Below, in pieces: positions 1-64,000 of a stretch of 64,000 nt of DNA. A model generated the notes under the pieces. That model was not told where the DNA came from, made no database searches, and saw only the letters and a program-made list of their open reading frames with translations. Numbering within the stretch: position 1 is the stretch's first letter; each line of letters starts with the position of its first letter. Position numbers and translations under genes: made by a program. The stretch comes from a virus (lineage: Duplodnaviria; Heunggongvirae; Uroviricota; Caudoviricetes): positions 12,652 to 76,651 of the IMG/VR virus record IMGVR_UViG_2609459822_000013; one strand, 5' to 3'.

Positions 1-4
1 CGAA

Positions 5-541
5 GTGGTAACTAAGGATTATCACGAAGTTTTAAAAGATATGGAAGCAGGAGTGTATGACAGTGACTTAAATCTGGCGCTACAGATTGTTGATATTATG
101 ATGGATGCATCAATCCGCGATTACGTGTCTTTAAGCATGGAAGAAAAAACATCGGTAGCGCGTTATGTGTTCTGCCTCACTTTCGTAAGACGCATGGAGG
201 AGGAATTCGGACGCGCACCAGTGCCGGAAGATGTTGATCCGCTCGCGTTCGGAAGTGCTGTTATTTTCCCGTTGAACAAGGATCGGCTTGGCAGTGTTTC
301 ACTGCATTCTATGCGCGCCCTGATGAAAAAGGTCTTTGAGGTTAAGATGTTGCAGAAATTTATTGAGGAAGGACACGAAGAAGTGAACGTTAAGGCGTTT
401 ATTCCGGTGCTTTACGGAAATTTTGTTGGCGATGATATGCGCGCTAATGAATTAGGCGTACAGGCGGCTATAGCTACGCTTAACGAAGCAATGAAAAGTG
501 CACAGCCTATTCATGAACAGGAAAAACGTGTACTGCATTAA
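5..541 (+). CDS. Hypothetical phage protein; reading frame is open to the window edge so the 5' end may be truncated
   Basis: 178-aa ORF in track, frame open upstream of position 5; no recognisable motif. Confidence 0.35.
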   Translation: MVTKDYHEVLKDMEAGVYDSDLNLALQIVDIMMDASIRDYVSLSMEEKTSVARYVFCLTFVRRMEEEFGRAPVPEDVDPLAFGSAVIFPLNKDRLGSVSLHSMRALMKKVFEVKMLQKFIEEGHEEVNVKAFIPVLYGNFVGDDMRANELGVQAAIATLNEAMKSAQPIHEQEKRVLH

Positions 542-583
542 CAGCGTGATTGCGATCACATAAATATACATTTTGTATTGTGA

Positions 584-859
584 TTGCATATCCGTTTTGT
601 AAGCCGAAATCAAAAGGTTTACGGTGCGGAGGAAAACAAGATGGCCCGCGAATTAATGCTTTATTGTGTTGAGGGTGGCGTAGGTAGTAATGCCTATGTC
701 GCCGGGAAAGGCTATCCAGCCGATGAAGTGCTTTCTAATATGCACTTCCGGGAAAATGAAAGCCGGGTGTCTGTGTGGAAACGGTGCATTGATGGTATTG
801 AGGTTGTAAGTATCGAACGGTATTTAGGCACGTTTGATTACGGTGTTATTGAGGCTTAA
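584..859 (+). CDS. Hypothetical phage protein
   Basis: 91-aa ORF, same strand as the early operon. Confidence 0.3.
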   Translation: MHIRFVSRNQKVYGAEENKMARELMLYCVEGGVGSNAYVAGKGYPADEVLSNMHFRENESRVSVWKRCIDGIEVVSIERYLGTFDYGVIEA

Positions 860-957
860 TTATGGACGACACATTGTTTTATATGTGCTGTTGCTGGGGT
901 TTTATTGCCTTATGTCTGTTTATCAGGTGGTTTATTGAATACCATATGAGGTGAGGC

Positions 958-1152
958 ATGGAACAGAAAACTGATTATAGAATACCTGATGGCCTAAAAT
1001 TAGTTGGCATTGGTTTCGGGTGTAGATTTGTATCTGACGCAAAAGGAGCGATTTATTTAATACGTCTTATTGATGGCGTTCAACATATAAGGAGATTAGG
1101 AATTTACATCAAAGCATTCAGAAGAGGTTATTTAAAAACTCATGAAATTTAA
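958..1152 (+). CDS. Hypothetical small phage protein
   Basis: 64-aa ORF in track. Confidence 0.25.
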   Translation: MEQKTDYRIPDGLKLVGIGFGCRFVSDAKGAIYLIRLIDGVQHIRRLGIYIKAFRRGYLKTHEI

Positions 1153-1345
1153 ACATTACATGGAATGGAAAATTCCAGAAGCAGCAACAAAGGCAGCGCC
1201 AGGAAATGTTTCTGGCGTTTATTTTTATATGGATGGCAAATGGTATTTCGGCAGCAGGCCGGATCGCTACTATCAAGAAATATGCAAGCCTCACGTATGG
1301 GATATTAAAGAGCGCGTGAAAGGCGGGGTAATTGAGGACGTTTAA
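1142..1345 (+). CDS. Hypothetical small phage protein
   Basis: 67-aa ORF in track, overlaps neighbour by a few codons. Confidence 0.3.
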   Translation: MKFKHYMEWKIPEAATKAAPGNVSGVYFYMDGKWYFGSRPDRYYQEICKPHVWDIKERVKGGVIEDV

Positions 1346-1378
1346 AATGATGCGTGCAATTATTGACTTCATTATTGG

Positions 1379-1573
1379 ATGGTTATTTTGTTCTTTTTCG
1401 TATTCTCATGTATAGCTACGGTTTTTATTGGAATTTTATGTGGTGTGTCGTTTGTTACATGGGAGCCACCAGAAATTCCATCACCTGATGATGCGCTTTA
1501 TATATTAAGGGTTATTATTGCTGTTAGTGTATTTGTTGGGTTCTTTTTCGCTGATTCTACTGATGATTTATAA
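1379..1573 (+). CDS. Small membrane protein (two hydrophobic segments)
   Basis: 64-aa ORF with ATG start; two long hydrophobic stretches. Confidence 0.3.
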   Translation: MVILFFFVFSCIATVFIGILCGVSFVTWEPPEIPSPDDALYILRVIIAVSVFVGFFFADSTDDL

Positions 1574-1574
1574 A

Positions 1575-1808
1575 ATGGCTTTATTTAACCTGTCAGAGCC
1601 GCAATTTAACGCCGTAAAGACTGCCGCCCGCGCCGCGCTTTCGGCCTGCAAAGCGGAAGTAGAAAAGAACGGCTACAGCGATAAAGCCACGCGGCTGATA
1701 TTAGATAAGCATTATCGCAAGGTCGCCCCGCTAATCAGTATTGAGCGTTTTGTGTGGTTGGTGGGGTATCTGAATAACCGCTGGGGAACAGATCAGGATT
1801 ATTTCTAA
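1575..1808 (+). CDS. Hypothetical phage protein
   Basis: Internal ATG of track ORF 1518-1808, placed immediately after the stop of the upstream ORF. Confidence 0.3.
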   Translation: MALFNLSEPQFNAVKTAARAALSACKAEVEKNGYSDKATRLILDKHYRKVAPLISIERFVWLVGYLNNRWGTDQDYF

Positions 1809-1817
1809 GGGGGCGTA

Positions 1818-2357
1818 ATGAAAAATGATTACGGCGGCAGCCATACGCCGAAAGAAATAAAGGACTTATGGCAAACGCCAAAACCCGTTTTTAGAGGAAT
1901 GGATCGAGAATTCGAGTTCGTCGCGGATGTGGCGGCAAACAAGGCAAACGCATTAATACCGCGATATATAACCGAAGAAATGGACACGCTCCATTATCCG
2001 TGGGGAGCGGTGGCGATGCCTGGTGAGTATGTCTGGATGAATCCGCCATATTCTAATCCGGGGCCATTCGTTGATAAAGCGGCGCTTGAACACAGCCGAA
2101 ATCATATCGGATGCGTAATGTTATTGCCCGCTGACATTTCTGTTAGCTGGTTTATGAACGGCGTGGAGACGGCAAACGAATGCCGATTAATCACGCGCGG
2201 GCGGCTGGCGTTTATCAATGCTGCAACAGGGAAACCAGTAAGCGGGAACAATAAGGGGAGCTTGTTCCTGATCTGGCATCCACGATGCAGACATGAATGT
2301 ATTTTCACGCAGATAACACGTAAAGAGCTATATGCAAGAGGTGCAGAAAATGAATAA
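1818..2357 (+). CDS. Phage DNA N6-adenine methyltransferase (Dam-type)
   Basis: 179 aa; NPPY catalytic motif (MNPPYSNPGPF) and overall resemblance to phage Dam methylases. Confidence 0.6.
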   Translation: MKNDYGGSHTPKEIKDLWQTPKPVFRGMDREFEFVADVAANKANALIPRYITEEMDTLHYPWGAVAMPGEYVWMNPPYSNPGPFVDKAALEHSRNHIGCVMLLPADISVSWFMNGVETANECRLITRGRLAFINAATGKPVSGNNKGSLFLIWHPRCRHECIFTQITRKELYARGAENE

Positions 2358-2670
2358 AGCGGCTGAATTGCTGAGACTTGCGGCTGAAACTATCGAGGCA
2401 AGAGGGGAGCAAAACGGATACGATCGAAAAGAAGAAAAATCAGCGCCAAAAATAGCGGCTATTTTCAACGCTAAGATGAATGCGAATTTAACCCCACTTG
2501 ATGTATGGGATCTAATGATTTGCCTCAAGGAAGCGCGTTTAGGGGCTATTCTCGCTAATGGAACTGATCCGCTCGACACTCTTATAGACCTTATTGCTTA
2601 TAACGCGCTTAAGGCCGAACAGATATTAGCGTATCGGGAGGAAGAGCTAAATGAAGATGGTGGCAATTGA
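2350..2670 (+). CDS. Hypothetical phage protein
   Basis: Internal ATG (MNKAAELL) of track ORF 2332-2670, preceded by GAGGTG. Confidence 0.3.
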   Translation: MNKAAELLRLAAETIEARGEQNGYDRKEEKSAPKIAAIFNAKMNANLTPLDVWDLMICLKEARLGAILANGTDPLDTLIDLIAYNALKAEQILAYREEELNEDGGN

Positions 2671-3154
2671 CAGGTTATTAGCCTGCGTTTATGTCGCCGT
2701 TTTCGTTATCATCAATCTTATTGTTAACCACTGTGGCACGTGGGTAATTCCGATCACCACGGTAGCCGCCGTGTGTGTCAATATGATGATTCGTGATTTT
2801 CTGTTATATGACGGCGGCCTTAAATGGTCGGCTACAACATGCGCCGCCGCTGGCGCAATCACGGTGCTGATAAATTACGACGCCGGAATGGTGGCGATCG
2901 CGTCATTCGTCGCGGTTGTTTCCGGTGCGCTTATTTCTGGCGGCGTTTACCGGGTTTTACCTGGTGATTTCGATTCTAAACGCTGGCCTGCAAATATAGC
3001 GTCCGCCATTGGCGATGCGTTAATTTTCCCAACGCTATCGTTTATGGCATTCATGCCGGAAATATCAGCTATGCAATTCATCTCAAAAATGGCGGCGGTA
3101 ACGGTGATCACTATCATCATGCGCCGCTACTTTACGTTCGAGGGTAGGAAATGA
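2651..3154 (+). CDS. Small multi-pass integral membrane protein, function unknown
   Basis: 167 aa with 4-5 hydrophobic helices; weak resemblance to YhhQ/DUF165-type transporters, not verified. Confidence 0.4.
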   Translation: MKMVAIDRLLACVYVAVFVIINLIVNHCGTWVIPITTVAAVCVNMMIRDFLLYDGGLKWSATTCAAAGAITVLINYDAGMVAIASFVAVVSGALISGGVYRVLPGDFDSKRWPANIASAIGDALIFPTLSFMAFMPEISAMQFISKMAAVTVITIIMRRYFTFEGRK

Positions 3155-3914
3155 GTGGGCTTAGAAATTGGGTGGTGTGGTCGCTGTACGACGGCAGCGG
3201 ATACGCCGTTAAAGATTGGGCCGACGCTGGTTATAAATGCTATTGCTTCAACTATGATGGCGCTAATCACGGCGATTATGAAGGCGTCAAAATCATTCAT
3301 CCGAACATTGAGTATATCAACGTATGGATTGACAGCCATTTCCTGGTAATGTTCTCCCCTGAATTGTCTGTTTATCCAGATCCTGACATTATCCTGGGCT
3401 TTCCTCCGTGCGACGATCTTGCGGTGTCCGGCGCTCGCTGGTTTGCTGATAAGCGGAAAAAGATCCTTACTTCCAGCAGAAGGCGGCATACAACGCAAAA
3501 CTGGTAGAAACGCTTGCTGATATGTACCACGTCCCGTGGATGGTGGAAAATCCGGTAGGTGCGCTGTCAACGTTATGGCGCAAACCTGATTTTATCTTCA
3601 ACCCGTGCGCTTACGGTGGCTACCTGCCTGAAGACGACAAACACCCTGCTTTCCCTGAATACATAGCTGCCCGCGACGCATACACGAAGAAAACTTGTAT
3701 CTGGTGCGGGAATGGATTTAAGCAGCCGCTATTCCGGTCTGTACCTATGCCGGATGAATGGGAAGACAGCAAACAGCACGCGAAGTTAGGAGGAAAGTCG
3801 AAACGCACTAAGATGATCCGCTCACTAACGCCGCGCGGCTTTGCCCGTGCTGTATTCTTGGCTAACGACCGGGCCATCACTCGTACTACGCTTAACCGCA
3901 TTTTACCGGACTAA
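3151..3914 (+). pseudogene. DNA methyltransferase-like gene split by a -1 frameshift in an A5 run (two ORFs, 3151-3507 and 3522-3914)
   Basis: Upstream ORF has PPC (GFPPCDDL) and downstream ORF has ENPVG, resembling C5-methyltransferase motifs IV and VI; frames rejoin at cggaaaaag near 3455-3462. Confidence 0.4.
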
Positions 3915-4264
3915 AGTTTACAAAATGGCATCATTGTGTGATGCGGATCACATAATGGCGCTTTTTGTCTTGTTTGGGGGTATCCATTTTGTATACTTCA
4001 AGCAAACAAAATGCTCTTTAAAAATCCGGCAGCGCTGAAATGCGTAGAAATCACCTGAAAAGGAGAGAGCATTATGTCTTTTGATGATTACCAATGGCAT
4101 GACGACTATGAACGAGAAAGCGTCATGCGTGCAATGTGCAATGTATGCAGCACGAAGAAAGGAGGCTGTAACGAGTGCAACGAATGCTTAGAACATTGGC
4201 TAAGGGCCGGACACGCCGAAAGGCTGAACGAAACAGAGAATCAAAAATAATCGGGGTGGTTTTT

Positions 4265-4870
4265 ATGCAAAACCCTAAAAAACCCATAAGACGCCGTTGC
4301 AAATGCTGCGGCGTTTTTTTTGAGCCTAAATATCACAATCAAACGTGGTGCAGCGATGAATGTCTGGAAGAACTGAAGTTTGACCAGCTATGCCGCGACC
4401 GTGAGAAGGCTATGAAGGCTATGGAGCGGAAGAAACGCCGTGATAGCCAGAGGGAAGAACGCAACCGGAAGCGTAAACAGTTAAATCCGCGTAGTTATTG
4501 GATCAAACAAGTTCAAAATGTATTTAACGCCTATATTCGCGAACGTGACGCGCGCTTGCCGTGTATATCTTGCGGGACTTACTACGGTGAGCAATGCGGG
4601 TGGGATGCAGGTCATTACAGGACGGTAGCCGCCGCCGGACACCTTCGCTTCAACGAGGATAATTGCCATAAGCAATGTAGGCACTGCAACCAGACACTAG
4701 ACGGCAACATCGGAGGGTATCGCCCGGCGCTGATTCGAAAAATTGGCCTCGCCAGGGTGGTAGCTCTGGAGAACAACAATGATACGCATAAATGGACGAT
4801 TGCAGAATGTAAGGAGCTAATAAACATCTATCAGGCTAAATTGGACGCCTTAAGGAGAAAGGCAGCATGA
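4265..4870 (+). CDS. ninG: NinG/Rap-family recombination protein
   Basis: Internal ATG (MQNPKKP) of track ORF; cysteine-rich, basic N-terminus, lambda NinG-like; sits immediately upstream of rusA. Confidence 0.7.
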   Translation: MQNPKKPIRRRCKCCGVFFEPKYHNQTWCSDECLEELKFDQLCRDREKAMKAMERKKRRDSQREERNRKRKQLNPRSYWIKQVQNVFNAYIRERDARLPCISCGTYYGEQCGWDAGHYRTVAAAGHLRFNEDNCHKQCRHCNQTLDGNIGGYRPALIRKIGLARVVALENNNDTHKWTIAECKELINIYQAKLDALRRKAA

Positions 4871-5274
4871 ATGAATATTCTTTTAGCCTGCCTTACCCGC
4901 CATCGAATAATCGCTATTACCGACATTCGCGCGGTTTTCACTATATCAGCAAGGTGGGGAAGGAATACAGGGAACAAGTAAGAGACATCATCGAGCTATT
5001 AAATTTAAATATTAACCTACCTTGCCGACTGGCAATTGCCATTTACGCCGCGCCGCCGGATAACCGGATCAGAGATCTGGATAATATCCCTAAATGCCTT
5101 TTTGACAGCCTTACTTATGCCGGATTCTGGAGGGATGACGGGCAAATTGACTCAATAAAAATTGTCCGCTGCCGGAAGGTAAAAGGCGGACGCTTGTTTA
5201 TTAAGATCCGCGAACGCGGCGACCTACTACCGGATATTGACGAATACGCGACTAATATGTGGGGTGAGCAATGA
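4867..5274 (+). CDS. rusA: Holliday junction resolvase RusA
   Basis: 135 aa; N-terminal LPYPPSNNRYYRH and internal RDLDN motifs are RusA hallmarks. Confidence 0.85.
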   Translation: MNEYSFSLPYPPSNNRYYRHSRGFHYISKVGKEYREQVRDIIELLNLNINLPCRLAIAIYAAPPDNRIRDLDNIPKCLFDSLTYAGFWRDDGQIDSIKIVRCRKVKGGRLFIKIRERGDLLPDIDEYATNMWGEQ

Positions 5275-5453
5275 AAAACGAAGTTAAAGATCTGCAAATA
5301 GATATTCAGCGCGACGAGCGTGATTTAGAGACGGTCCGACAAATCCAAGCTTTCCACATGCGCGAATTACTTGCGCTGAAAGAGTTCGAAAGAAAGCTGG
5401 TGCAATCCATTTCTGATCGTAAACGGCTGGCGGCACGTTATGAGGGCAAATAA
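5271..5453 (+). CDS. Hypothetical small coiled-coil protein
   Basis: 60-aa ORF overlapping rusA stop (ATGA). Confidence 0.3.
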   Translation: MKNEVKDLQIDIQRDERDLETVRQIQAFHMRELLALKEFERKLVQSISDRKRLAARYEGK

Positions 5454-6181
5454 TGAATTTAGAATCCATTCTAAAATTCCACTTTCCTAAATCACCGCGA
5501 TTATCTGACGAAAGCCGGGGCACGTCCCCGGACGCTCTTAATACGACGGATGCGCTAACCGCTGCGGGTATGGCGCAATCGCGCGTAGAGCTTGGATATA
5601 GCGCTTTTTTAGGGAAGATGGAACTATCACAAGCCGAAAAACACAGGGCCGTAGTTTTGCTTACAGAGCGTTTAAGGGCTATGGCGAAAGATTACGAATA
5701 CGTGATGGAGTTAAACGAGGATCAGCGCAATGAACTTATTATTCTTGTTGCCGTTTTCGCGTTTCGGGATTATTGCCAGAGTGCGGCGACCGAAAAAGTT
5801 TGCCCTAAGTGCGGCGGCCACGGGCATTTACCAAATCCATATTGCAAATACACATCGACAATTTGTTCGCGGTGCAACGGCAAAGGCTACGTTAAAAACC
5901 ATTGCCAACGTTGCAAGGGGCGCGGAGAAGTACCGGATAAAGCAGCCAGTGAAGCGGCGGAAATGCCAGTATTCAAAACGTGCCAGCATTGCGGCGGGCG
6001 CGGGTACTCGCGTTTCCCGGTAGATCTCGTCCGGCAGGCCGTTAACCAGCTTGTTTTCCCGGTAAGCAGATCAACATGGTGGAAGAAATACCGGGTTTTC
6101 TATGAAGACGCCATAGCGGAGCTATTCAAAGAAGAGGCCCGCGCGGAAAGCGAAATTAAACGAGTGACACGGGGTGAATAA
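5453..6181 (+). CDS. DnaJ-type zinc-finger protein (four CxxCxGxG repeats); possible late-gene regulator
   Basis: 242 aa; CPKCGGHG, CSRCNGKG, CQRCKGRG, CQHCGGRG repeats; sits where Q is found in lambdoid phages but lacks the WGxW motif. Confidence 0.4.
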   Translation: MNLESILKFHFPKSPRLSDESRGTSPDALNTTDALTAAGMAQSRVELGYSAFLGKMELSQAEKHRAVVLLTERLRAMAKDYEYVMELNEDQRNELIILVAVFAFRDYCQSAATEKVCPKCGGHGHLPNPYCKYTSTICSRCNGKGYVKNHCQRCKGRGEVPDKAASEAAEMPVFKTCQHCGGRGYSRFPVDLVRQAVNQLVFPVSRSTWWKKYRVFYEDAIAELFKEEARAESEIKRVTRGE

Positions 6182-6384
6182 TGGACAAGTTAGAAATAAA
6201 CGATCAGTTTGCCGTTATCTTGTTCGAAGATAAAACGGGCGGCGCGTGGTGTAAGAAAGTAACTGGTGCAGAAGCGCGATTGATATTGGGTATGGCAAGC
6301 GCATTAAACGAAGGCGAATTGCCAGCCGTACCTATTGAGCCTGTTCACATTTACGGGAGGAATAGAGAAGATGAAAATAATTAA
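6181..6384 (+). CDS. Hypothetical small phage protein
   Basis: 67-aa ORF in track. Confidence 0.25.
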   Translation: MDKLEINDQFAVILFEDKTGGAWCKKVTGAEARLILGMASALNEGELPAVPIEPVHIYGRNREDENN

Positions 6385-6718
6385 TATCGGGTGGTTATAT
6401 TGCGAAAACTGCGACGACGACGGCATGGTTGTTAAGACTGAAAAAGGTTGCGGCTTCTTTTTGTATCAAGGCGATAAGTTTGTTTGTCCGCGATGCGGTG
6501 GTCATGGTGAGATAGAAATTATTGAAGATAGTGCTACAGCACCAGAGCCGGAGCGCATTGTTCTTGACGAAAAAATAAAAATTCATCCTGATTTATTGCA
6601 GCAAATTATCGATCACATATCGGCAGCAGCAATCTATGCAGATAATAATTATCATCGTGAAATGAACGTAAAACGTGTTCTTGAGCAGTATTTCGAGGGT
6701 GGTGATAATGAAGCCTAA
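6371..6718 (+). CDS. Zinc-ribbon protein (CxxC...CxxC)
   Basis: Internal ATG (MKIINIG) with GGGAGG upstream; CENC and CPRC pairs. Confidence 0.35.
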   Translation: MKIINIGWLYCENCDDDGMVVKTEKGCGFFLYQGDKFVCPRCGGHGEIEIIEDSATAPEPERIVLDEKIKIHPDLLQQIIDHISAAAIYADNNYHREMNVKRVLEQYFEGGDNEA

Positions 6719-6977
6719 ATTAAAAGAACATGAATTCAGGGATCTTGTAAACGGAATAACTGATAAGTCCAGGACTTATTCAAATACACAACAATTAAGG
6801 GCTGTGATAGTTACTGAATTAAGGAAATATATAGACCTAAGAGATCCGGTCGATGTTATGACGATGGACGAGGCCATCAAGCGCCGTTCGGCTGAATGGT
6901 CAGTGAGTAATACCGGATTAACCGGATATATTGAAGGCTATAACGACTGTTTACAGGATCATAGCGATGGCAAGTAA
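6708..6977 (+). CDS. Hypothetical phage protein
   Basis: Internal ATG (MKPKLKEH) preceded by GAGGGTGG. Confidence 0.3.
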   Translation: MKPKLKEHEFRDLVNGITDKSRTYSNTQQLRAVIVTELRKYIDLRDPVDVMTMDEAIKRRSAEWSVSNTGLTGYIEGYNDCLQDHSDGK

Positions 6978-7275
6978 AGACCTGCATTTGAATCTGAAAG
7001 GGGAATACTTCCACGCCATCCGGGCGGGAAAGAAGGTGGAAGAATACAGGCTTTACAATGACTATTGGCGTAAACGCCTGGAGGGGCGGGAATATGAACG
7101 CCTGATCATTAAGCTGGGGTATCCAGCCAGCCACGAAGCGCACCGGATCATAAACCTGCCTTATTTCGGGTACGAAGTAAAAACTATCACGCATCCATTA
7201 TTCGGCCCTGATCCTGTTAAGGTATTCGCAATTAAATGTGATGTGAATTGGATGTTAAGGTGGGGTGAGCAATGA
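6967..7275 (+). CDS. ASCH-domain (PUA-like) protein
   Basis: About 100 aa with AIRAGKKVEEYR, matching the ASCH N-terminal GxKxxExR signature. Confidence 0.45.
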   Translation: MASKDLHLNLKGEYFHAIRAGKKVEEYRLYNDYWRKRLEGREYERLIIKLGYPASHEAHRIINLPYFGYEVKTITHPLFGPDPVKVFAIKCDVNWMLRWGEQ

Positions 7276-7487
7276 AAAAAGCTGGCCTGTCAATCAGTCG
7301 TGTGTTGTGCGGCGACGAAAGCGAGATCCGCATAGAAATTAAATTTAGCACGGGTAAAGAGATAATTCTCTATACGACACCTGAAAACCTGACGCTGGCG
7401 CTTACTGGTAAATCTGAAACGCCGTGCGACGTCCGGTTGCGCAATATTGAGATTAAGGAAATAGGAAGGGTGAGAAATGAAAAGTAA
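7272..7487 (+). CDS. Hypothetical small phage protein
   Basis: 71-aa ORF, ATGA-coupled to upstream gene. Confidence 0.3.
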   Translation: MKKAGLSISRVLCGDESEIRIEIKFSTGKEIILYTTPENLTLALTGKSETPCDVRLRNIEIKEIGRVRNEK

Positions 7488-7689
7488 CCGTAAACGCCTG
7501 GTAAGGTCATATGACAAAGCGTTAAAGGTTTTTGATGATCTGCGACACAATAAACGCCAGCGCCGCAAATGGGCGCGAATGCTTGTTGGTGAATGGCATA
7601 ACGAAGATTTCTTTCTGGAAGCGCGGCACATGACGCAAGAAGACGCGGACCAATTAGCTTACGATAACGTTTATTATATGATGTGGTGA
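7477..7689 (+). CDS. Hypothetical small basic phage protein
   Basis: 70-aa ORF in track. Confidence 0.3.
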   Translation: MKSNRKRLVRSYDKALKVFDDLRHNKRQRRKWARMLVGEWHNEDFFLEARHMTQEDADQLAYDNVYYMMW

Positions 7690-7693
7690 CAAT

Positions 7694-8059
7694 ATGCAAA
7701 TAATCCTTGATTACCTTTGCCACGCTGCAAATACAATTTTTGGCATGTATCAGCAACAATTCCTCAAAGAATGGGACGACATGCTGAATGATATCCTCGA
7801 TAAAGGATTAATAATGGAGGTTGACGAGCTTACAATCAAATTTAATTATGAGGGTGAAATTTATCTAATTTGGGTCGGGAATAGATGGTATTCATACGGT
7901 CATATTTATTCAATTGGCGATAAATACATTAAACGAAGCCAGGAATTCAGACCGCGCTTCCGAACAATGCGCCGCCTGCATGATCTGCATATGAAGTTAT
8001 TCGAAGATCAGGAAGCACGGGAATTATTCAAAATTTACGGGGATAAATCATGGAGCTAA
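7694..8059 (+). CDS. Hypothetical phage protein
   Basis: 121-aa ORF in track. Confidence 0.3.
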   Translation: MQIILDYLCHAANTIFGMYQQQFLKEWDDMLNDILDKGLIMEVDELTIKFNYEGEIYLIWVGNRWYSYGHIYSIGDKYIKRSQEFRPRFRTMRRLHDLHMKLFEDQEARELFKIYGDKSWS

Positions 8060-8280
8060 AAATCTGGCAGGCTATCGACGTGGTTGATAACGAATTATCT
8101 ATGTTTGCCACTGACGGAAAGCGCGTGGTGATCGCCACATGGACGCGCAACCATGATGATATTACTTTTCGTCGCAAGGCTGCGGAGTGGCTTTTCTCTG
8201 ATAAAGGCTACACGATGAATATCTCCCAGCTTGCCAGAATGAAGGATGAAAAGCTGGTAGATAGTTACACGACTGCATAG
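8050..8280 (+). CDS. Hypothetical phage protein
   Basis: 76-aa ORF in track. Confidence 0.3.
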   Translation: MELKIWQAIDVVDNELSMFATDGKRVVIATWTRNHDDITFRRKAAEWLFSDKGYTMNISQLARMKDEKLVDSYTTA

Positions 8281-8290
8281 TGGGGCAAAT

Positions 8291-8524
8291 ATGTGTATCT
8301 ATGAACACAAGCGGGATAAAACCCGCTTTTTTGTTCGTGCTGGCGTTGCATACCAGTATCACGAATGCGGATACATTGAGGCGCTTGCTTACGATCTGGA
8401 TTTCGAGCAGGAAAAAGAATGGTTCGATTTCAAAATATACCGCAAGCGTAAACCAACGCGCTACGAGCGCCACGCTATCCGGGACTTTTTAATCAGCATT
8501 GAGCGCTGGAGGACAGAAGAATGA
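8291..8524 (+). CDS. Hypothetical phage protein
   Basis: 77-aa ORF in track. Confidence 0.3.
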   Translation: MCIYEHKRDKTRFFVRAGVAYQYHECGYIEALAYDLDFEQEKEWFDFKIYRKRKPTRYERHAIRDFLISIERWRTEE

Positions 8525-8799
8525 GAACAAAGAAAACAGCAGATCAGAAAGCGTTAGTTATCGCTACAACGGACGTATCGTTATTCACGAAGGGTGAAGA
8601 GATAGATCTTAAATTGCTTTTTGGAATGTTTGAGCCACACGAAAAGCCGTGGTTCGTACATGAAGATAAACAAGGCAATATGCGCGTAGTAGTGCCTGAC
8701 AGTAAAAGCGATATATTTTTTGGTATTCCAGATCCGTTACATGACGGTGAGATGTTGGCGGTGTTGTTGATCTCTGATGCTGTTACTTATAAGGGGTAA
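8521..8799 (+). CDS. Hypothetical phage protein
   Basis: 92-aa ORF, ATGA-coupled. Confidence 0.3.
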   Translation: MRTKKTADQKALVIATTDVSLFTKGEEIDLKLLFGMFEPHEKPWFVHEDKQGNMRVVVPDSKSDIFFGIPDPLHDGEMLAVLLISDAVTYKG

Positions 8800-8801
8800 A
8801 G

Positions 8802-9029
8802 ATGAAAGTCAAATTCTTGCACGATCACGGTTATCCGTCATTGAAACAGGTTGTTGGTAAGGTCGTTAATGTCGTTCATAGCGATGATGTCACTTGCATG
8901 ATTAACGGTGCTGATTTAATCGCCGCTGGCGCTGATGATCATTACATCAATCCGGCGTGGTCGTATACGTTCAGCCTGGGTGACTTCGTTGGCGACAAGG
9001 GGCGCGGGCTGCAAGTGGTCGAGGGTTAA
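8802..9029 (+). CDS. Hypothetical phage protein
   Basis: 75-aa ORF in track. Confidence 0.3.
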   Translation: MKVKFLHDHGYPSLKQVVGKVVNVVHSDDVTCMINGADLIAAGADDHYINPAWSYTFSLGDFVGDKGRGLQVVEG

Positions 9030-9033
9030 TATC

Positions 9034-9282
9034 ATGGACGTTTACGAAGATCTATACCTTCAGACGAATACCCACACTTTTTATTTTTTGAAAAACGGCG
9101 TTGTATATCGCAGCGACGACGGGATGGTAATGAAGGAGTGGTTATTTAAGCGTAAAGACCTACTCGACGATCTGGTTTTTGCCGGGATATTTCGTAAACG
9201 TCCGGCTAACCTGGAAGAAGAAATGTTGATTGAGGTAATTAAAAATGAAAATCAGGGTAAGTTATTTCCGGGCGAAAGATAA
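9034..9282 (+). CDS. Hypothetical phage protein
   Basis: Internal ATG (MDVYEDLY) with GAGGG upstream, directly after the upstream stop. Confidence 0.3.
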   Translation: MDVYEDLYLQTNTHTFYFLKNGVVYRSDDGMVMKEWLFKRKDLLDDLVFAGIFRKRPANLEEEMLIEVIKNENQGKLFPGER

Positions 9283-9496
9283 GGCAACAGGAAAGCAGAT
9301 GGCGATCCTGGTTAACGAGGCCAATTATATGTTTGTACTTCAGCCGTGGTGCATAGCTGACTATAACGATGATTATCGTCGTCACGGTGCGCGGAGTGCG
9401 GTAGGCATGAAAGGCTGGCAACCGCGCGACATGGAAAACTATTGTGAATGGAAATTAGTAGCAAAATACACTGTCGATTATAAAGGTGTTTTCTGA
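9245..9496 (+). CDS. Hypothetical phage protein
   Basis: 83-aa ORF in track. Confidence 0.3.
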   Translation: MKIRVSYFRAKDKATGKQMAILVNEANYMFVLQPWCIADYNDDYRRHGARSAVGMKGWQPRDMENYCEWKLVAKYTVDYKGVF

Positions 9497-9568
9497 TTAA
9501 TGTTACTTTCACGGAAGATATGCGAACCAGTGGGGCAAATGACCCCATCAAGCCAGAAGGGTTTAATC

Positions 9569-9868
9569 ATGAAAAGCGATAAATTCATTGCGTGCTGTTT
9601 TGTTGAAGTGCCTAAAGGTGATGCCTTCTGCGATTATGAATTTAAAGACAGTTGGGGAAAATCTCATGTTGTAGTTGGGAAGCGCGGAGACTGGTTATAC
9701 ATAACAGACGACGACATGATTTTTACTGCAAACCAGTTATTCAAAATTAAGTCAGAAAATAGTGAAACGCCACTTTGCAGCATGTTTAACATGCATTATC
9801 ACTCACTATTATTGTTAAAACAAGATGTTATAAATAAAGCGCGTAGCTTACCTGGTGCTGAATTTTAA
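9569..9868 (+). CDS. Hypothetical phage protein
   Basis: Internal ATG (MKSDKFIAC) with GAAGGG upstream. Confidence 0.3.
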   Translation: MKSDKFIACCFVEVPKGDAFCDYEFKDSWGKSHVVVGKRGDWLYITDDDMIFTANQLFKIKSENSETPLCSMFNMHYHSLLLLKQDVINKARSLPGAEF

Positions 9869-9891
9869 TTTATTACTAAGGAGAATAAGCA

Positions 9892-10215
9892 ATGTACAAA
9901 TTTATCAGCGTTAAAGTTTTTCGTGGCACTTTACCGAGCAAGGAAACATTAGGGCAATTCGCCGGACAACCTGGCGCATGTTTCCGTGTAGCCACTGAAG
10001 ACGACGCGCACGTTAAATGCTTCCATGTAACTGAACCGCCTTTTAATGCAGACCATCTTGAAGACCTGAATAGAATTAAAAGCCTTATTTTTGCTTATCT
10101 GGCGTTCCCTGGAATGGGTGATACTGATGTTGAATTGCTTGGTGCTGAACTGTTTGCGGAATACAAAATGACTGAAGGTGTAACAGGGGGAATTGACATT
10201 GAGCGCATTAAGTAA
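9892..10215 (+). CDS. Hypothetical phage protein
   Basis: 107-aa ORF with AGGAG upstream. Confidence 0.3.
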   Translation: MYKFISVKVFRGTLPSKETLGQFAGQPGACFRVATEDDAHVKCFHVTEPPFNADHLEDLNRIKSLIFAYLAFPGMGDTDVELLGAELFAEYKMTEGVTGGIDIERIK

Positions 10216-10453
10216 GCTATACAAGATCAGGTGTAAAGGCGAATACCCTGGCTTTACTACTGGATGCGAATACCTGGGCCATATTGGGTATGGATCTTTC
10301 GGTGAATTAGGGATGAATACGCTTGACGACGACGGCGACAGCAGGACGCTTGATCTTGATTCTGATGATTTCGAATACATCCCGCCAGTGACTTCCCGCG
10401 TAGTTGATGAGTTCCTGGCTGAACATGAAGATGATGAGGATGATTATGATTGA
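10193..10453 (+). CDS. Small protein with strongly acidic C-terminal tail
   Basis: 86 aa; C-terminal third dominated by D/E (DDDGDSRTLDLDSDDFEY...HEDDEDDYD). Confidence 0.3.
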   Translation: MTLSALSKLYKIRCKGEYPGFTTGCEYLGHIGYGSFGELGMNTLDDDGDSRTLDLDSDDFEYIPPVTSRVVDEFLAEHEDDEDDYD

Positions 10454-10636
10454 ATGCCTTATTGCTGTGATTGTTTTGCTTTATATCGCTGGCGCGATCC
10501 TGATGTCATGTTTTATTAAGTATAGCGGCGCTGAACCTGGTGGCCTTGAGATTCCTTTATGGCCTGTAGTGATGTTTCTCGCTTTCTTTGATGCTACGGT
10601 AGTGCAGATCAAGCGAGCTATTAAGGAGCGCAAGAA

Positions 10637-10819
10637 ATGATTGAAGACGGTATCTATGGTGTAAACCTGATGGAGAACGTTTTTTACATGGTGGACGGCG
10701 ATACTGTAACAATCAGCTTCGATGGTGGGGAATATGCAGAGCCATTCTTCAAAACAACAAGGGAAGACATTAAGCACGGCGTTGATAACGGCGTACTGTT
10801 TAAGGTTGGCGAGTTATGA
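10637..10819 (+). CDS. Hypothetical small phage protein
   Basis: 60-aa ORF; shares xEDGIY N-terminus with the next small ORF (paralog-like). Confidence 0.3.
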   Translation: MIEDGIYGVNLMENVFYMVDGDTVTISFDGGEYAEPFFKTTREDIKHGVDNGVLFKVGEL

Positions 10820-10989
10820 ACGAGATCGAAGACGGTATCTATTTGCACATGTTATTTAATATCGCCTATTTGGTTAAAGGTGATAAGGTGATGACACAAA
10901 GCGCTGGCAATAAATATTGGGAATCAAGCGGAATGGATCGGTGGCATATGCAGATGTTGCTTGATAATGGCCTGATATACAGGAAGCAG

Positions 10990-11257
10990 TAAAGCCGTAT
11001 TTGTGGGGGGCAGTATGGAAGAAATGATTTTGCTGTCATTAATATGGCATCGGTTCGGGAGTGAAAAAGGTTACTCGCCTGCTTGCTGGCTGGATAGTAA
11101 AAGTGGGAAGGGGGATCAAAACGAATGCGAATTTAGAAGGGAGTGGCGAGGCGGTAAGGAAGTGCAAGGATATTTTGCACCGAAACACGTCGCCGCCAAA
11201 TACAAAGAATGGCTTGTTCGTTTGCTTGGCCCTTATCGTTAAAGCCGTATTTGTGGG
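10990..11257 (+). repeat. 18-bp direct repeat (taaagccgtatttgtggg) at 10990-11007 and 11240-11257
   Basis: Both copies begin with the stop codon of the preceding ORF and read identically in the sequence. Confidence 0.6.
11003..11242 (+). CDS. Hypothetical small protein flanked by an 18-bp direct repeat
   Basis: 79-aa ORF lying between two copies of taaagccgtatttgtggg. Confidence 0.3.
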   Translation: MGGSMEEMILLSLIWHRFGSEKGYSPACWLDSKSGKGDQNECEFRREWRGGKEVQGYFAPKHVAAKYKEWLVRLLGPYR

Positions 11258-11279
11258 TCGAAAACAAACAGATTAAAAT
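11251..11279 (+). promoter_or_regulatory. Candidate sigma70 promoter upstream of the lysis cassette (possible late promoter)
   Basis: TTGTGG, 17-nt spacer, TAAAAT; followed within ~30 nt by an intrinsic terminator, a lambda pR'/tR'-like arrangement. Confidence 0.3.
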
Positions 11280-11307
11280 ATTACCTAACAATGCGAAACT
11301 GTAACTA

Positions 11308-11329
11308 CCCGGCCCCGTGCCGGGTTTTT
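11308..11329 (+). terminator. Rho-independent terminator just upstream of the holin gene (tR'-like)
   Basis: GC hairpin cccggc-cccgt-gccggg followed by T5. Confidence 0.5.
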
Positions 11330-11349
11330 GCTTTGTTGGAGGTAAATCT

Positions 11350-11550
11350 ATGTTCGACAGAATACGGGAGGCATGTGCGTATGTGACTGGGGCCGTAACT
11401 GCTTTTTTCGGCGCGATAACCATCAATGATATTGCCGTCTTTGTGGGTATCTTATCAACCGTAGGCACATTTGCCGTTAATTATTACTTCAAATCGCAGG
11501 AGAACAAGCGAGCGCAAGAGGAACACGACGCGCGAATGGGGAATAAGTAA
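11350..11550 (+). CDS. Holin (small two-segment membrane protein)
   Basis: ATG with GGAGGT 7 nt upstream; 66 aa, two hydrophobic segments, charged C-terminus; directly precedes the endolysin. Confidence 0.6.
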
Positions 11551-11551
11551 C

Positions 11552-12043
11552 ATGATTAGCCAATCGCTGAAAAATAAGATTATTGCGGCGGCGGCTGGTG
11601 GGGCGATCGCTATTGCGGGGATGATGATAAAAGATCTTGAAGGCGTTGAGTATAAGCCGTACAGAGATGTCATCGGTGTTTACACGATATGTTATGGACA
11701 CGTCGGAAAAGACATCATGCTTGGGAAGACTTACACGCAATCAGAATGCGATGCTTTGTTAAATAAAGATCTACACAAGACCGCAAAAGCGATTGACCCA
11801 TATATCAAAGTCGAAATATCAGATTTTACCCGCGCTGCACTTTATTCCTTCGCCTATAACGTAGGCGCAACCAACTTCAAAACATCAACCTTATTAAAAC
11901 TACTCAATGACGGCAAGAAATCAGAAGCGTGCGCACAGCTTAAGCGCTGGGTATACGCTGGCGGTAAGAAGTGGCAAGGCCTGGTAAACCGCCGCGAGGT
12001 TGAATATGCCGTTTGCGAATGGGGGGAAACGTGGACAAGGTGA
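11552..12043 (+). CDS. SAR endolysin (phage lysozyme)
   Basis: N-terminal Gly/Ala-rich signal-anchor ([14 protein letters not shown]) and lysozyme E...D...T catalytic triad; resembles P21 R / RrrD. Confidence 0.85.
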
Positions 12044-12501
12044 AGGCGTTAATTATCGCCGCTGTTGTTTGCATTATTGCCGGACTGACCGCCGTAACAT
12101 GTTATTACCAGGGTGAGGCGGCAAGGTTACAGGAAGAAGTCACGGTAACGAAAGGCGCACTGAAAACGGCAAGTAACACTATTCAGCAGATGAAGGAGCG
12201 AAACGCCGAACTGTCAAAACTTGATAAGAGGTATCACGATGAGATTAAAGCTATCAGATCTGACATTGCCGATCTGCGCACTGGCATTGATAACGGTACT
12301 ATCCGGTTGCGCGTCAACGCAATACCCGTGCGAGTGTCCGACCCCGCCGCGACCGCCAGCCGCATTGATGGAGCCACCTGCGAGCTTGATGCCACTGCTA
12401 GACAATCTTATCTATCCCTCAGAGAACAACTAAAAGAGAAAGACGCACAGATCACTGGCCTACAGGACTACATCAAAACTCAGTGTTTACGCAAAGAATA
12501 G
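12019..12501 (+). CDS. Rz-like i-spanin
   Basis: N-terminal transmembrane segment plus coiled-coil periplasmic domain; Rz1 embedded in +1 frame; exact start uncertain (ATG 12019 or GTG 12031). Confidence 0.6.
12239..12433 (+). CDS. Rz1-like o-spanin lipoprotein
   Basis: Embedded within Rz; lipobox LSGC followed by a proline-rich segment. Confidence 0.7.
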   Translation: MRLKLSDLTLPICALALITVLSGCASTQYPCECPTPPRPPAALMEPPASLMPLLDNLIYPSENN

Positions 12502-12780
12502 CAGCGCGTTGACGTGTCGCCGTTTCTGTCAGCCAGCCATAACCGGGCCAATCCTTCCCGCGAGCGACGGCGGAATAGTCAAAAACACGTAATACCGGAT
12601 CAACAGTCCCATTAACAGGTCAGGCGCTACCTGGGTAGAAGAAAGCGCCATTCACCAATTTTATAAAATTCTGGAAACGGTACTGATGAAGCGCCGTTTT
12701 CAGTGTTTTATAACTGTTTTCACTCCCTGCGGTGTCGAGTTTTGCGGGGGTTATATTTTTCAGAATAGGAGATTATTCTG

Positions 12781-13323
12781 ATGGCTAAGGCTAAAGGCAT
12801 TAAATTGCCTCAATTTAAGATCCCACTCTTTGAGCATACAACCGTTTTTTTTTGCCCGACCCGCGAGATGTTCTATGAATTTTGCGAAAAGGCAGGAATT
12901 CCGATTGAACCTGATTTCGAGTTGGCTGGAGGATTAACGCTTACTTGCACTGGCGAGAATGGTGGTAACTTCTACGTGATCGCAGTATTCAACAATGAGT
13001 TGGGAACGCTGGTCCATGAATGCGCCCACACTACATTCCACGTTTTAAGTGATGTAGGCGTCGTGGCTACCACGGATCCTACCCATCCGGCGAATGAGAC
13101 TTACGCTTACATGGTAGGCCGTATCTTCGATGCGTTTTTCCCTATCCTAGCAGAATCAAACGAAGCACAGGTTGCAGCAATGCAGGCGGCAGAAGTCGTC
13201 GATCAGGCGCTGGAACAGGCAGAACAGCCGAAGGAAGAAGAAAAGCCAGCGAAGAAAGGTAAACGTAAGCCTAAGCAAAAAGATGCGTTAGTCCAGCGTG
13301 TAATGAGCTTTAAACGAGGCTGA
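12781..13323 (+). CDS. HExxH-motif protein (putative zinc metallopeptidase-like) with lysine-rich C-terminal tail
   Basis: 180 aa; LVHECAHTTFH motif; C-terminal KEEEKPAKKGKRKPKQK tail. Confidence 0.4.
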   Translation: MAKAKGIKLPQFKIPLFEHTTVFFCPTREMFYEFCEKAGIPIEPDFELAGGLTLTCTGENGGNFYVIAVFNNELGTLVHECAHTTFHVLSDVGVVATTDPTHPANETYAYMVGRIFDAFFPILAESNEAQVAAMQAAEVVDQALEQAEQPKEEEKPAKKGKRKPKQKDALVQRVMSFKRG

Positions 13324-13325
13324 TT

Positions 13326-13415
13326 ATGATTGCATCAATATTAACGTTTATAGGCGGTATGGCGGCTGGATTCATTCTTTGCATGTTTCTGGTGGTTATG
13401 TCTAAGCAGGATTGA
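13326..13415 (+). CDS. Mini-ORF 1 of 9: 29-aa single-helix hydrophobic peptide
   Basis: MIASILTFIGGMAAGFILCMFLVVMSKQD; ATG 3 nt after the upstream stop. Confidence 0.4.
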   Translation: MIASILTFIGGMAAGFILCMFLVVMSKQD

Positions 13416-13417
13416 TT

Positions 13418-13525
13418 ATGGATGATTACATTATCGCCGGATTAATCGGTATCTCTGTGTTTCTGGTGGGTTCTATTATAGTTGCGCTGATAAACGTATA
13501 TATCAAGTATTTGGTGGAGGGGTAA
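13418..13525 (+). CDS. Mini-ORF 2 of 9: 35-aa hydrophobic peptide
   Basis: MDDYIIAGLIGISVFLVGSIIVALINVYIKYLVEG; AGGA upstream. Confidence 0.4.
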   Translation: MDDYIIAGLIGISVFLVGSIIVALINVYIKYLVEG

Positions 13526-13526
13526 G

Positions 13527-13601
13527 ATGATTGACCCGCTCATTATCCTTTCTGCCTGCGTCGCTGTATGGCTGGCGATCATGATATTCATTGAAAGCTG
13601 A
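13527..13601 (+). CDS. Mini-ORF 3 of 9: 24-aa hydrophobic peptide
   Basis: MIDPLIILSACVAVWLAIMIFIES; GGAGG upstream. Confidence 0.4.
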   Translation: MIDPLIILSACVAVWLAIMIFIES

Positions 13602-13612
13602 AGGCATCCACA

Positions 13613-13693
13613 ATGAACGCATACGAAATGCTATTGCTGGTGGCTGTAGTTGTAGTCATTGCCGTAGATGTTTATCGGGAGTTTAAAAAATGA
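13613..13693 (+). CDS. Mini-ORF 4 of 9: 26-aa hydrophobic peptide
   Basis: MNAYEMLLLVAVVVVIAVDVYREFKK; AAGG upstream. Confidence 0.4.
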   Translation: MNAYEMLLLVAVVVVIAVDVYREFKK

Positions 13694-13758
13694 AATGGCT
13701 TGATTTCTTTTTCCTGATTGTTGCAATTGTTCTCACTATGATCGCACTGACTCAATAG
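13690..13758 (+). CDS. Mini-ORF 5 of 9: 22-aa hydrophobic peptide
   Basis: MKWLDFFFLIVAIVLTMIALTQ; ATGA overlap with ORF 4. Confidence 0.35.
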   Translation: MKWLDFFFLIVAIVLTMIALTQ

Positions 13759-13766
13759 GTGAGCTA

Positions 13767-13841
13767 ATGAACGCTATTGATATTATGTTGATCGTGTGTA
13801 CAGTTGCGTTATTTATTATCTTGGTAATTATCAATGTCTGA
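13767..13841 (+). CDS. Mini-ORF 6 of 9: 24-aa hydrophobic peptide
   Basis: MNAIDIMLIVCTVALFIILVIINV; GGTGAG upstream. Confidence 0.4.
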   Translation: MNAIDIMLIVCTVALFIILVIINV

Positions 13842-13899
13842 CAGTGATTTCTTAATTATAGCTATAAGCGCGTTATTAGTTGTCGTTTTCTTCGCGTAA
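13834..13899 (+). CDS. Mini-ORF 7 of 9: 21-aa hydrophobic peptide
   Basis: MSDSDFLIIAISALLVVVFFA; overlaps ORF 6, no clear SD (coupled). Confidence 0.3.
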   Translation: MSDSDFLIIAISALLVVVFFA

Positions 13900-13913
13900 G
13901 CAGGATGGAAAAC

Positions 13914-13985
13914 ATGAAAGACTCAGATTTCTTCTATATGGTTTTCACTATCGTCATTATTACTTGGGTGCTTTCTGTTATGTGA
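13914..13985 (+). CDS. Mini-ORF 8 of 9: 23-aa hydrophobic peptide
   Basis: MKDSDFFYMVFTIVIITWVLSVM; AGGA upstream; N-terminus paralogous to ORF 7. Confidence 0.4.
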   Translation: MKDSDFFYMVFTIVIITWVLSVM

Positions 13986-13996
13986 AGGGTGAAAAG

Positions 13997-14080
13997 ATGA
14001 AAGAATTATTCTACTGGTTGGAAGTATTAACGTACTGCGCAAGTATTGTGATTTGCGTATATATCATCATTAATTTTTGA
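13997..14080 (+). CDS. Mini-ORF 9 of 9: 27-aa hydrophobic peptide
   Basis: MKELFYWLEVLTYCASIVICVYIIINF; GGGTGA upstream; track ORF 13880-14080 is a run-on of this frame. Confidence 0.4.
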   Translation: MKELFYWLEVLTYCASIVICVYIIINF

Positions 14081-14090
14081 GAGGTGAATT

Positions 14091-14576
14091 ATGGCCCGCA
14101 CGAAAAAGGCAAATGCTGACGATAAAAAGCCAGCAGCCAAAAAGACGGGCCGTCCGCATGGCTATACCGAAGAAAAGGCATTAGAGATCTGTGAACTAGT
14201 GGCGGACGGTCATAGCGTTAATAAAATTTCGAAGATGCCAGGTATGCCAACGCGTTCGACGATCCTTAAATGGTTCAGAGATGTGCCGGAGTTTTCGGAC
14301 ATGTATGTACGCGCGAAGGAGATCGGTTTTGAGGTTTTAGCCGATGAGATCATAGATATAGCAGATGCAGCAGAGAACACTGATAAAGATCAATTGCGCC
14401 GCCATCAACTGATGATTGAAACGCGTAAATGGTTACTGGCAAAACTGCAACCGCGTAAATACGGTGAACGCGTCACACAGGAGATTGTCGGCAATAGGGA
14501 GGAGGCGCCAGTACAGGTGGAAGTAACGAAAGAAGAGATCGCCCGCATCGTCCAGGAAGTAGAAGATGAGGTGTGA
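14091..14576 (+). CDS. Terminase small subunit
   Basis: 161 aa; basic N-terminus, HTH-like segment; directly upstream of and overlapping the large terminase. Confidence 0.55.
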   Translation: MARTKKANADDKKPAAKKTGRPHGYTEEKALEICELVADGHSVNKISKMPGMPTRSTILKWFRDVPEFSDMYVRAKEIGFEVLADEIIDIADAAENTDKDQLRRHQLMIETRKWLLAKLQPRKYGERVTQEIVGNREEAPVQVEVTKEEIARIVQEVEDEV

Positions 14577-16057
14577 TTATGTTGACAATCAAAGAACGAG
14601 TTATTCAGTCCAAATGCGAAAAAGATGGCCTGTTTTTCAATCGCTACTTCTATAAGCAAGCGAACGGAACGAAGATGTTATTATCAGGCCATCATTTAGC
14701 TATCCGCGACGCACTGCAACGCGTTATTAAAGGTGAGATAACCCGACTCATCATTAACATCCCCCCGGGGTACGGCAAAACCATGATTGCCACTATCAAT
14801 ATGATGGCGCGGTCCCTCGCAATAAATCCCCGCACAAGATTCCTTCACGTTTCCTATTCCAACAACCTGGCGCTACTCAACTCCTCGACTGTAAGGAACA
14901 TGATCTGCACGCCTGAATATCAGGCAATGTGGCCCATGAAGATCCGCAACGATGCCAACTCAAAATCGATGTGGTGGACTGAATACGGTGGCGGCGTGTA
15001 TGCAACGTCATCACTTGGTCAGGTTACTGGGTTCCGTGCAGGGTACATGGAACCAGGATTTAATGGCGCGTTAATCATCGACGACCCATTAAAACCCGCT
15101 GACGCTTACTCTGACGTGGTGAGAAAGCAGGTGAACACCAACTATAACGATACGCTTGCATCGCGTCTGGCAGTGCAAACAACGCCTGTTATCGTCATCA
15201 TGCAGCGCATCCACTACGATGATTTGTCCGGCTACCTGTTACGCGGCGGGAGCGGTGAAAAGTGGTATCACCTTAACCTGCCAGTGAAGATCGACAACAG
15301 CGTTGACTACCGGGATTTGTATCCTGAAAACGAGTTCGCCATCCCTATTCCTCACAACCTGCCAGACGGCTGGCTGTGGCCTAAAAAGCACAATGACGCC
15401 CATGAAGCCGGACTGAAAGCACACAGGCGGTCATTTGAGGCCCAGTACATGCAGCGCCCGCGTAAATTCGACGAAGAGGGTGCATTGTGGACTGAAGCCA
15501 TGATAACCGCAGCGCACCGGATGCAGATAACGCAGGACAAGATCCGCACGGTGATAGCCATCGACCCTGCGACAACGTCATCTGATGAGTCAGACGAAAC
15601 AGGGATTGTAGCCTGTTCCGCTTATGGTGGTGGCAAGAATGCTCAGTATTCTGTTGATGGCGACTATTCAGGCCGTATGTCACCTAACGACTGGGCGCAA
15701 GCATCAATGAACGCTTATAACATCCATGAAGCTGACGCGATGGTTATCGAAACCAACCAGGGTGGTGATATGGCAGAGGCCACACTACGCAATGCCGGAT
15801 TTAAGGGCCGCATTGTTAAGGTGCACGCAAGCAAGGGTAAGTTCGCCCGTGCTGAACCAATATCTGCGCTATATGCACAAGGAAGGGTGGCACACACTGG
15901 TGAGCTATACACGCTGGAAAATCAAATGATGGAATACGTGCCAGCTACCGCTAAAAAATCCCCTGACCGTATGGACGCTATGGTGTGGGGCATCACTGAA
16001 TTAAGCCAACCGCAGGCAATGGGCCTCATGTTACCGAAGCGCCTGCGCGGATTTTAA
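14573..16057 (+). CDS. Terminase large subunit
   Basis: 494 aa; Walker A-like PPGYGKT; position between terS and portal. Confidence 0.65.
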   Translation: MIMLTIKERVIQSKCEKDGLFFNRYFYKQANGTKMLLSGHHLAIRDALQRVIKGEITRLIINIPPGYGKTMIATINMMARSLAINPRTRFLHVSYSNNLALLNSSTVRNMICTPEYQAMWPMKIRNDANSKSMWWTEYGGGVYATSSLGQVTGFRAGYMEPGFNGALIIDDPLKPADAYSDVVRKQVNTNYNDTLASRLAVQTTPVIVIMQRIHYDDLSGYLLRGGSGEKWYHLNLPVKIDNSVDYRDLYPENEFAIPIPHNLPDGWLWPKKHNDAHEAGLKAHRRSFEAQYMQRPRKFDEEGALWTEAMITAAHRMQITQDKIRTVIAIDPATTSSDESDETGIVACSAYGGGKNAQYSVDGDYSGRMSPNDWAQASMNAYNIHEADAMVIETNQGGDMAEATLRNAGFKGRIVKVHASKGKFARAEPISALYAQGRVAHTGELYTLENQMMEYVPATAKKSPDRMDAMVWGITELSQPQAMGLMLPKRLRGF

Positions 16058-16114
16058 AAACCATCCCACAATCCCCCGCAAGTTTTTCTATTTTTCGCGT
16101 AGCTACGCGTAAAC

Positions 16115-17506
16115 ATGTATTCAGGAGTAAACATTATGCCATCCAATTTAGAATTGGCGGTTAATGCTGCCTTGTCACAACGCCAGGCGGCCTATGCCCG
16201 CTATGCAGCGGCACATCCGTTCACTATGGGGATAGATGCCAAACGTGATGCTGCGTGGAGCGAATACGGATTCAAAGAAGAGATCACGTATCACGATCTA
16301 TACAAACTGTACAGACGCGGCGGCATCGCTCACGGTGCTGTAGAAAAGATTGTTACGACTTGCTGGCGCACCAAGCCAAAGATGATTGAAGGAACTGAAG
16401 ACGAGAAAGCGAAAAAGGAAACACCGTGGGAAAGAGAAATCAAGAAGAAATTTAACAACAGATTTTGGCGCACTGTTGCTGAATGTGATCGCCGCCGCCT
16501 CATTGGTCGTTACTCTGGTCTGTTAATTCATATCAGAGATAACAAGCCGTGGGATCAGCCAGTGACAAAAGGCGTAGGCATTGCAAAATTTACCCCTGTG
16601 TGGGCTGGCGCTCTTACACCGAAGGACTTCGAAGAAAACCCGGATAATGAAAACTATGGCCTGCCAACGTGGTGGGAATACAAAGAACGCATTAACAGTA
16701 AGACCATTGCCAGAAAGATCCACCCTGACCGCATATTCATCTTTGGCGACTATTCTGATGATGTCATCGCTTTCCTTGAACCTTCCTACAACGCATTCGT
16801 ATCACTGGAAAAAGTGGAGGGCGGTAGTGGTGAATCATTCCTGAAAAACGCAGCGCGTCAGCTTGCCATTTCGTTCGATAAAGAGATTGACTTCCGTTCC
16901 CTGGCTGCAACATACGATTGCGACGTTACAGAGTTACGCGAAAGATTCAATGAGGCTACGGCTGAAATGAATAAGGGTAATGACGTAATGATGGCGTTAC
17001 AGGGTGCGACAGTAAGCCCGCTGGTTACTGCCGTATCTGACCCGTCATCAACCTATGACGTAAACCTGCAAACCGCCGCCGCTGGTGTTGATATTCCAAC
17101 CCGCATCTTGGTTGGGAACCAGCAGGGAGAACGCGCATCAACCGAAGACCTGCGTTACTTCAACAGCCGCTGCATGACCCGCAGGGAGGAAATCGGTGGC
17201 GAGATTGAAGATCTGTTCCGCAAGATGGCAGATCTACGCCTTATCAGTATGCCAGTAGATGTATCAGTGCTATGGGACGACCTTAACGCCATGACCAAAG
17301 CAGAGCTACTGGAAGCCGCAGACAAGATGGCGCAAATCAATCAGGCTTGTTTGGCTACTGGTGAAGAAATATTTAGCGGCGATGAGATCCGCGAGGCTGC
17401 CGGATACGATGGCCCAGCCAGTGAAGTAGAAACGGAAGAGGATGACGATGATGAAGGTGAAGAAAATAATCAGGCGAATACCTCCAGCCGCGATAATGCC
17501 ATCTAA
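16115..17506 (+). CDS. Portal protein (putative)
   Basis: 463 aa; position after terL; acidic C-terminus. Confidence 0.5.
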   Translation: MYSGVNIMPSNLELAVNAALSQRQAAYARYAAAHPFTMGIDAKRDAAWSEYGFKEEITYHDLYKLYRRGGIAHGAVEKIVTTCWRTKPKMIEGTEDEKAKKETPWEREIKKKFNNRFWRTVAECDRRRLIGRYSGLLIHIRDNKPWDQPVTKGVGIAKFTPVWAGALTPKDFEENPDNENYGLPTWWEYKERINSKTIARKIHPDRIFIFGDYSDDVIAFLEPSYNAFVSLEKVEGGSGESFLKNAARQLAISFDKEIDFRSLAATYDCDVTELRERFNEATAEMNKGNDVMMALQGATVSPLVTAVSDPSSTYDVNLQTAAAGVDIPTRILVGNQQGERASTEDLRYFNSRCMTRREEIGGEIEDLFRKMADLRLISMPVDVSVLWDDLNAMTKAELLEAADKMAQINQACLATGEEIFSGDEIREAAGYDGPASEVETEEDDDDEGEENNQANTSSRDNAI

Positions 17507-18392
17507 CACCGAAGACCCGACCATGACAGGGAAGTTAAGGTCGGGAGCTATTAAGCGTTTTAAAGCCTGCCTGAAGAAAGTTGCGGATCCGTATATCGCC
17601 ATACTGGACAAAATACAATATAGCCTGGCTGTTAATAAGAAATATACCTTCCAGATTTACATGGATGAATTGCACGACATGCTGGAGGACGCCAGCGACA
17701 TGATTGATGAGATATTCGAGCTAACCGACCCGGAAAGTTTTTGGTTCTGGCAGGAATACGTGAAGGTCGCGTATCAGCGAGGCACGGCACAGGAATACGC
17801 CAACCTTGCTAACCAGTCTGTCACGTACTCAAGCGTTTATCCCGATGTATCTGCCGTACTATCAAGCACAACCTACCGCACGCGCCTTGCCCTGGTCCGT
17901 ACCCGTGTATTTGAGGAAATGCGCGGGCTGACCGCACAGATCAAAAAGGATATGGCCCGGCGATTAACAGAAGGGATGGCACGTGGATTAAATCCACTGG
18001 AAATAGCGCGCACATTGAATCAGGAAACGCAATTACCACTGTACAGGTGCAAACGTATTGCCCGAACTGAAATATGCACGGCGTTACGCACAGCGCGCAT
18101 GGATGAGGCAGAAGCGGCGACAGAAGAATTTAATCTGCGCACTATGCAAATGCACATTTCGGCATTGTCACCGACTACCAGGCTATCGCACGCGCAGCGG
18201 CACGGGAAAATATACACCATAGATGAGCAGCGCGAATGGTGGAGCAGAACCCCAAATTCAATTAACTGCAAATGTAGCACGATTACCGTATTAGTTGACG
18301 AAGACGGTAACATATTAAACGAACGAATATTAGATCGGGCGCAAGAAAACTATAAAGTTGCGTACGCTAAATATGGCGAAGATTGGGAGTAA
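17442..18392 (+). CDS. Head morphogenesis / minor head protein (putative)
   Basis: 316 aa; position after portal. Confidence 0.4.
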   Translation: MTMMKVKKIIRRIPPAAIMPSNTEDPTMTGKLRSGAIKRFKACLKKVADPYIAILDKIQYSLAVNKKYTFQIYMDELHDMLEDASDMIDEIFELTDPESFWFWQEYVKVAYQRGTAQEYANLANQSVTYSSVYPDVSAVLSSTTYRTRLALVRTRVFEEMRGLTAQIKKDMARRLTEGMARGLNPLEIARTLNQETQLPLYRCKRIARTEICTALRTARMDEAEAATEEFNLRTMQMHISALSPTTRLSHAQRHGKIYTIDEQREWWSRTPNSINCKCSTITVLVDEDGNILNERILDRAQENYKVAYAKYGEDWE

Positions 18393-19666
18393 AAACCGTG
18401 AGTAAAGAATTGATTCAGGTTAATACCAAATTAACCGCTAATACAATCCGCCGTGAAACGTATAACGGGCGGGAGCATATTGTTGTTCCGTCCTACACGT
18501 TACCCTTTAACATCGTAATGAACCGGGAATATTACCCGGAAGCTGAAATTATCGCTAATTACCAGTCACTGGAGGGTACACTTGCCCCGCTGGGCCATCC
18601 TACCGTTGACGGTAAATTTGTTTCCGCATTTAGCCCGGAAGGATTAAACACGGGTTTTTGTGGAGCGTGGAACAGAAACGTTGAATTACGCGGCAATCGT
18701 GTTTATGTGGAAAAATGGGTGGATATTGAAACAGCCAGCCATTCAGAACAAGGCCGCGAATTATTAAGCCGACTGGAATCACTGGAGAAAGGAGAAAGCA
18801 AAGATCCTATCTGGTCGTCCGTCGCTGTATACCGTCAACGTATGCCAGCTACTGAAGAGATGAAAGCCCAGGGCGCTGACCATGTAGTAAAAATTATGTC
18901 GATCGACCATGACGCTATTTTGCTGCATGAGCCGCCAGCCGCATCACCTGAACAGGGTGTAGGGTTGATGGTTAATACTGACCAGGCGAAACCGTTAATG
19001 GCGGTGGCAATGAAAGAAAACAGTTACCGTACGCTTGAGAAACAATTAACCGACGCGGCGCGTGAATTATTTCCTGATGCCGATTACGTGTATGTTGTGG
19101 ACTTCACTGATAAAGAAGTGACGATTGCCACTAATACCGAAAGTGCTCAAGTTTGCGCATATGAAAAACAGGCTGATAAAATTATTCTCAATAATGGCGA
19201 GCTTGCAACCAATGAGGAAAGTAAATCATGGTTCGCTCAGTTCGCTGAACACCTGTCTAATCTTTTCTCCCTGAATGAAAAAATTAAGGCCAATAAATCG
19301 GAGGACGATCCCATGCCTTTGACCAAAGAAGAACGCGCCGAACTGGTAAAAGAAATTAACGAAGGCTTATCCGCCAATATCGCTAATGCAGTAGCAGAGG
19401 CATTAAAACCAGTACAGGCAAGCGTTGAAGAATTACAGACCAATCAGAAAGCGATTAAAGAAGAGATCGCAGCAAACGCAAATAAAGAAGAAGCAGAAAA
19501 ACGCGCCGCAGTAGCAAAAGTACACGGCGAAATTGTTGCTAACGCATTAAGCGGTGAAGCGTTAGAAGCAATGTTTAAATCCCTGGGCAAAGCCGCGCCG
19601 ATGGCAACCAACGCAGCAAGCGAAGGTAAAAAAGGCGAAGTACCAGACTTTAACACCTATTTCTAA
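18383..19666 (+). CDS. Head scaffolding-like protein (putative)
   Basis: 427 aa; Ala/Glu-rich coiled-coil C-terminal half; located before capsid genes. Confidence 0.35.
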   Translation: MGVKTVSKELIQVNTKLTANTIRRETYNGREHIVVPSYTLPFNIVMNREYYPEAEIIANYQSLEGTLAPLGHPTVDGKFVSAFSPEGLNTGFCGAWNRNVELRGNRVYVEKWVDIETASHSEQGRELLSRLESLEKGESKDPIWSSVAVYRQRMPATEEMKAQGADHVVKIMSIDHDAILLHEPPAASPEQGVGLMVNTDQAKPLMAVAMKENSYRTLEKQLTDAARELFPDADYVYVVDFTDKEVTIATNTESAQVCAYEKQADKIILNNGELATNEESKSWFAQFAEHLSNLFSLNEKIKANKSEDDPMPLTKEERAELVKEINEGLSANIANAVAEALKPVQASVEELQTNQKAIKEEIAANANKEEAEKRAAVAKVHGEIVANALSGEALEAMFKSLGKAAPMATNAASEGKKGEVPDFNTYF

Positions 19667-19682
19667 TTAAAAGGGGATCACA

Positions 19683-20111
19683 ATGTCTCGTTTTCGTCGT
19701 GTAAATATTGATGGTAAATCCATTACCGAAACCTACACTGCTAAGGTCGCAGTAAAACCAGGTGAACTGGTAAAACTGGACGGAGGTAAGTTTGCAAAAG
19801 CAACCAGTGCTGATGTCGGTGCAGCTCAGTTGTACATCGTCAACCCGGCATTCCACGAAGGCAAAACCATTACTGATGCAATCGCTGCAAATGAAACTGT
19901 TGTTGCTGATTATGTGGAACAGGGCCGAGAGTTTGCTCTCCTTGTTCCTGCAGCCGCTTATGTTAAGGGTGCAGCTATTGCTCTCGCAGCCGACGGGGTG
20001 AAACTGTTTGTTGCGCCAAGTGAACAGGCAGTGCCAGATCCGATCATCGCATACTGCCAGGAAGACGTAACCCTGGAGGCGGAAGATTTTATCCGCGTTC
20101 GCGTTGCTTAA
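19683..20111 (+). CDS. Head decoration / accessory capsid protein (putative)
   Basis: 142 aa; immediately upstream of the major capsid gene. Confidence 0.3.
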   Translation: MSRFRRVNIDGKSITETYTAKVAVKPGELVKLDGGKFAKATSADVGAAQLYIVNPAFHEGKTITDAIAANETVVADYVEQGREFALLVPAAAYVKGAAIALAADGVKLFVAPSEQAVPDPIIAYCQEDVTLEAEDFIRVRVA

Positions 20112-20128
20112 TTTAAAAGGGGAAAAAC

Positions 20129-21193
20129 ATGTACTTTACAAAAGAAAACCTTGCCACCAACGCCCGTATGCAGGGCCATTGGAAAGAACTGTGGGCGCAA
20201 CGCAATATCTTCAACGAGCAGCACAACGCCATGATTGCAGCAAATCAGGCAAATATGACCGCTGAAATGTTGACCTGTAACGCCGTCGGCGGCTTCGCAA
20301 AAGAATTCTGGAAAGAAATCGATAACCAGATTATCGAACTGAACACCGAAGAAATCGGTATTGAGATCGTAAACGACCTGATGGGTGTGCAAACCGTACT
20401 GCCAGTCGGTAAAACGCTGAAAATGTACAACGTATCCGGTGACATCAATGATGAAGTTGTGATGTCTATGGATGGTCAAGCGCCACACGGCTTTGATCAC
20501 ACCGAATACGATAGCGATGGCGACCCGATCCCGATGTTCGCGGCTGGTTACGGTGTTAACTGGCGTCTCGCTCAGGGCTTGAATACTGTAGGCATCGACC
20601 TTGCCCTGGATAGTCAGCGCCTGAAACTGAAAAAATTCAACAAAGCACGCGTCCAGTTCTACCTGAATGGTAACGATCGCATCGTGGTTGATGGTCATAA
20701 AGCTATGGGTATTAAAAACCACAAAAGCACCCAGCAGCTTAAACTAAAAACCGTCGCAAAAGTCGACCTGACTACTGCGGTTTTCGACAAGATCATTGAC
20801 TTCTTCACCGTTGGTGAGTTCGGCAAGCTGGCTCGCGCCAACTTCGTAGCTAAATACGACGTCATGTGGGTATCGCCTGAGATCATGGCTAACCTGGCCC
20901 GTCCGCACATCGTCAATGGTGCTGTAGTCGGTAGCGTGCTGAGCGTCATTATGCCGTTCGCTCCGGTTGGTGAGATTCGCCAGAGCTATGCATTGTCCGG
21001 CAACGAGTTCATTGCTTATCAGCGCAGCCGTAGCGTAATTACCCCGCTGGTTGGTATGACTACTGGTGTTGTACCGTTACCGCGCATGATGCCGACTGAT
21101 AACTACAACTTCCGCATCATGTCCGCTGAGGGTCTGCAAATCACCCGTGACATGGAAGGTCGTTCAGGAGTGGTCTACGGCAGCAATACCTGA
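20129..21193 (+). CDS. Major capsid protein (putative)
   Basis: 354 aa; followed by a strong terminator; position typical for the major capsid gene. Confidence 0.5.
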   Translation: MYFTKENLATNARMQGHWKELWAQRNIFNEQHNAMIAANQANMTAEMLTCNAVGGFAKEFWKEIDNQIIELNTEEIGIEIVNDLMGVQTVLPVGKTLKMYNVSGDINDEVVMSMDGQAPHGFDHTEYDSDGDPIPMFAAGYGVNWRLAQGLNTVGIDLALDSQRLKLKKFNKARVQFYLNGNDRIVVDGHKAMGIKNHKSTQQLKLKTVAKVDLTTAVFDKIIDFFTVGEFGKLARANFVAKYDVMWVSPEIMANLARPHIVNGAVVGSVLSVIMPFAPVGEIRQSYALSGNEFIAYQRSRSVITPLVGMTTGVVPLPRMMPTDNYNFRIMSAEGLQITRDMEGRSGVVYGSNT

Positions 21194-21212
21194 TTGATGT
21201 GTTTCTGTAGCT

Positions 21213-21240
21213 CCCCGGCGCAATGCCGGGGATTTTTTTT
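21213..21240 (+). terminator. Rho-independent terminator after the capsid gene
   Basis: ccccggcg-caat-gccgggg hairpin followed by T8. Confidence 0.55.
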
Positions 21241-21258
21241 GTATGTGGAGAAAACAAA

Positions 21259-21645
21259 ATGGTTACCACACAACAGGCGCGGGAATATCTCGAAAGCCAG
21301 GGGATTGAAATACCAGACGTGGTTTTATCTTTGCTGGTGGAGCAGGCAAATAGCGTTAATGAATGCCTTGATGCCAATTATCCGTCCTCCACTGCAACAT
21401 TGATTCAGCTTTATCTCATTGGCCTGTTAGGACTCAGCCAGGCTGATAAATACATTTCCTCGCAGACTGGGCCGAACGGTGCGATCCAGTCCTACCGCTA
21501 TGTCGATTTTAATAAAAGATGGAAGGCAGCTTGCTCGTTGCTTCGTTCAATTGACAAACATAATTGCACAGCCGAACTAATCCCGGCAGATCCCGAAGCC
21601 ACCGCGCACGCCGGACTATGGATCGGTAAGAGTAGGAGGATGTAA
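21259..21645 (+). CDS. Head-tail connector / head completion protein (putative)
   Basis: Internal ATG (MVTTQQ) with GGAGAAAAC upstream. Confidence 0.3.
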   Translation: MVTTQQAREYLESQGIEIPDVVLSLLVEQANSVNECLDANYPSSTATLIQLYLIGLLGLSQADKYISSQTGPNGAIQSYRYVDFNKRWKAACSLLRSIDKHNCTAELIPADPEATAHAGLWIGKSRRM

Positions 21646-21647
21646 CA

Positions 21648-21833
21648 ATGTGGAACGACCTAACACTACCGAAGCCACTAATGCCGAAGCCGTTTACCCG
21701 CGTATGGGTGAAGACTGACACCGGGCGACAGGTGGCGGCATATCTCAATGATGCTGGTGAATGGGTGATTCTTTGCCCGCGCGTGGCGAAAACTCATCCA
21801 AAGGTCATTAGCTGGAGTTACGGCTATGAGTAA
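21648..21833 (+). CDS. Hypothetical small structural-module protein
   Basis: 61-aa ORF in track. Confidence 0.3.
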   Translation: MWNDLTLPKPLMPKPFTRVWVKTDTGRQVAAYLNDAGEWVILCPRVAKTHPKVISWSYGYE

Positions 21834-22194
21834 GATTGCGCGATTCAGTTACAAGGCATTAGCCACCATCTACCCCGTAACGCATGACGACTGGACAAAC
21901 GCCGACGTATACGGCGCACCATACCTGATTAACTGCGCATGGGAGCGCACCGACGGCACTGCAACAGACACAAACGGTAATGAGGTTAGCAATACAATAA
22001 CCGTATTTACCGAACTGCTTCATAATATGCAGCCAGTGCAGCGCCCGAAAAACGGCTGGATGATTGCCACTGGCGACACCACTAATATTTCCGACCCGCT
22101 GGTGGCTGGGGCCAACGTTATTACCGGGATCGTTGAATGGGATATGAGCATGTTTAACGACACGCCGGATTATAAGATCGTGACAGGGGGTTAA
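21826..22194 (+). CDS. Hypothetical structural-module protein
   Basis: 122-aa ORF in track. Confidence 0.3.
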   Translation: MSKIARFSYKALATIYPVTHDDWTNADVYGAPYLINCAWERTDGTATDTNGNEVSNTITVFTELLHNMQPVQRPKNGWMIATGDTTNISDPLVAGANVITGIVEWDMSMFNDTPDYKIVTGG

Positions 22195-22196
22195 TC

Positions 22197-22661
22197 ATGC
22201 CTATCAAGGGGGTTAAACGCGTCCGTGAGAGATTAAAGCAGGAGCTAAAGGAAATCACCGATAAAAAGACGCACGAAGTTTTATGGCGCGTCGGTATGCT
22301 GGCTGGTGGCTTCGCGGCTAATATGACGCCAGTCGATACGGGCTTCTTAATTAACAGTCAGTTCCAGTACATAGGGAACACGGCGGACGGTATGCAATTA
22401 CGCCTGGGATATACGGCCCGCTACGCTGAATGGGTGCACAATATGCCGGGTACATTAAAAGGCCAGCCGCGCGAAGATTTCGGCAAAACGAATAACCTTT
22501 CAGATTTCGGACCGAAACAGGTAATTAGTTTTGGTGGTGGTACTGGAAAGGGTAATTATTGGGATCCAAATGCGGAGCCTGGATTCTTGCGTAAGGCATT
22601 CGAAGATCCTAACCACGCCGATGATATTTATAAAGAAATTGTAGAAGGTTACAAAGTATGA
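22197..22661 (+). CDS. Head-tail joining protein, HK97 gp10-like (putative)
   Basis: 154 aa; sits between head and tail tube genes. Confidence 0.35.
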   Translation: MPIKGVKRVRERLKQELKEITDKKTHEVLWRVGMLAGGFAANMTPVDTGFLINSQFQYIGNTADGMQLRLGYTARYAEWVHNMPGTLKGQPREDFGKTNNLSDFGPKQVISFGGGTGKGNYWDPNAEPGFLRKAFEDPNHADDIYKEIVEGYKV

Positions 22662-23044
22662 AACGCAGCGAAGTTTACGACGAAATAAGGGATTGGATTC
22701 AATCCCACGGATACGATGAAGGCTATATTTTGCAGGCCCGTTTCTGGAATGAGCGAAGTAATTCGAATAATGACAGATACATCGTGATCCAGCAAAACGG
22801 CGGCGCGGCTGGTGAGGAAGCAATAACCCGTGATTATTTCCGCATCCTGGTTATTTCAGCGCGTAATGATGCAAATATCAGTGAGGTGGAAGACCTTGCC
22901 GATGCCATCCGTCAAAGTATGTTAACAGAATATAAAACTGATAAAATTACACACATGAAGCCAGTTGGCGCTATTCCTGCAATACAGACAAGAGAAGGGC
23001 GCTTTATTTTTACCGTAGCCTTTCAAACCATCATATCAAGATAA
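22658..23044 (+). CDS. Tail completion protein (putative)
   Basis: 128-aa ORF, ATGA-coupled. Confidence 0.3.
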   Translation: MKRSEVYDEIRDWIQSHGYDEGYILQARFWNERSNSNNDRYIVIQQNGGAAGEEAITRDYFRILVISARNDANISEVEDLADAIRQSMLTEYKTDKITHMKPVGAIPAIQTREGRFIFTVAFQTIISR

Positions 23045-23057
23045 GAGGTAAATTAAC

Positions 23058-23534
23058 ATGTCTCAGACTTGCGAAAAAGGCACGTTTACAGGCCGTGACG
23101 TTGCTGTATTCTTCGCTATCGCTTGTCCAAATGCGAAGCCGGAAACTGGAGCGTACAAAGCGTTAGGCATGATGCGTGGTAAAACACTTTCCGTTGAATG
23201 GGAAACCGCTGACGCCACCGCCGATAAATCAGCCGATTACACGAAAGAATCAATGGTTACTTACAAATCCGTTTCTTTCTCCGGCGACGGTGTGTCCCGC
23301 ACTGAAGAAATCCATAATCAGAAAGCGCTGAAACGCCACGTAATTACGCCAGGTGAAACCACCGGATCACAACCTTATGTATGGCTGAAGATCGTTTCTC
23401 CTGTAGACGTAACTGAAGGCCCATTCCTTTGCACTTCCTTTAAAGAAGAAGATCCGCATGATGATGTTTCCACCTGGTCTATTGAGTGCGAAAGCGCTGG
23501 CAAGGTAACGGTAGGCGACGTTCCGCCAGCATAA
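23058..23534 (+). CDS. Major tail tube protein (putative)
   Basis: 158 aa; strong RBS; position before tail chaperone and tape measure. Confidence 0.45.
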   Translation: MSQTCEKGTFTGRDVAVFFAIACPNAKPETGAYKALGMMRGKTLSVEWETADATADKSADYTKESMVTYKSVSFSGDGVSRTEEIHNQKALKRHVITPGETTGSQPYVWLKIVSPVDVTEGPFLCTSFKEEDPHDDVSTWSIECESAGKVTVGDVPPA

Positions 23535-23589
23535 CAGCCAATATTAACAATCGGGGCCATTTGGCCCCTTTTCTTTTAAGGTGAATACT

Positions 23590-24267
23590 ATGATCCATGT
23601 TCGTACAGGGCAATTTGCGGCTGTGGTGAACGGTAAGCGCTATGAGTTTAATCCTTGCTTTGCTGCGATGGCTAAAATCGGCAACGATAGTGAGCTTGTC
23701 GAATATTTCGCACTTATCCACGGCAGCAAATACCCTTCACGATTACCTACAGATCCAGACCTCCGCAATCGCATTATGGCACGGTGTTATGGTGAGATAG
23801 TGCAAACGTCAATGCGCATCCTGAAATGTTGCTCAGACGACGAAACAGGCCAGTTATTGGGCAAATGTAGGTTTACTCCTTCTGGTAAATTGAGACTAAA
23901 ACCCGGACTGATGCCTACAAGTGATGTTATCACGCTGGCGCAACATTGCATGTACCACGGTTTAATTGGTGACGGGCCAGAAGAAGACGCCGGAGAGATC
24001 CGGGAAGGGGAATATAAGCCGACTTTTAACGTGCTGGAATTCGTTTATTCTGCCGTAGCTCACCTGGGATTATCTGAATCAGAAGCGTGGAATATGACAA
24101 TGACCGGATATAGGGCCGCTGTACGCGCTAAAACGCCGCCAGAAGCAAGAAACAAACAAAAACGCCCAAATGTATTGCTGGATAAAAAGGCTTATGACGA
24201 TGGAATGAATGGTGCTATGGAGATACTAAAAAGAATGAAAAATCGCGAGCAAGAAAAAGCCCGGTAG
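23590..24267 (+). CDS. Tail assembly chaperone (putative)
   Basis: ATG with AAGGTGA upstream; lies between tail tube and tape measure genes. Confidence 0.3.
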   Translation: MIHVRTGQFAAVVNGKRYEFNPCFAAMAKIGNDSELVEYFALIHGSKYPSRLPTDPDLRNRIMARCYGEIVQTSMRILKCCSDDETGQLLGKCRFTPSGKLRLKPGLMPTSDVITLAQHCMYHGLIGDGPEEDAGEIREGEYKPTFNVLEFVYSAVAHLGLSESEAWNMTMTGYRAAVRAKTPPEARNKQKRPNVLLDKKAYDDGMNGAMEILKRMKNREQEKAR

Positions 24268-24285
24268 ATCCGGGCGTTTTTGTTA
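24259..24285. terminator. Bidirectional rho-independent terminator
   Basis: gcccgg-tagat-ccgggc hairpin flanked by A-run and T-run, between converging genes. Confidence 0.45.
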
Positions 24286-24292
24286 AGTTCGC

Positions 24293-24613
24293 TTATGCTA
24301 TTTTTTCGTAAAGCACATTCATCTGGGTGCGAATCACTGTTAATATATTGATTGCTGCGTTCTTATTAATGCGTTTATTCGCTACTATTTTTGTTTTCCC
24401 ATCAATAACAACCAGATCTGCGTGCAATACATGGTTGAAGTTGACAATGTAATAATACTGTTTATCGCCAACATGTTGAACATATGCACCATTTAGATTT
24501 CCTTTATACCCACAATCACGCTCTGCGACACCGAAGTCAAATTCGCGGTTCATCTTGCGATTATATGCTACTTGTTTATGTTCCCATTTTCTCATCCATT
24601 CATCGCGTTTCAT
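24293..24613 (-). CDS. Antisense moron, hypothetical 106-aa protein
   Basis: Opposite strand to the tail operon; AAGGGTGA RBS; follows the lipoprotein gene by 9 nt. Confidence 0.4.
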   Translation of the reverse strand: MKRDEWMRKWEHKQVAYNRKMNREFDFGVAERDCGYKGNLNGAYVQHVGDKQYYYIVNFNHVLHADLVVIDGKTKIVANKRINKNAAINILTVIRTQMNVLYEKIA

Positions 24614-24622
24614 GTTTCACCC

Positions 24623-25282
24623 TTAATTCCAGTTGCAAGCGTTTTTCACTTTGTCGATGTGGTTATAAAGACCATCAATGTTAAACACTGCTTTCTCAAT
24701 GTCGCCAGCTTCCGGCACTGCTTCAATGATAAATTGTTTTTCGTTAACCAGTTTTTTAATCATTGGGATGGCTTTTTTGCCGTTCCATAATCCAAGAGCT
24801 TTATAGTTAGTTGACCGACTCCATTCAGTAGCTACAGCTTTGTGATCGCCGATCCGGTAGTTAATATAAGTAGTGTCCCCAGCGTCAGTTACATGGTTTG
24901 ACCATGCTACGAACATTTTTGTTTTATTACCCTGGCAAGCTATTGTTAATACAGGTTTGTTTTCATCCCGTGCTTTCAGTGTAGGGAAAGCATCAAGACT
25001 TCCGCTGAAATGTTCTGCTTTCACGAAAAGGAACACGTTTTTTGTGTCCTGCATATCATCTTTTCTTTCGACCACAAGCCACTGTTTACCAGCTTTTTCT
25101 TTTGCTAACTGTGCCTCATATGCGGCTTGTTTTGCTTGTTGTTCTGCAAGCCATTTAGCATTTTTCTCTGCTAATGCTTGTTGCTCTTGATTGGTCACTA
25201 TAGGCGCTTTTTCATTATCCTCATTGCAACCAACCAGACCCAATACCGCCGCAATCATTGCCACTTTTGCTAACCGTTTCAT
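24623..25282 (-). CDS. Antisense moron, predicted lipoprotein
   Basis: 219 aa; signal peptide with lipobox (VLGLVGC); inserted between tail chaperone and tape measure. Confidence 0.5.
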   Translation of the reverse strand: MKRLAKVAMIAAVLGLVGCNEDNEKAPIVTNQEQQALAEKNAKWLAEQQAKQAAYEAQLAKEKAGKQWLVVERKDDMQDTKNVFLFVKAEHFSGSLDAFPTLKARDENKPVLTIACQGNKTKMFVAWSNHVTDAGDTTYINYRIGDHKAVATEWSRSTNYKALGLWNGKKAIPMIKKLVNEKQFIIEAVPEAGDIEKAVFNIDGLYNHIDKVKNACNWN

Positions 25283-25409
25283 AACCCACCACGCTAACTT
25301 GATTTACTGACCATTCCCTTTAGCTTCCTTATACAAAATGGAGTCGTTGAAGTAAAGCCATTTTGTATAAAATAGATACACAGATCACATTTTTGCATGA
25401 GGTTAAATC

Positions 25410-27746
25410 ATGGATACCAGTGTAGGTACAATTTATTACGAAGTTGATGCGAAAACTAGTCAACTTCTCGTTGCACAACGACAGGCAGACCAGGCCTTTG
25501 GGCGTATAGAGCGCGGCGCAAAACAGGCTGACCGCCAGGTAAACACCCTGAAAACATCCATCAAGGCACTGACCAGGGTTATCCATTTGCTAATTGCTGC
25601 GGAGGCCGTGCGTCAATTCATGGATATGGCGGAGCAAGCAAAAATGCTTCGCGTAAAAATCAAAATGCTTACGGGCGATGCGGAGTCCGCCGGACGGGTT
25701 TTTGATGGCCTAAAAGCAATATCAAAAGAAACAGGCCAAAGCATGAAGGATACCGGGGATCTGTGGCAAGGCTTAGCTATCTCACTGAAGAACACGTCCG
25801 CCACTGAAGGGCAATTGCTTAACCTGGTAGGTACGATTCAGAAAATGGGGGCGTTGGGCGGCGCGTCAGCTGAGCAGATGTCAAACTCAATGCGTCAATT
25901 CCGTCAGTCTATCGACGGTGGCGTGTTGCGTGCTGAAGAATTCAACAGCCTGTTAGAAAACACCCCGACCATCGTACAGACAATGGCACGCCAGATGGGG
26001 TTATCAATGGGCCAATTCCGCGCCGAAATGCTGGACGGTAAGATCACGGCAGAAAGGATGGTTAACGCAATCCAGGCGGCTACGCAGGAAACAAACGAGA
26101 AGTTTGCGCAGTTGCCGCGCACATCCGGCATGGCCCTGAATGAGCTTAAAGTCGAGGTTATGGGACTTGTTGAGCAATTGGATGATCTTTTCGGTGTATC
26201 CGATACGGTTGTTGCTGGTATCGATCTTGTAACGAAAGGTGTTAAGGCTTTAGGTGAAGGCGCTGATTTCGCTAAAACCTGCTTTAACACCCTGAAGACG
26301 GCTGGTGGCGAATTCATCGACATGTTTGAAGATGTCAGAATCAAGGCTGGCGAGGTAGCCGAGAAGATCATCGCAATGGTGACGCCAATCAAGGCACTAA
26401 TGGATGCCTACAAATGGATGAAGGAGGTCGTAGGAGAGCAAACCGACGAATATAACAGCAACTACGAGAAGAAATACGGTAAGACCGTTGGCAAGGTCAT
26501 GCAACTACAGGATGATCTGACCGCAGCAATCCAGGCTACAGAAGAAGCAAGGAAAAATGAACAGAATGCCGCCAATGACGGAGCGATTACCGGATTCGAA
26601 AAGCCAGTAGACAAACCGAAAAAACAGAAAAAAGAGAAGAAATCTGAAGCTGATCGTCTTGGCGATAAAGGTATAAGCGTTTCTGACCAGTACAACAAAG
26701 ACGCCGCCGCTATGCGCAAAGCGTTAGAGAGCGGCAAGGCCATTGATGCTGCATTCGCCCAGGGTAAAATCACTCTCCTTGAGTACCGCGCCGCGCAAAA
26801 AGGGATAGGTAAGGAACTAAAGGAAGAATTAGCACAAATTCCGGTAGAGGAATTGCGCGACAAATGGGAGCAAATAGTAAGCCCGATGGATCAGCTAAAG
26901 GGCGAAGTAGACCCTATTCAGCAGGTTCAAAATGAATGGGCCGTCCGTAAGCAAATGCTTATCGACCTGGGCGTGACGGAAGCGCAACAGAAACAGGAAC
27001 TGTTAGCCTATGAGCAACAGATCCGCGATCTGAAGTGGGAGCAATGGCAGGCGCAAAGCGACACAAACAGCCTTATCGGTGATTGCGTTAATGGCCTTAA
27101 AGGTGGTATGAGCAATGCACTTGTTGGCCTGTTAAATGGTACTCAATCATTGAGTGATGTTTTTGCTAACTTAGGCAGCAATATCCTCGGGAATATCGGT
27201 AACAGGCTTTCAGACATAGCTGCAAACTGGATAGCAGATCAGATCATGATGGAAACGCAAAGCAAAGCGACTCAGGCAAGTACCACGGCGGGCGCGGTAG
27301 CGGCGCAAGGCCAGATTGCTGCGGCGGCGGCCCCGGCGGCGGCGGCAACAGCGGCGTCAACTGGCGGCGCATGGGCGGCGGCTGGTTCTGCGGCACTCAC
27401 TGCGATCATGTCGCTGGCTACGTCAATTTTTGGCGGCGGTCGCTTTAATGGTGGTAGCGTCATTGGTGGCAATATGTACCGTGTAGGGGAACACAACAGG
27501 CCGGAGCTATTCCAGACATCTAACGGAAATCAATATATGATCCCTGGCGAGAATGGCAGGGTTATTCCTGGTCGTGACATTGGCGGTGGCATTAGTATGC
27601 CTGTCAATATCAACATTCAGACCACAAACGGATTTAGCGACGAGGACAGCCGCAGACTTGAGCAGACAATGGAACGTGTAGCAATGAAAATGATAACAAG
27701 GGAATCACAACGACCAGGCGGAATATTGCAACCTCGCCGCAAATAA
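25410..27746 (+). CDS. Tail tape measure protein
   Basis: 778 aa; long helical, Ala/Gly-rich, typical tape-measure composition; position upstream of gpM/L/K/I/J. Confidence 0.7.
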   Translation: MDTSVGTIYYEVDAKTSQLLVAQRQADQAFGRIERGAKQADRQVNTLKTSIKALTRVIHLLIAAEAVRQFMDMAEQAKMLRVKIKMLTGDAESAGRVFDGLKAISKETGQSMKDTGDLWQGLAISLKNTSATEGQLLNLVGTIQKMGALGGASAEQMSNSMRQFRQSIDGGVLRAEEFNSLLENTPTIVQTMARQMGLSMGQFRAEMLDGKITAERMVNAIQAATQETNEKFAQLPRTSGMALNELKVEVMGLVEQLDDLFGVSDTVVAGIDLVTKGVKALGEGADFAKTCFNTLKTAGGEFIDMFEDVRIKAGEVAEKIIAMVTPIKALMDAYKWMKEVVGEQTDEYNSNYEKKYGKTVGKVMQLQDDLTAAIQATEEARKNEQNAANDGAITGFEKPVDKPKKQKKEKKSEADRLGDKGISVSDQYNKDAAAMRKALESGKAIDAAFAQGKITLLEYRAAQKGIGKELKEELAQIPVEELRDKWEQIVSPMDQLKGEVDPIQQVQNEWAVRKQMLIDLGVTEAQQKQELLAYEQQIRDLKWEQWQAQSDTNSLIGDCVNGLKGGMSNALVGLLNGTQSLSDVFANLGSNILGNIGNRLSDIAANWIADQIMMETQSKATQASTTAGAVAAQGQIAAAAAPAAAATAASTGGAWAAAGSAALTAIMSLATSIFGGGRFNGGSVIGGNMYRVGEHNRPELFQTSNGNQYMIPGENGRVIPGRDIGGGISMPVNINIQTTNGFSDEDSRRLEQTMERVAMKMITRESQRPGGILQPRRK

Positions 27747-27752
27747 ACAAAA

Positions 27753-27771
27753 CCCCGGCACAATGCCGGGG
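27753..27771. terminator. GC hairpin terminator (likely bidirectional)
   Basis: ccccggca-caat-gccgggg, nearly identical to the hairpin at 21213; A-run on one side, T-rich on the other. Confidence 0.4.
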
Positions 27772-27777
27772 CTATCT

Positions 27778-27957
27778 TTATTCAATTTCATCATTTTTAA
27801 ATTCGCCGTTTGCATAAAGCTGTAATGCGCTTATCAGTTCGTCAGCTTGCTTTTTGTCTATTACAATCATCTCGCAGTCGCTAACGTTCCATAATCTTCC
27901 ATCATCTTCAACACTAAGATCAATCCTTCTGCATTCTTCAGTCTCATGAATAATCAT
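27778..27957 (-). CDS. Antisense small ORF, 59-aa acidic protein
   Basis: Hand-translated, not in track; GAAGG RBS; DGR-containing sequence loosely similar to the 62-aa moron at 30114-30302. Confidence 0.3.
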   Translation of the reverse strand: MIIHETEECRRIDLSVEDDGRLWNVSDCEMIVIDKKQADELISALQLYANGEFKNDEIE

Positions 27958-28285
27958 TATAAACCTTCATTATGTTATTAATTTTAGTGAATAAATTTAC
28001 TCAAATCTTGTATACCCTCTTTCAATTTTCCCTCCGTGTACACTTCTGGCAAATACCGCGTCAGTATACCTAAAAAATGGGCATGTATATGTATCACCTT
28101 TACTATCCATCCATTTTAGCACCCATGCCATACGTTTTACATTGCTTTTATTTGCCGGGTTTTTCATTTTATTTTCCTCCGCAAATTACAATCTTTCGTT
28201 TCTTGCTATATAGCTGCGAGAAAACATTACCAACCAAATATTCCAGATCTCCCTCCAGGTGAATTTATCGTCCTCCATACCCACC

Positions 28286-28540
28286 TCACTTATGGCAACC
28301 GCGAACGCCAGACAATTCATTGAATTTATGGTGTTCAACAATCACCCACTCCTTCAGATCCTGGCTATAGACTCGCCAGTCTAAATTGGCGCGGAAGGCG
28401 TAGCCGTAACCGTCTTTCAATTTTTTGGGTGACGCATTCTTGTTTAAAAACGCGTTCAAAAGTTCCTTTGCTTTTTTGACTGCATGCCCCGGCGCGTTTT
28501 TCTGTGCTTTCAGATTTTTGTCAATCGCTACCAGTTTCAT
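28286..28540 (-). CDS. RelE/YafQ-superfamily toxin-like protein (putative)
   Basis: 84 aa; C-terminal FRANLDWRVY...VIVEHH resembles the RelE/YafQ/HigB core. Confidence 0.4.
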   Translation of the reverse strand: MKLVAIDKNLKAQKNAPGHAVKKAKELLNAFLNKNASPKKLKDGYGYAFRANLDWRVYSQDLKEWVIVEHHKFNELSGVRGCHK

Positions 28541-28557
28541 AACTCACCCCATCATCC

Positions 28558-28713
28558 TTAGTTAAGTGCCTTCAGGAAGAAGTCCCGGTATTCATCTTCT
28601 TTTGCATTCATCATGAATTGACCGTATTTGAATGCGTCGTCGAAACCCTTAACGATTGCTATTTCCACTTGTTCGAATGCGTTGTTTAGCATTACCACTA
28701 CATAGCGTTTCAT
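28558..28713 (-). CDS. Small 51-aa protein upstream of the toxin-like gene (candidate antitoxin)
   Basis: Internal ATG (MKRYVVV) with GAAGGAGG RBS; 17 nt upstream of the toxin-like ORF. Confidence 0.35.
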   Translation of the reverse strand: MKRYVVVMLNNAFEQVEIAIVKGFDDAFKYGQFMMNAKEDEYRDFFLKALN

Positions 28714-28880
28714 TTTGGGCCTCCTTCGTTGGTACTGCTTTTCTTCTTGCTTTCTGTATACATCTTGTTGCGAACTATGTGAAGCCATTTTGTAAACTAG
28801 CTATAATCATTGTACTGAAGATCTCATTTTCGCGTAGAAGCGCGTAAAGATATATACAAAATGTAACTTATGGGGGTTTT

Positions 28881-29234
28881 ATGCCGGAAGCTTTCAGATG
28901 GACGCCGCAAAGAAGCTACAGCGTGACCAGGGAGCCAAACGTATCTGTCATTAAACTTGGTGATGGGTATGAACAGCGCCAGGCGAAAGGGATCAACACA
29001 TTGCTTGATAGCTACACCCTGGTTTTTAAAGGCAGTAGCGCAGGATGCGGTGATGGTGGGAACGTGGCGATCCAGGCAGAAGCATTCTTGAGGGCGCGCG
29101 GCGCTAGCGAGGCTTTTTACTGGTCGCCGTCTATGGATGGCGTGCAAAGGCTTTTTGTTTGCCGTAGCTGGAGTATGACAAAGGACGGGCCTGTATACAC
29201 GCTAAACGCAACGTTTGAGCAAGTTATTAATTAG
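28881..29234 (+). CDS. Minor tail protein M (lambda gpM-like)
   Basis: 117 aa; FRWTP...GDGYEQR...FEQVIN pattern matches lambda gpM. Confidence 0.6.
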   Translation: MPEAFRWTPQRSYSVTREPNVSVIKLGDGYEQRQAKGINTLLDSYTLVFKGSSAGCGDGGNVAIQAEAFLRARGASEAFYWSPSMDGVQRLFVCRSWSMTKDGPVYTLNATFEQVIN

Positions 29235-29243
29235 GGAGGGGAT

Positions 29244-29426
29244 ATGCCTTATTTTTGTGTAGTGGAGCGCACTGGCGCTTTTACATTGTTCGCCGACTAT
29301 GAAATTAATGATCTTACTGTCCGGGCTGATAACGGTGAGACGTGGTATCTTCATGATATGGGTGATGGATATATCGGCTGTACGACTTGGGATGGCAAAG
29401 AAGTAGCATTTCTATCCTACGATTAA
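29244..29426 (+). CDS. Hypothetical small protein
   Basis: 60-aa ORF with GGGAGGGG RBS, followed by a terminator. Confidence 0.3.
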   Translation: MPYFCVVERTGAFTLFADYEINDLTVRADNGETWYLHDMGDGYIGCTTWDGKEVAFLSYD

Positions 29427-29428
29427 AA

Positions 29429-29455
29429 AAAACACCCCGCCACGGCGGGGTTTAT
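29429..29455. terminator. Bidirectional rho-independent terminator
   Basis: A6 + ccccgcc-acg-gcgggg + T3 between converging genes. Confidence 0.5.
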
Positions 29456-29527
29456 AGTGTCGATAGCAGAATGCATGACAATCCAATAATGATAATGATC
29501 ATTTCCAGAACGTAATGTTCGCACATC

Positions 29528-29776
29528 TCATAACGCCCCCTTCAAATATGTCAATCCCTTATCAGTGACGAATGAGTGATTAACCTGGTTTTCATCCGTC
29601 ATGATGATAAATAACTTTTCCTGTAGGTATTTCGCTTTAGGGTACAGCGTTAAGCAGACCTGGTACAGTATCCCGCGCTCAATCAGCAAATCAATAAATT
29701 CGTGTTCATGATAACCGATGAGGCGGGCGGCCTGTTTCAACGTGTACACATAATCACCGTGATTGCGCCGCCCCAT
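29528..29776 (-). CDS. Antisense moron, 82-aa protein with HTH-like segment
   Basis: Third gene of a minus-strand three-gene cluster; LKQAARLIGYHEHEFIDLLIERGIL looks helix-turn-helix-like. Confidence 0.35.
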   Translation of the reverse strand: MGRRNHGDYVYTLKQAARLIGYHEHEFIDLLIERGILYQVCLTLYPKAKYLQEKLFIIMTDENQVNHSFVTDKGLTYLKGAL

Positions 29777-29785
29777 GTTGCCGCC

Positions 29786-30133
29786 TTATTTATCGAATGC
29801 TGAAAGGTTATCGATACAGAAATCTTTCGCAGCTTTTTCGTATTCGCGTTTTGCTTCTGGATCGTCAGCCGGGAAACCTTTTGCGTGTATTTCACCAGGG
29901 CAAGACTGATCCATAGAGTCTGCAAAATTAACATTGAAGTTAACATTAATATCTTTCGGGTTCATATCTTCCACCTCATCAACTATCTGTACCGGATTAG
30001 CAGTATATTTCACTGGATGGCCTAAACTACATTCAAGAATCCTGCCTTCTTCCAGGGCTACTTCTTCGCTATCAAATAATCCGAAACACTCCTTGCTACC
30101 ACTTAACCACACATCAAGACTGTATTTTTTCAT
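29786..30133 (-). CDS. Antisense moron, 115-aa acidic protein
   Basis: Internal ATG (MKKYSLDVW) of track ORF; overlaps the upstream gene by 20 nt. Confidence 0.35.
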   Translation of the reverse strand: MKKYSLDVWLSGSKECFGLFDSEEVALEEGRILECSLGHPVKYTANPVQIVDEVEDMNPKDINVNFNVNFADSMDQSCPGEIHAKGFPADDPEAKREYEKAAKDFCIDNLSAFDK

Positions 30134-30302
30134 TTTTGTTAGCCTCATATTTGACAGGTTCGATCTGGTATCCCAAAAGGCGGTCATCCTCAGCAAGTAA
30201 AAGCGCGTCAACCAATGCTTCCCCCTCGTCGTCATACAGGGCGATAACCTTTTCCCTACCGTCTGTCATGAATACCGTCAACTTCCATAGCTTTTCAGTC
30301 AT
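30114..30302 (-). CDS. Antisense moron, 62-aa acidic protein
   Basis: Internal ATG (MTEKLWK) with GGAGGTG RBS; first gene of the cluster. Confidence 0.35.
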   Translation of the reverse strand: MTEKLWKLTVFMTDGREKVIALYDDEGEALVDALLLAEDDRLLGYQIEPVKYEANKNEKIQS

Positions 30303-30430
30303 AACGCACCTCCGCGCCATTTTGTTAACTTCCCCTTCGTTTGAGTAAAATATACATATTGTAAAACAACGATCAATCCATTTTGGTATGATTTAGCGTG
30401 ACGCAGATCACAAAATGACAAGGTGAGAAA

Positions 30431-31135
30431 ATGCGCAATATTCCGAGAGAGATGATTATTGATTCCGTCGATGCCGGAGTTGGCGCGGTCATTGACTTAT
30501 TTGAACTGGACCTTACTCCCCTGGGAGGCGAGGTTATCCGCTTCCATTCCGGCGCGAACGGCTATTACGGCCAGGTTATCTGGAAGGGAGTAGCTTACAA
30601 CAGCTACCCGATCGAGGCGACGGGCTTCGAAATGAAAAATGAGGGTGTTTATTCACGGCCTCAAATGGTTGTAGCCAATATCGGCGGACTCATTACGGGG
30701 ATGAACAACGATTTTAACGACCTTAGAGGAATGAAGGTTACGCGCCGCCAGGTGGAGGTGAAATATCTTGACGCCGTTAACTTCCCTAACGGTAATCCAG
30801 ACGCAGATCCATCTATTGAGGCTGTATCTTTTTACGTCGTTGAAGCAATGAGCGAAGAAACAGCGGATCAGGTGCAGTATGAACTGTCAACGCCAATTGA
30901 TGCAGATAAAGCTGTCATCCCTGGGCGCACCATCCTTGCTGACGTTTGCCAGTGGCAATACAGAGGCGACGGGTGTATGTACGCTGGCGGACCAGTAGCA
31001 AACGATAAAGACGAGCCGACAAGCGATCCTAAAGCCGACAGATGTAGCCACCGTCTGAGCGGTTGTCGTTTACGTTTCCCGCGTCCAAATCCGTTACCAA
31101 TTTCCTGTTTCCCCGGTTCAAGTAAGGTGGGCTAA
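30431..31135 (+). CDS. Minor tail protein L (lambda gpL-like)
   Basis: 234 aa; cysteine cluster near the C-terminus; position between M and K. Confidence 0.6.
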   Translation: MRNIPREMIIDSVDAGVGAVIDLFELDLTPLGGEVIRFHSGANGYYGQVIWKGVAYNSYPIEATGFEMKNEGVYSRPQMVVANIGGLITGMNNDFNDLRGMKVTRRQVEVKYLDAVNFPNGNPDADPSIEAVSFYVVEAMSEETADQVQYELSTPIDADKAVIPGRTILADVCQWQYRGDGCMYAGGPVANDKDEPTSDPKADRCSHRLSGCRLRFPRPNPLPISCFPGSSKVG

Positions 31136-31137
31136 TT

Positions 31138-31869
31138 ATGGCACTTGAAGACAAAATGGTTCGCTACGCCGCAGCTCACCCGCGTGAGGAAGTTTGCGGC
31201 CTGGTGATAAATAACGAATATTTTTACCCGTGCGCTAACGTATCTGAAACGCCATACAACAGCTTCAAAATTTCGCCGGACGATTACATCAAAGCTGACG
31301 AATTAGGCGTTATAACCGCCGTTTTTCACTCTCACGTTGATGATATTCCGGTATTGTCTGCGCTGGATCGACAACAACAGGTTATTTCCGGCCTCCCGTG
31401 GCTTTTATGCTCCGGTGGCAGGGTTAGAAAATTCCGCCCGGTAGCGCACCTGTTAGGCCGAAAATTTGAGCACGGGAAAACAGACTGCTACGCGCTTTTC
31501 CGCGACGCATATCACCTTTGTGGCGTGGATCTACCGGACTTCGAGCGCCTTGATGGCTGGTGGCTTCGCGGTGAAAACCTGTATTTAAAAAACTTGCCGC
31601 GAAACGGGTTTTATCAGGTTGATGCGCAAAGCATCCAGCCAGGTGACGTAATAATCAGGCAGCCGTTCAAAGGCGCTGACCCATGCCACGCGATGATTTA
31701 CCTGGGCGATAACACTGTTTTGCATCATGACAATGCCGGACTGTTAAGCCGCCGCGAGCAAATGCGGCCCGCTTATGTTCGACAAACGCATTCAATATGG
31801 AGATCTGATAAATGCTCAAATTTAGATTTACGGGCAATCTTCGAAGATATTACAGCAAAGTGTGTTTAA
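31138..31869 (+). CDS. Tail assembly protein K (lambda gpK-like, JAMM/NlpC-P60)
   Basis: 243 aa; HSHVDD metal-site-like motif and C-terminal Cys/His motifs. Confidence 0.6.
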   Translation: MALEDKMVRYAAAHPREEVCGLVINNEYFYPCANVSETPYNSFKISPDDYIKADELGVITAVFHSHVDDIPVLSALDRQQQVISGLPWLLCSGGRVRKFRPVAHLLGRKFEHGKTDCYALFRDAYHLCGVDLPDFERLDGWWLRGENLYLKNLPRNGFYQVDAQSIQPGDVIIRQPFKGADPCHAMIYLGDNTVLHHDNAGLLSRREQMRPAYVRQTHSIWRSDKCSNLDLRAIFEDITAKCV

Positions 31870-32342
31870 ACGTTGAAACGCCAGCGCAAGGGCTTCGCTT
31901 ATTGACCGCGCAGAATCAGGAATTCAAGAAGGCTTTTTTAAATACACCTTTGCGGTTACGGATTGCCGGGAAAGATTATAACGAAAAGACGGCCCCGGCA
32001 GCGGTTAATAGTAAATACCCTGACGGAACTACCGTCATTATTGCGCCAGTAGTTGAAGGCGGTATTGCTGGGATTGGTGTTGTAGGCTGGATCCTGATTG
32101 GTGTTTCGGTGGTTAGCGTTGCGTTCTCAATCTTTATGTCCCGCAACATGAAGATAAAAACATCGGCAGAAAGCGCACAAGATAACACCATAACGAACAA
32201 CACCTACACCAGCATTGAAAACAAGGTGGGCCAGGGTAGACCAGTGCCAATACTATTAGGTGAAATGAAAATAGGTTCAAACGTCGGATCGTTAGGCATA
32301 GACACAAGCAACAATAGAGACGCCTTAGACGTTGTAAGTTAA
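31812..32342 (+). CDS. Tail assembly protein I (lambda gpI-like)
   Basis: 176 aa; LRIAGKDY...LLGEMKIGS resembles gpI; overlaps K. Confidence 0.55.
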   Translation: MLKFRFTGNLRRYYSKVCLNVETPAQGLRLLTAQNQEFKKAFLNTPLRLRIAGKDYNEKTAPAAVNSKYPDGTTVIIAPVVEGGIAGIGVVGWILIGVSVVSVAFSIFMSRNMKIKTSAESAQDNTITNNTYTSIENKVGQGRPVPILLGEMKIGSNVGSLGIDTSNNRDALDVVS

Positions 32343-32355
32343 CAGGAGAAAAACC

Positions 32356-35300
32356 ATGAGTAGCGGCGGCGGCAAAGCCAAAACACCAACATTATTGAAC
32401 GATAACCTGTATCACAAACAGTTTTATCGTGTTTTAGATATTCTCAGCGAAGGGCCGATATACGGTCCGGTAAACCAGAAAGCGCCATTGAATGACGTGA
32501 TGCTTAATGACACTCCTGTTACTGACGCAAACGGGAATACATCAATTCCGGGGATTAGTATAGCCTGGCGCAACGGCACGGCTGACCAATCGCCGATTAA
32601 TGGTTTTAACGCCATTGAGTCAACCGTTATTGTCAACGCAAAGGTAACTCACGACACACCAATAATCAGGACTGTTTCAGATCCAAACGTTACCCGCGTC
32701 AGGTTGAATCTTGGTGTTGATGCTCTCGTTCAGTCAGATGAAAAGGGCAATCAATATAATACATCCGTCATGTTGATGGTTGATGTTAAACCGTCATCAT
32801 CTTCTACGTGGTCGCTGATTAAAGACATACACATTGGCCCTGGTAAACAAAGCGGTGAATACCTGGAAGCTCACATCATTAAAGCGCCGGATGAAAAACC
32901 GTTTGATATTCGCGTTCGTCGCATAACACCAGACAGCAACGGCGATCTATTGCGGAATGATACGCGGTGGAGTAGTTACAGCGAAATAATAGATGATAAT
33001 CTGTCTTATCCTCATACCGCTGTAGCTGGCGCCGTAATTGACCATGATCAGTATACTGATACGCCTACCCGCACCTATCACCTTCGCGGCCTGATTGTTG
33101 ATGTGCCTGACAACTACAACCCTGAAACGCGCACATATTCAGGTTTATGGCTTGGTGGGTTTAAAAAGGCGTATACCAATAACCCTGCATGGCTTTTCCG
33201 GTATCTGGTTAAAAACGAGCGCTTTGGACTTGCTCGACATGCTGGTTACATTGATGTTGATGATGGCGCTTTGTACGTGCTTTCTCAATACTGCGATCAG
33301 TTGGTTGATGATGGCTATGGTGGCCTTGAACCTCGCATGACGCTTAACGCTTACATTACGGAGCAAATGAGCGCCCGCGACTTACTGGATAACATCGCAG
33401 GTATGTTCCGTGGTATCGCGTTATGGGACGGACAACGTCTTACCGTGATGATTGATGCGCCACAAGATCCAATCGCCACCATCACAAATGCAAACGTCGT
33501 TGATGGCGCGTTTACTCGTTCAAGTATCGCACGCGCAGAATGCTACAACGCCGTGATCGTATCCTGGACTGACCCTGAAAACGGCTGGGAGCAATCAAAA
33601 GAATATGTCGCAGATGATAAACTAATCGCCCGTGATGGTTATAACGAAACCACGTTGGAGGCGTTCGGTTGCACTTCACGCGGGCAAGCGCACCGCGCTG
33701 GTAAATGGCTGATCGAAACAGCGAAACGCGAGCCGTCAAAATTCACATTTAAAATGGCCCGTGACGCCATTCACTTTACGCCGGGGGATATAATCGAGAT
33801 CCTCGATAATAATCGCGCAGGCGCTCGTTTAGGCGGTCGCATCGTGGCGAACAATGGCAGAGCGATCACGGTCGACAAGGTTGATTCTGAATATATCGCG
33901 GCTGGCGACACCATCAGCTTACTTGATAGCGATGGTAAATTTAAAAAACACCAGATCATCGGAGTTAACGGGAACATTATCACCCTTGCAGCCGCCCCGG
34001 CGTGGATTCGTAACGGCACTGTTTTTGCTGTATCAACCAACGCAGCAAAACCCGTTTTATGTCGAATCACCAGTGTAGCAGAAACAGAAAATAACAGCGT
34101 ATACACCATCGAGGCCGCACAGCATGATCCACATAAGCAGGCCGTAGTCGATAATGGCGCAATCTTCGAGATCAATAACGACACGCTTAATCACTTCCGC
34201 GTGCCGAACATTGAAAATCTGAAGGTGTTAAACGTTGGATCTGAAACGGTTCAATGTCGCGCAACATGGGAAACACAGACGACAACGCGTCGCCTGACCT
34301 TTGAGATTCGCGTGTATAACGCCGAAGGCGCTGTAGTTAAAAGCTACGAAACCACGAATTACAGTTATGATTTTTATGGCATTGATGCTGGCAACTACTC
34401 ATTAGGCATTCGTGGCAGAAATGACACGGGCATGAAGGGTGCGGAAAGCATTGTCGATCTGGTTATTGGCGCACCAGCGGCCCCAGTTGGCGTTAATTGG
34501 GTTCCCGGTGTATTCCAGGCTACAGTTTACCCGATCAGCAGAACAACGCTCACCACTGATACCAGTTACGAGTTTTATTACTCAGGTGAAACGCAGATCA
34601 CTGATCCGGCATCAATAACCACTAAAGCACAATATACCGGGCGTGGTCATCAGTGGACGTTTGGCGGCATGAATACAGGTCACACATATTACGTTTATGT
34701 GCGCGCGCGTAACGCTTTTGGTGTGTCTGACTTTGTGGAAGCGTCAGGTAAGCCAACAGAAAACTTTGATGAAATTACCGATTACGTCACCAAAGACGTA
34801 ATGAATTCCAAACAATTTAAAGAAATGGTTGGTGACATTAAAGATCTAGGCGACCGCACTGATCTTATCGAAAGCGCTACGAATGACCTTAAAACTGCTA
34901 CTGACAACCTCAAAACTGCAACTGATAATCTGACCAACATAACTGACGATTTAAGGACTGAAACTGACAACCTAACCATAGAAACAGGATCAATAAAAGC
35001 TGATACTGATACGCTCAAAAAAGAAACGGAAGATCTTTATAAAAAAGTTAAGGAAAACGCCGATGATATTGGACAGCATGAGTCGAGAATCGACTCGCTG
35101 GAGGTGTCTAGCGAAAAAGTTGGCAGCGAACTGGCGCAAGCAAAAGCAAGTCTGCAAAACGCCTCACTTGCTCTTATTAATAACTCGCTTGCACAGACTA
35201 ACACTCGCGTAACTCTTACCGCTCAGTACAAGAAAGGCAGGACAGAGACGAAAGCGGAAATTGACCGCATTGACAACGTTATCGCTGAAGAGAAAAAAGC

Positions 35301-37326
35301 GACAGCGGAATCACTGGAAACCATCACGGCAGAAATGAATGTGATGGACACAAACCTTAAAGGTCAGATCTCTAATGTGCAACGCGCAGTAGCTGACGAG
35401 GCCAGCGCCCGCGCTGAAGCTATTAACGGTGTAAATGCCTCAATAAGCAATCTTGACAAGAAAACTGACGCCAGCGTAAACCGTCTTGATCAGGCAATTG
35501 CAGACGAAACAAGTGCGCGTACTCAGGCTATCAGCGACGTGAACGCAAGTATCTCAACACTTGACAAGAAAACTGACGCCAGCGTTAAGCGCCTCGATAA
35601 TGCAATATCAGATGAAACGCAGGCAAGAAGCGACGCAATAACAGTGGTTAAAGCTGATTTAACAACGCTTGAAAATAACACAAATGCCAGTGTTAGCCGT
35701 CTTGATCAAGCTATCGCTGATGAATCAAGCGCACGTGCTCAGGCGATATCAGGTATCAGCGCGACGCTTGGCGGCGTTAAAAGTGAGGTTGATAAAAACA
35801 GCGACGAGATAGATCAGGCGAAAGCAAGTCTGCAAAACGCATCTCTGGCGCTTATTAATAACTCAATGGCGCAAAGCAAGATGAGCACTGTTATTGAGGC
35901 GAAATACAGGAAAGGACAAACAAAAACAAAAGCGGAAATAGCAAGGGTAGACACAGCAATCGCAGATGAGGCGAGCGCACGCGCAGAAGCTATTAGCAAC
36001 GTTAACGCCAGCGTCAGTAGTCTTGAAAGCAAAACCGACGCGAGCGTTTCCCGTCTTGATAAAGCAATCGCAGATGAGGCGAGCGCACGCGCAGAAGCTA
36101 TTAGCGGGGTTAATGCGTCAATTTCCACGCTCGATAGCAAGGTGACAAGCAACGTAACCAGGATGGATAAAGCGATCGCAGATGAGAAGAATGCACGCAC
36201 TGACGCAATCAGCAGCCTTAACTCATCGCTTACCAGTACGATTAATTCGAAAGTATCCGAAGTGTCAACTGCACTTTCTACGCATGAAACATCAAGCGCG
36301 GAAAAATTTGGCCAGATCTCGGCATCTTTCGACGATGTAAACTCAAGCATCACGGAATGGTCACAGGCTATGGCAACGGCAGACGAGGCATTGTCAACCA
36401 GAATCGACCAGTTGAAAGTAACTATTAACGGAAACACAACGGCGATAGAAACGACATCAAAAGCACTGACTGACTTCAAAGGTAACGTTGATGCGTCATA
36501 TTCAATTAAGATTGCCACTGATAAAAACGGTATGAAATACGCTACAGGAATGTCGCTCGGCCTTACTGGTAGCGGGACTAACGTTCAATCGCAGTGTATT
36601 TTCCTCGTTGACCGTTTCGTGCTTATGACTGCGGCAGGTGGCTCCTATCAGACCCCGTTCTATGTTACTAACGGTGCTTGCTACATCCGTGATGCGTGGA
36701 TCAGAGACGCATCAATCACTACCGCGAAGATTGCGCAGCAAATTCAGTCAACCAACTATAAAGCTGGTTCGGCTGGCTGGATGCTAAATAAAAACGGCAA
36801 TGCGGAGTTCAACAACGTCACTGTACGCGGTACGGTGTACGCAACATCTGGTAAATTCACTGGTGAGATTCAGGCCACAAGCGGGAAGTTTAAAGGTACA
36901 GTAGAGGCAAAGTCATTTGTCGGTGACGTTGCTAACATGGGGGTTGGTCCAGATCGAGTGCTTGGGCATAACGGAAGTTATAGCGCAACCATCACATATA
37001 AAGACAGCACGGATAATGCATTGACGAAATCAGTTATGCTTATGGCGACTATTTCATTAATGTCTGGTGAATATAGATCCACTTATAACGTAACGTTTAG
37101 TTGCGGAGATAAAAACAAAACAATTTCATATTACGTGCCTTATGGTGGATGCACATTAACAGTGCAATGCGCTTTTTCTGGTTTAAAAGCATCAGATATT
37201 ATCGGGAAAATATATTGTCCTCAAACATCATCATCTGAAGGATACGCATATTGTACCGCGTTGTATTCTCCAACAATGATAGTAGCAAGAGGCACCGGAT
37301 CATTTAGAACATCAACGACAGCATAA
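32356..37326 (+). CDS. Central tail fiber / host specificity protein J-like, with C-terminal coiled-coil repeat extension
   Basis: 1656 aa; N-terminal two-thirds J-like; C-terminal third carries tandem ~35-aa repeats and a distinct distal domain. Confidence 0.7.
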   Translation: MSSGGGKAKTPTLLNDNLYHKQFYRVLDILSEGPIYGPVNQKAPLNDVMLNDTPVTDANGNTSIPGISIAWRNGTADQSPINGFNAIESTVIVNAKVTHDTPIIRTVSDPNVTRVRLNLGVDALVQSDEKGNQYNTSVMLMVDVKPSSSSTWSLIKDIHIGPGKQSGEYLEAHIIKAPDEKPFDIRVRRITPDSNGDLLRNDTRWSSYSEIIDDNLSYPHTAVAGAVIDHDQYTDTPTRTYHLRGLIVDVPDNYNPETRTYSGLWLGGFKKAYTNNPAWLFRYLVKNERFGLARHAGYIDVDDGALYVLSQYCDQLVDDGYGGLEPRMTLNAYITEQMSARDLLDNIAGMFRGIALWDGQRLTVMIDAPQDPIATITNANVVDGAFTRSSIARAECYNAVIVSWTDPENGWEQSKEYVADDKLIARDGYNETTLEAFGCTSRGQAHRAGKWLIETAKREPSKFTFKMARDAIHFTPGDIIEILDNNRAGARLGGRIVANNGRAITVDKVDSEYIAAGDTISLLDSDGKFKKHQIIGVNGNIITLAAAPAWIRNGTVFAVSTNAAKPVLCRITSVAETENNSVYTIEAAQHDPHKQAVVDNGAIFEINNDTLNHFRVPNIENLKVLNVGSETVQCRATWETQTTTRRLTFEIRVYNAEGAVVKSYETTNYSYDFYGIDAGNYSLGIRGRNDTGMKGAESIVDLVIGAPAAPVGVNWVPGVFQATVYPISRTTLTTDTSYEFYYSGETQITDPASITTKAQYTGRGHQWTFGGMNTGHTYYVYVRARNAFGVSDFVEASGKPTENFDEITDYVTKDVMNSKQFKEMVGDIKDLGDRTDLIESATNDLKTATDNLKTATDNLTNITDDLRTETDNLTIETGSIKADTDTLKKETEDLYKKVKENADDIGQHESRIDSLEVSSEKVGSELAQAKASLQNASLALINNSLAQTNTRVTLTAQYKKGRTETKAEIDRIDNVIAEEKKATAESLETITAEMNVMDTNLKGQISNVQRAVADEASARAEAINGVNASISNLDKKTDASVNRLDQAIADETSARTQAISDVNASISTLDKKTDASVKRLDNAISDETQARSDAITVVKADLTTLENNTNASVSRLDQAIADESSARAQAISGISATLGGVKSEVDKNSDEIDQAKASLQNASLALINNSMAQSKMSTVIEAKYRKGQTKTKAEIARVDTAIADEASARAEAISNVNASVSSLESKTDASVSRLDKAIADEASARAEAISGVNASISTLDSKVTSNVTRMDKAIADEKNARTDAISSLNSSLTSTINSKVSEVSTALSTHETSSAEKFGQISASFDDVNSSITEWSQAMATADEALSTRIDQLKVTINGNTTAIETTSKALTDFKGNVDASYSIKIATDKNGMKYATGMSLGLTGSGTNVQSQCIFLVDRFVLMTAAGGSYQTPFYVTNGACYIRDAWIRDASITTAKIAQQIQSTNYKAGSAGWMLNKNGNAEFNNVTVRGTVYATSGKFTGEIQATSGKFKGTVEAKSFVGDVANMGVGPDRVLGHNGSYSATITYKDSTDNALTKSVMLMATISLMSGEYRSTYNVTFSCGDKNKTISYYVPYGGCTLTVQCAFSGLKASDIIGKIYCPQTSSSEGYAYCTALYSPTMIVARGTGSFRTSTTA
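35380..36240 (+). repeat. In-frame tandem repeats (~105 nt units) plus a larger internal duplication inside the J-like gene
   Basis: Near-identical DNA segments, e.g. atcgcagatgaggcgagcgcacgcgcagaagctattagc twice, and QAKASLQNASLALINNS motif twice about 680 nt apart. Confidence 0.6.
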
Positions 37327-37354
37327 AAAAACGGGGCATAAGCCCCGTTTTTTT
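37325..37354. terminator. Bidirectional rho-independent terminator after J
   Basis: A6 + acggggc-ataa-gccccgt + T7. Confidence 0.55.
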
Positions 37355-37365
37355 ATGCATTGTTT

Positions 37366-37611
37366 TTATTTTTTACACCCATCATTTACACCAGAAAAAT
37401 GGATAGGTAAATTACATTCACTGTCAATAATTTTACCTTGTAGTTGTTTTTCTTTCCATGAGTCAGTATTGAAATAACTCGAACGTTGGTTATCAAGGCC
37501 AGTATCACCATATTGAGCAGTGCCAGCATCACTCTTATCTGTCGAATTTACAGAAGCAAAAGCACCAAAAGACAGAGCTGATAAGATGCAAGCAACAATT
37601 AGTTTTTTCAT
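37366..37611 (-). CDS. Antisense moron, small secreted protein with signal peptide
   Basis: Internal ATG (MKKLIVACILSALSFGAFA) with AAGGTG RBS; two cysteines in mature part; between J and tail fiber. Confidence 0.4.
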   Translation of the reverse strand: MKKLIVACILSALSFGAFASVNSTDKSDAGTAQYGDTGLDNQRSSYFNTDSWKEKQLQGKIIDSECNLPIHFSGVNDGCKK

Positions 37612-37808
37612 TGTATTCACCTTACTGTTTGTTTTACTGTCATTTGTTGTTCGTGATGATCCACCCATCCGATGAGCAAATCACCGCAGAAGCTATCATT
37701 TCGTATGTTGATATAGATCAAAAAATACATTATGCATAAGCTCAAAGTGTAACGCGGATTACAAAATGGTAGAATTATTCCGTTAATTAACATAATGGAG
37801 TCATTGCA

Positions 37809-39596
37809 ATGATTTACACAACAGGCACGATAGCCGTTAGCGGAAAAACAGTTACTGGAGCTGGCACTGAATTCAATGCCGCATTATCTATGATTAGAGT
37901 GGGTTGCACCCTTATTGCCATTAGCAATCCGGTGCAGATTTTCTCAATCACAGAGGTAAAAAGCGCGACAAGTTTGTCAGTAACTCCGGCGGCAAGCCCG
38001 GCAATTCCGGCTGGAACTAAATATAGCATCCTGCTTTCAGATTCGATCTCTGTGGATGGCCTTGCTCAGGATGTTGCCGAAACACTGCGTTACTATCAGG
38101 GCAAAGAATCAGAAATAGCTGACGCCGTTGAATTTTTTAGCGACAACAAAGATGTTATTTCAGCCTCGAAATTAGCATCAGAATCAGCTACCACTGCAAC
38201 CAACGCGGCAACAACAGCGACAACCGCCGCCGATTCAGCTAAGACATACAGAGACGAGGCCCACGAATACGCCAATCAGACGGCACAGCCTTACGCGTAT
38301 GTTTTGCAGCCGCTGCCGGACGTATGGATACCGTTTAACGATTCTCTGGATATAATCACTGGCTACGGCTCAGGCACGAAAAAAGTAACCATTGATGGTG
38401 AAGAAAAAACAATATCATCAGATAAGGTTGTTTCTTTCTCCCGCGCAAGTACAGCTACTTACATTAATAAATCAGGAGTTTTAACCGTAGCTGATATTAA
38501 CGAGCCACGTTTCGAACGCGAAGGATTATTAATCGAAGGTGCTCGCACAAACTTCCTTATCAACGGTAGCGTCCCTGCAAATTGGGGCCGATCAACTAAT
38601 GTCACCGCTACAGCAGAAACTGACAGCTACGGTTTCCTGTACGGAAAATTCGTGATCGACGACAGTGCAGTTGGCGGCACTGGTGGTTGCAACATGGCGT
38701 CAGTGATCACTGCTAACGTTATCGACACTACTCAGCACGATGAACAGTACGTCACCGCTTCTTGTCGTTTTCGTTCGTCAAACGACGTCCGGTTGCGTAT
38801 CCGTTTTGCTGGTGGTGAAGACACTTCCAGTCTGGCATTCCTGTGTGATGCGTATATCAAACTAAGCGACATGTCTGTAACGAAGACAGGCGGCGATGCA
38901 GACAAACTCACTGTTAGCGTAACAACGGACAGCATCACCGGATGGAATCGCGCAGTGGTGACGTATAAATCAACCGTAACGCTGGTTACCGCGCAAATTC
39001 AGTTTGCTCCGGTTAGCGCGTTCGTGTCCGGCGACTACATGGAACTGGCAACTCCTCAAGTCGAACTTGGTACGAATGCATCATCGTATATTAGCTCAGG
39101 TTCAACTCCTTCTACCCGTGCGAGCGATATGGTAAGTATTACGACTAAAAACAACCTTGCGCGTCCTCCGTTCAGTTTCCTGCTCGAACTTCACAAGGAC
39201 TGGTTCAGAGCGCCTAACTCCGCGCCGCGTGTTTGGGATATTGCCAACGCTAAGAATGGGCAGTCAGTTATCGCTGCGGTTAACCGTGGTAGCAATCAGT
39301 ATTACATGTCTCTATCCAAAAGCGACGGTGCTTACATCAATTCTGCCGCTGGTGTTAAGTTAACTGATAACGCCACTATTGGCGCGGTGGTTAAAGGAGA
39401 TGGAACATTCCATGTGATCATGAACGGTGCACCTGCTAGTGATGCGACTTGTATCTACGGTGGTGTGACACAGGACAAAAACATCCGCTTTGGTGGTCAG
39501 ACATCCGATGGAACGCGCCACTTGTTCGGACATATCAGAAATTTTCGTATTTGGCACAAAGCATTAACTGATTCTCAATTAAGCGAAATTGTTTAA
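37809..39596 (+). CDS. Tail fiber protein
   Basis: 595 aa; Ala/Thr-rich N-terminal stalk, large C-terminal globular domain; downstream of J. Confidence 0.6.
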   Translation: MIYTTGTIAVSGKTVTGAGTEFNAALSMIRVGCTLIAISNPVQIFSITEVKSATSLSVTPAASPAIPAGTKYSILLSDSISVDGLAQDVAETLRYYQGKESEIADAVEFFSDNKDVISASKLASESATTATNAATTATTAADSAKTYRDEAHEYANQTAQPYAYVLQPLPDVWIPFNDSLDIITGYGSGTKKVTIDGEEKTISSDKVVSFSRASTATYINKSGVLTVADINEPRFEREGLLIEGARTNFLINGSVPANWGRSTNVTATAETDSYGFLYGKFVIDDSAVGGTGGCNMASVITANVIDTTQHDEQYVTASCRFRSSNDVRLRIRFAGGEDTSSLAFLCDAYIKLSDMSVTKTGGDADKLTVSVTTDSITGWNRAVVTYKSTVTLVTAQIQFAPVSAFVSGDYMELATPQVELGTNASSYISSGSTPSTRASDMVSITTKNNLARPPFSFLLELHKDWFRAPNSAPRVWDIANAKNGQSVIAAVNRGSNQYYMSLSKSDGAYINSAAGVKLTDNATIGAVVKGDGTFHVIMNGAPASDATCIYGGVTQDKNIRFGGQTSDGTRHLFGHIRNFRIWHKALTDSQLSEIV

Positions 39597-39606
39597 GGTG
39601 GTTAAC

Positions 39607-39873
39607 ATGAAAGACGTTAGCTTGCAATTTACTGATAAACAGCAATACAACGACATCGTGATTAACAGCGGCTGGCTGGACACCAATCAGCAAACCGTGT
39701 TTATTAATGACATTGGTTTTGTTCTTGTATTCGATGATCCAGAAAGCGACACGCCTGTACTGATTGAGAAAAAAGGCTATTACGTCAACATGCGCATTAC
39801 TGGTGACGATGTTGATTTGTCGCCGCTGGAAAAATTCATCATTCCAGATCCCGGCGTCCGCGCGTGGGCTTGA
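39607..39873 (+). CDS. Tail fiber-associated small protein (possible assembly chaperone)
   Basis: Internal ATG (MKDVSLQ) with AAGGTGG RBS, directly after the tail fiber gene. Confidence 0.35.
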   Translation: MKDVSLQFTDKQQYNDIVINSGWLDTNQQTVFINDIGFVLVFDDPESDTPVLIEKKGYYVNMRITGDDVDLSPLEKFIIPDPGVRAWA

Positions 39874-39917
39874 TGGTGCAATAGTAACAGCATGGTGATG
39901 TTAAAGACATCGCCGCG

Positions 39918-39945
39918 AAACGAGGCTAACGCCTCGTTTCTTTTT
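39918..39945 (+). terminator. Rho-independent terminator at the end of the tail operon
   Basis: aaacgaggc-taac-gcctcgttt hairpin followed by a T-run. Confidence 0.55.
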
Positions 39946-40320
39946 GTGTACCAAATAGTGACCAAATATCAAAAACCAAAATCAAAAACAACATAACATT
40001 CTGTTTCATAAATGATTATTCGTTGCGCTAATCATTCCAGACAGGACTGGTGAGTAAGTCCAGGGTATTGAAGTTGTGCGTAATCATTGAGATCCCGTTA
40101 TTTTTATCAATTTTTGTTGCTATCCGATCGCAAAAAAGCCACGTCATATGATCAGATAATTCTGATAATGATAGACGCTATTTAACACTTCACACGGTTT
40201 GTATATGGAAAAGCATTTTGCTTTTTGTATTCAATTTAGACAGAATTTTATTAATCATTTCAGGGTAATGGGGTGATGAGATGTTGCGTAACAGGGCCAG
40301 AAGGCTAGACTACAAAATAA

Positions 40321-41325
<1,005 letters not shown>

Positions 41326-41599
41326 CAAAAGCAATTTTCCCGGATGTCTGTATACAAAAACGCCGCAAAGTTTGAGCGAAGTCAATAAACTCTCTACCCA
41401 TTCAGGGCAATATCTCTCTTGCAGGTGAATGCAACGTCAAGCGATGGGCGTTGCGCTCCATATTGTCTTACTTCCTTTTTTGAATTACTGCATAGCACAA
41501 TTGATTCGTACGACGCCGACTTTGATGAGTCGGCTTTTTTTTGCCTGTTATTTATCAGCGTCTACCCTTTAAGAGTCCACCCAATGACCGGAGGGAAAT

Positions 41600-41773
41600 A
41601 TGACGACACTTATTTATTTGCAAATTCCTGTCCCTGAACCGATTCCTGGCGATCCTGTTCCAGTGCCCGATCCGATCCCTCGTCCGCAACCCATGCCTGA
41701 CCCACCACCCGATGAAGAACCGATTAAATTGTCGCATCGTGAGCGTAGATCTGCGAGGATACGCGCCTGCTAA
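41600..41773 (+). CDS. Small proline-rich protein (57 aa)
   Basis: Hand-translated, not in track; GGAGGG RBS 5-6 nt upstream; (P-x) repeats. Confidence 0.35.
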   Translation: MTTLIYLQIPVPEPIPGDPVPVPDPIPRPQPMPDPPPDEEPIKLSHRERRSARIRAC

Positions 41774-41802
41774 CTTTGCGTCGATGACCACGAGAATAGA
41801 TT

Positions 41803-43176
41803 GTGACCGCTTTTTCTACCCTGAATGTTTTGCCTCCCGCCCAACTCACGAACCTTAATGAGTTGGGTTATTTAACTATGACGCCGGTGCAGGCCGCCGC
41901 GCTTCCGGCGATCCTTGCCGGAAAAGATGTTCGCGTGCAGGCGAAAACCGGCAGCGGCAAAACGGCGGCTTTTGGCCTCGGCTTGTTACAGCAAATTGAT
42001 GCGTCGCTATTTCAAACCCAGGCTTTAGTGCTGTGTCCTACGCGTGAACTGGCGGATCAGGTGGCAGGTGAATTGCGTCGGTTGGCGCGTTTTCTGCCAA
42101 ATACCAAAATTTTGACGTTGTGCGGTGGTCAACCGTTCGGTATGCAGCGTGATTCGTTGCAACATGCGCCGCATATTATCGTGGCAACGCCGGGCCGTTT
42201 GTTGGATCATCTGCAAAAAGGCACGGTATCACTGGATGCGTTGAATACGCTGGTGATGGATGAGGCCGACCGCATGCTGGATATGGGATTTAGCGACGCC
42301 ATTGATGATGTCATCCGTTTTGCGCCAGCATCTCGACAGACGCTTCTGTTTTCGGCAACCTGGCCGGAAGCCATCGCCGCAATCAGCGGACGAGTGCAAC
42401 GCGATCCTTTAGCGATTGAAATTGACTCAACAGATGCTCTGCCACCTATTGAACAACAATTTTATGAGACATCCAGCAAAGGCAAAATTCCGTTGTTGCA
42501 ACGGTTATTAAGTTTGCATCAGCCATCCTCTTGCGTGGTGTTTTGCAATACCAAAAAAGATTGCCAGGCTGTCTGCGACGCGCTGAATGAAGTAGGGCAA
42601 AGTGCATTGTCGTTACACGGCGATCTGGAGCAACGTGATCGCGATCAGACCCTGGTACGTTTTGCTAACGGTAGCGCCCGTGTACTGGTTGCGACTGATG
42701 TTGCTGCGCGAGGTCTGGATATTAAATCGCTTGAGCTGGTGGTGAACTTTGAGCTGGCGTGGGATCCTGAAGTTCATGTGCATCGCATCGGTCGTACAGC
42801 GCGTGCAGGAAATAGCGGTCTGGCGATCAGTTTCTGTGCCCCGGAAGAAGCACAGCGGGCCAATATCATTTCTGACATGTTGCAGATAAAACTTAACTGG
42901 CAAACGCCGCCAGTTAATAGTTCTATTGTGCCGCTGGAAACCGAAATGGCAACGTTATGTATCGATGGCGGGAAAAAAGCCAAAATGCGCCCGGGTGATG
43001 TATTAGGTGCGCTGACAGGAGATATCGGGCTTGATGGCGCAGATATTGGCAAAATCGCCGTGCATCCGGCGCATGTCTATGTCGCGGTGCGTCAGGCTGT
43101 TGCTCATAAAGCATGGAAACAGTTACAGGGCGGGAGGATTAAAGGAAAAACGTGCCGGGTGCGGTTATTAAAATAA
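41803..43176 (+). CDS. dbpA: ATP-dependent RNA helicase DbpA (DEAD-box)
   Basis: 457 aa; AKTGSGKT Walker A, DEAD box, SAT, HRIGRTAR motifs. Confidence 0.9.
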   Translation: MTAFSTLNVLPPAQLTNLNELGYLTMTPVQAAALPAILAGKDVRVQAKTGSGKTAAFGLGLLQQIDASLFQTQALVLCPTRELADQVAGELRRLARFLPNTKILTLCGGQPFGMQRDSLQHAPHIIVATPGRLLDHLQKGTVSLDALNTLVMDEADRMLDMGFSDAIDDVIRFAPASRQTLLFSATWPEAIAAISGRVQRDPLAIEIDSTDALPPIEQQFYETSSKGKIPLLQRLLSLHQPSSCVVFCNTKKDCQAVCDALNEVGQSALSLHGDLEQRDRDQTLVRFANGSARVLVATDVAARGLDIKSLELVVNFELAWDPEVHVHRIGRTARAGNSGLAISFCAPEEAQRANIISDMLQIKLNWQTPPVNSSIVPLETEMATLCIDGGKKAKMRPGDVLGALTGDIGLDGADIGKIAVHPAHVYVAVRQAVAHKAWKQLQGGRIKGKTCRVRLLK

Positions 43177-43304
43177 TGAAATGTTGAATTGCCGGGTGCA
43201 AGAGTAAACATCTTCTTCGGCATTGCCGGATGTGTCGCTGACCGCGTCTTATCCGGCCTCCATAAGAGTAGCCCGATACGCTTACGCATCGGGCGCTATC
43301 CGGG

Positions 43305-44240
43305 TTATTTCACTTCAACCACATTCAGCCGTAACTCATCCAACTGATTTTCATCTTCTTCAGGCTGCCAACCTGCCGGTTGTAGAGGGATCTCTTCGCG
43401 ATCAAACGCCAGATCACCCCCGTTAACCACTTCAGAACCGTGGGTAATGCCTTTGAAATCGAACAGGTTGGTATCGCACAGATGCGACGGCACCACATTC
43501 TGCATCGCGCTGAACATCGTCTCGATACGCCCCGGATAACGTTTATCCCAGTCACGCAACATGTCAGCAATCACCTGACGTTGCAGGTTAGGCTGTGAAC
43601 CGCACAGGTTGCACGGAATAATCGGGAACGCTTTTGCATCGGCAAAGCGCTGAATATCTTTCTCGCGGCAGTAGGCCAGCGGGCGAATCACGATATGTTT
43701 GCCATCATCGCTCATCAGTTTCGGAGGCATACCTTTCATCTTGCCGCCGTAGAACATATTTAAGAACAACGTTTGCAGGATATCGTCACGATGGTGACCC
43801 AGCGCGATCTTCGTCGCTCCCAGTTCCGTTGCGGTACGATAAAGGATACCGCGACGAAGACGAGAACACAGTGAGCAAGTGGTTTTGCCCTCCGGAATCT
43901 TCTCTTTCACGATACCGTAAGTGTTCTCTTCAACAATCTTGTACTCAACGCCCAGCTTTTCAAGATACTCGGGCAGAACGTGTTCCGGGAAGCCCGGTTG
44001 CTTTTGATCGAGGTTAACAGCCACCAGCGAAAAATTGATTGGCGCGCTTTGCTGCAAATTGCGCAGAATTTCCAGCATGGTATAGCTGTCTTTACCCCCG
44101 GAGAGGCAAACCATGATGCGATCGCCTTCTTCAATCATATTGAAGTCAGCAATGGCTTCGCCCACGTTACGACGCAGACGTTTTTGTAATTTGTTCAGGT
44201 TGTATTGTTCTTTCTTTGTAATTTGTTGATTTTCTTTCAT
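43305..44240 (-). CDS. ttcA: tRNA 2-thiocytidine biosynthesis protein TtcA
   Basis: 311 aa; PP-loop SGGKDS and CxxC pairs; adjacent to the Rac integrase as in E. coli K-12. Confidence 0.9.
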
Positions 44241-44291
44241 TATTTCAGTTCTCTGGTACTAAATGGGGCAAATTGGGGGCAAACTTTGCAA

Positions 44292-45527
44292 CTACGATAA
44301 CCGCGCATTCAACATGGCTACCTGTTCGTCGTTCATGTCATCAATCCACATACCGTAAATTTCATACACCATCTGCGCAGTTTCATGCCCCATCTGGCTG
44401 GCTATAAACGCCGGGTTCGCTCCTGCCGTCAACAGCCAGCAGGCAAAAGTATGCCGCGTATGGTACGGATTACGGCGGCGAATACCAGCACGTTTTACTG
44501 CTGCATTCCATCTCGCACCCAAACTGCTTACCGAGTAATAAGGTTTCTGTTTTCCGTTACACACTCTGGGCATGAAAACAAAATGCAGTTTTTGCTTTTC
44601 GGTTCTGCCGTACTCCCGATGATAAAAAGTGATTTCGCTTTTGCGATGATGCCCGGTCAGTTTGTATTGCTCCTTCAGTGCTTCAAGAGCAGGCTGCAGT
44701 AGTGTTACTGTCCGGATCCCGGCATTTGTTTTTGGGGGACCGAACATATCAAGTATCGTCAGGTTTCTTCTGACATTCACTATTCCCTTTTCGAGATCCA
44801 CATCCTCCCACGCCAGAGCTGCCAGTTCCCCGTGACGAAGTCCTGAGTAAACGGCAAATTTCCACAAGTTCTGGCTCTGTCCTTTTTCACTTTCCATTAA
44901 TGCATTGAATTCTGTTTTAGATAACGGATCAGGCTTTATTCTGTTTCGCTGTAATTTTTTTACTCCTTCAAATGGTTTGGTTGATATAAATCCCGACTGA
45001 TACGCAAAACGCAACAGCGAACAGAGCAGGGCGATATAGTTATCAACTGTGCGCACGGTTCTTCCTTTTTTGTTGGATCTTGGATTATCCAGGTAAAGCG
45101 TTTCTCCATGCAGCAGTTCATTCCGGTAGATTAAGATATCGCTATAACGAATATGTGATATCGGGGTACTTTCACAAATTATTATTCTGAGTGTTTTTAA
45201 TTGTGATTTCGTTTTCTTCATTGTGTTTGTTGTTAACTCTGTCTCTTTAATTTTTGTCCAGATATCACAAAGTTCTCCGAACGTTTTTATGACTCTCGTT
45301 GTCACCATTTTTGCCCCAGTGCTGGACTGGGGAAAACGTCTTAAATACTCAAATTCACCGGAGTTTATTTCATGAACTATCAGCGATCTTAAATTTCCGG
45401 CCTTTTTAATATTACTGTTTGTAATCTCCCAGCCTTTTAATGTTTCCCGACATCGTTTTCCTCGAAACATGAACCAGATGCGAATGTATCTACCTCTAAT
45501 CTCGACACCTGTTGGTAATTTAGACAT
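44292..45527 (-). CDS. intR: Tyrosine integrase (Rac-type)
   Basis: 411 aa; C-terminal R...HxxR...Y catalytic pattern (HTRHTFA, YEIYGMW); adjacent to ttcA. Confidence 0.9.
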   Translation of the reverse strand: MSKLPTGVEIRGRYIRIWFMFRGKRCRETLKGWEITNSNIKKAGNLRSLIVHEINSGEFEYLRRFPQSSTGAKMVTTRVIKTFGELCDIWTKIKETELTTNTMKKTKSQLKTLRIIICESTPISHIRYSDILIYRNELLHGETLYLDNPRSNKKGRTVRTVDNYIALLCSLLRFAYQSGFISTKPFEGVKKLQRNRIKPDPLSKTEFNALMESEKGQSQNLWKFAVYSGLRHGELAALAWEDVDLEKGIVNVRRNLTILDMFGPPKTNAGIRTVTLLQPALEALKEQYKLTGHHRKSEITFYHREYGRTEKQKLHFVFMPRVCNGKQKPYYSVSSLGARWNAAVKRAGIRRRNPYHTRHTFACWLLTAGANPAFIASQMGHETAQMVYEIYGMWIDDMNDEQVAMLNARLS

Positions 45528-45528
45528 A

Positions 45529-45744
45529 TCATGAGTCTTTGATAAACTGATTTATCTTTGGATAGTTGTACCAGATAATCCCTCGCTTACTGTCTGGCTT
45601 CCCTAAAGGAGATACTCGTTTGAAGTGGAAGCCTTCCACCCAACAGTTCTGGCGGTATGCTTCAATTTGTCTGGCCCCCAGACCAGTGCGAAGCATCAGG
45701 CCGTATTCAACCATCCACTCTTCATTAAAGATTACTTGTGCCAT
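45529..45744 (-). CDS. xisR: Excisionase
   Basis: Internal ATG ([10 protein letters not shown]) gives 71 aa; directly upstream of int. Confidence 0.7.
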
Positions 45745-45843
45745 CGCATCACCTCTGGCAGGCGCCAATGTTAGACTGAAATTGACGCCCGATGTTGATT
45801 ATTAATAATCAGCTATGAAGTTTTAATTTGAATACAATGCAAT

Positions 45844-46044
45844 TCACGAGGACTGAAGTCTCTCGCAATTAAAATTTATCAGTTTTACTTTCTGCTCTCT
45901 GGAAACGGCTGCTTCTTTTTTACCTGAGAGCATTTTTTCGCATTCTGATTTCGTTAGTTTAGATTTTGAATATCTTGTCCAGTTAGTAGGAGTGCCACCT
46001 TCCTTTTCAATAGTGGCGGTAATTTTATACATGAACACCTCCAT
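45844..46044 (-). CDS. ydaC: Rac prophage protein YdaC-like
   Basis: Small ORF between xis and ralR; start uncertain. Confidence 0.45.
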   Translation of the reverse strand: MEVFMYKITATIEKEGGTPTNWTRYSKSKLTKSECEKMLSGKKEAAVSREQKVKLINFNCERLQSS

Positions 46045-46219
46045 TATTATTTCCAGTGGTTCGTTTATTCCATCTTTCGAGTGCTTCTTTTTCACTTCCA
46101 CCATAACCGGTTCGGGATTCGCATCCGTTACACTTCGCTCGGTAATATCCTGAAATGGCTTTCACCGTTACTGATGGACAACCACAAAATGGACATGGTT
46201 TAACATTGTCATATCTCAT
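46025..46219 (-). CDS. ralR: Restriction alleviation protein Lar/RalR
   Basis: Internal ATG (MRYDNVKPCPFCGC); Cys4 zinc ribbon; position upstream of recT. Confidence 0.7.
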   Translation of the reverse strand: MRYDNVKPCPFCGCPSVTVKAISGYYRAKCNGCESRTGYGGSEKEALERWNKRTTGNNNGGVHV

Positions 46220-46275
46220 AATTTTTCTCATAAAAAATATTTCAAGTTGGCGGTGCATTACACCGCCAGACTGAA

Positions 46276-47085
46276 TTATTCCTCTGAATTATCGATTACA
46301 CTGTATTCCCCGGTTAATACAGAGGAATCTGCAGGATCGATTGTCAGTGGTTCCTTTTCATCCATTGATACTGCACGCTGGATCTCAATTGATACGGGCA
46401 GATATTTGAACAGGCGACGAATAGCTGTTTTCTTTGCCATTTCTTCCCAGTGAGTTACCCACGGCCCGTTATTACCAGCTTTACTCTGGCTGCGCACCAG
46501 CTCAATCTGTCTGCGCGTCATAACTTCAAACTGAGTACCTCCGTCTTTCAGTCTTGCGACAGCATAGACGTGGGTAACCGGGGCATCTTCGTTTTCTCCT
46601 GGGCGGTGTATTAACTTTTCATCAAGGCCAAATTCGAAATTAAATTCGTCACCTTCACGGACAACACGGGCTGACAGGCTGGCGATTTGACCTGAACGGC
46701 GAGCCAGATCAATCATGCCGCGATAGCCAATGATTAGCTGAACGTTTTTTTTACCGCTCTTTTCGTTTTTATTACCAAAAGGCAGTAAATATGCATGACC
46801 GAGGGCGCTACCTGGCTCAAGTCCGAGCTGTGAACACTGTACGATTGCACTGACAAAACTCATAGTGTCACAGTTTCCTAACGCCGGAACTTTACGAATT
46901 TCTGTGGTGGCGATACGGATCATACGTTCAGCCGTCATATGGCGTGGAAGAGCTGCTGCCAGTTGCTCTTTCATTGATGGCTGGTTAATAAAACTAATCA
47001 CGTCGTTATTTTTAATTGCTGCTGGTGCACGGTTTTCCTGAGTTTTTTGCAGATCGGCTTTTGCGATTGGTGGTTGCTTAGTCAT
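46276..47085 (-). CDS. recT: Recombinase RecT (single-strand annealing protein)
   Basis: Internal ATG (MTKQPPIAK) gives 269 aa; matches RecT as I recall it. Confidence 0.85.
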
Positions 47086-49729
47086 TTGCATATTCCTTAG
47101 CCCAGCGGGGCAGTGATAACGTCTTAATAGCTGGCCATTCATCGGTATTGAGGCAGTCAGCCAGGGTTCGCAGATTGCGGTGATATTCCAGCTGACCTGC
47201 TAGTTTTGCTTCTTCGCCCATCATGAAAATTTCAACCGGATAACGTCCGCATTCAATAGTTGTGCTGGCAACCAGAAAAACGAAAGTTGGCTGCACTCCA
47301 AACTGTGCTTCATAACCGTCACTGTAGAATGCATCCTGAACGTGATAGCGGTAGTCGTAATAAGCGGTTTTGAATCGTTGAATATCCGCCGTAGTTTTCA
47401 CGTCCATGATCCAGTGAAATTCAGGGATAATTTTGTCCGGACGGCACCGACACAAAATTCCTGTTTCAGGATCTTCCCAGTAAATTGATGATTCAGCGTG
47501 TCCGGCGCTTTCAACAAGCCATTGCCCCAGCGGCAAAGCCATAACGCTTTGATACATCAGTTCAATTTTCCGGCCTTCTTCCGCAGTGATAACCATTTTT
47601 CCTGTGCTTGCGCATTCCATCAGAAACGCTTTCTCTTCTTCTTTTCCGGCGTTTGTACGGCGGTTAAATTCAGGTGCTACGATAAAGCGGTTACTGAATT
47701 CTTCCGGTTCAAGTACCCGGCAGTGGAAAGCGGTTCCTAAATCGAGCGTTTTTGTCTTTGTGGTGTCCACGGGGGCATTTTTACGCCACAAATACAGTGC
47801 CGGAGTATCAGCAATGTCATCGAGCTGAGACTTACTGACACCGGGACCTGCGTGGTAATTCTCATTCGAAATTCCGTAATAAATACCTGGCTCTATGTCT
47901 TCTACGATTACGGGATCTGCGACTTCGCCAGTTTCATCACTGCAATCGCGATGCGGATCGCTGCCAGCATTCTCATTGTGCGGATGTTCAGCGCCTTCCA
48001 TTTCCTCCGGATCATTTTCCTTAGCTTCAACCTGATTCTCTTCAGCGAATTTTTCCTGGTTTGTTGCGTCCCCCACCCCCCCACCACGGCCAGGGCATTT
48101 ACCCCCGCCAGTCTGGCCGCAGGCATTGAAGGCTATTTCCGGTTCCTGTTGCACTACTGGCTCAGGTTGTTTCATATCCGGGCTGGTTTTTTCCGTTTCT
48201 GGCTGGTTCTGGTACACAGAATCGCGAGTCTGGATCCCCTTAACCCATTTCGGATCGTTCGGGTCGCTAATTCCGTCAACAAATTCACCACGTGATGCAG
48301 CAAGCAATTTATCGGCATCGACAGGATTTTTTGATGGAATGTTTTTCCGAGCTTCATGGAGTTCTGCCCGCAGTTCCTGATATTTCGCATCAACAGAATT
48401 TACCTGTGACTGAGCATCCAGCGGCTGCGTGTCCTGATGATGTTTAGTTGCGTCCGGTTCCATTGTTTCAGCCTCTCCCTGTTCATCTGCCGTTGTTCCA
48501 GATGGTTGCAGTTTTTCTTCATCATCCTGTTTTCCTTCTTCTGTTACTCGCTGCGGCATCGGGGCAGAGGAGCGACCGCAGGCAATATCCACGATTTCCG
48601 GATCAGGGTTGGCATGATCGGTTTCAGTCAGTACTTTGTTCAGATATGCAGTGACGTGAGCGGGGATGACCTCGATCCCAATTGGTGCTTCTTTCACGGA
48701 CGCAACCACGATGGCGCGGGAATAATCCAGCCCGCCAGGCATGGTGATGAATTTGTCGCGGAAAACAGAAAAGGGCGGTTTATTTTCAGCGATAATTTCC
48801 TCAATGCGTTTAGCGTGTGCCGGATGAAGGTTATAGATGTCCACGTCCATTGAACGGGCCAGTACGCCAGTGGCTATATCGCGCGCCAGTGACGTCAGAT
48901 CGTGGACGAAACCTTCGCCGCGATCTGTGAGGTTCCCGCCGCCAGCATTAGCACCGGAAGCCGTGCGAGTGATGCGTGAAACACGATTCCCTTTTCGCCA
49001 TTCTTTTGTCAGAAGACCGCGATCAATGTGTTCGGTATCCAGCCAGGCTGAAATGAAATTCTTAAATTCATAGGGCTGATGTTTTTTAGTGATAGAGAAA
49101 ACTGCCTTAATTGCATCAGTCAGGCGGAGCAGGGCGGCATTATCCAGAGTTGTCGGTTCTGCCATGCCGCGTATGGCCAACAGCAGATTCTGGACATAGC
49201 TGTTTTCCTGATCCATCTCAAGAGCAGTAATGTGTTCGCGTTGTTCTCGGGTGGCATGATGCAGGTATTTCCGATCCCCGGCCGCATACGTAAAAATGTG
49301 CAGAAGACGCTGTGTGAACCGCAAAGTGGCTACAGAGACTTCGCAATCCTGGCAATCCTCGTGGGCGTCTGCCTGCGCGTTTTCTTCCTGGCCTCCCGCC
49401 AGTTCGTTGGTTTCTTGAGCATTATCCTGGTGGTGAACGTCGTCTGGCGCTGCTCCCGGTTTTAGTTCCCATGTCATGGAGTCTTTGCTGAGTTGATAGC
49501 GTTCACTCCAGGTAAAATCGATCTCACCTTCAGGGGGAAGGTCATTAACGACAGGAAAATTTGTGGCAACAGCTTTAAAATAGTTGCTCAGTTTTTTACC
49601 TGACTTAACGATCAGGTAGTCCAGAGTGGCACAGGTCGATTCAAAATCGTCGCTTGCCCACAGGACGACGTCAGGTTCACCGGATGATTTTTTCGCTTTC
49701 CGTAACAGGAAGAGTGGTTTTGTGCTCAT
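47078..49729 (-). CDS. recE: Exodeoxyribonuclease VIII (RecE)
   Basis: 883-aa ORF overlapping recT start; C-terminal nuclease region; start uncertain. Confidence 0.8.
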
Positions 49730-49830
49730 TGTTTTTTAACCTCAACTCAGATTAAAATTCGTTTTGTTCAGTGAATGATCTTGCCGGATACACACTGTTC
49801 ATAGCCTGCGCCATACGCAGGCTATTTCTT

Positions 49831-50106
49831 TCAGATTTCACCTTTTAATTTCATTGCAATTAGAGTTGCCAGAAATTCGGCTTTTTTTTCTGCGGGCAGA
49901 TTCTTTCCGGTATGCACCAGGCACATTTTTTTGACACCTTCGTGAAGTGTTTTAACGTTGCCTGATGGACCGTCGATATCAACCACAGTGAATGGGGTTT
50001 CTTTATTTTCTGTTTTAATCACGTAGCCAATACGCTTTCCTTCCAGATTAACCTCGTGAACAATGTCATCAGTAGTTACAACAGTGGCTTCATAACTGGT
50101 AATCAT
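49831..50106 (-). CDS. racC: RacC
   Basis: Internal ATG (MITSYEATVV) gives 91 aa. Confidence 0.7.
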   Translation of the reverse strand: MITSYEATVVTTDDIVHEVNLEGKRIGYVIKTENKETPFTVVDIDGPSGNVKTLHEGVKKMCLVHTGKNLPAEKKAEFLATLIAMKLKGEI

Positions 50107-50180
50107 GTTTTTCTCCTTAATTAAGGTTGAGCGAATCCCTGCCATTGCTGGCATAAATTCAGTTTCGCATAGTCAGTTAA

Positions 50181-50351
50181 TTAAAGTTCGTGTGCCATCT
50201 GGTCTTTTTCGGCACAACTTTCACTACAATATTTTTTCATTTCCGTCGTTTGGATAACTCCACGCATGAAATGAAGTGGTCTTTTGATACTTTTGCTTTC
50301 TTCAATTTCTTTATTGCAAAGGTGGTAAGCACATTTTATTTTCTTAGTCAT
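50181..50351 (-). CDS. ydaE: YdaE-like small cysteine-rich protein
   Basis: Hand-translated 56 aa ([12 protein letters not shown]...), not in track; start overlaps kilR stop. Confidence 0.55.
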   Translation of the reverse strand: MTKKIKCAYHLCNKEIEESKSIKRPLHFMRGVIQTTEMKKYCSESCAEKDQMAHEL

Positions 50352-50572
50352 CACCATGACTCCGCCTTTACAGGTAAACCATTACGACCGAGGAAGACTT
50401 TAATCATGCAGTCAGTAATGCATGTTTTTGTGGTCAGGTTACGAATATAAAGTTTTCGCTTTTTAATATTGTTTGCCGAGGCAATATATGTCCGGCCTTC
50501 ATGAAGAACATAGTCACCAGGAGTCACACACTGACGTGGTATTTCATCAGTTCCGAAGTGATGTGCAATCAT
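50351..50572 (-). CDS. kilR: Cell-division inhibitor KilR
   Basis: Internal ATG ([12 protein letters not shown]) gives 73 aa. Confidence 0.75.
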
Positions 50573-50992
50573 AATTATCTCCATTTTTACAAATGAACTT
50601 TGTTGATGCGGTGCCTGGTGCCTCCAGGTGACTGCAACCAGTTAACAATTACAGTCGGCTTTCCCACCCAAACCAATAAGGACTAACATGACTTTTAACT
50701 GTGCCGCGTGCGCTTAGCCGCATTCACCGCATCACAAAATTCACTTTAAAAAGGGCGGGCATCAGTCGAACTTCAAGAAAAAACTGATGCCGCCAAGACT
50801 ACACATAGCAGTGTTGTTATCCACAACCGGAGGCGCACTCCCACCATTTAAATTTAACAGACAAGACCGACTCTTTATGGATATCGGAAATGCGCCTTCG
50901 TGTTGTGCCCGGTTTTATTTCACCACCTCCGGGCTTTGGTGGTTTCTGCTATACCCCTACAGCGAGAATATTGAATTAATCCAAATAATGGA

Positions 50993-51145
50993 TTAGCAAG
51001 TATTTCTGGCAAGCCAGCGACGTGCGCCTGTTTCTGTTTTAAATGTTTTGCTTTTGGTATACGTCATAGCAGTGAACGTTCCATCTTGGTTAGGGAACAC
51101 GCCGCACACCATGGATTCGTTATTGCCGAGGTCGATTTTTTGCAT
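50993..51145 (-). CDS. ydaF: YdaF-like small protein
   Basis: Hand-translated 50 aa (MQKIDLGNNESMVCGVFPNQDGTFTAM...), not in track. Confidence 0.5.
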   Translation of the reverse strand: MQKIDLGNNESMVCGVFPNQDGTFTAMTYTKSKTFKTETGARRWLARNTC

Positions 51146-51155
51146 TTTTCGCACC

Positions 51156-51290
51156 TCACATCTTGTTGTTGCGGATAGAGGCTTCTGCTTGCCAGAGATC
51201 CCAGTCGTTGCTACGTAAAGCCTGCACAGCCTGGCTGTAAGTGATACCGCAACAATCCATCAAATACTGAACTACTTCGTAATGCACCAT
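51156..51290 (-). CDS. ydaG: YdaG-like small protein
   Basis: Hand-translated 44 aa (MVHYEVVQYLMDCCGITYSQAVQALRSNDWDLWQAEASIRNNKM), not in track. Confidence 0.5.
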   Translation of the reverse strand: MVHYEVVQYLMDCCGITYSQAVQALRSNDWDLWQAEASIRNNKM

Positions 51291-51459
51291 CTTATCTCTC
51301 CCCTTAACGCCGGGTGGCGGAACTAACTGCTGCACTGCAAAATTTGAATCCCGCCGTCATGTTCATACGCCTCGGGCTGGCTACTTAACCCCTGACCACT
51401 GCCTGGTAACTCGAAGTATTGCCTGGCGTTCTGTGGGGCGGGGTGGGTGGTATGCTGGA

Positions 51460-51488
51460 ACTATAGGTAATGCCTAATTGATTGTCAA
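51460..51488 (-). promoter_or_regulatory. Leftward sigma70 promoter (pL-like) with RacR operator half-sites
   Basis: Minus-strand TTGACA, 17-nt spacer, TATAGT; GCCTAAT/ATTAGGC operator-like motifs in and near the spacer. Confidence 0.45.
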
Positions 51489-51598
51489 TAGGCTATGCCT
51501 AATGTTTTAAGCGTAACCTAATAGGTGATGGCGACTGGAGAAAGTGATGGGGGGGTTAAATAACGGAATCCAGGAGTTTTCCGTCAGACCATATAAGT

Positions 51599-52075
51599 TT
51601 AAGTTCCAGTTTTTGTGATGTTCTGGCTTTTCCGTTCAGATTCTAGAGCTTTCAGATACTTACCCACTTTCATTTCCATCGCTGCTATGTAGGCGCGAAC
51701 ATCGTGGTCAACCCAATCTGGTTCTGTAGCATTTCCAGATAACAGGAAAGCTACAATCGCTCTTATTTCATCAGAGGCTGCTTGATAAAGGTTGTTTATA
51801 TCTAAAAGTTCACTTTTTGTATCTGGATTGGTGGGGGTTGGTATGGGGTATTCGTTAAGCCCCCAATGCTCTGGACCAACAACATCAGCAAAGAAACGCC
51901 ATAATTCTGGAAGTTTATCTTTACTTATGGAGCCTTTCTTAATCCAGTCATAGATTGATGGTGGTTGGACTTTGAAGTGGCGTGCGACCTCCGCCTTTGA
52001 TTTGACGGATCCCGATGCGATTTTTTTGTTAATGGCCTGCTCTATCGCTCGGCCTAAGTCTTTACCACTAAGCAT
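51599..52075 (-). CDS. racR: Prophage repressor RacR
   Basis: 158 aa; N-terminal HTH; divergent from ydaS across an operator-rich intergenic region. Confidence 0.8.
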   Translation of the reverse strand: MLSGKDLGRAIEQAINKKIASGSVKSKAEVARHFKVQPPSIYDWIKKGSISKDKLPELWRFFADVVGPEHWGLNEYPIPTPTNPDTKSELLDINNLYQAASDEIRAIVAFLLSGNATEPDWVDHDVRAYIAAMEMKVGKYLKALESERKSQNITKTGT

Positions 52076-52097
52076 TGCTTAATATTCTCCTATGCTC

Positions 52098-52172
52098 ATT
52101 GCATTAGGCAATCCCTACTCTCATTGTATTAGGCATAGCCTATTGACATTTGTATTAGGCGTCGCCTAATAT
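52098..52172 (+). promoter_or_regulatory. racR-ydaS intergenic operator/promoter region (pR-like)
   Basis: Three ATTAGGC-containing inverted repeats (one perfect: ATTAGGCGTCGCCTAAT); TTGACA, 18 nt, TAATAT promoter overlapping them. Confidence 0.5.
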
Positions 52173-52198
52173 CTCTGTGTGTTTTTGGAGTTCATTCG

Positions 52199-52495
52199 AT
52201 GAAAAAAGAGAACTATTCATTCAAGCAAGCTTGTGCTGTTGTCGGTGGGCAAACAGCAATGGCTAGGCTTTTAGGTGTATCACCTCCAAGCGTAAATCAA
52301 TGGATCAAAGGGGTACGTCAATTGCCTGCCGAGAGATGTCCAGCAATTGAACGTGCAACAAGAGGTGAGGTGCTGTGCGAAGAACTTCGTCCTGATATTG
52401 ACTGGTCATATTTACGACGTTCGGCATGTTGTTCGCAGAATATGTCAGTGAAGCAACTAAATGACAGTAACAAATCCTCATTTGATCATACCTGA
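52199..52495 (+). CDS. ydaS: Cro-like HTH protein YdaS
   Basis: 98 aa; HTH (QTAMARLLGVSPPSVNQWIKG); first gene rightward of the repressor. Confidence 0.7.
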   Translation: MKKENYSFKQACAVVGGQTAMARLLGVSPPSVNQWIKGVRQLPAERCPAIERATRGEVLCEELRPDIDWSYLRRSACCSQNMSVKQLNDSNKSSFDHT

Positions 52496-52517
52496 AACAT
52501 CAAGAGGCAAATGATTC

Positions 52518-52940
52518 ATGAAAATCAAGCATGAGCACATCGAATCGGTGTTGTTTGCCCTGGCAGCCGAAAAAGGGCAGGCATGGGTAGCCAATGCAAT
52601 TACTGAAGAATATCTGCGCCAGGGGGGCGGCGAATTGCCCCTGGTTCCAGGCAAGGACTGGAACAATCAGCAGAATATCTATCACCGTTGGTTGAAAGGT
52701 GAAACGAATGCGCAAAGGGAAAAAATTCAGAAGCTGATCCCAGCAATTCTGGCAATCCTTCCGCGCGAGCTGCGTCACCGACTCTGCATCTTCGATACCC
52801 TGGAACGCCGTGCATTACTGGCGGCGCAGGAAGCGTTAAGTACGGCAATTGATGCGCATGATGATGCAGTCCAAGCCGTTTACCGGAAAGCGCATTTCAG
52901 CGGCGGCGGGTCTTCCGACGATTCTGTCATTGTTCATTAA
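52518..52940 (+). CDS. ydaT: YdaT (toxic cII-position protein)
   Basis: 140-aa ORF downstream of ydaS. Confidence 0.65.
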   Translation: MKIKHEHIESVLFALAAEKGQAWVANAITEEYLRQGGGELPLVPGKDWNNQQNIYHRWLKGETNAQREKIQKLIPAILAILPRELRHRLCIFDTLERRALLAAQEALSTAIDAHDDAVQAVYRKAHFSGGGSSDDSVIVH

Positions 52941-52952
52941 GCAAAAGTTTTC

Positions 52953-53810
52953 ATGCTGTTTGTGCTTATTCTAAGCCACCGGGCAGCATCATACGGGGCA
53001 ATTATGGCCGCATTACCATACATGCAACTGTACATAGCTGATTACCTGGCTGACACCATGCATTTGTCAGCAGAGGAGCATGGTGCGTATTTGTTGCTGA
53101 TGTTCAATTACTGGCAAACAGGAAAGCCAATACCTAAAAACAGGCTGGCAAAAATTGCCCGTCTGACTAACGAGCGATGGGCTGATGTTGAACCATCCTT
53201 GCAGGAGTTTTTTTGCGATAACGGCGAGGAATGGGTGCATCTTCGGATTGCGGAAGATCTGGCATCAGTCAGGGAAAAATTAACCAAAAAATCAGCCGCA
53301 GGAAAAGCATCTGTTCAGGCCAGAAGAAGCAGAAAGGAAGCAGATGTTCAAACAAAACAAGAGAGAAATTTAACAGGTGTTCAAACAGATGTTGAAGTGG
53401 TGTTTGAACATGATGTCAACACAAAGGCAACTAATAAAGATACAGATAAAGATCTAAAAACAGATCCCCCCCTAAATCCCCCCCGGGGGAATCGAGGTGT
53501 CAAAAAGTTTGACCCTCTGGATATTGCTTTGCCGAACTGGATTTCTGTCTCGCTTTGGCGTGAGTGGGTTGAATTTCGCCAGGCATTGCGAAAACCGATT
53601 CGAACGGAGCAGGGCGCTAACGGGGCGATACGGGAGCTGGAAAAATTCCGCCAGCAGGGTTTTTCACCTGAGCAGGTGATTAGACACAGCATCGCCAATG
53701 AATACCAGGGCTTGTTCGCGCCGAAAGGTGTTCGACCTGAGACGTTACTCCGACAGGTTAACACCGTCTCGTTACCGGATAGTGCGATCCCGCCAGGCTT
53801 CAGGGGGTAA
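52953..53810 (+). CDS. ydaU: Replication initiation protein (O-like) YdaU
   Basis: 285 aa; position upstream of the DnaC-like loader. Confidence 0.6.
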   Translation: MLFVLILSHRAASYGAIMAALPYMQLYIADYLADTMHLSAEEHGAYLLLMFNYWQTGKPIPKNRLAKIARLTNERWADVEPSLQEFFCDNGEEWVHLRIAEDLASVREKLTKKSAAGKASVQARRSRKEADVQTKQERNLTGVQTDVEVVFEHDVNTKATNKDTDKDLKTDPPLNPPRGNRGVKKFDPLDIALPNWISVSLWREWVEFRQALRKPIRTEQGANGAIRELEKFRQQGFSPEQVIRHSIANEYQGLFAPKGVRPETLLRQVNTVSLPDSAIPPGFRG

Positions 53811-53816
53811 CTGTCC

Positions 53817-54563
53817 ATGAAAAATATTGCGACAGGCGACGTTCTTGAACGTATCCGCAGACTGGCCCCGTCACATGTAACCGCGCCATTCAAGACGGTA
53901 GCGGAGTGGCGCGAGTGGCAACTTTCCGAAGGCCAGAAACGTTGTGAGGAGATCAACCGTCAGAATCGTCAGTTGCGGGTGGAAAAAATTCTGAATCGCT
54001 CTGGCATCCAGCCATTGCACCGCAAATGCTCGTTTTCGAATTACCAGGTGCAGAACGAAGCGCAGCGATACGCGTTGAGTCAGGCGAAATCCATCGCTGA
54101 TGAACTGATGACCGGGTGTACAAATTTTGCGTTCAGCGGAAAACCTGGTACCGGGAAGAACCACTTAGCGGCAGCTATCGGGAATCGCCTGCTGAAAGAC
54201 GGTCAGACAGTGATTGTGGTTACCGTGGCTGATGTTATGAGTGCCCTGCACGCCAGCTATGACGATGGGCAGTCAGGCGAAAAATTTTTGCGGGAACTGT
54301 GCGAAGTGGATCTGCTGGTTCTTGATGAAATTGGCATTCAGCGCGAGACAAAAAACGAGCAGGTGGTGCTGCACCAGATTGTTGATCGCCGGACAGCGTC
54401 GATGCGCAGCGTGGGGATGCTGACAAACCTGAACTATGAGGCCATGAAAACATTGCTCGGCGAGCGGATTATGGATCGCATGACCATGAACGGCGGACGC
54501 TGGGGGAATTTTAACTGGGAGAGCTGGCGTCCGAATGTCGTCCAGCCAGGAATTGCGAAGTGA
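53817..54563 (+). CDS. ydaV: DnaC-like helicase loader YdaV
   Basis: 248 aa; Walker [14 protein letters not shown] and Walker B LLVLDEIG. Confidence 0.8.
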
Positions 54564-54585
54564 TTTTTACCGGGAGGAAATTTTA

Positions 54586-55347
54586 ATGGAGACTGTTTTT
54601 GACGCACTGAAAGCAATGGGAAAAGCCACGTCGGTAGAACTGGCTGCGCGACTTGATATCAGTCGTGAAGAGGTACTGAACGAGCTGTGGGAGCTGAAAA
54701 AGGCTGGTTTCGTTGATAAAAGCGTATACACCTGGCGTGTGGCTGATAACAACGTTCAGCAGGAACAGCCAGAGCAGGCAGAACCGCCGGAAGAAACCAC
54801 CACGGCAACAGTCGCGAAAATTTCGGAGTGCGATTTAACTGCGACGATTGAACAACGTGGACCACAAACGGCGGATGAGTTGGCTACATGGTTCGGTACC
54901 ACATCACGCAAAGTGGCTTCAACGCTGGCAATGGCAATCAGCAAAGGTCGTCTGATTCGCGTTAATCAGAACGGTAAATTTCGTTACTGCATACCGGGCG
55001 ATAATTTACCAGCAAAGCCGAAAGCTGCATCGGTAACGGAAACTGATTTTAAAGCCTTTCCTCAGCCAGCAGATGTTGCGTTACCAGTACAGGAAGCTGC
55101 AACACAGGAAGATATTAAAACAGAAACTGTGGCGGACATTGTGCAGTCGCTGCCATCGTTTACTGAAACGCGAGCTGATGACCTGATTTTGCCATCGCTG
55201 CATATGGCAAACCGCGAACTGCGTCGGGCGAAAAATCATGTCCAGAAGTGGGAGCGAGTCTGCGCCGCGCTGCGGGAGCTGAACAAGCACCGGGATATTG
55301 TTCGACAGATTGCTGATTCTTCCCGCCGTGTTGTATCGGAAAAGTGA
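54586..55347 (+). CDS. Tandem winged-helix protein (YdaW-position)
   Basis: Internal ATG (METVFDAL) with GGGAGGAA RBS; two MarR-like wHTH segments. Confidence 0.4.
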
Positions 55348-55362
55348 TTGCCGGAGGCGCTT

Positions 55363-55794
55363 ATGGCAAAAGTATTTACACAAGAAGAGCGGGAAAAAAT
55401 TAAAGGGCAGGTTGTTGAGCTAGTACGCCGGAGTGGACGCGAGACGTTACGACAACTGGAGGCCAAGACAGGTGCGACAAGATATCTGATGAGCGTTCTC
55501 GCCAGAGAGCTGGTTGCCAGTGGCGATGTATACAACTCTGGTTACGGGTTATTCCCGTCTGAACAGGCTCGTAAGGACTGGCAAAATGCCCGCAAAAAAC
55601 TATCCAGGGCAAAGGTGAAGAAACCATCTGTGGTTGATCCGGACCTTATCTGGTCATTACCAGACGGAGAAATACGCCGCTACGACAGGCGTCTGAACAT
55701 AATCTGTCGCGAGTGCCGGAAGAGTGAAGTTATGCAGCGTGTGCTGGCGTTTTATCAGAATGGTTTTCGAGAGAGGCTTGGAGATCAGGGATGA
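55363..55794 (+). CDS. Winged-helix protein with C-terminal CxxC
   Basis: Internal ATG (MAKVFTQEE); wHTH-like N-terminus, CRECRK motif. Confidence 0.35.
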   Translation: MAKVFTQEEREKIKGQVVELVRRSGRETLRQLEAKTGATRYLMSVLARELVASGDVYNSGYGLFPSEQARKDWQNARKKLSRAKVKKPSVVDPDLIWSLPDGEIRRYDRRLNIICRECRKSEVMQRVLAFYQNGFRERLGDQG

Positions 55795-55987
55795 ATAGAA
55801 CGATGAAGGATGGAAGCTACATATTCTCGGTACTAAGATTTATTTTTCTGACACAAAATGACCATTTGGCGTTACATAATCCCAAAAAAACGTATCAAAA
55901 ATCTCAAAATGCGTTACGATTAGAGAGTATTTTGATTCTGCGTGCTCATTTTTTGATTGCTGTGGCTTTTTGTTGTGGGAGTGTTGA

Positions 55988-57142
55988 ATGGATTATTTAT
56001 CAGAAGTGTTAAAAATCATTGAAGGTGCAACAAAGGCAAATGCTTCGATGGCTAGTAATTATGCTGGGTTGCTGGCAGATAAGCTCGAACAAAAAGGGGA
56101 GGTCAAGCAAGCCAGAATGATAAGAGAAAGGTTGCTTAGAGCTCCCCAGGCGTTGGCAGGAGCTCAAAGGGCTGGAGGTGGGATATCTCTGGGCTCATTA
56201 CCGGTAGATATTGATAGTCGACTCAACACTGTTGATGTCAGTTATCCTAAATTAGACAGTTCAGAGATTTTTCTGCCTGCAGCAATCAGTACCCGTGTTG
56301 AAGAGTTTATCACTAATGTTCAACGTTATGATGAGTTTGTTAAAGCTGATGCAGCATTGCCGAGTCGTATGCTCGTGTATGGAAAGCCAGGAACAGGTAA
56401 GACTATGTTATCTAAGTACATCGCTACCCGCTTAGATTTTCCACTTCTTACAGTGCGTTGCGATACTTTGATTAGTAGTTTATTGGGACAAACCAGCAAA
56501 AATCTTAGACAGGTTTTCGATTATGTAATGCAGAGGCCATCAGTGCTTTTTTTAGACGAATTTGATGCTTTAGCTGGAGCAAGAGGTAATGAGAGAGATA
56601 TAGGTGAGCTTCAGCGAGTTGTCATTTCACTATTGCAGAATATGGATGCGGCATCAGAGGATACGGTAATTATTGCCTCAACTAACCATGAGCAACTTCT
56701 GGATCCTGCAATCTGGAGGCGATTTAGCTTCAGAATTCCAATGCCTCTGCCTGACATACATCAGAGAGAGTTAATTTGGAAAAATCGTTTAAAGAATATG
56801 ATATGTAGCGATCTAGATTTAAGTGATTTATCAAGAAAATCGGAAGGATTATCCGGAGCAATAATTGAACAGGTGAGCTTGGATGCACGTAGGGATGCAG
56901 TTATTGAAGGTGCAAGTGTGATAAATCACCATAAATTGTATAGGCGTTTGTATCTTGCTCAATCGCTTATGGAAGGGGTAAATTTAAGCACTTACGAAGA
57001 TGAAATTCGTTGGTTACGTTCTAAAGATAAAAAATTATTTTCTATCAGAGTTCTTGCTAATTTGTACAAACTTACATCAAGAGTAATTTCAAACATTCTG
57101 AAGGAGTCAGGAGCATATGAGCAGAAGGGGTACACAGTTTAG
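55988..57142 (+). CDS. AAA+ ATPase (IetA-like candidate defense ATPase)
   Basis: 384 aa; Walker A GKPGTGKT, Walker B VLFLDEFDAL, sensor/Arg region ASTNHEQLLDPAIWRRF; AT-rich gene, 26-nt overlap with the protease gene. Confidence 0.75.
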   Translation: MDYLSEVLKIIEGATKANASMASNYAGLLADKLEQKGEVKQARMIRERLLRAPQALAGAQRAGGGISLGSLPVDIDSRLNTVDVSYPKLDSSEIFLPAAISTRVEEFITNVQRYDEFVKADAALPSRMLVYGKPGTGKTMLSKYIATRLDFPLLTVRCDTLISSLLGQTSKNLRQVFDYVMQRPSVLFLDEFDALAGARGNERDIGELQRVVISLLQNMDAASEDTVIIASTNHEQLLDPAIWRRFSFRIPMPLPDIHQRELIWKNRLKNMICSDLDLSDLSRKSEGLSGAIIEQVSLDARRDAVIEGASVINHHKLYRRLYLAQSLMEGVNLSTYEDEIRWLRSKDKKLFSIRVLANLYKLTSRVISNILKESGAYEQKGYTV

Positions 57143-59381
57143 TAACGCAAAAGTTACAAACCCAATGTTAAGAATCCCTTTTTCCAGTAGTGACTTGGGT
57201 GCAATAGTAAACGCTGGCGGTGGGGCAAAGGTATTGGTTGATGTAACAGCCGAATATAGACAAGGGCTAGTAAGAAATTTAACAACCAGTAAACATTATT
57301 TAGAATCCAAACTTTCAGAGTACCCTGGAAGCTTGGGTACTTTGGTTTTCAAATTAAGAGACCAGGGAATAGCCAAAACGCATAGGCCGAACAAAATTGC
57401 TCAAGAGGCTGGATTGCAAAATGCCGGTCATGCCAAAATAGATGAAATGTTGGTTGCTGCTCATGCCGGCTGTTTTGACGTATTAGAGTCAGTCATTTTA
57501 CATCGGAATATTAAAGCGATTTTGGCTAATCTAAGCGCGATTGAGCGCATTGAACCTTGGGATGAGAATAGGAAGGTTCCAGGAGGCACTGATGGTTTGT
57601 TTGAATCATCAAACATCCTTGTACGACTATTTGAGTACACAGGTGAAGATGCAACTTACAACAACTATGAAAACGTTATTTCTATATTAGAACAACACGG
57701 AGTTAAATATGATGAGATTAGACAAAAATGTGGTCTTCCCTTATTAAGGATAATGGATTTATCCCCAAATGATAGATATATATTAGACATTCTCATTGAT
57801 TACCCGGGTATAAGAACGTTAATTCCTGAACCAAAATATTCAGCATTCCCGGTTAGTGTAAGTGATTCTGTTGGCATTGAAACAAATAGCTTTCCCGTAC
57901 CATCAGAAGAATTACCCATTGTTGCTGTATTTGACACTGGGGTAAGCCCCATCGCGGCAACAATTACTCCTTGGGTAGTGAGTAGGGAAACATACGTAAT
58001 TCCTCCTGATACGAGTTATGAACATGGGACTATGGTGTCTTCATTGATATCAGGCGCTCATTTTTTAAATGACAATCATCCATGGATTCCTGATACAAAA
58101 TCTAAAATCCATGATGTTTGTGCCTTAGATGAAAATGGATCTTATATATCAGATTTAATTCTGAGGCTAGCAGATGCTGTAAATAAAAGACCAGATATAA
58201 AAGTCTGGAATTTGTCTTTGGGAGGCGGACCATGTAATGAGCAGACGTTTAGTGATTTTGCGATGGAGTTAGATCGGCTCAGCGATAAATTTGGTATTTT
58301 GTTTGTAGTTGCTGCAGGTAATTATGTAGATGAACCTATACGTACATGGCCAAATCCTGATCCGCTTGGAGGTGCTGATTTAATTTCCTCTCCTGGAGAG
58401 TCAGTCCGAGCACTAACAGTTGGTTCAGTTTCTCATATGGAAGCTAATGATGCTTTAAGTGAAATTGGAACACCGACACCATATACTCGTCGTGGCCCTG
58501 GGCCTGTATTTACTCCAAAGCCAGATATAATCCATGCTGGCGGTGGGGTTCATAGACCTTGGAATGTAGGAGCAAGCAGTTTAAAGGTCGTAGGGCCAGA
58601 TAATAGGCTTTGCTCTAATTTTGGTACTAGTTTTGCTGCTCCAATTGTGGCAAGTTTAGCTGCGCATACATGGCAGAGAATAGCCACTAATACAGACTTT
58701 AATGTTTCACCATCATTGATTAAAGCATTATTAATTCATTCCGCTCAATTATCTTCTCCTGATTACTCGCCAAGTGAAAGACGCTATTTGGGAGCGGGAA
58801 TTCCTAATGAAGTTATTGAGACCTTATATGATAGTGATGATAGGTTTACTCTGATTTTCCAAACATTCTTGGTTCCTGGGGTGAGGTGGAGAAAGGATAA
58901 CTATCCCATACCATCGGCACTTATTCAAAATGGAAAATTTAAAGGTGAGATTGTAATTACTGCTGCATATGCACCACCACTGAACCCTAATGCCGGCAGT
59001 GAATATGTTCGCGCGAACGTAGAGCTAAGTTTTGGCTTAATTGAGAATAATACTATAAAAGGAAAAGTGCCTATGGAAGGAGAAAACGGTCAATCTGGAT
59101 ATGAGAGAGCTCAAATTGAGCATGGTGGAAAGTGGTCACCAGTAAAAATTCATCGCAAGGCATTTAATAAAGGAATTACTTCGGGTAACTGGGCTCTTCA
59201 GGCTAAAACAACGTTGAGAGCGAATGAACCGGCCTTAATGGAGCCTTTACCTGTAACTATTGTAGTAACTTTAAAATCATTAGATGGAAACACACAAGTT
59301 TATGCTGATGGCGTAAGAGCTTTAAATGCTAATAACTGGGCTCACTATCCATTGCCTGCTCGTGTGCCAGTTTCCGTATAA
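57117..59381 (+). CDS. Subtilisin-like serine protease, S8 family, cytoplasmic (IetS-like candidate defense protease)
   Basis: 754 aa; catalytic D (VFDTGVS), H (HGTMVSS), S (GTSFAAP) and oxyanion N (NLSLGG); no signal peptide; ~270-aa N-terminal extension. Confidence 0.75.
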   Translation: MSRRGTQFSNAKVTNPMLRIPFSSSDLGAIVNAGGGAKVLVDVTAEYRQGLVRNLTTSKHYLESKLSEYPGSLGTLVFKLRDQGIAKTHRPNKIAQEAGLQNAGHAKIDEMLVAAHAGCFDVLESVILHRNIKAILANLSAIERIEPWDENRKVPGGTDGLFESSNILVRLFEYTGEDATYNNYENVISILEQHGVKYDEIRQKCGLPLLRIMDLSPNDRYILDILIDYPGIRTLIPEPKYSAFPVSVSDSVGIETNSFPVPSEELPIVAVFDTGVSPIAATITPWVVSRETYVIPPDTSYEHGTMVSSLISGAHFLNDNHPWIPDTKSKIHDVCALDENGSYISDLILRLADAVNKRPDIKVWNLSLGGGPCNEQTFSDFAMELDRLSDKFGILFVVAAGNYVDEPIRTWPNPDPLGGADLISSPGESVRALTVGSVSHMEANDALSEIGTPTPYTRRGPGPVFTPKPDIIHAGGGVHRPWNVGASSLKVVGPDNRLCSNFGTSFAAPIVASLAAHTWQRIATNTDFNVSPSLIKALLIHSAQLSSPDYSPSERRYLGAGIPNEVIETLYDSDDRFTLIFQTFLVPGVRWRKDNYPIPSALIQNGKFKGEIVITAAYAPPLNPNAGSEYVRANVELSFGLIENNTIKGKVPMEGENGQSGYERAQIEHGGKWSPVKIHRKAFNKGITSGNWALQAKTTLRANEPALMEPLPVTIVVTLKSLDGNTQVYADGVRALNANNWAHYPLPARVPVSV

Positions 59382-59395
59382 CAACTATATAAATC

Positions 59396-59420
59396 AAACC
59401 CGCTGTAGCGGGTTTGATTT
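59396..59420 (+). terminator. Rho-independent terminator after the protease gene
   Basis: aaacccgc-tgta-gcgggttt hairpin followed by a T-rich run. Confidence 0.55.
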
Positions 59421-59794
59421 ATTTGTGGGTGTGTTTTATAAAAATACCGCCCATACACAACAAAATACAAAAAGTATTATAGATAAAAAAGGAACGTAAT
59501 GTGCAGATTTGTTGTTTTCCATATTTACTCACCTTAATATGATTAACCCTGATAGGGTTGTTATTTCAGCGGTTTTCAAATGAGATATTATGGTGATCTG
59601 GCAGATTTGCATAACATTAAAATTTAATTTGTTTAACCGCTTTTAATAATAAGCGTTGTTTGTATCCCAGCAATCTGTTTTTTGGTTTTTATTCCATTAA
59701 GGTGGGGCTTTACACTGGAGCCAGTTTATTTATACTTCATACGTCAGCCTGAACAACTGGCATCTGCTGCGCTGCGCCATCGAGAGATTAAGAA

Positions 59795-60394
59795 ATGGCG
59801 CATATACAACTGGTCAAACAAACCTCTTCCGGATTACTTCTCCCGGCGACGCCGGAGAGTTGTGATTTTCTGCATCAAATCAAAATAGGCGAGTGGATAC
59901 ACGCAGACTTTAAGCGTGTGCGTAACTACGCATTCCACAAGCGTTTTTTCAAACTCCTGCAACTGGGATTCGATTACTGGACTCCGGTCGGTGGGGCGAT
60001 CACGCCTCGCGAACGAGAACTGCTGTCTGGTTTCGTTGATTACCTGTGCGAATCAGTTGGTCGGGAACACACGCCAGCCCTGAGTGATGCCGCAGAGCAA
60101 TATCTGAATACAGTTGCGACACGCAGAACCCGGGATACGGCATTGCTAAAGTCGTTTGAGGCTTTTCGCGAGTGGGTAACCATTCAGGCTGGATTTTACA
60201 CCGAACATTTTTATCCGGACGGTAGCCGCGGGCGTCGGGCAAAATCTATCGCTTTTGCGAATATGGACGAAACCGAGTTTCAGCAGGTTTATAAATCTGT
60301 TCTGAATGTGCTGTGGAACTGGATTCTGTTCCGTAAATTTTCCTCTCCGGAACAAGTCGAAAATGTGGCCGCGCAGCTGCTGGAGTTTGCGTAA
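59795..60394 (+). CDS. Conserved lambdoid nin-region protein (DUF1367-like, putative)
   Basis: 199 aa; position immediately upstream of ybcO-like gene. Confidence 0.4.
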   Translation: MAHIQLVKQTSSGLLLPATPESCDFLHQIKIGEWIHADFKRVRNYAFHKRFFKLLQLGFDYWTPVGGAITPRERELLSGFVDYLCESVGREHTPALSDAAEQYLNTVATRRTRDTALLKSFEAFREWVTIQAGFYTEHFYPDGSRGRRAKSIAFANMDETEFQQVYKSVLNVLWNWILFRKFSSPEQVENVAAQLLEFA

Positions 60395-60684
60395 TGGTGG
60401 ATTTACGTAAAGCGGCGCGGGGGCGGATGTGCACCGTCAGAATTCTTGGCTACTGCAATCACGATCCGGAAACGTCTGTGCTGGCGCATTACCGACTGGC
60501 GGGAACGTGCGGAACAGCGACAAAACCACACGATATGCAGGCGGCGATTGCCTGTAGCTCATGCCACGATTTAATCGACGGGCGGGTAAAAACAAGCGAT
60601 TACACCAAAGAAGATTTACGCCTGATGCATGCAGAAGGTGTTTTTCGCACGCAAGAAATCTGGAGAAAGGAAGGTTATTTATGA
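60394..60684 (+). CDS. ybcO: YbcO-like (DUF1364) putative nuclease
   Basis: 96 aa; cysteine/histidine-rich; resembles DLP12 YbcO as I recall it. Confidence 0.6.
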   Translation: MVDLRKAARGRMCTVRILGYCNHDPETSVLAHYRLAGTCGTATKPHDMQAAIACSSCHDLIDGRVKTSDYTKEDLRLMHAEGVFRTQEIWRKEGYL

Positions 60685-61223
60685 TTTACCCAACAAATAC
60701 AGGCAAAAGCGGGGAACACCTTCGTCTCACCACGCTGGAAAGTGTCTGGATTCAGGGAAAACTGCGCATGTGGGGGCGCTGGTCGTATATTGGCGGCGGT
60801 AAGACGGGGAATATGTTCAACCAGTTGTTGGCCTCTAAAAAGCTGACAAAAACGGCAATTAACGAGGCGCTCCGGAGGATGAAAAAAGCAGGTCTGAACA
60901 AGTCTGAACTTGAGGCTTTTTTGCGGGATATGATTAACGGTAAGCAAAAGAGCTGGCTGGCGCATTGTACTGATGCAGAGGCGTTATGTATTGATCGGGT
61001 CATAAGTGAGGTGCTGGCAGAGCATCCAGGATTGATTAGCGTCCTTCGGCAACGGTATGAGGGGCGGGGGATGACCAAACGCAAAATGGCTGAATTGCTA
61101 AATGATGCACACCCAGAGTGGTGTTTTAGCACATGCGAAAAGCGAATTGCTAATTGGTTGGCCGTTGCTGAGTATGCGCTATACATTCCCATGCGAGAAT
61201 CATTCGCTCAAAAAACGGCTTGA
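60681..61223 (+). CDS. Late-gene antiterminator Q-like protein
   Basis: Internal ATG (MIYPTNTGK); WGRW motif near N-terminus; followed by promoter-like region, terminator, tRNAs and lysis genes. Confidence 0.5.
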   Translation: MIYPTNTGKSGEHLRLTTLESVWIQGKLRMWGRWSYIGGGKTGNMFNQLLASKKLTKTAINEALRRMKKAGLNKSELEAFLRDMINGKQKSWLAHCTDAEALCIDRVISEVLAEHPGLISVLRQRYEGRGMTKRKMAELLNDAHPEWCFSTCEKRIANWLAVAEYALYIPMRESFAQKTA

Positions 61224-61308
61224 TTTTTTACGCATAAACTGCTTCAATTTTGCTACGCTTCGCAAAGCTGTATCGCGAGGCGAATCAAGCGCAATTAAAC
61301 TTTAATAG

Positions 61309-61336
61309 AACCCGCCATCGAGCGGGTTTTGTTGTT
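61309..61336 (+). terminator. Rho-independent terminator ~90 nt downstream of the Q-like gene (tR'-like)
   Basis: aacccgc-catcga-gcgggtt hairpin followed by a T-rich run. Confidence 0.45.
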
Positions 61337-61576
61337 TCTGTGGTGTGATATCAGAAACGACATTTAATCATCGCCTTCAAAATAAATTTATTTATATGTT
61401 GTTGTATATATTTTAAGTGAAAGTGAATTATTCACATAAAATAAAAACATATAAATAAATTTACATAACTTGACGCAAAGTGTTGTTGCGATTGGAATAT
61501 TAAATCGTATTATCGAAAACGGTTCTGAGGGGGAACTCTTCTTTGCTCGGTGATATCGCTCCCCTGAAGAACCAAT

Positions 61577-61652
<76 letters not shown>

Positions 61653-61655
61653 TAT

Positions 61656-61730
<75 letters not shown>

Positions 61731-62090
61731 GAGAAACAAGCCTTATTGTATCGTGGCACTGGCGTATTTTTTATTACGTGGGGTGGGTTGTTTTAAAAAG
61801 ACAATCCGTTCTCTGACTATGATTGGAGGTCGGTTGTAGTCACAGTGCTAATTTTTTTACGGCAGCAGAATGGTGCATTATCGGTGGAGATTTTGTATTT
61901 CCTGGCAGGGTCGGTGATGCATCATTCTGGTGTTGTAAAAGCACCGCAGAGGTGTTCCTCAGTGCGAGGGTGGTTTAGATAGTGGTTTGGCGGGGAATCA
62001 CAATATCTGTTGTAGAGATGGATATTTCGGGAGGCACCCGACACCTCGATTCTTATTACAATAAAATGATTTATCTCATGCAGTGACCAA

Positions 62091-62114
62091 CCGCCATATT
62101 TGGCGGTTTTTTTT
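62091..62114 (+). terminator. Rho-independent terminator
   Basis: ccgcca-tatt-tggcgg hairpin followed by T8. Confidence 0.5.
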
Positions 62115-62504
62115 ATTCCTTCCTCAGGACAAAAAAAGACACGAGCATCCTGGAATACTCGTGGGACAAAGTCCTTTAGATAGCAATTTGCGAGAGGGTG
62201 AAAAAGTAGCGCGGTCGTCGGATTAAGACCGCGGGACAAAGTCCATGAAGAATAATAAGTATTGGCCCCCTTCTGGGGACATGTTCATACTACTAAGCTT
62301 CAGAAGTGGTTTAAATCATCAAATTGACCTTAATTTTCGATAAGTCTTATTTCATTTCTTTGCGCCACATCTGGCGCGCATCAAATAACGCCACGCAAAG
62401 GGCATCTGCGGATGCCGGTGCTTTTGACGGGGTGTTTTTTACGGGCCGCTGGTGGCCATTTTTTGTTTCCATTACACAGCGCCCGCATCTGCGAGGTGGG
62501 GGTT

Positions 62505-62720
62505 ATGAAATCCATGGATAAGTTAACAACGGGTGTCGCCTATGGCACCTCCGCAGGCAGTGCTGGCTACTGGTTTTTACAGTTGCTCGATAGAGTAACT
62601 CCGTCACAGTGGGCTGCAATCGGTGTGCTGGGTAGTCTGGTATTTGGCCTGCTGACGTACCTGACAAACCTTTATTTCAAGATTAAAGAAGATAAGCGCA
62701 AGGCTGCGAGAGGTGAATAA
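62505..62720 (+). CDS. essD: Pinholin, S21 family, with dual-start motif
   Basis: 71 aa from MKSMDK; matches the S21/EssD sequence as I recall it; track ORF starts further upstream in frame. Confidence 0.8.
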
Positions 62721-63217
62721 TGCCTCCATCATTACGAAAAGCCGTTGCTGCTGCTATTGGTGGCGGAGCAATTGCTATAGCATCAGTGTTAATCACTGGC
62801 CCAAGTGGTAACGATGGTCTGGAAGGTGTCAGCTACATACCATATAAAGATATCGTTGGTGTATGGACTGTATGTCACGGACACACCGGAAAAGACATCA
62901 TTCCCGGTAAAACGTATACCGAAGCAGAATGCAAAGCCCTCCTGAATAAAGACCTTGCCACGGTCGCCAGACAAATTAACCCGTACATCAAAGTCGATAT
63001 ACCGGAAACAACGCGCGGCGCTCTTTACTCATTCGTTTACAACGTGGGTGCTGGCAATTTCAGAACATCGACGCTTCTTCGCAAAATAAACCAGGGCGAT
63101 ATCAAAGGCGCATGTGATCAGCTACGTCGCTGGACATATGCTGGCGGTAAGCAATGGAAAGGTCTCATGACTCGTCGTGAGATTGAGCGTGAAATCTGTT
63201 TGTGGGGTCAGCAATGA
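62720..63217 (+). CDS. rrrD: SAR endolysin (lysozyme)
   Basis: 165 aa; N-terminal SAR domain ([18 protein letters not shown]); lysozyme E/D/T triad. Confidence 0.85.
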
Positions 63218-63675
63218 ACAGAGTAACCGCGATTATCTCCGCTCTGGTTATCTGCATCATCGTCTGCCTGTCATGGGCTGTTAATCATTACCGTGATAAC
63301 GCCATTACCTACAAAGCCCAGCGCGACAAAAATGCCAGAGAACTGAAGCTGGCGAACGCGGCAATTACTGACATGCAGATGCGTCAGCGTGATGTTGCTG
63401 CGCTCGATGCAAAATACACGAAGGAGTTAGCTGATGCGAAAGCTGAAAATGATGCTCTGCGTGATGATGTTGCCGCTGGTCGTCGTCGGTTGCACATCAA
63501 AGCAGTCTGTCAGTCAGTGCGTGAAGCCACCACCGCCTCCGGCGTGGATAATGCAGCCTCCCCCCGACTGGCAGACACCGCTGAACGGGATTATTTCACC
63601 CTCAGAGAGAGGCTGATCACGATGCAAAAACAACTGGAAGGAACCCAGAAGTATATTAATGAGCAGTGCAGATAG
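63214..63675 (+). CDS. rzpD: Rz-like i-spanin
   Basis: Internal ATG (MNRVTAI) overlapping the endolysin stop; transmembrane segment plus coiled coil. Confidence 0.75.
63434..63616 (+). CDS. rzoD: Rz1-like o-spanin lipoprotein
   Basis: 60 aa embedded in Rz; lipobox VVGC; polyproline stretch. Confidence 0.75.
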
Positions 63676-63706
63676 AGCTGCCCATATCGATGGGCAACTC
63701 ATGCAA

Positions 63707-64000
63707 TTATTGTGAGCAATACACACGCGCTTCCAGCGGAGTATAAATGCCTAAAGTAATAAAACCGAGAAATCCATTTACGAATGTTTGCTGGGTTTCT
63801 GTTTTAACAACATTTTCTGCGCCGCCACAAATTTTGGCTGCATCAACAGTTTTCTCCTGTCCAATTCCCGAAACGAAGAAATGATGGGTGATGGTTTCCT
63901 TTGGTGTTACTGCTGTCGGTTTGTTTCCAACAGTAAACGTCTGTTGAGCACATCCTGTAATAAGCATTGCCAGAGCGGCAGAAAACAACATTTTTTTCAT
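63707..64000 (-). CDS. borD: Bor lipoprotein (serum-resistance family)
   Basis: 97 aa; lipoprotein signal (LITGC); position after Rz; 5' end coincides with the window end. Confidence 0.8.
   Translation of the reverse strand: MKKMLFSAALAMLITGCAQQTFTVGNKPTAVTPKETITHHFFVSGIGQEKTVDAAKICGGAENVVKTETQQTFVNGFLGFITLGIYTPLEARVYCSQ

Follow-up and report, generated by a model that had tools for sequence, protein, structure and literature searches.

The adjacent genes for an AAA+ ATPase (IetA) and a subtilisin-family protease (IetS) in the window, by which we mean the whole 64,000-nt stretch of viral DNA analyzed here, almost certainly represent a bona fide copy of the described IetA/IetS anti-phage and toxin-antitoxin system, carried as cargo of a Rac prophage. 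A preliminary description of the same DNA had recognized an IetAS-like combination of an ATPase with an S8 protease and had proposed comparing both proteins with profile models of defense systems. In that comparison both gave full-length matches, IetA to PADLOC profile PDLC02196 (474 bits, E-value = 8.9e-143; residues 1-374 of 384 on profile positions 1-371 of 374) and IetS to PDLC02197 (998 bits, E-value = 8.3e-301; residues 12-753 on positions 3-748 of 749). The cut-offs of the corresponding NCBIfam equivalogs were exceeded as well, by IetA for IteA (NF042959, 526.6 bits, cut-off 510) and by IetS for IteS (NF042956, 1043.4 bits, cut-off 900), and Pfam assigns the two proteins to AAA (2.6e-30) and Peptidase_S8 (4.6e-26). 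Judged from its sequence, the pair is a member of the proteobacterial IetAS clade rather than a variant, and looks functional. Like other members of the clade, it consists of the two genes in this order, overlapping where they meet, and it differs from them in no substantive way; the account of its position in the Rac prophage given here goes beyond that in the available literature.

This system is already known. The name IetAS is that of Gao et al. (2020, Science 369:1077), and RefSeq lists the products of identical DNA as WP_000385105.1 ('anti-phage ATPase IteA') and WP_001551050.1 (IteS); of 5426 complete E. coli genomes, 78 have such DNA, annotated as iteA/iteS. Wu et al. amplified ietAS from strain ECOR52 with primers matching the window exactly at 55795-55817 (forward) and 59774-59794 (reverse), so that it is this very locus that they cloned and assayed. 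Thus, given the annotation and the cloning, the defense pair was correctly identified in the preliminary description but too cautiously called a candidate. Expressed from pBAD, the ECOR52 clone alone gave only limited protection across 29 phages, whereas together with Zorya II it improved defense against T3, a benefit seen only in the combination (Wu et al.). According to the available literature the molecular mechanism of ietAS is still unsolved, and sequence searches of the PDB found no solved structure of IetA or IetS.

The open reading frames bear out two overlapping genes (Table 1). The start of ietS, and hence the 26-nt overlap, is supported by the invariance of its first methionine in an alignment of 30 family members. 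A Shine-Dalgarno motif precedes each start codon, in the case of ietA GGAG, 5-6 nt upstream of the ATG, and the overlap implies translational coupling. Being adjacent and co-oriented, with the ATPase first and a single terminator 3′ of ietS, the two genes form one operon. Homologs in Acidovorax and Agrobacterium have the same gene layout, and the Acidovorax iteA/iteS genes overlap similarly. The leader contains a 73-aa ORF (55791-56012) not called by PGAP. Scanning the leader revealed no sigma-70 consensus promoter with 16-18-nt spacing upstream of ietA, which leaves expression of ietAS in the lysogen presumptive and counts against the explanation favored below. A search of the leader for operators returned only short, AT-rich inverted repeats, which were not taken as evidence.

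Table 1. Positions of the ietAS genes, their encoded domains and motifs, and the flanking elements in the window.
Feature	Position	Strand	Remarks
Left backbone gene, DUF977 family	55348-55794	+	Pfam DUF977 2e-28
Left junction and AT-rich cassette leader	55760-55987	+	homology break with sibling prophage L002
ietA (iteA)	55988-57142	+	384 aa, classical-clade AAA+ ATPase; reported antitoxin/regulator partner
IetA N-terminal three-helix bundle	55991-56173	+	aa 2-62; AF2 helices 2-17, 19-35, 39-62
IetA AAA core	56369-56746	+	Pfam AAA; Walker, pore-loop and sensor-1/Arg motifs
IetA Walker A, GKPGTGKT	56381-56404	+	aa 132-139, K138
IetA pore loop 1, SSLLG	56474-56488	+	aliphatic, no aromatic residue
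IetA Walker B, VLFLDE	56543-56560	+	aa 186-191, D190/E191
IetA sensor-1 and Arg region, NHEQLLDPAIWRRF	56684-56725	+	
IetA C-terminal small helical module	56993-57100	+	aa 336-371; AF2 helices 336-346, 353-359, 364-371
ietA/ietS overlap	57117-57142	+	26 nt; SD AAGGAG/AGGAG just upstream
ietS (iteS)	57117-59381	+	754-aa cytoplasmic S8 subtilase; reported toxin/effector
IetS N-terminal domain 1	57249-57557	+	aa 45-147; AF2 model
IetS propeptide-like beta-alpha-beta-beta-alpha-beta module	57615-57842	+	aa 167-242
IetS S8 catalytic domain	57918-58751	+	aa 268-545
IetS catalytic codons	57933-57935 (D273), 58023-58025 (H303), 58320-58322 (N402), 58629-58631 (S505)	+	
IetS C-terminal beta-rich domain	58752-59378	+	aa 546-754, ~210 aa; most conserved part of IetS
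Intrinsic-terminator hairpin	59389-59422	+	15-bp stem, 4-nt loop, T-rich tail
Right backbone gene, DUF1367 family	59795-60394	+	Pfam DUF1367 1e-96

The host element is a genuine Rac-locus prophage of E. coli (ttcA-intR...racR...trkG), in which ietAS is accessory cargo of a swappable slot between the DUF977 and DUF1367 genes. As had been noted, the pair is wedged between the replication module (ydaU/ydaV-like genes) and the nin/Q region, where the DUF1367 gene is followed by YbcO-family (Pfam YbcO 1e-43) and Q-like genes. It is also more AT-rich than the neighboring phage genes: GC content is 0.393 at 55795-59794 against 0.499 in both flanks, and the AT-rich segment (39% GC, flanks 50%) spans ~3.6 kb. 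Homology to sibling prophage L002 stops at ~55759-55768, so that the final ~10 codons of the DUF977 gene fall within the replaced segment, and returns at ~59397-59410. No empty site, with the DUF977 gene directly beside the DUF1367 gene, was found in Rac prophages among 5426 genomes, and the boundaries of the cassette were therefore set against prophages with alternative cargo. The terminator ascribed to the pair is present as a strong hairpin, beginning 8 nt past the ietS stop codon (-26 kcal/mol, z = -5.9 relative to shuffled sequences), but it is not wholly the island's own: since homology to the sibling prophage resumes within the hairpin, it lies on the junction of cassette and backbone.

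A core lambdoid function of the pair is contradicted by its distribution, because 4652 of the 5426 complete E. coli genomes contain the flanking genes but only 78 the ietAS island, and sibling Rac prophages carry unrelated, defense-type cargo in the same slot, namely a P2 Old-type nuclease, or an ABC-ATPase (nuclease) with a type II cytosine methyltransferase, as well as Hok. An Acidovorax plasmid homolog adjoins a Shedu nuclease and an integrase. Both the alternative defense cargo and the Shedu neighbor support a defense role of IetAS. Rac, a textbook cryptic prophage, thus exists in fuller forms with exchangeable defense cargo at one fixed position, and the set of IetAS, Old, methyltransferase plus ABC-ATPase nuclease and Hok provides a worked example. 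Phage vB_EcoS-683R6 (ON470595), whose IetS is 100% identical, was considered as proof of an active phage and rejected, as this 'partial genome' includes host genes from abgT to ttcA and represents an extracted prophage region.

IetS has the complete D/H/S triad and oxyanion asparagine ascribed to it, D273 (DTG), H303 (HGT), S505 (GTSFAAP) and N402 (AAGN), all four invariant in 30 of 30 homologs. The absence of a signal peptide agrees with a Kyte-Doolittle scan (19-mer windows), which found neither a hydrophobic N-terminus nor a TM-like segment; the maximum, 1.48, corresponds to the beta-strand carrying D273. Upstream of the catalytic domain, the predicted module at aa 167-242 resembles propeptide-type structures (pro-subtilisin E, 3WHI; ProN-Tk-SP, 3AFG; the inhibitor POIA1, 1V5I), albeit at only 17-25% identity; next comes a linker of variable sequence and low model confidence (aa 245-267, nt 57849-57917). 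The putative order, a beta-alpha-beta-beta-alpha-beta module before an S8 fold with the D/H/S triad, recalls pro-subtilisins and intracellular subtilisin proteases that have inhibitory propeptides. The model suggests that IetS is a tethered-propeptide zymogen. Unlike these proteases, IetS is cytoplasmic and partnered with an AAA+ protein, and it has two further domains, a conserved one at the N-terminus and a beta domain at the C-terminus. Domain 1 contains the invariant motifs LR..(G)IAK.HRP (80-91), GH...(D)EMLV (104-113) and NLSA...I..W (138-148); it had no match in Pfam (E <= 10) or among PDB sequences, and comparison of the N-terminal extension with PDB profiles yielded only chance or uninformative matches, e.g. 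to designed or mitoribosomal proteins. Likewise, none of the four terminal segments of IetS and IetA matched Pfam at E <= 10. The conserved C-terminal domain of IetS had gone unmentioned in the preliminary description.

IetA is, as described, a classical AAA+ ATPase with intact Walker motifs, in which K138 and D190/E191 are invariant in a 30-sequence family alignment. Its PDB sequence matches are of the p97/Cdc48/PAN/FtsH type, with Rpt also among the close unfoldases, and the best Foldseek match of the core is the ATPase domain of PAN (TM 0.87). IetA shares with PAN, p97/Cdc48, FtsH and Vps4 the core fold, the Walker motifs, the sensor/Arg region and an N-terminal helical bundle with a flexible linker before a single AAA module. 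In contrast to their aromatic pore loop 1, that of IetA is aliphatic, and both the 30 homologs and the Agrobacterium protein retain L165-L166-G167. A pore loop 1 lacking an aromatic residue is typical of AAA rings that do not thread polypeptides, p97 D1 among them. The single N-domain of ~130 aa proposed earlier is replaced in the AF2 model by a three-helix bundle of ~62 aa and a disordered linker (aa 63-97). Conservation within IetA is highest in the bundle (78% identity), which is also present in the Agrobacterium plasmid homolog and is thus unlike a fast-evolving sensor. The suggestion that the N-terminal extensions of both proteins could be sensory or regulatory finds partial support, in that the propeptide-like module of IetS points to auto-inhibition. 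The bundle may be MIT-like, as in Vps4; it matched no Pfam family, MIT included (E <= 10). IetA also has a C-terminal module absent from PAN, p97, FtsH and Vps4. It is possibly a helix-turn-helix, given its predicted helices and weak matches to HTH_36/28/23/11 in 3 of 14 family members (best E-value = 3e-4); against PDB profiles the IetA C-terminus had only chance-level or uninformative matches.

Starting from what was observed in the locus itself, i.e. the identity of the genes, their intact catalytic residues, the operon structure and the cassette nature, we consider the following outline of IetAS action probable. IetS would be the toxic effector, a cytoplasmic subtilisin-family protease, made in a fixed ratio with IetA through translational coupling and held harmless by IetA in uninfected cells. 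A trigger protein of an incoming phage would cause this restraint to be lost, and the released IetS would cleave cellular or phage proteins and stop growth of the infected cell; such abortive infection would protect the lysogen population and hence the prophage. The toxin and antitoxin roles, the protease requirement and abortive infection in response to a phage protein are taken from the literature: in IetAS homologs the protease serves as toxin with the ATPase as its antitoxin, construction of ietA mutants proved impossible, and defense requires protease activity (PMC13069673; PMC4010927), while B. cereus ietAS acts by abortive infection triggered by SPbeta yosG (bioRxiv 10.1101/2022.08.27.505566). 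Abortive infection and a phage trigger are known only from this distant Bacillus homolog, which counts against the outline. We further infer zymogen-type auto-inhibition and a physical action of IetA. In the predicted structure IetS resembles an unprocessed subtilisin zymogen, in which aa 167-242 would sit on the catalytic domain, with a flexible linker that evolves fast connecting the two. For IetS to become active, this module would have to be displaced or cut, a step that IetA would govern via its N-terminal bundle.

Alternatively, IetAS might be mainly an addiction module that stabilizes Rac by post-segregational killing, with phage defense weak or incidental for this allele. IetAS was indeed first described as a plasmid-stabilizing toxin-antitoxin pair of a Ti plasmid (PMC13069673; PMC4010927; the description is that of Yamamoto et al. 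2009, J Bacteriol 191:4656), homologs with the same two-gene layout are found on Agrobacterium Ri plasmids, Hok toxin genes are among the alternative cargo of the slot, and the limited protection by the ECOR52 allele alone fits as well. We nevertheless regard this reading as unlikely, as roles in plasmid stability and in defense are compatible, curation places close family members among the anti-phage equivalogs, a synergy of the pair with Zorya II was measured against T3, and the Old and methyltransferase plus ABC-ATPase nuclease cargo, together with the Acidovorax Shedu neighbor, points to defense.

Another reading reverses the role of IetA, making it an activator that senses the phage and, by ATP hydrolysis, pulls the propeptide-like module off IetS in the manner of the PAN and Cdc48 unfoldases. 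The module and its flexible linker could be grabbed, and the IetA core is indeed nearest to true unfoldases. However, the pore loop 1 without an aromatic residue and the published genetics, in which IetA is the antitoxin and ietA-mutant constructs were unobtainable (PMC13069673), make an activator somewhat less likely still than an addiction module. It is highly improbable that IetS is a prohead or lysis-related phage protease, or a secreted subtilase virulence factor, with the ATPase as its chaperone. The pair resides in the early-gene region rather than among late genes, is missing from most Rac-type prophages with the same flanks and head genes, and is also found on plasmids and non-phage islands; in addition, IetS has no hydrophobic signal sequence, and its profile matches are to IetS, with no match to a prohead protease family in Pfam or NCBIfam. 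Both the prohead-protease and the secreted-subtilase readings were rejected on the early location, the patchy presence, the missing signal sequence and the IetS profiles.

Returning to IetA as restraint and IetS as effector, a more specific combination can be proposed tentatively, though it is doubtful that all its parts hold together: IetS would be latent and zymogen-like with aa 167-267 as the switch, IetA would be a non-threading clamp acting via the N-terminal bundle, perhaps with HTH autoregulation, and the DUF977/DUF1367 interval would be a dedicated exchange site for defense cassettes with a shared terminator at its right boundary. In the available ietAS literature we found no description of a zymogen switch, of an IetA clamp or HTH autoregulation, or of a dedicated Rac exchange site. 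The predicted architecture offers targets for mutation: in IetS the propeptide-like module, and in IetA the pore loop with its aliphatic residues, the N-terminal bundle and the possible HTH.

As an Agrobacterium comparator we used the pair of Ri plasmid pRiO132, assuming its orthology to the pTiC58 pair. It consists of an ATPase of 374 aa followed by an S8 peptidase of 735 aa, the genes being separated by a 52-nt gap, in contrast to the overlap in the window. The ATPase is 39% identical to IetA over aa 4-307 (305 aa, E-value = 7e-62), a stretch that takes in the N-terminal bundle as well as the ISSLLG pore loop. The peptidase shares 28% identity with IetS over 500 aa (E-value = 6e-32), covering the catalytic and C-terminal domains, whereas the ~260-aa N-terminal extension of IetS gave no BLASTP alignment to it. 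The Ti/Ri pairs differ from that of the window in setting, plasmid instead of prophage, and in their described role in plasmid stability. The ietHAS system (Liu-DS4) shares IetA and IetS, and there, too, the protease is needed for defense and IetA is antitoxin-like (PMC13069673). It is a variant of ietAS with an SNF2 helicase, for which the window has no gene; since the boundaries of ~55760-59400 fit two genes only, the cassette has no room for a third.

The gene pair encodes a AAA+ ATPase (IetA) and an S8 subtilase (IetS) of a known system. Both products match the corresponding PADLOC profiles end to end (IetA, 474 bits; IetS, 998 bits). They also pass the NCBIfam equivalog cut-offs: IetA reaches 526.6 bits with 'anti-phage ATPase IteA', where 510 are required, and IetS reaches 1043.4 bits with 'S8 family anti-phage peptidase IteS', where 900 are required. 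In Pfam the matches are generic, to the AAA and Peptidase_S8 cores alone. The preliminary description had proposed a candidate IetAS-like defence pair, with a profile search as the check, and these matches make the assignment unambiguous. Of 5426 complete E. coli genomes, 78 contain DNA identical to positions 55700-59800, and there RefSeq names the products iteA (WP_000385105.1) and iteS (WP_001551050.1). Moreover, the gene-specific parts of primers FN0414 and FN0415, with which 'ietAS from ECOR52' was cloned (Wu et al., bioRxiv 10.1101/2022.08.21.504612), have exact and unique matches in the window, and thus the amplicon of that study is the island considered here. The pair is a known IetAS system, annotated and cloned before, and as a finding it is ordinary; what remains of interest is the mechanism and the cargo slot of the Rac prophage.

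Features of the ietAS island, its products and its surroundings (window coordinates unless stated otherwise; AF2, predicted model)
Feature	Position	Strand	Description
ietA	55988-57142	+	384 aa
ietS	57117-59381	+	754 aa
Primer FN0414 match	55795-55817	+	
Primer FN0415 match	59774-59794	-	
Leader ORF	55791-56012		73 aa
IetA N-terminal three-helix bundle	aa 2-62		followed by disordered linker; AF2
IetA AAA module			classical clade; PAN ATPase domain TM 0.87; p97, FtsH, Rpt and Vps4 also match
IetA lid			after AAA module; AF2
IetA C-terminal module	aa 336-371		small, helical; AF2
IetS N-domain	aa 45-147		conserved, invariant motifs; AF2
IetS motif LR..(G)IAK.HRP	aa 80-91 (57354-57389)		family-invariant
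IetS motif GH...(D)EMLV	aa 104-113 (57426-57455)		family-invariant
IetS beta-alpha-beta-beta-alpha-beta module	aa 167-242		AF2
IetS linker	aa 245-267		low confidence; AF2
IetS S8 domain	aa 268-545		AF2
IetS C-domain	aa 546-754		beta-rich; AF2
Slot cargo, this prophage	55760-59400		ietAS
Slot cargo, strain FDAARGOS_1058	L002 (its Rac prophage) 3313-6608		type II C5-methyltransferase (cytosine), ABC-ATPase nuclease (PADLOC HEC-04/AriA/PtuA-like), Hok
Slot cargo, strain 135	L004 (its Rac prophage) 3768-6600		P2 Old-type nuclease (PADLOC Old 245 bits, OLD-TOPRIM), HokD
Stop of left-flank homology to FDAARGOS_1058 prophage	~55759-55768		within last ten DUF977 codons
Restart of homology to FDAARGOS_1058 prophage	~59397-59410		within terminator hairpin
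ydaU-like replication gene (DUF1376)	52953-53810		285 aa, intact
tRNA-Thr(TGT), tRNA-Gly(TCC)	61577-61730		4 nt apart

Both genes are identified and their active sites are intact. The ORFs share 26 nt and both starts are preceded by a Shine-Dalgarno sequence; since the ietS start codon does not vary in an alignment of 30 family members, the overlap is genuine, which implies that translation of the two genes is coupled. The Walker motifs of IetA (A, GKPGTGKT with K138; B, VLFLDE with D190/E191), as well as D273, H303, S505 and the oxyanion N402 of IetS, each in canonical subtilase context, are invariant among homologs at 50-84% identity. Neither sequence begins with a hydrophobic stretch or contains a TM-like segment, and GC content over 55795-59794 is 0.39 compared to 0.50 in each flank. 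The overlapping ORFs with a complete triad and the AT-richness relative to the neighbours, both reported previously, hold at exact coordinates, and, as judged by hydrophobicity, so does the lack of a signal peptide. The leader ORF, which spans AT-rich DNA and overlaps the end of the DUF977 gene as well as the beginning of ietA, lies entirely within the cassette; it is not called by PGAP, is labelled 'kinase (fragment)' in ON470595, and is probably spurious.

Related pairs occur on plasmids. The closest plasmid homolog (52% identity), from Acidovorax, is annotated as iteA/iteS, shows the same gene overlap and adjoins a Shedu nuclease and an integrase. Plasmid pRiO132 of Agrobacterium encodes an S8 peptidase (735 aa) preceded by an ATPase of 374 aa. 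From aa 4 to 307, a stretch that takes in the N-terminal helices and the ISSLLG pore loop, IetA is 39% identical to this ATPase; the peptidase is 28% identical to IetS over the catalytic and C-terminal domains, leaving the IetS N-extension unaligned.

No solved structure of IetA or IetS was found in the PDB copy searched, and domain organization was taken from AF2 models (IetS, 30-sequence alignment, pTM 0.84; IetA, pTM 0.69). Pore loop 1 of IetA (L165-L166-G167) is devoid of an aromatic residue, a feature kept family-wide, and its C-terminal module has weak matches to HTH families in some homologs. The two N-domain motifs of IetS are as conserved as its catalytic residues; part of the first lies in a loop modelled at low confidence (pLDDT < 50 at aa 87-89). 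The N-terminal extensions had been suggested to be sensor or regulatory domains. For IetS, this view would gain in part from the predicted propeptide-like module (aa 167-242), reminiscent of pro-subtilisin propeptides. The IetA bundle, by contrast, matches the ATPase core in conservation (78% versus 74%), so that, judging from the alignment, a fixed partner-binding role would fit better than a diversifying sensor.

We propose that IetS would be a latent cytoplasmic protease, restrained by IetA made through coupled translation; a phage product would lift the restraint, and proteolysis by the freed IetS would arrest growth of the infected cell. We consider this outline reasonably probable, and its details less so: IetS may be auto-inhibited in a zymogen-like manner, as its propeptide-like module suggests, and IetA may act as a clamp rather than by threading. 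The toxin and antitoxin roles, the protease requirement and protein-triggered abortive infection are carried over from papers on other homologs and would apply here by analogy. Defence by the ietHAS variant needs protease activity, and ietA mutants were unobtainable (PMC13069673); the ietAS of Bacillus cereus works through abortive infection, with the product of SPbeta yosG as trigger (bioRxiv 10.1101/2022.08.27.505566).

Wu et al. found ietAS often within prophages and, by our reading of their table, in 1979 of 26,362 E. coli genomes; against their 29-phage panel single systems protected to a limited extent, and ietAS combined with Zorya II defended better against T3. Originally, IetAS was described as a plasmid-stabilising system in which the protease is the toxin and the ATPase its antitoxin (cited in PMC13069673 and PMC4010927). 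That ietAS here is mainly addictive, stabilising the prophage, is unlikely in our estimate. The propeptide-like module would also suit an IetA that acts as an ATP-driven activator stripping this module off IetS, which we regard as rather improbable; the reported antitoxin role of the ATPase is that of a restraint. A morphogenetic or secreted protease is rejected as highly implausible; for the secreted one, no hydrophobic signal sequence was seen.

The gene order of an annotated twin locus runs from ttcA through intR, xisR, ralR, recT, recE, kilR, racR, ydaS, ydaT, ydaU, ydaV, DUF1627 and DUF977 to iteA and iteS, and continues with DUF1367, DUF1364(YbcO), DUF1133(Q-like), tRNA-Thr, tRNA-Gly, essD and rrrD up to trkG, beyond which lie terminase, head and tail genes. 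The twin is a genuine Rac-site prophage, and the earlier placement of the pair in a Rac-type prophage, after the replication module and ahead of the nin/Q region, is thus correct. The genes flanking the slot, DUF977 and DUF1367, are present in 4652 of 5426 complete E. coli genomes, and in none of the 5426 are they directly adjacent. Sibling Rac prophages have a 100% identical right flank and different cargo in the slot. Given the breakpoints of homology to the FDAARGOS_1058 prophage, the ~3.6-kb ietAS segment represents one allele of a defence-cargo slot, and by these comparisons the DUF977-DUF1367 interval of Rac-type prophages behaves as a site of defence-cargo exchange. A hairpin (15-bp stem, T-rich tail; -26 kcal/mol, z = -5.9) starts 8 nt past the ietS stop. 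It does directly follow ietS, as would the island's own terminator described earlier, but it is common to the cargo variants; as the right breakpoint falls inside it, the terminator is a junction element, not purely island-owned.

With its ydaU-like ORF intact, and with intact terminase, head and tail genes in the twin locus, this form of Rac seems much more complete than what is left of it in K-12. In strain 266917_2, which is otherwise 99.9% identical, RefSeq marks a frameshift in the ydaU-like gene. The prophage-borne tRNA genes are located between the Q-like and Rac lysis genes.

Positions 1-40035 of the window belong to a second, unrelated prophage with genes for capsid, tape measure, a 1656-aa tail tip fibre and a head-spike fibre, which ends ~50 bp within the dgcM start; from there the Rac integrase is just ~4 kb away. 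Its 20000-40035 part is rare: among 5426 complete E. coli genomes, 35 match it, at best with 94% identity. The relative in strain FAH, where Rac persists as fragments, has a gene whose annotation places it in the anti-CBASS Acb1 family. Taken as a whole, the window therefore derives from none of the 78 complete genomes that contain the ietAS DNA. ON470595.1 ('Escherichia phage vB_EcoS-683R6, partial genome') was rejected as a virion genome: it is a prophage-region extraction in which ~14 kb of host chromosome (positions 1-14278; abgT, abgB, abgA, abgR ... dbpA, ttcA) precede the Rac integrase. In this record IetA is labelled 'cell division protein FtsH' and IetS is called from a later start codon.
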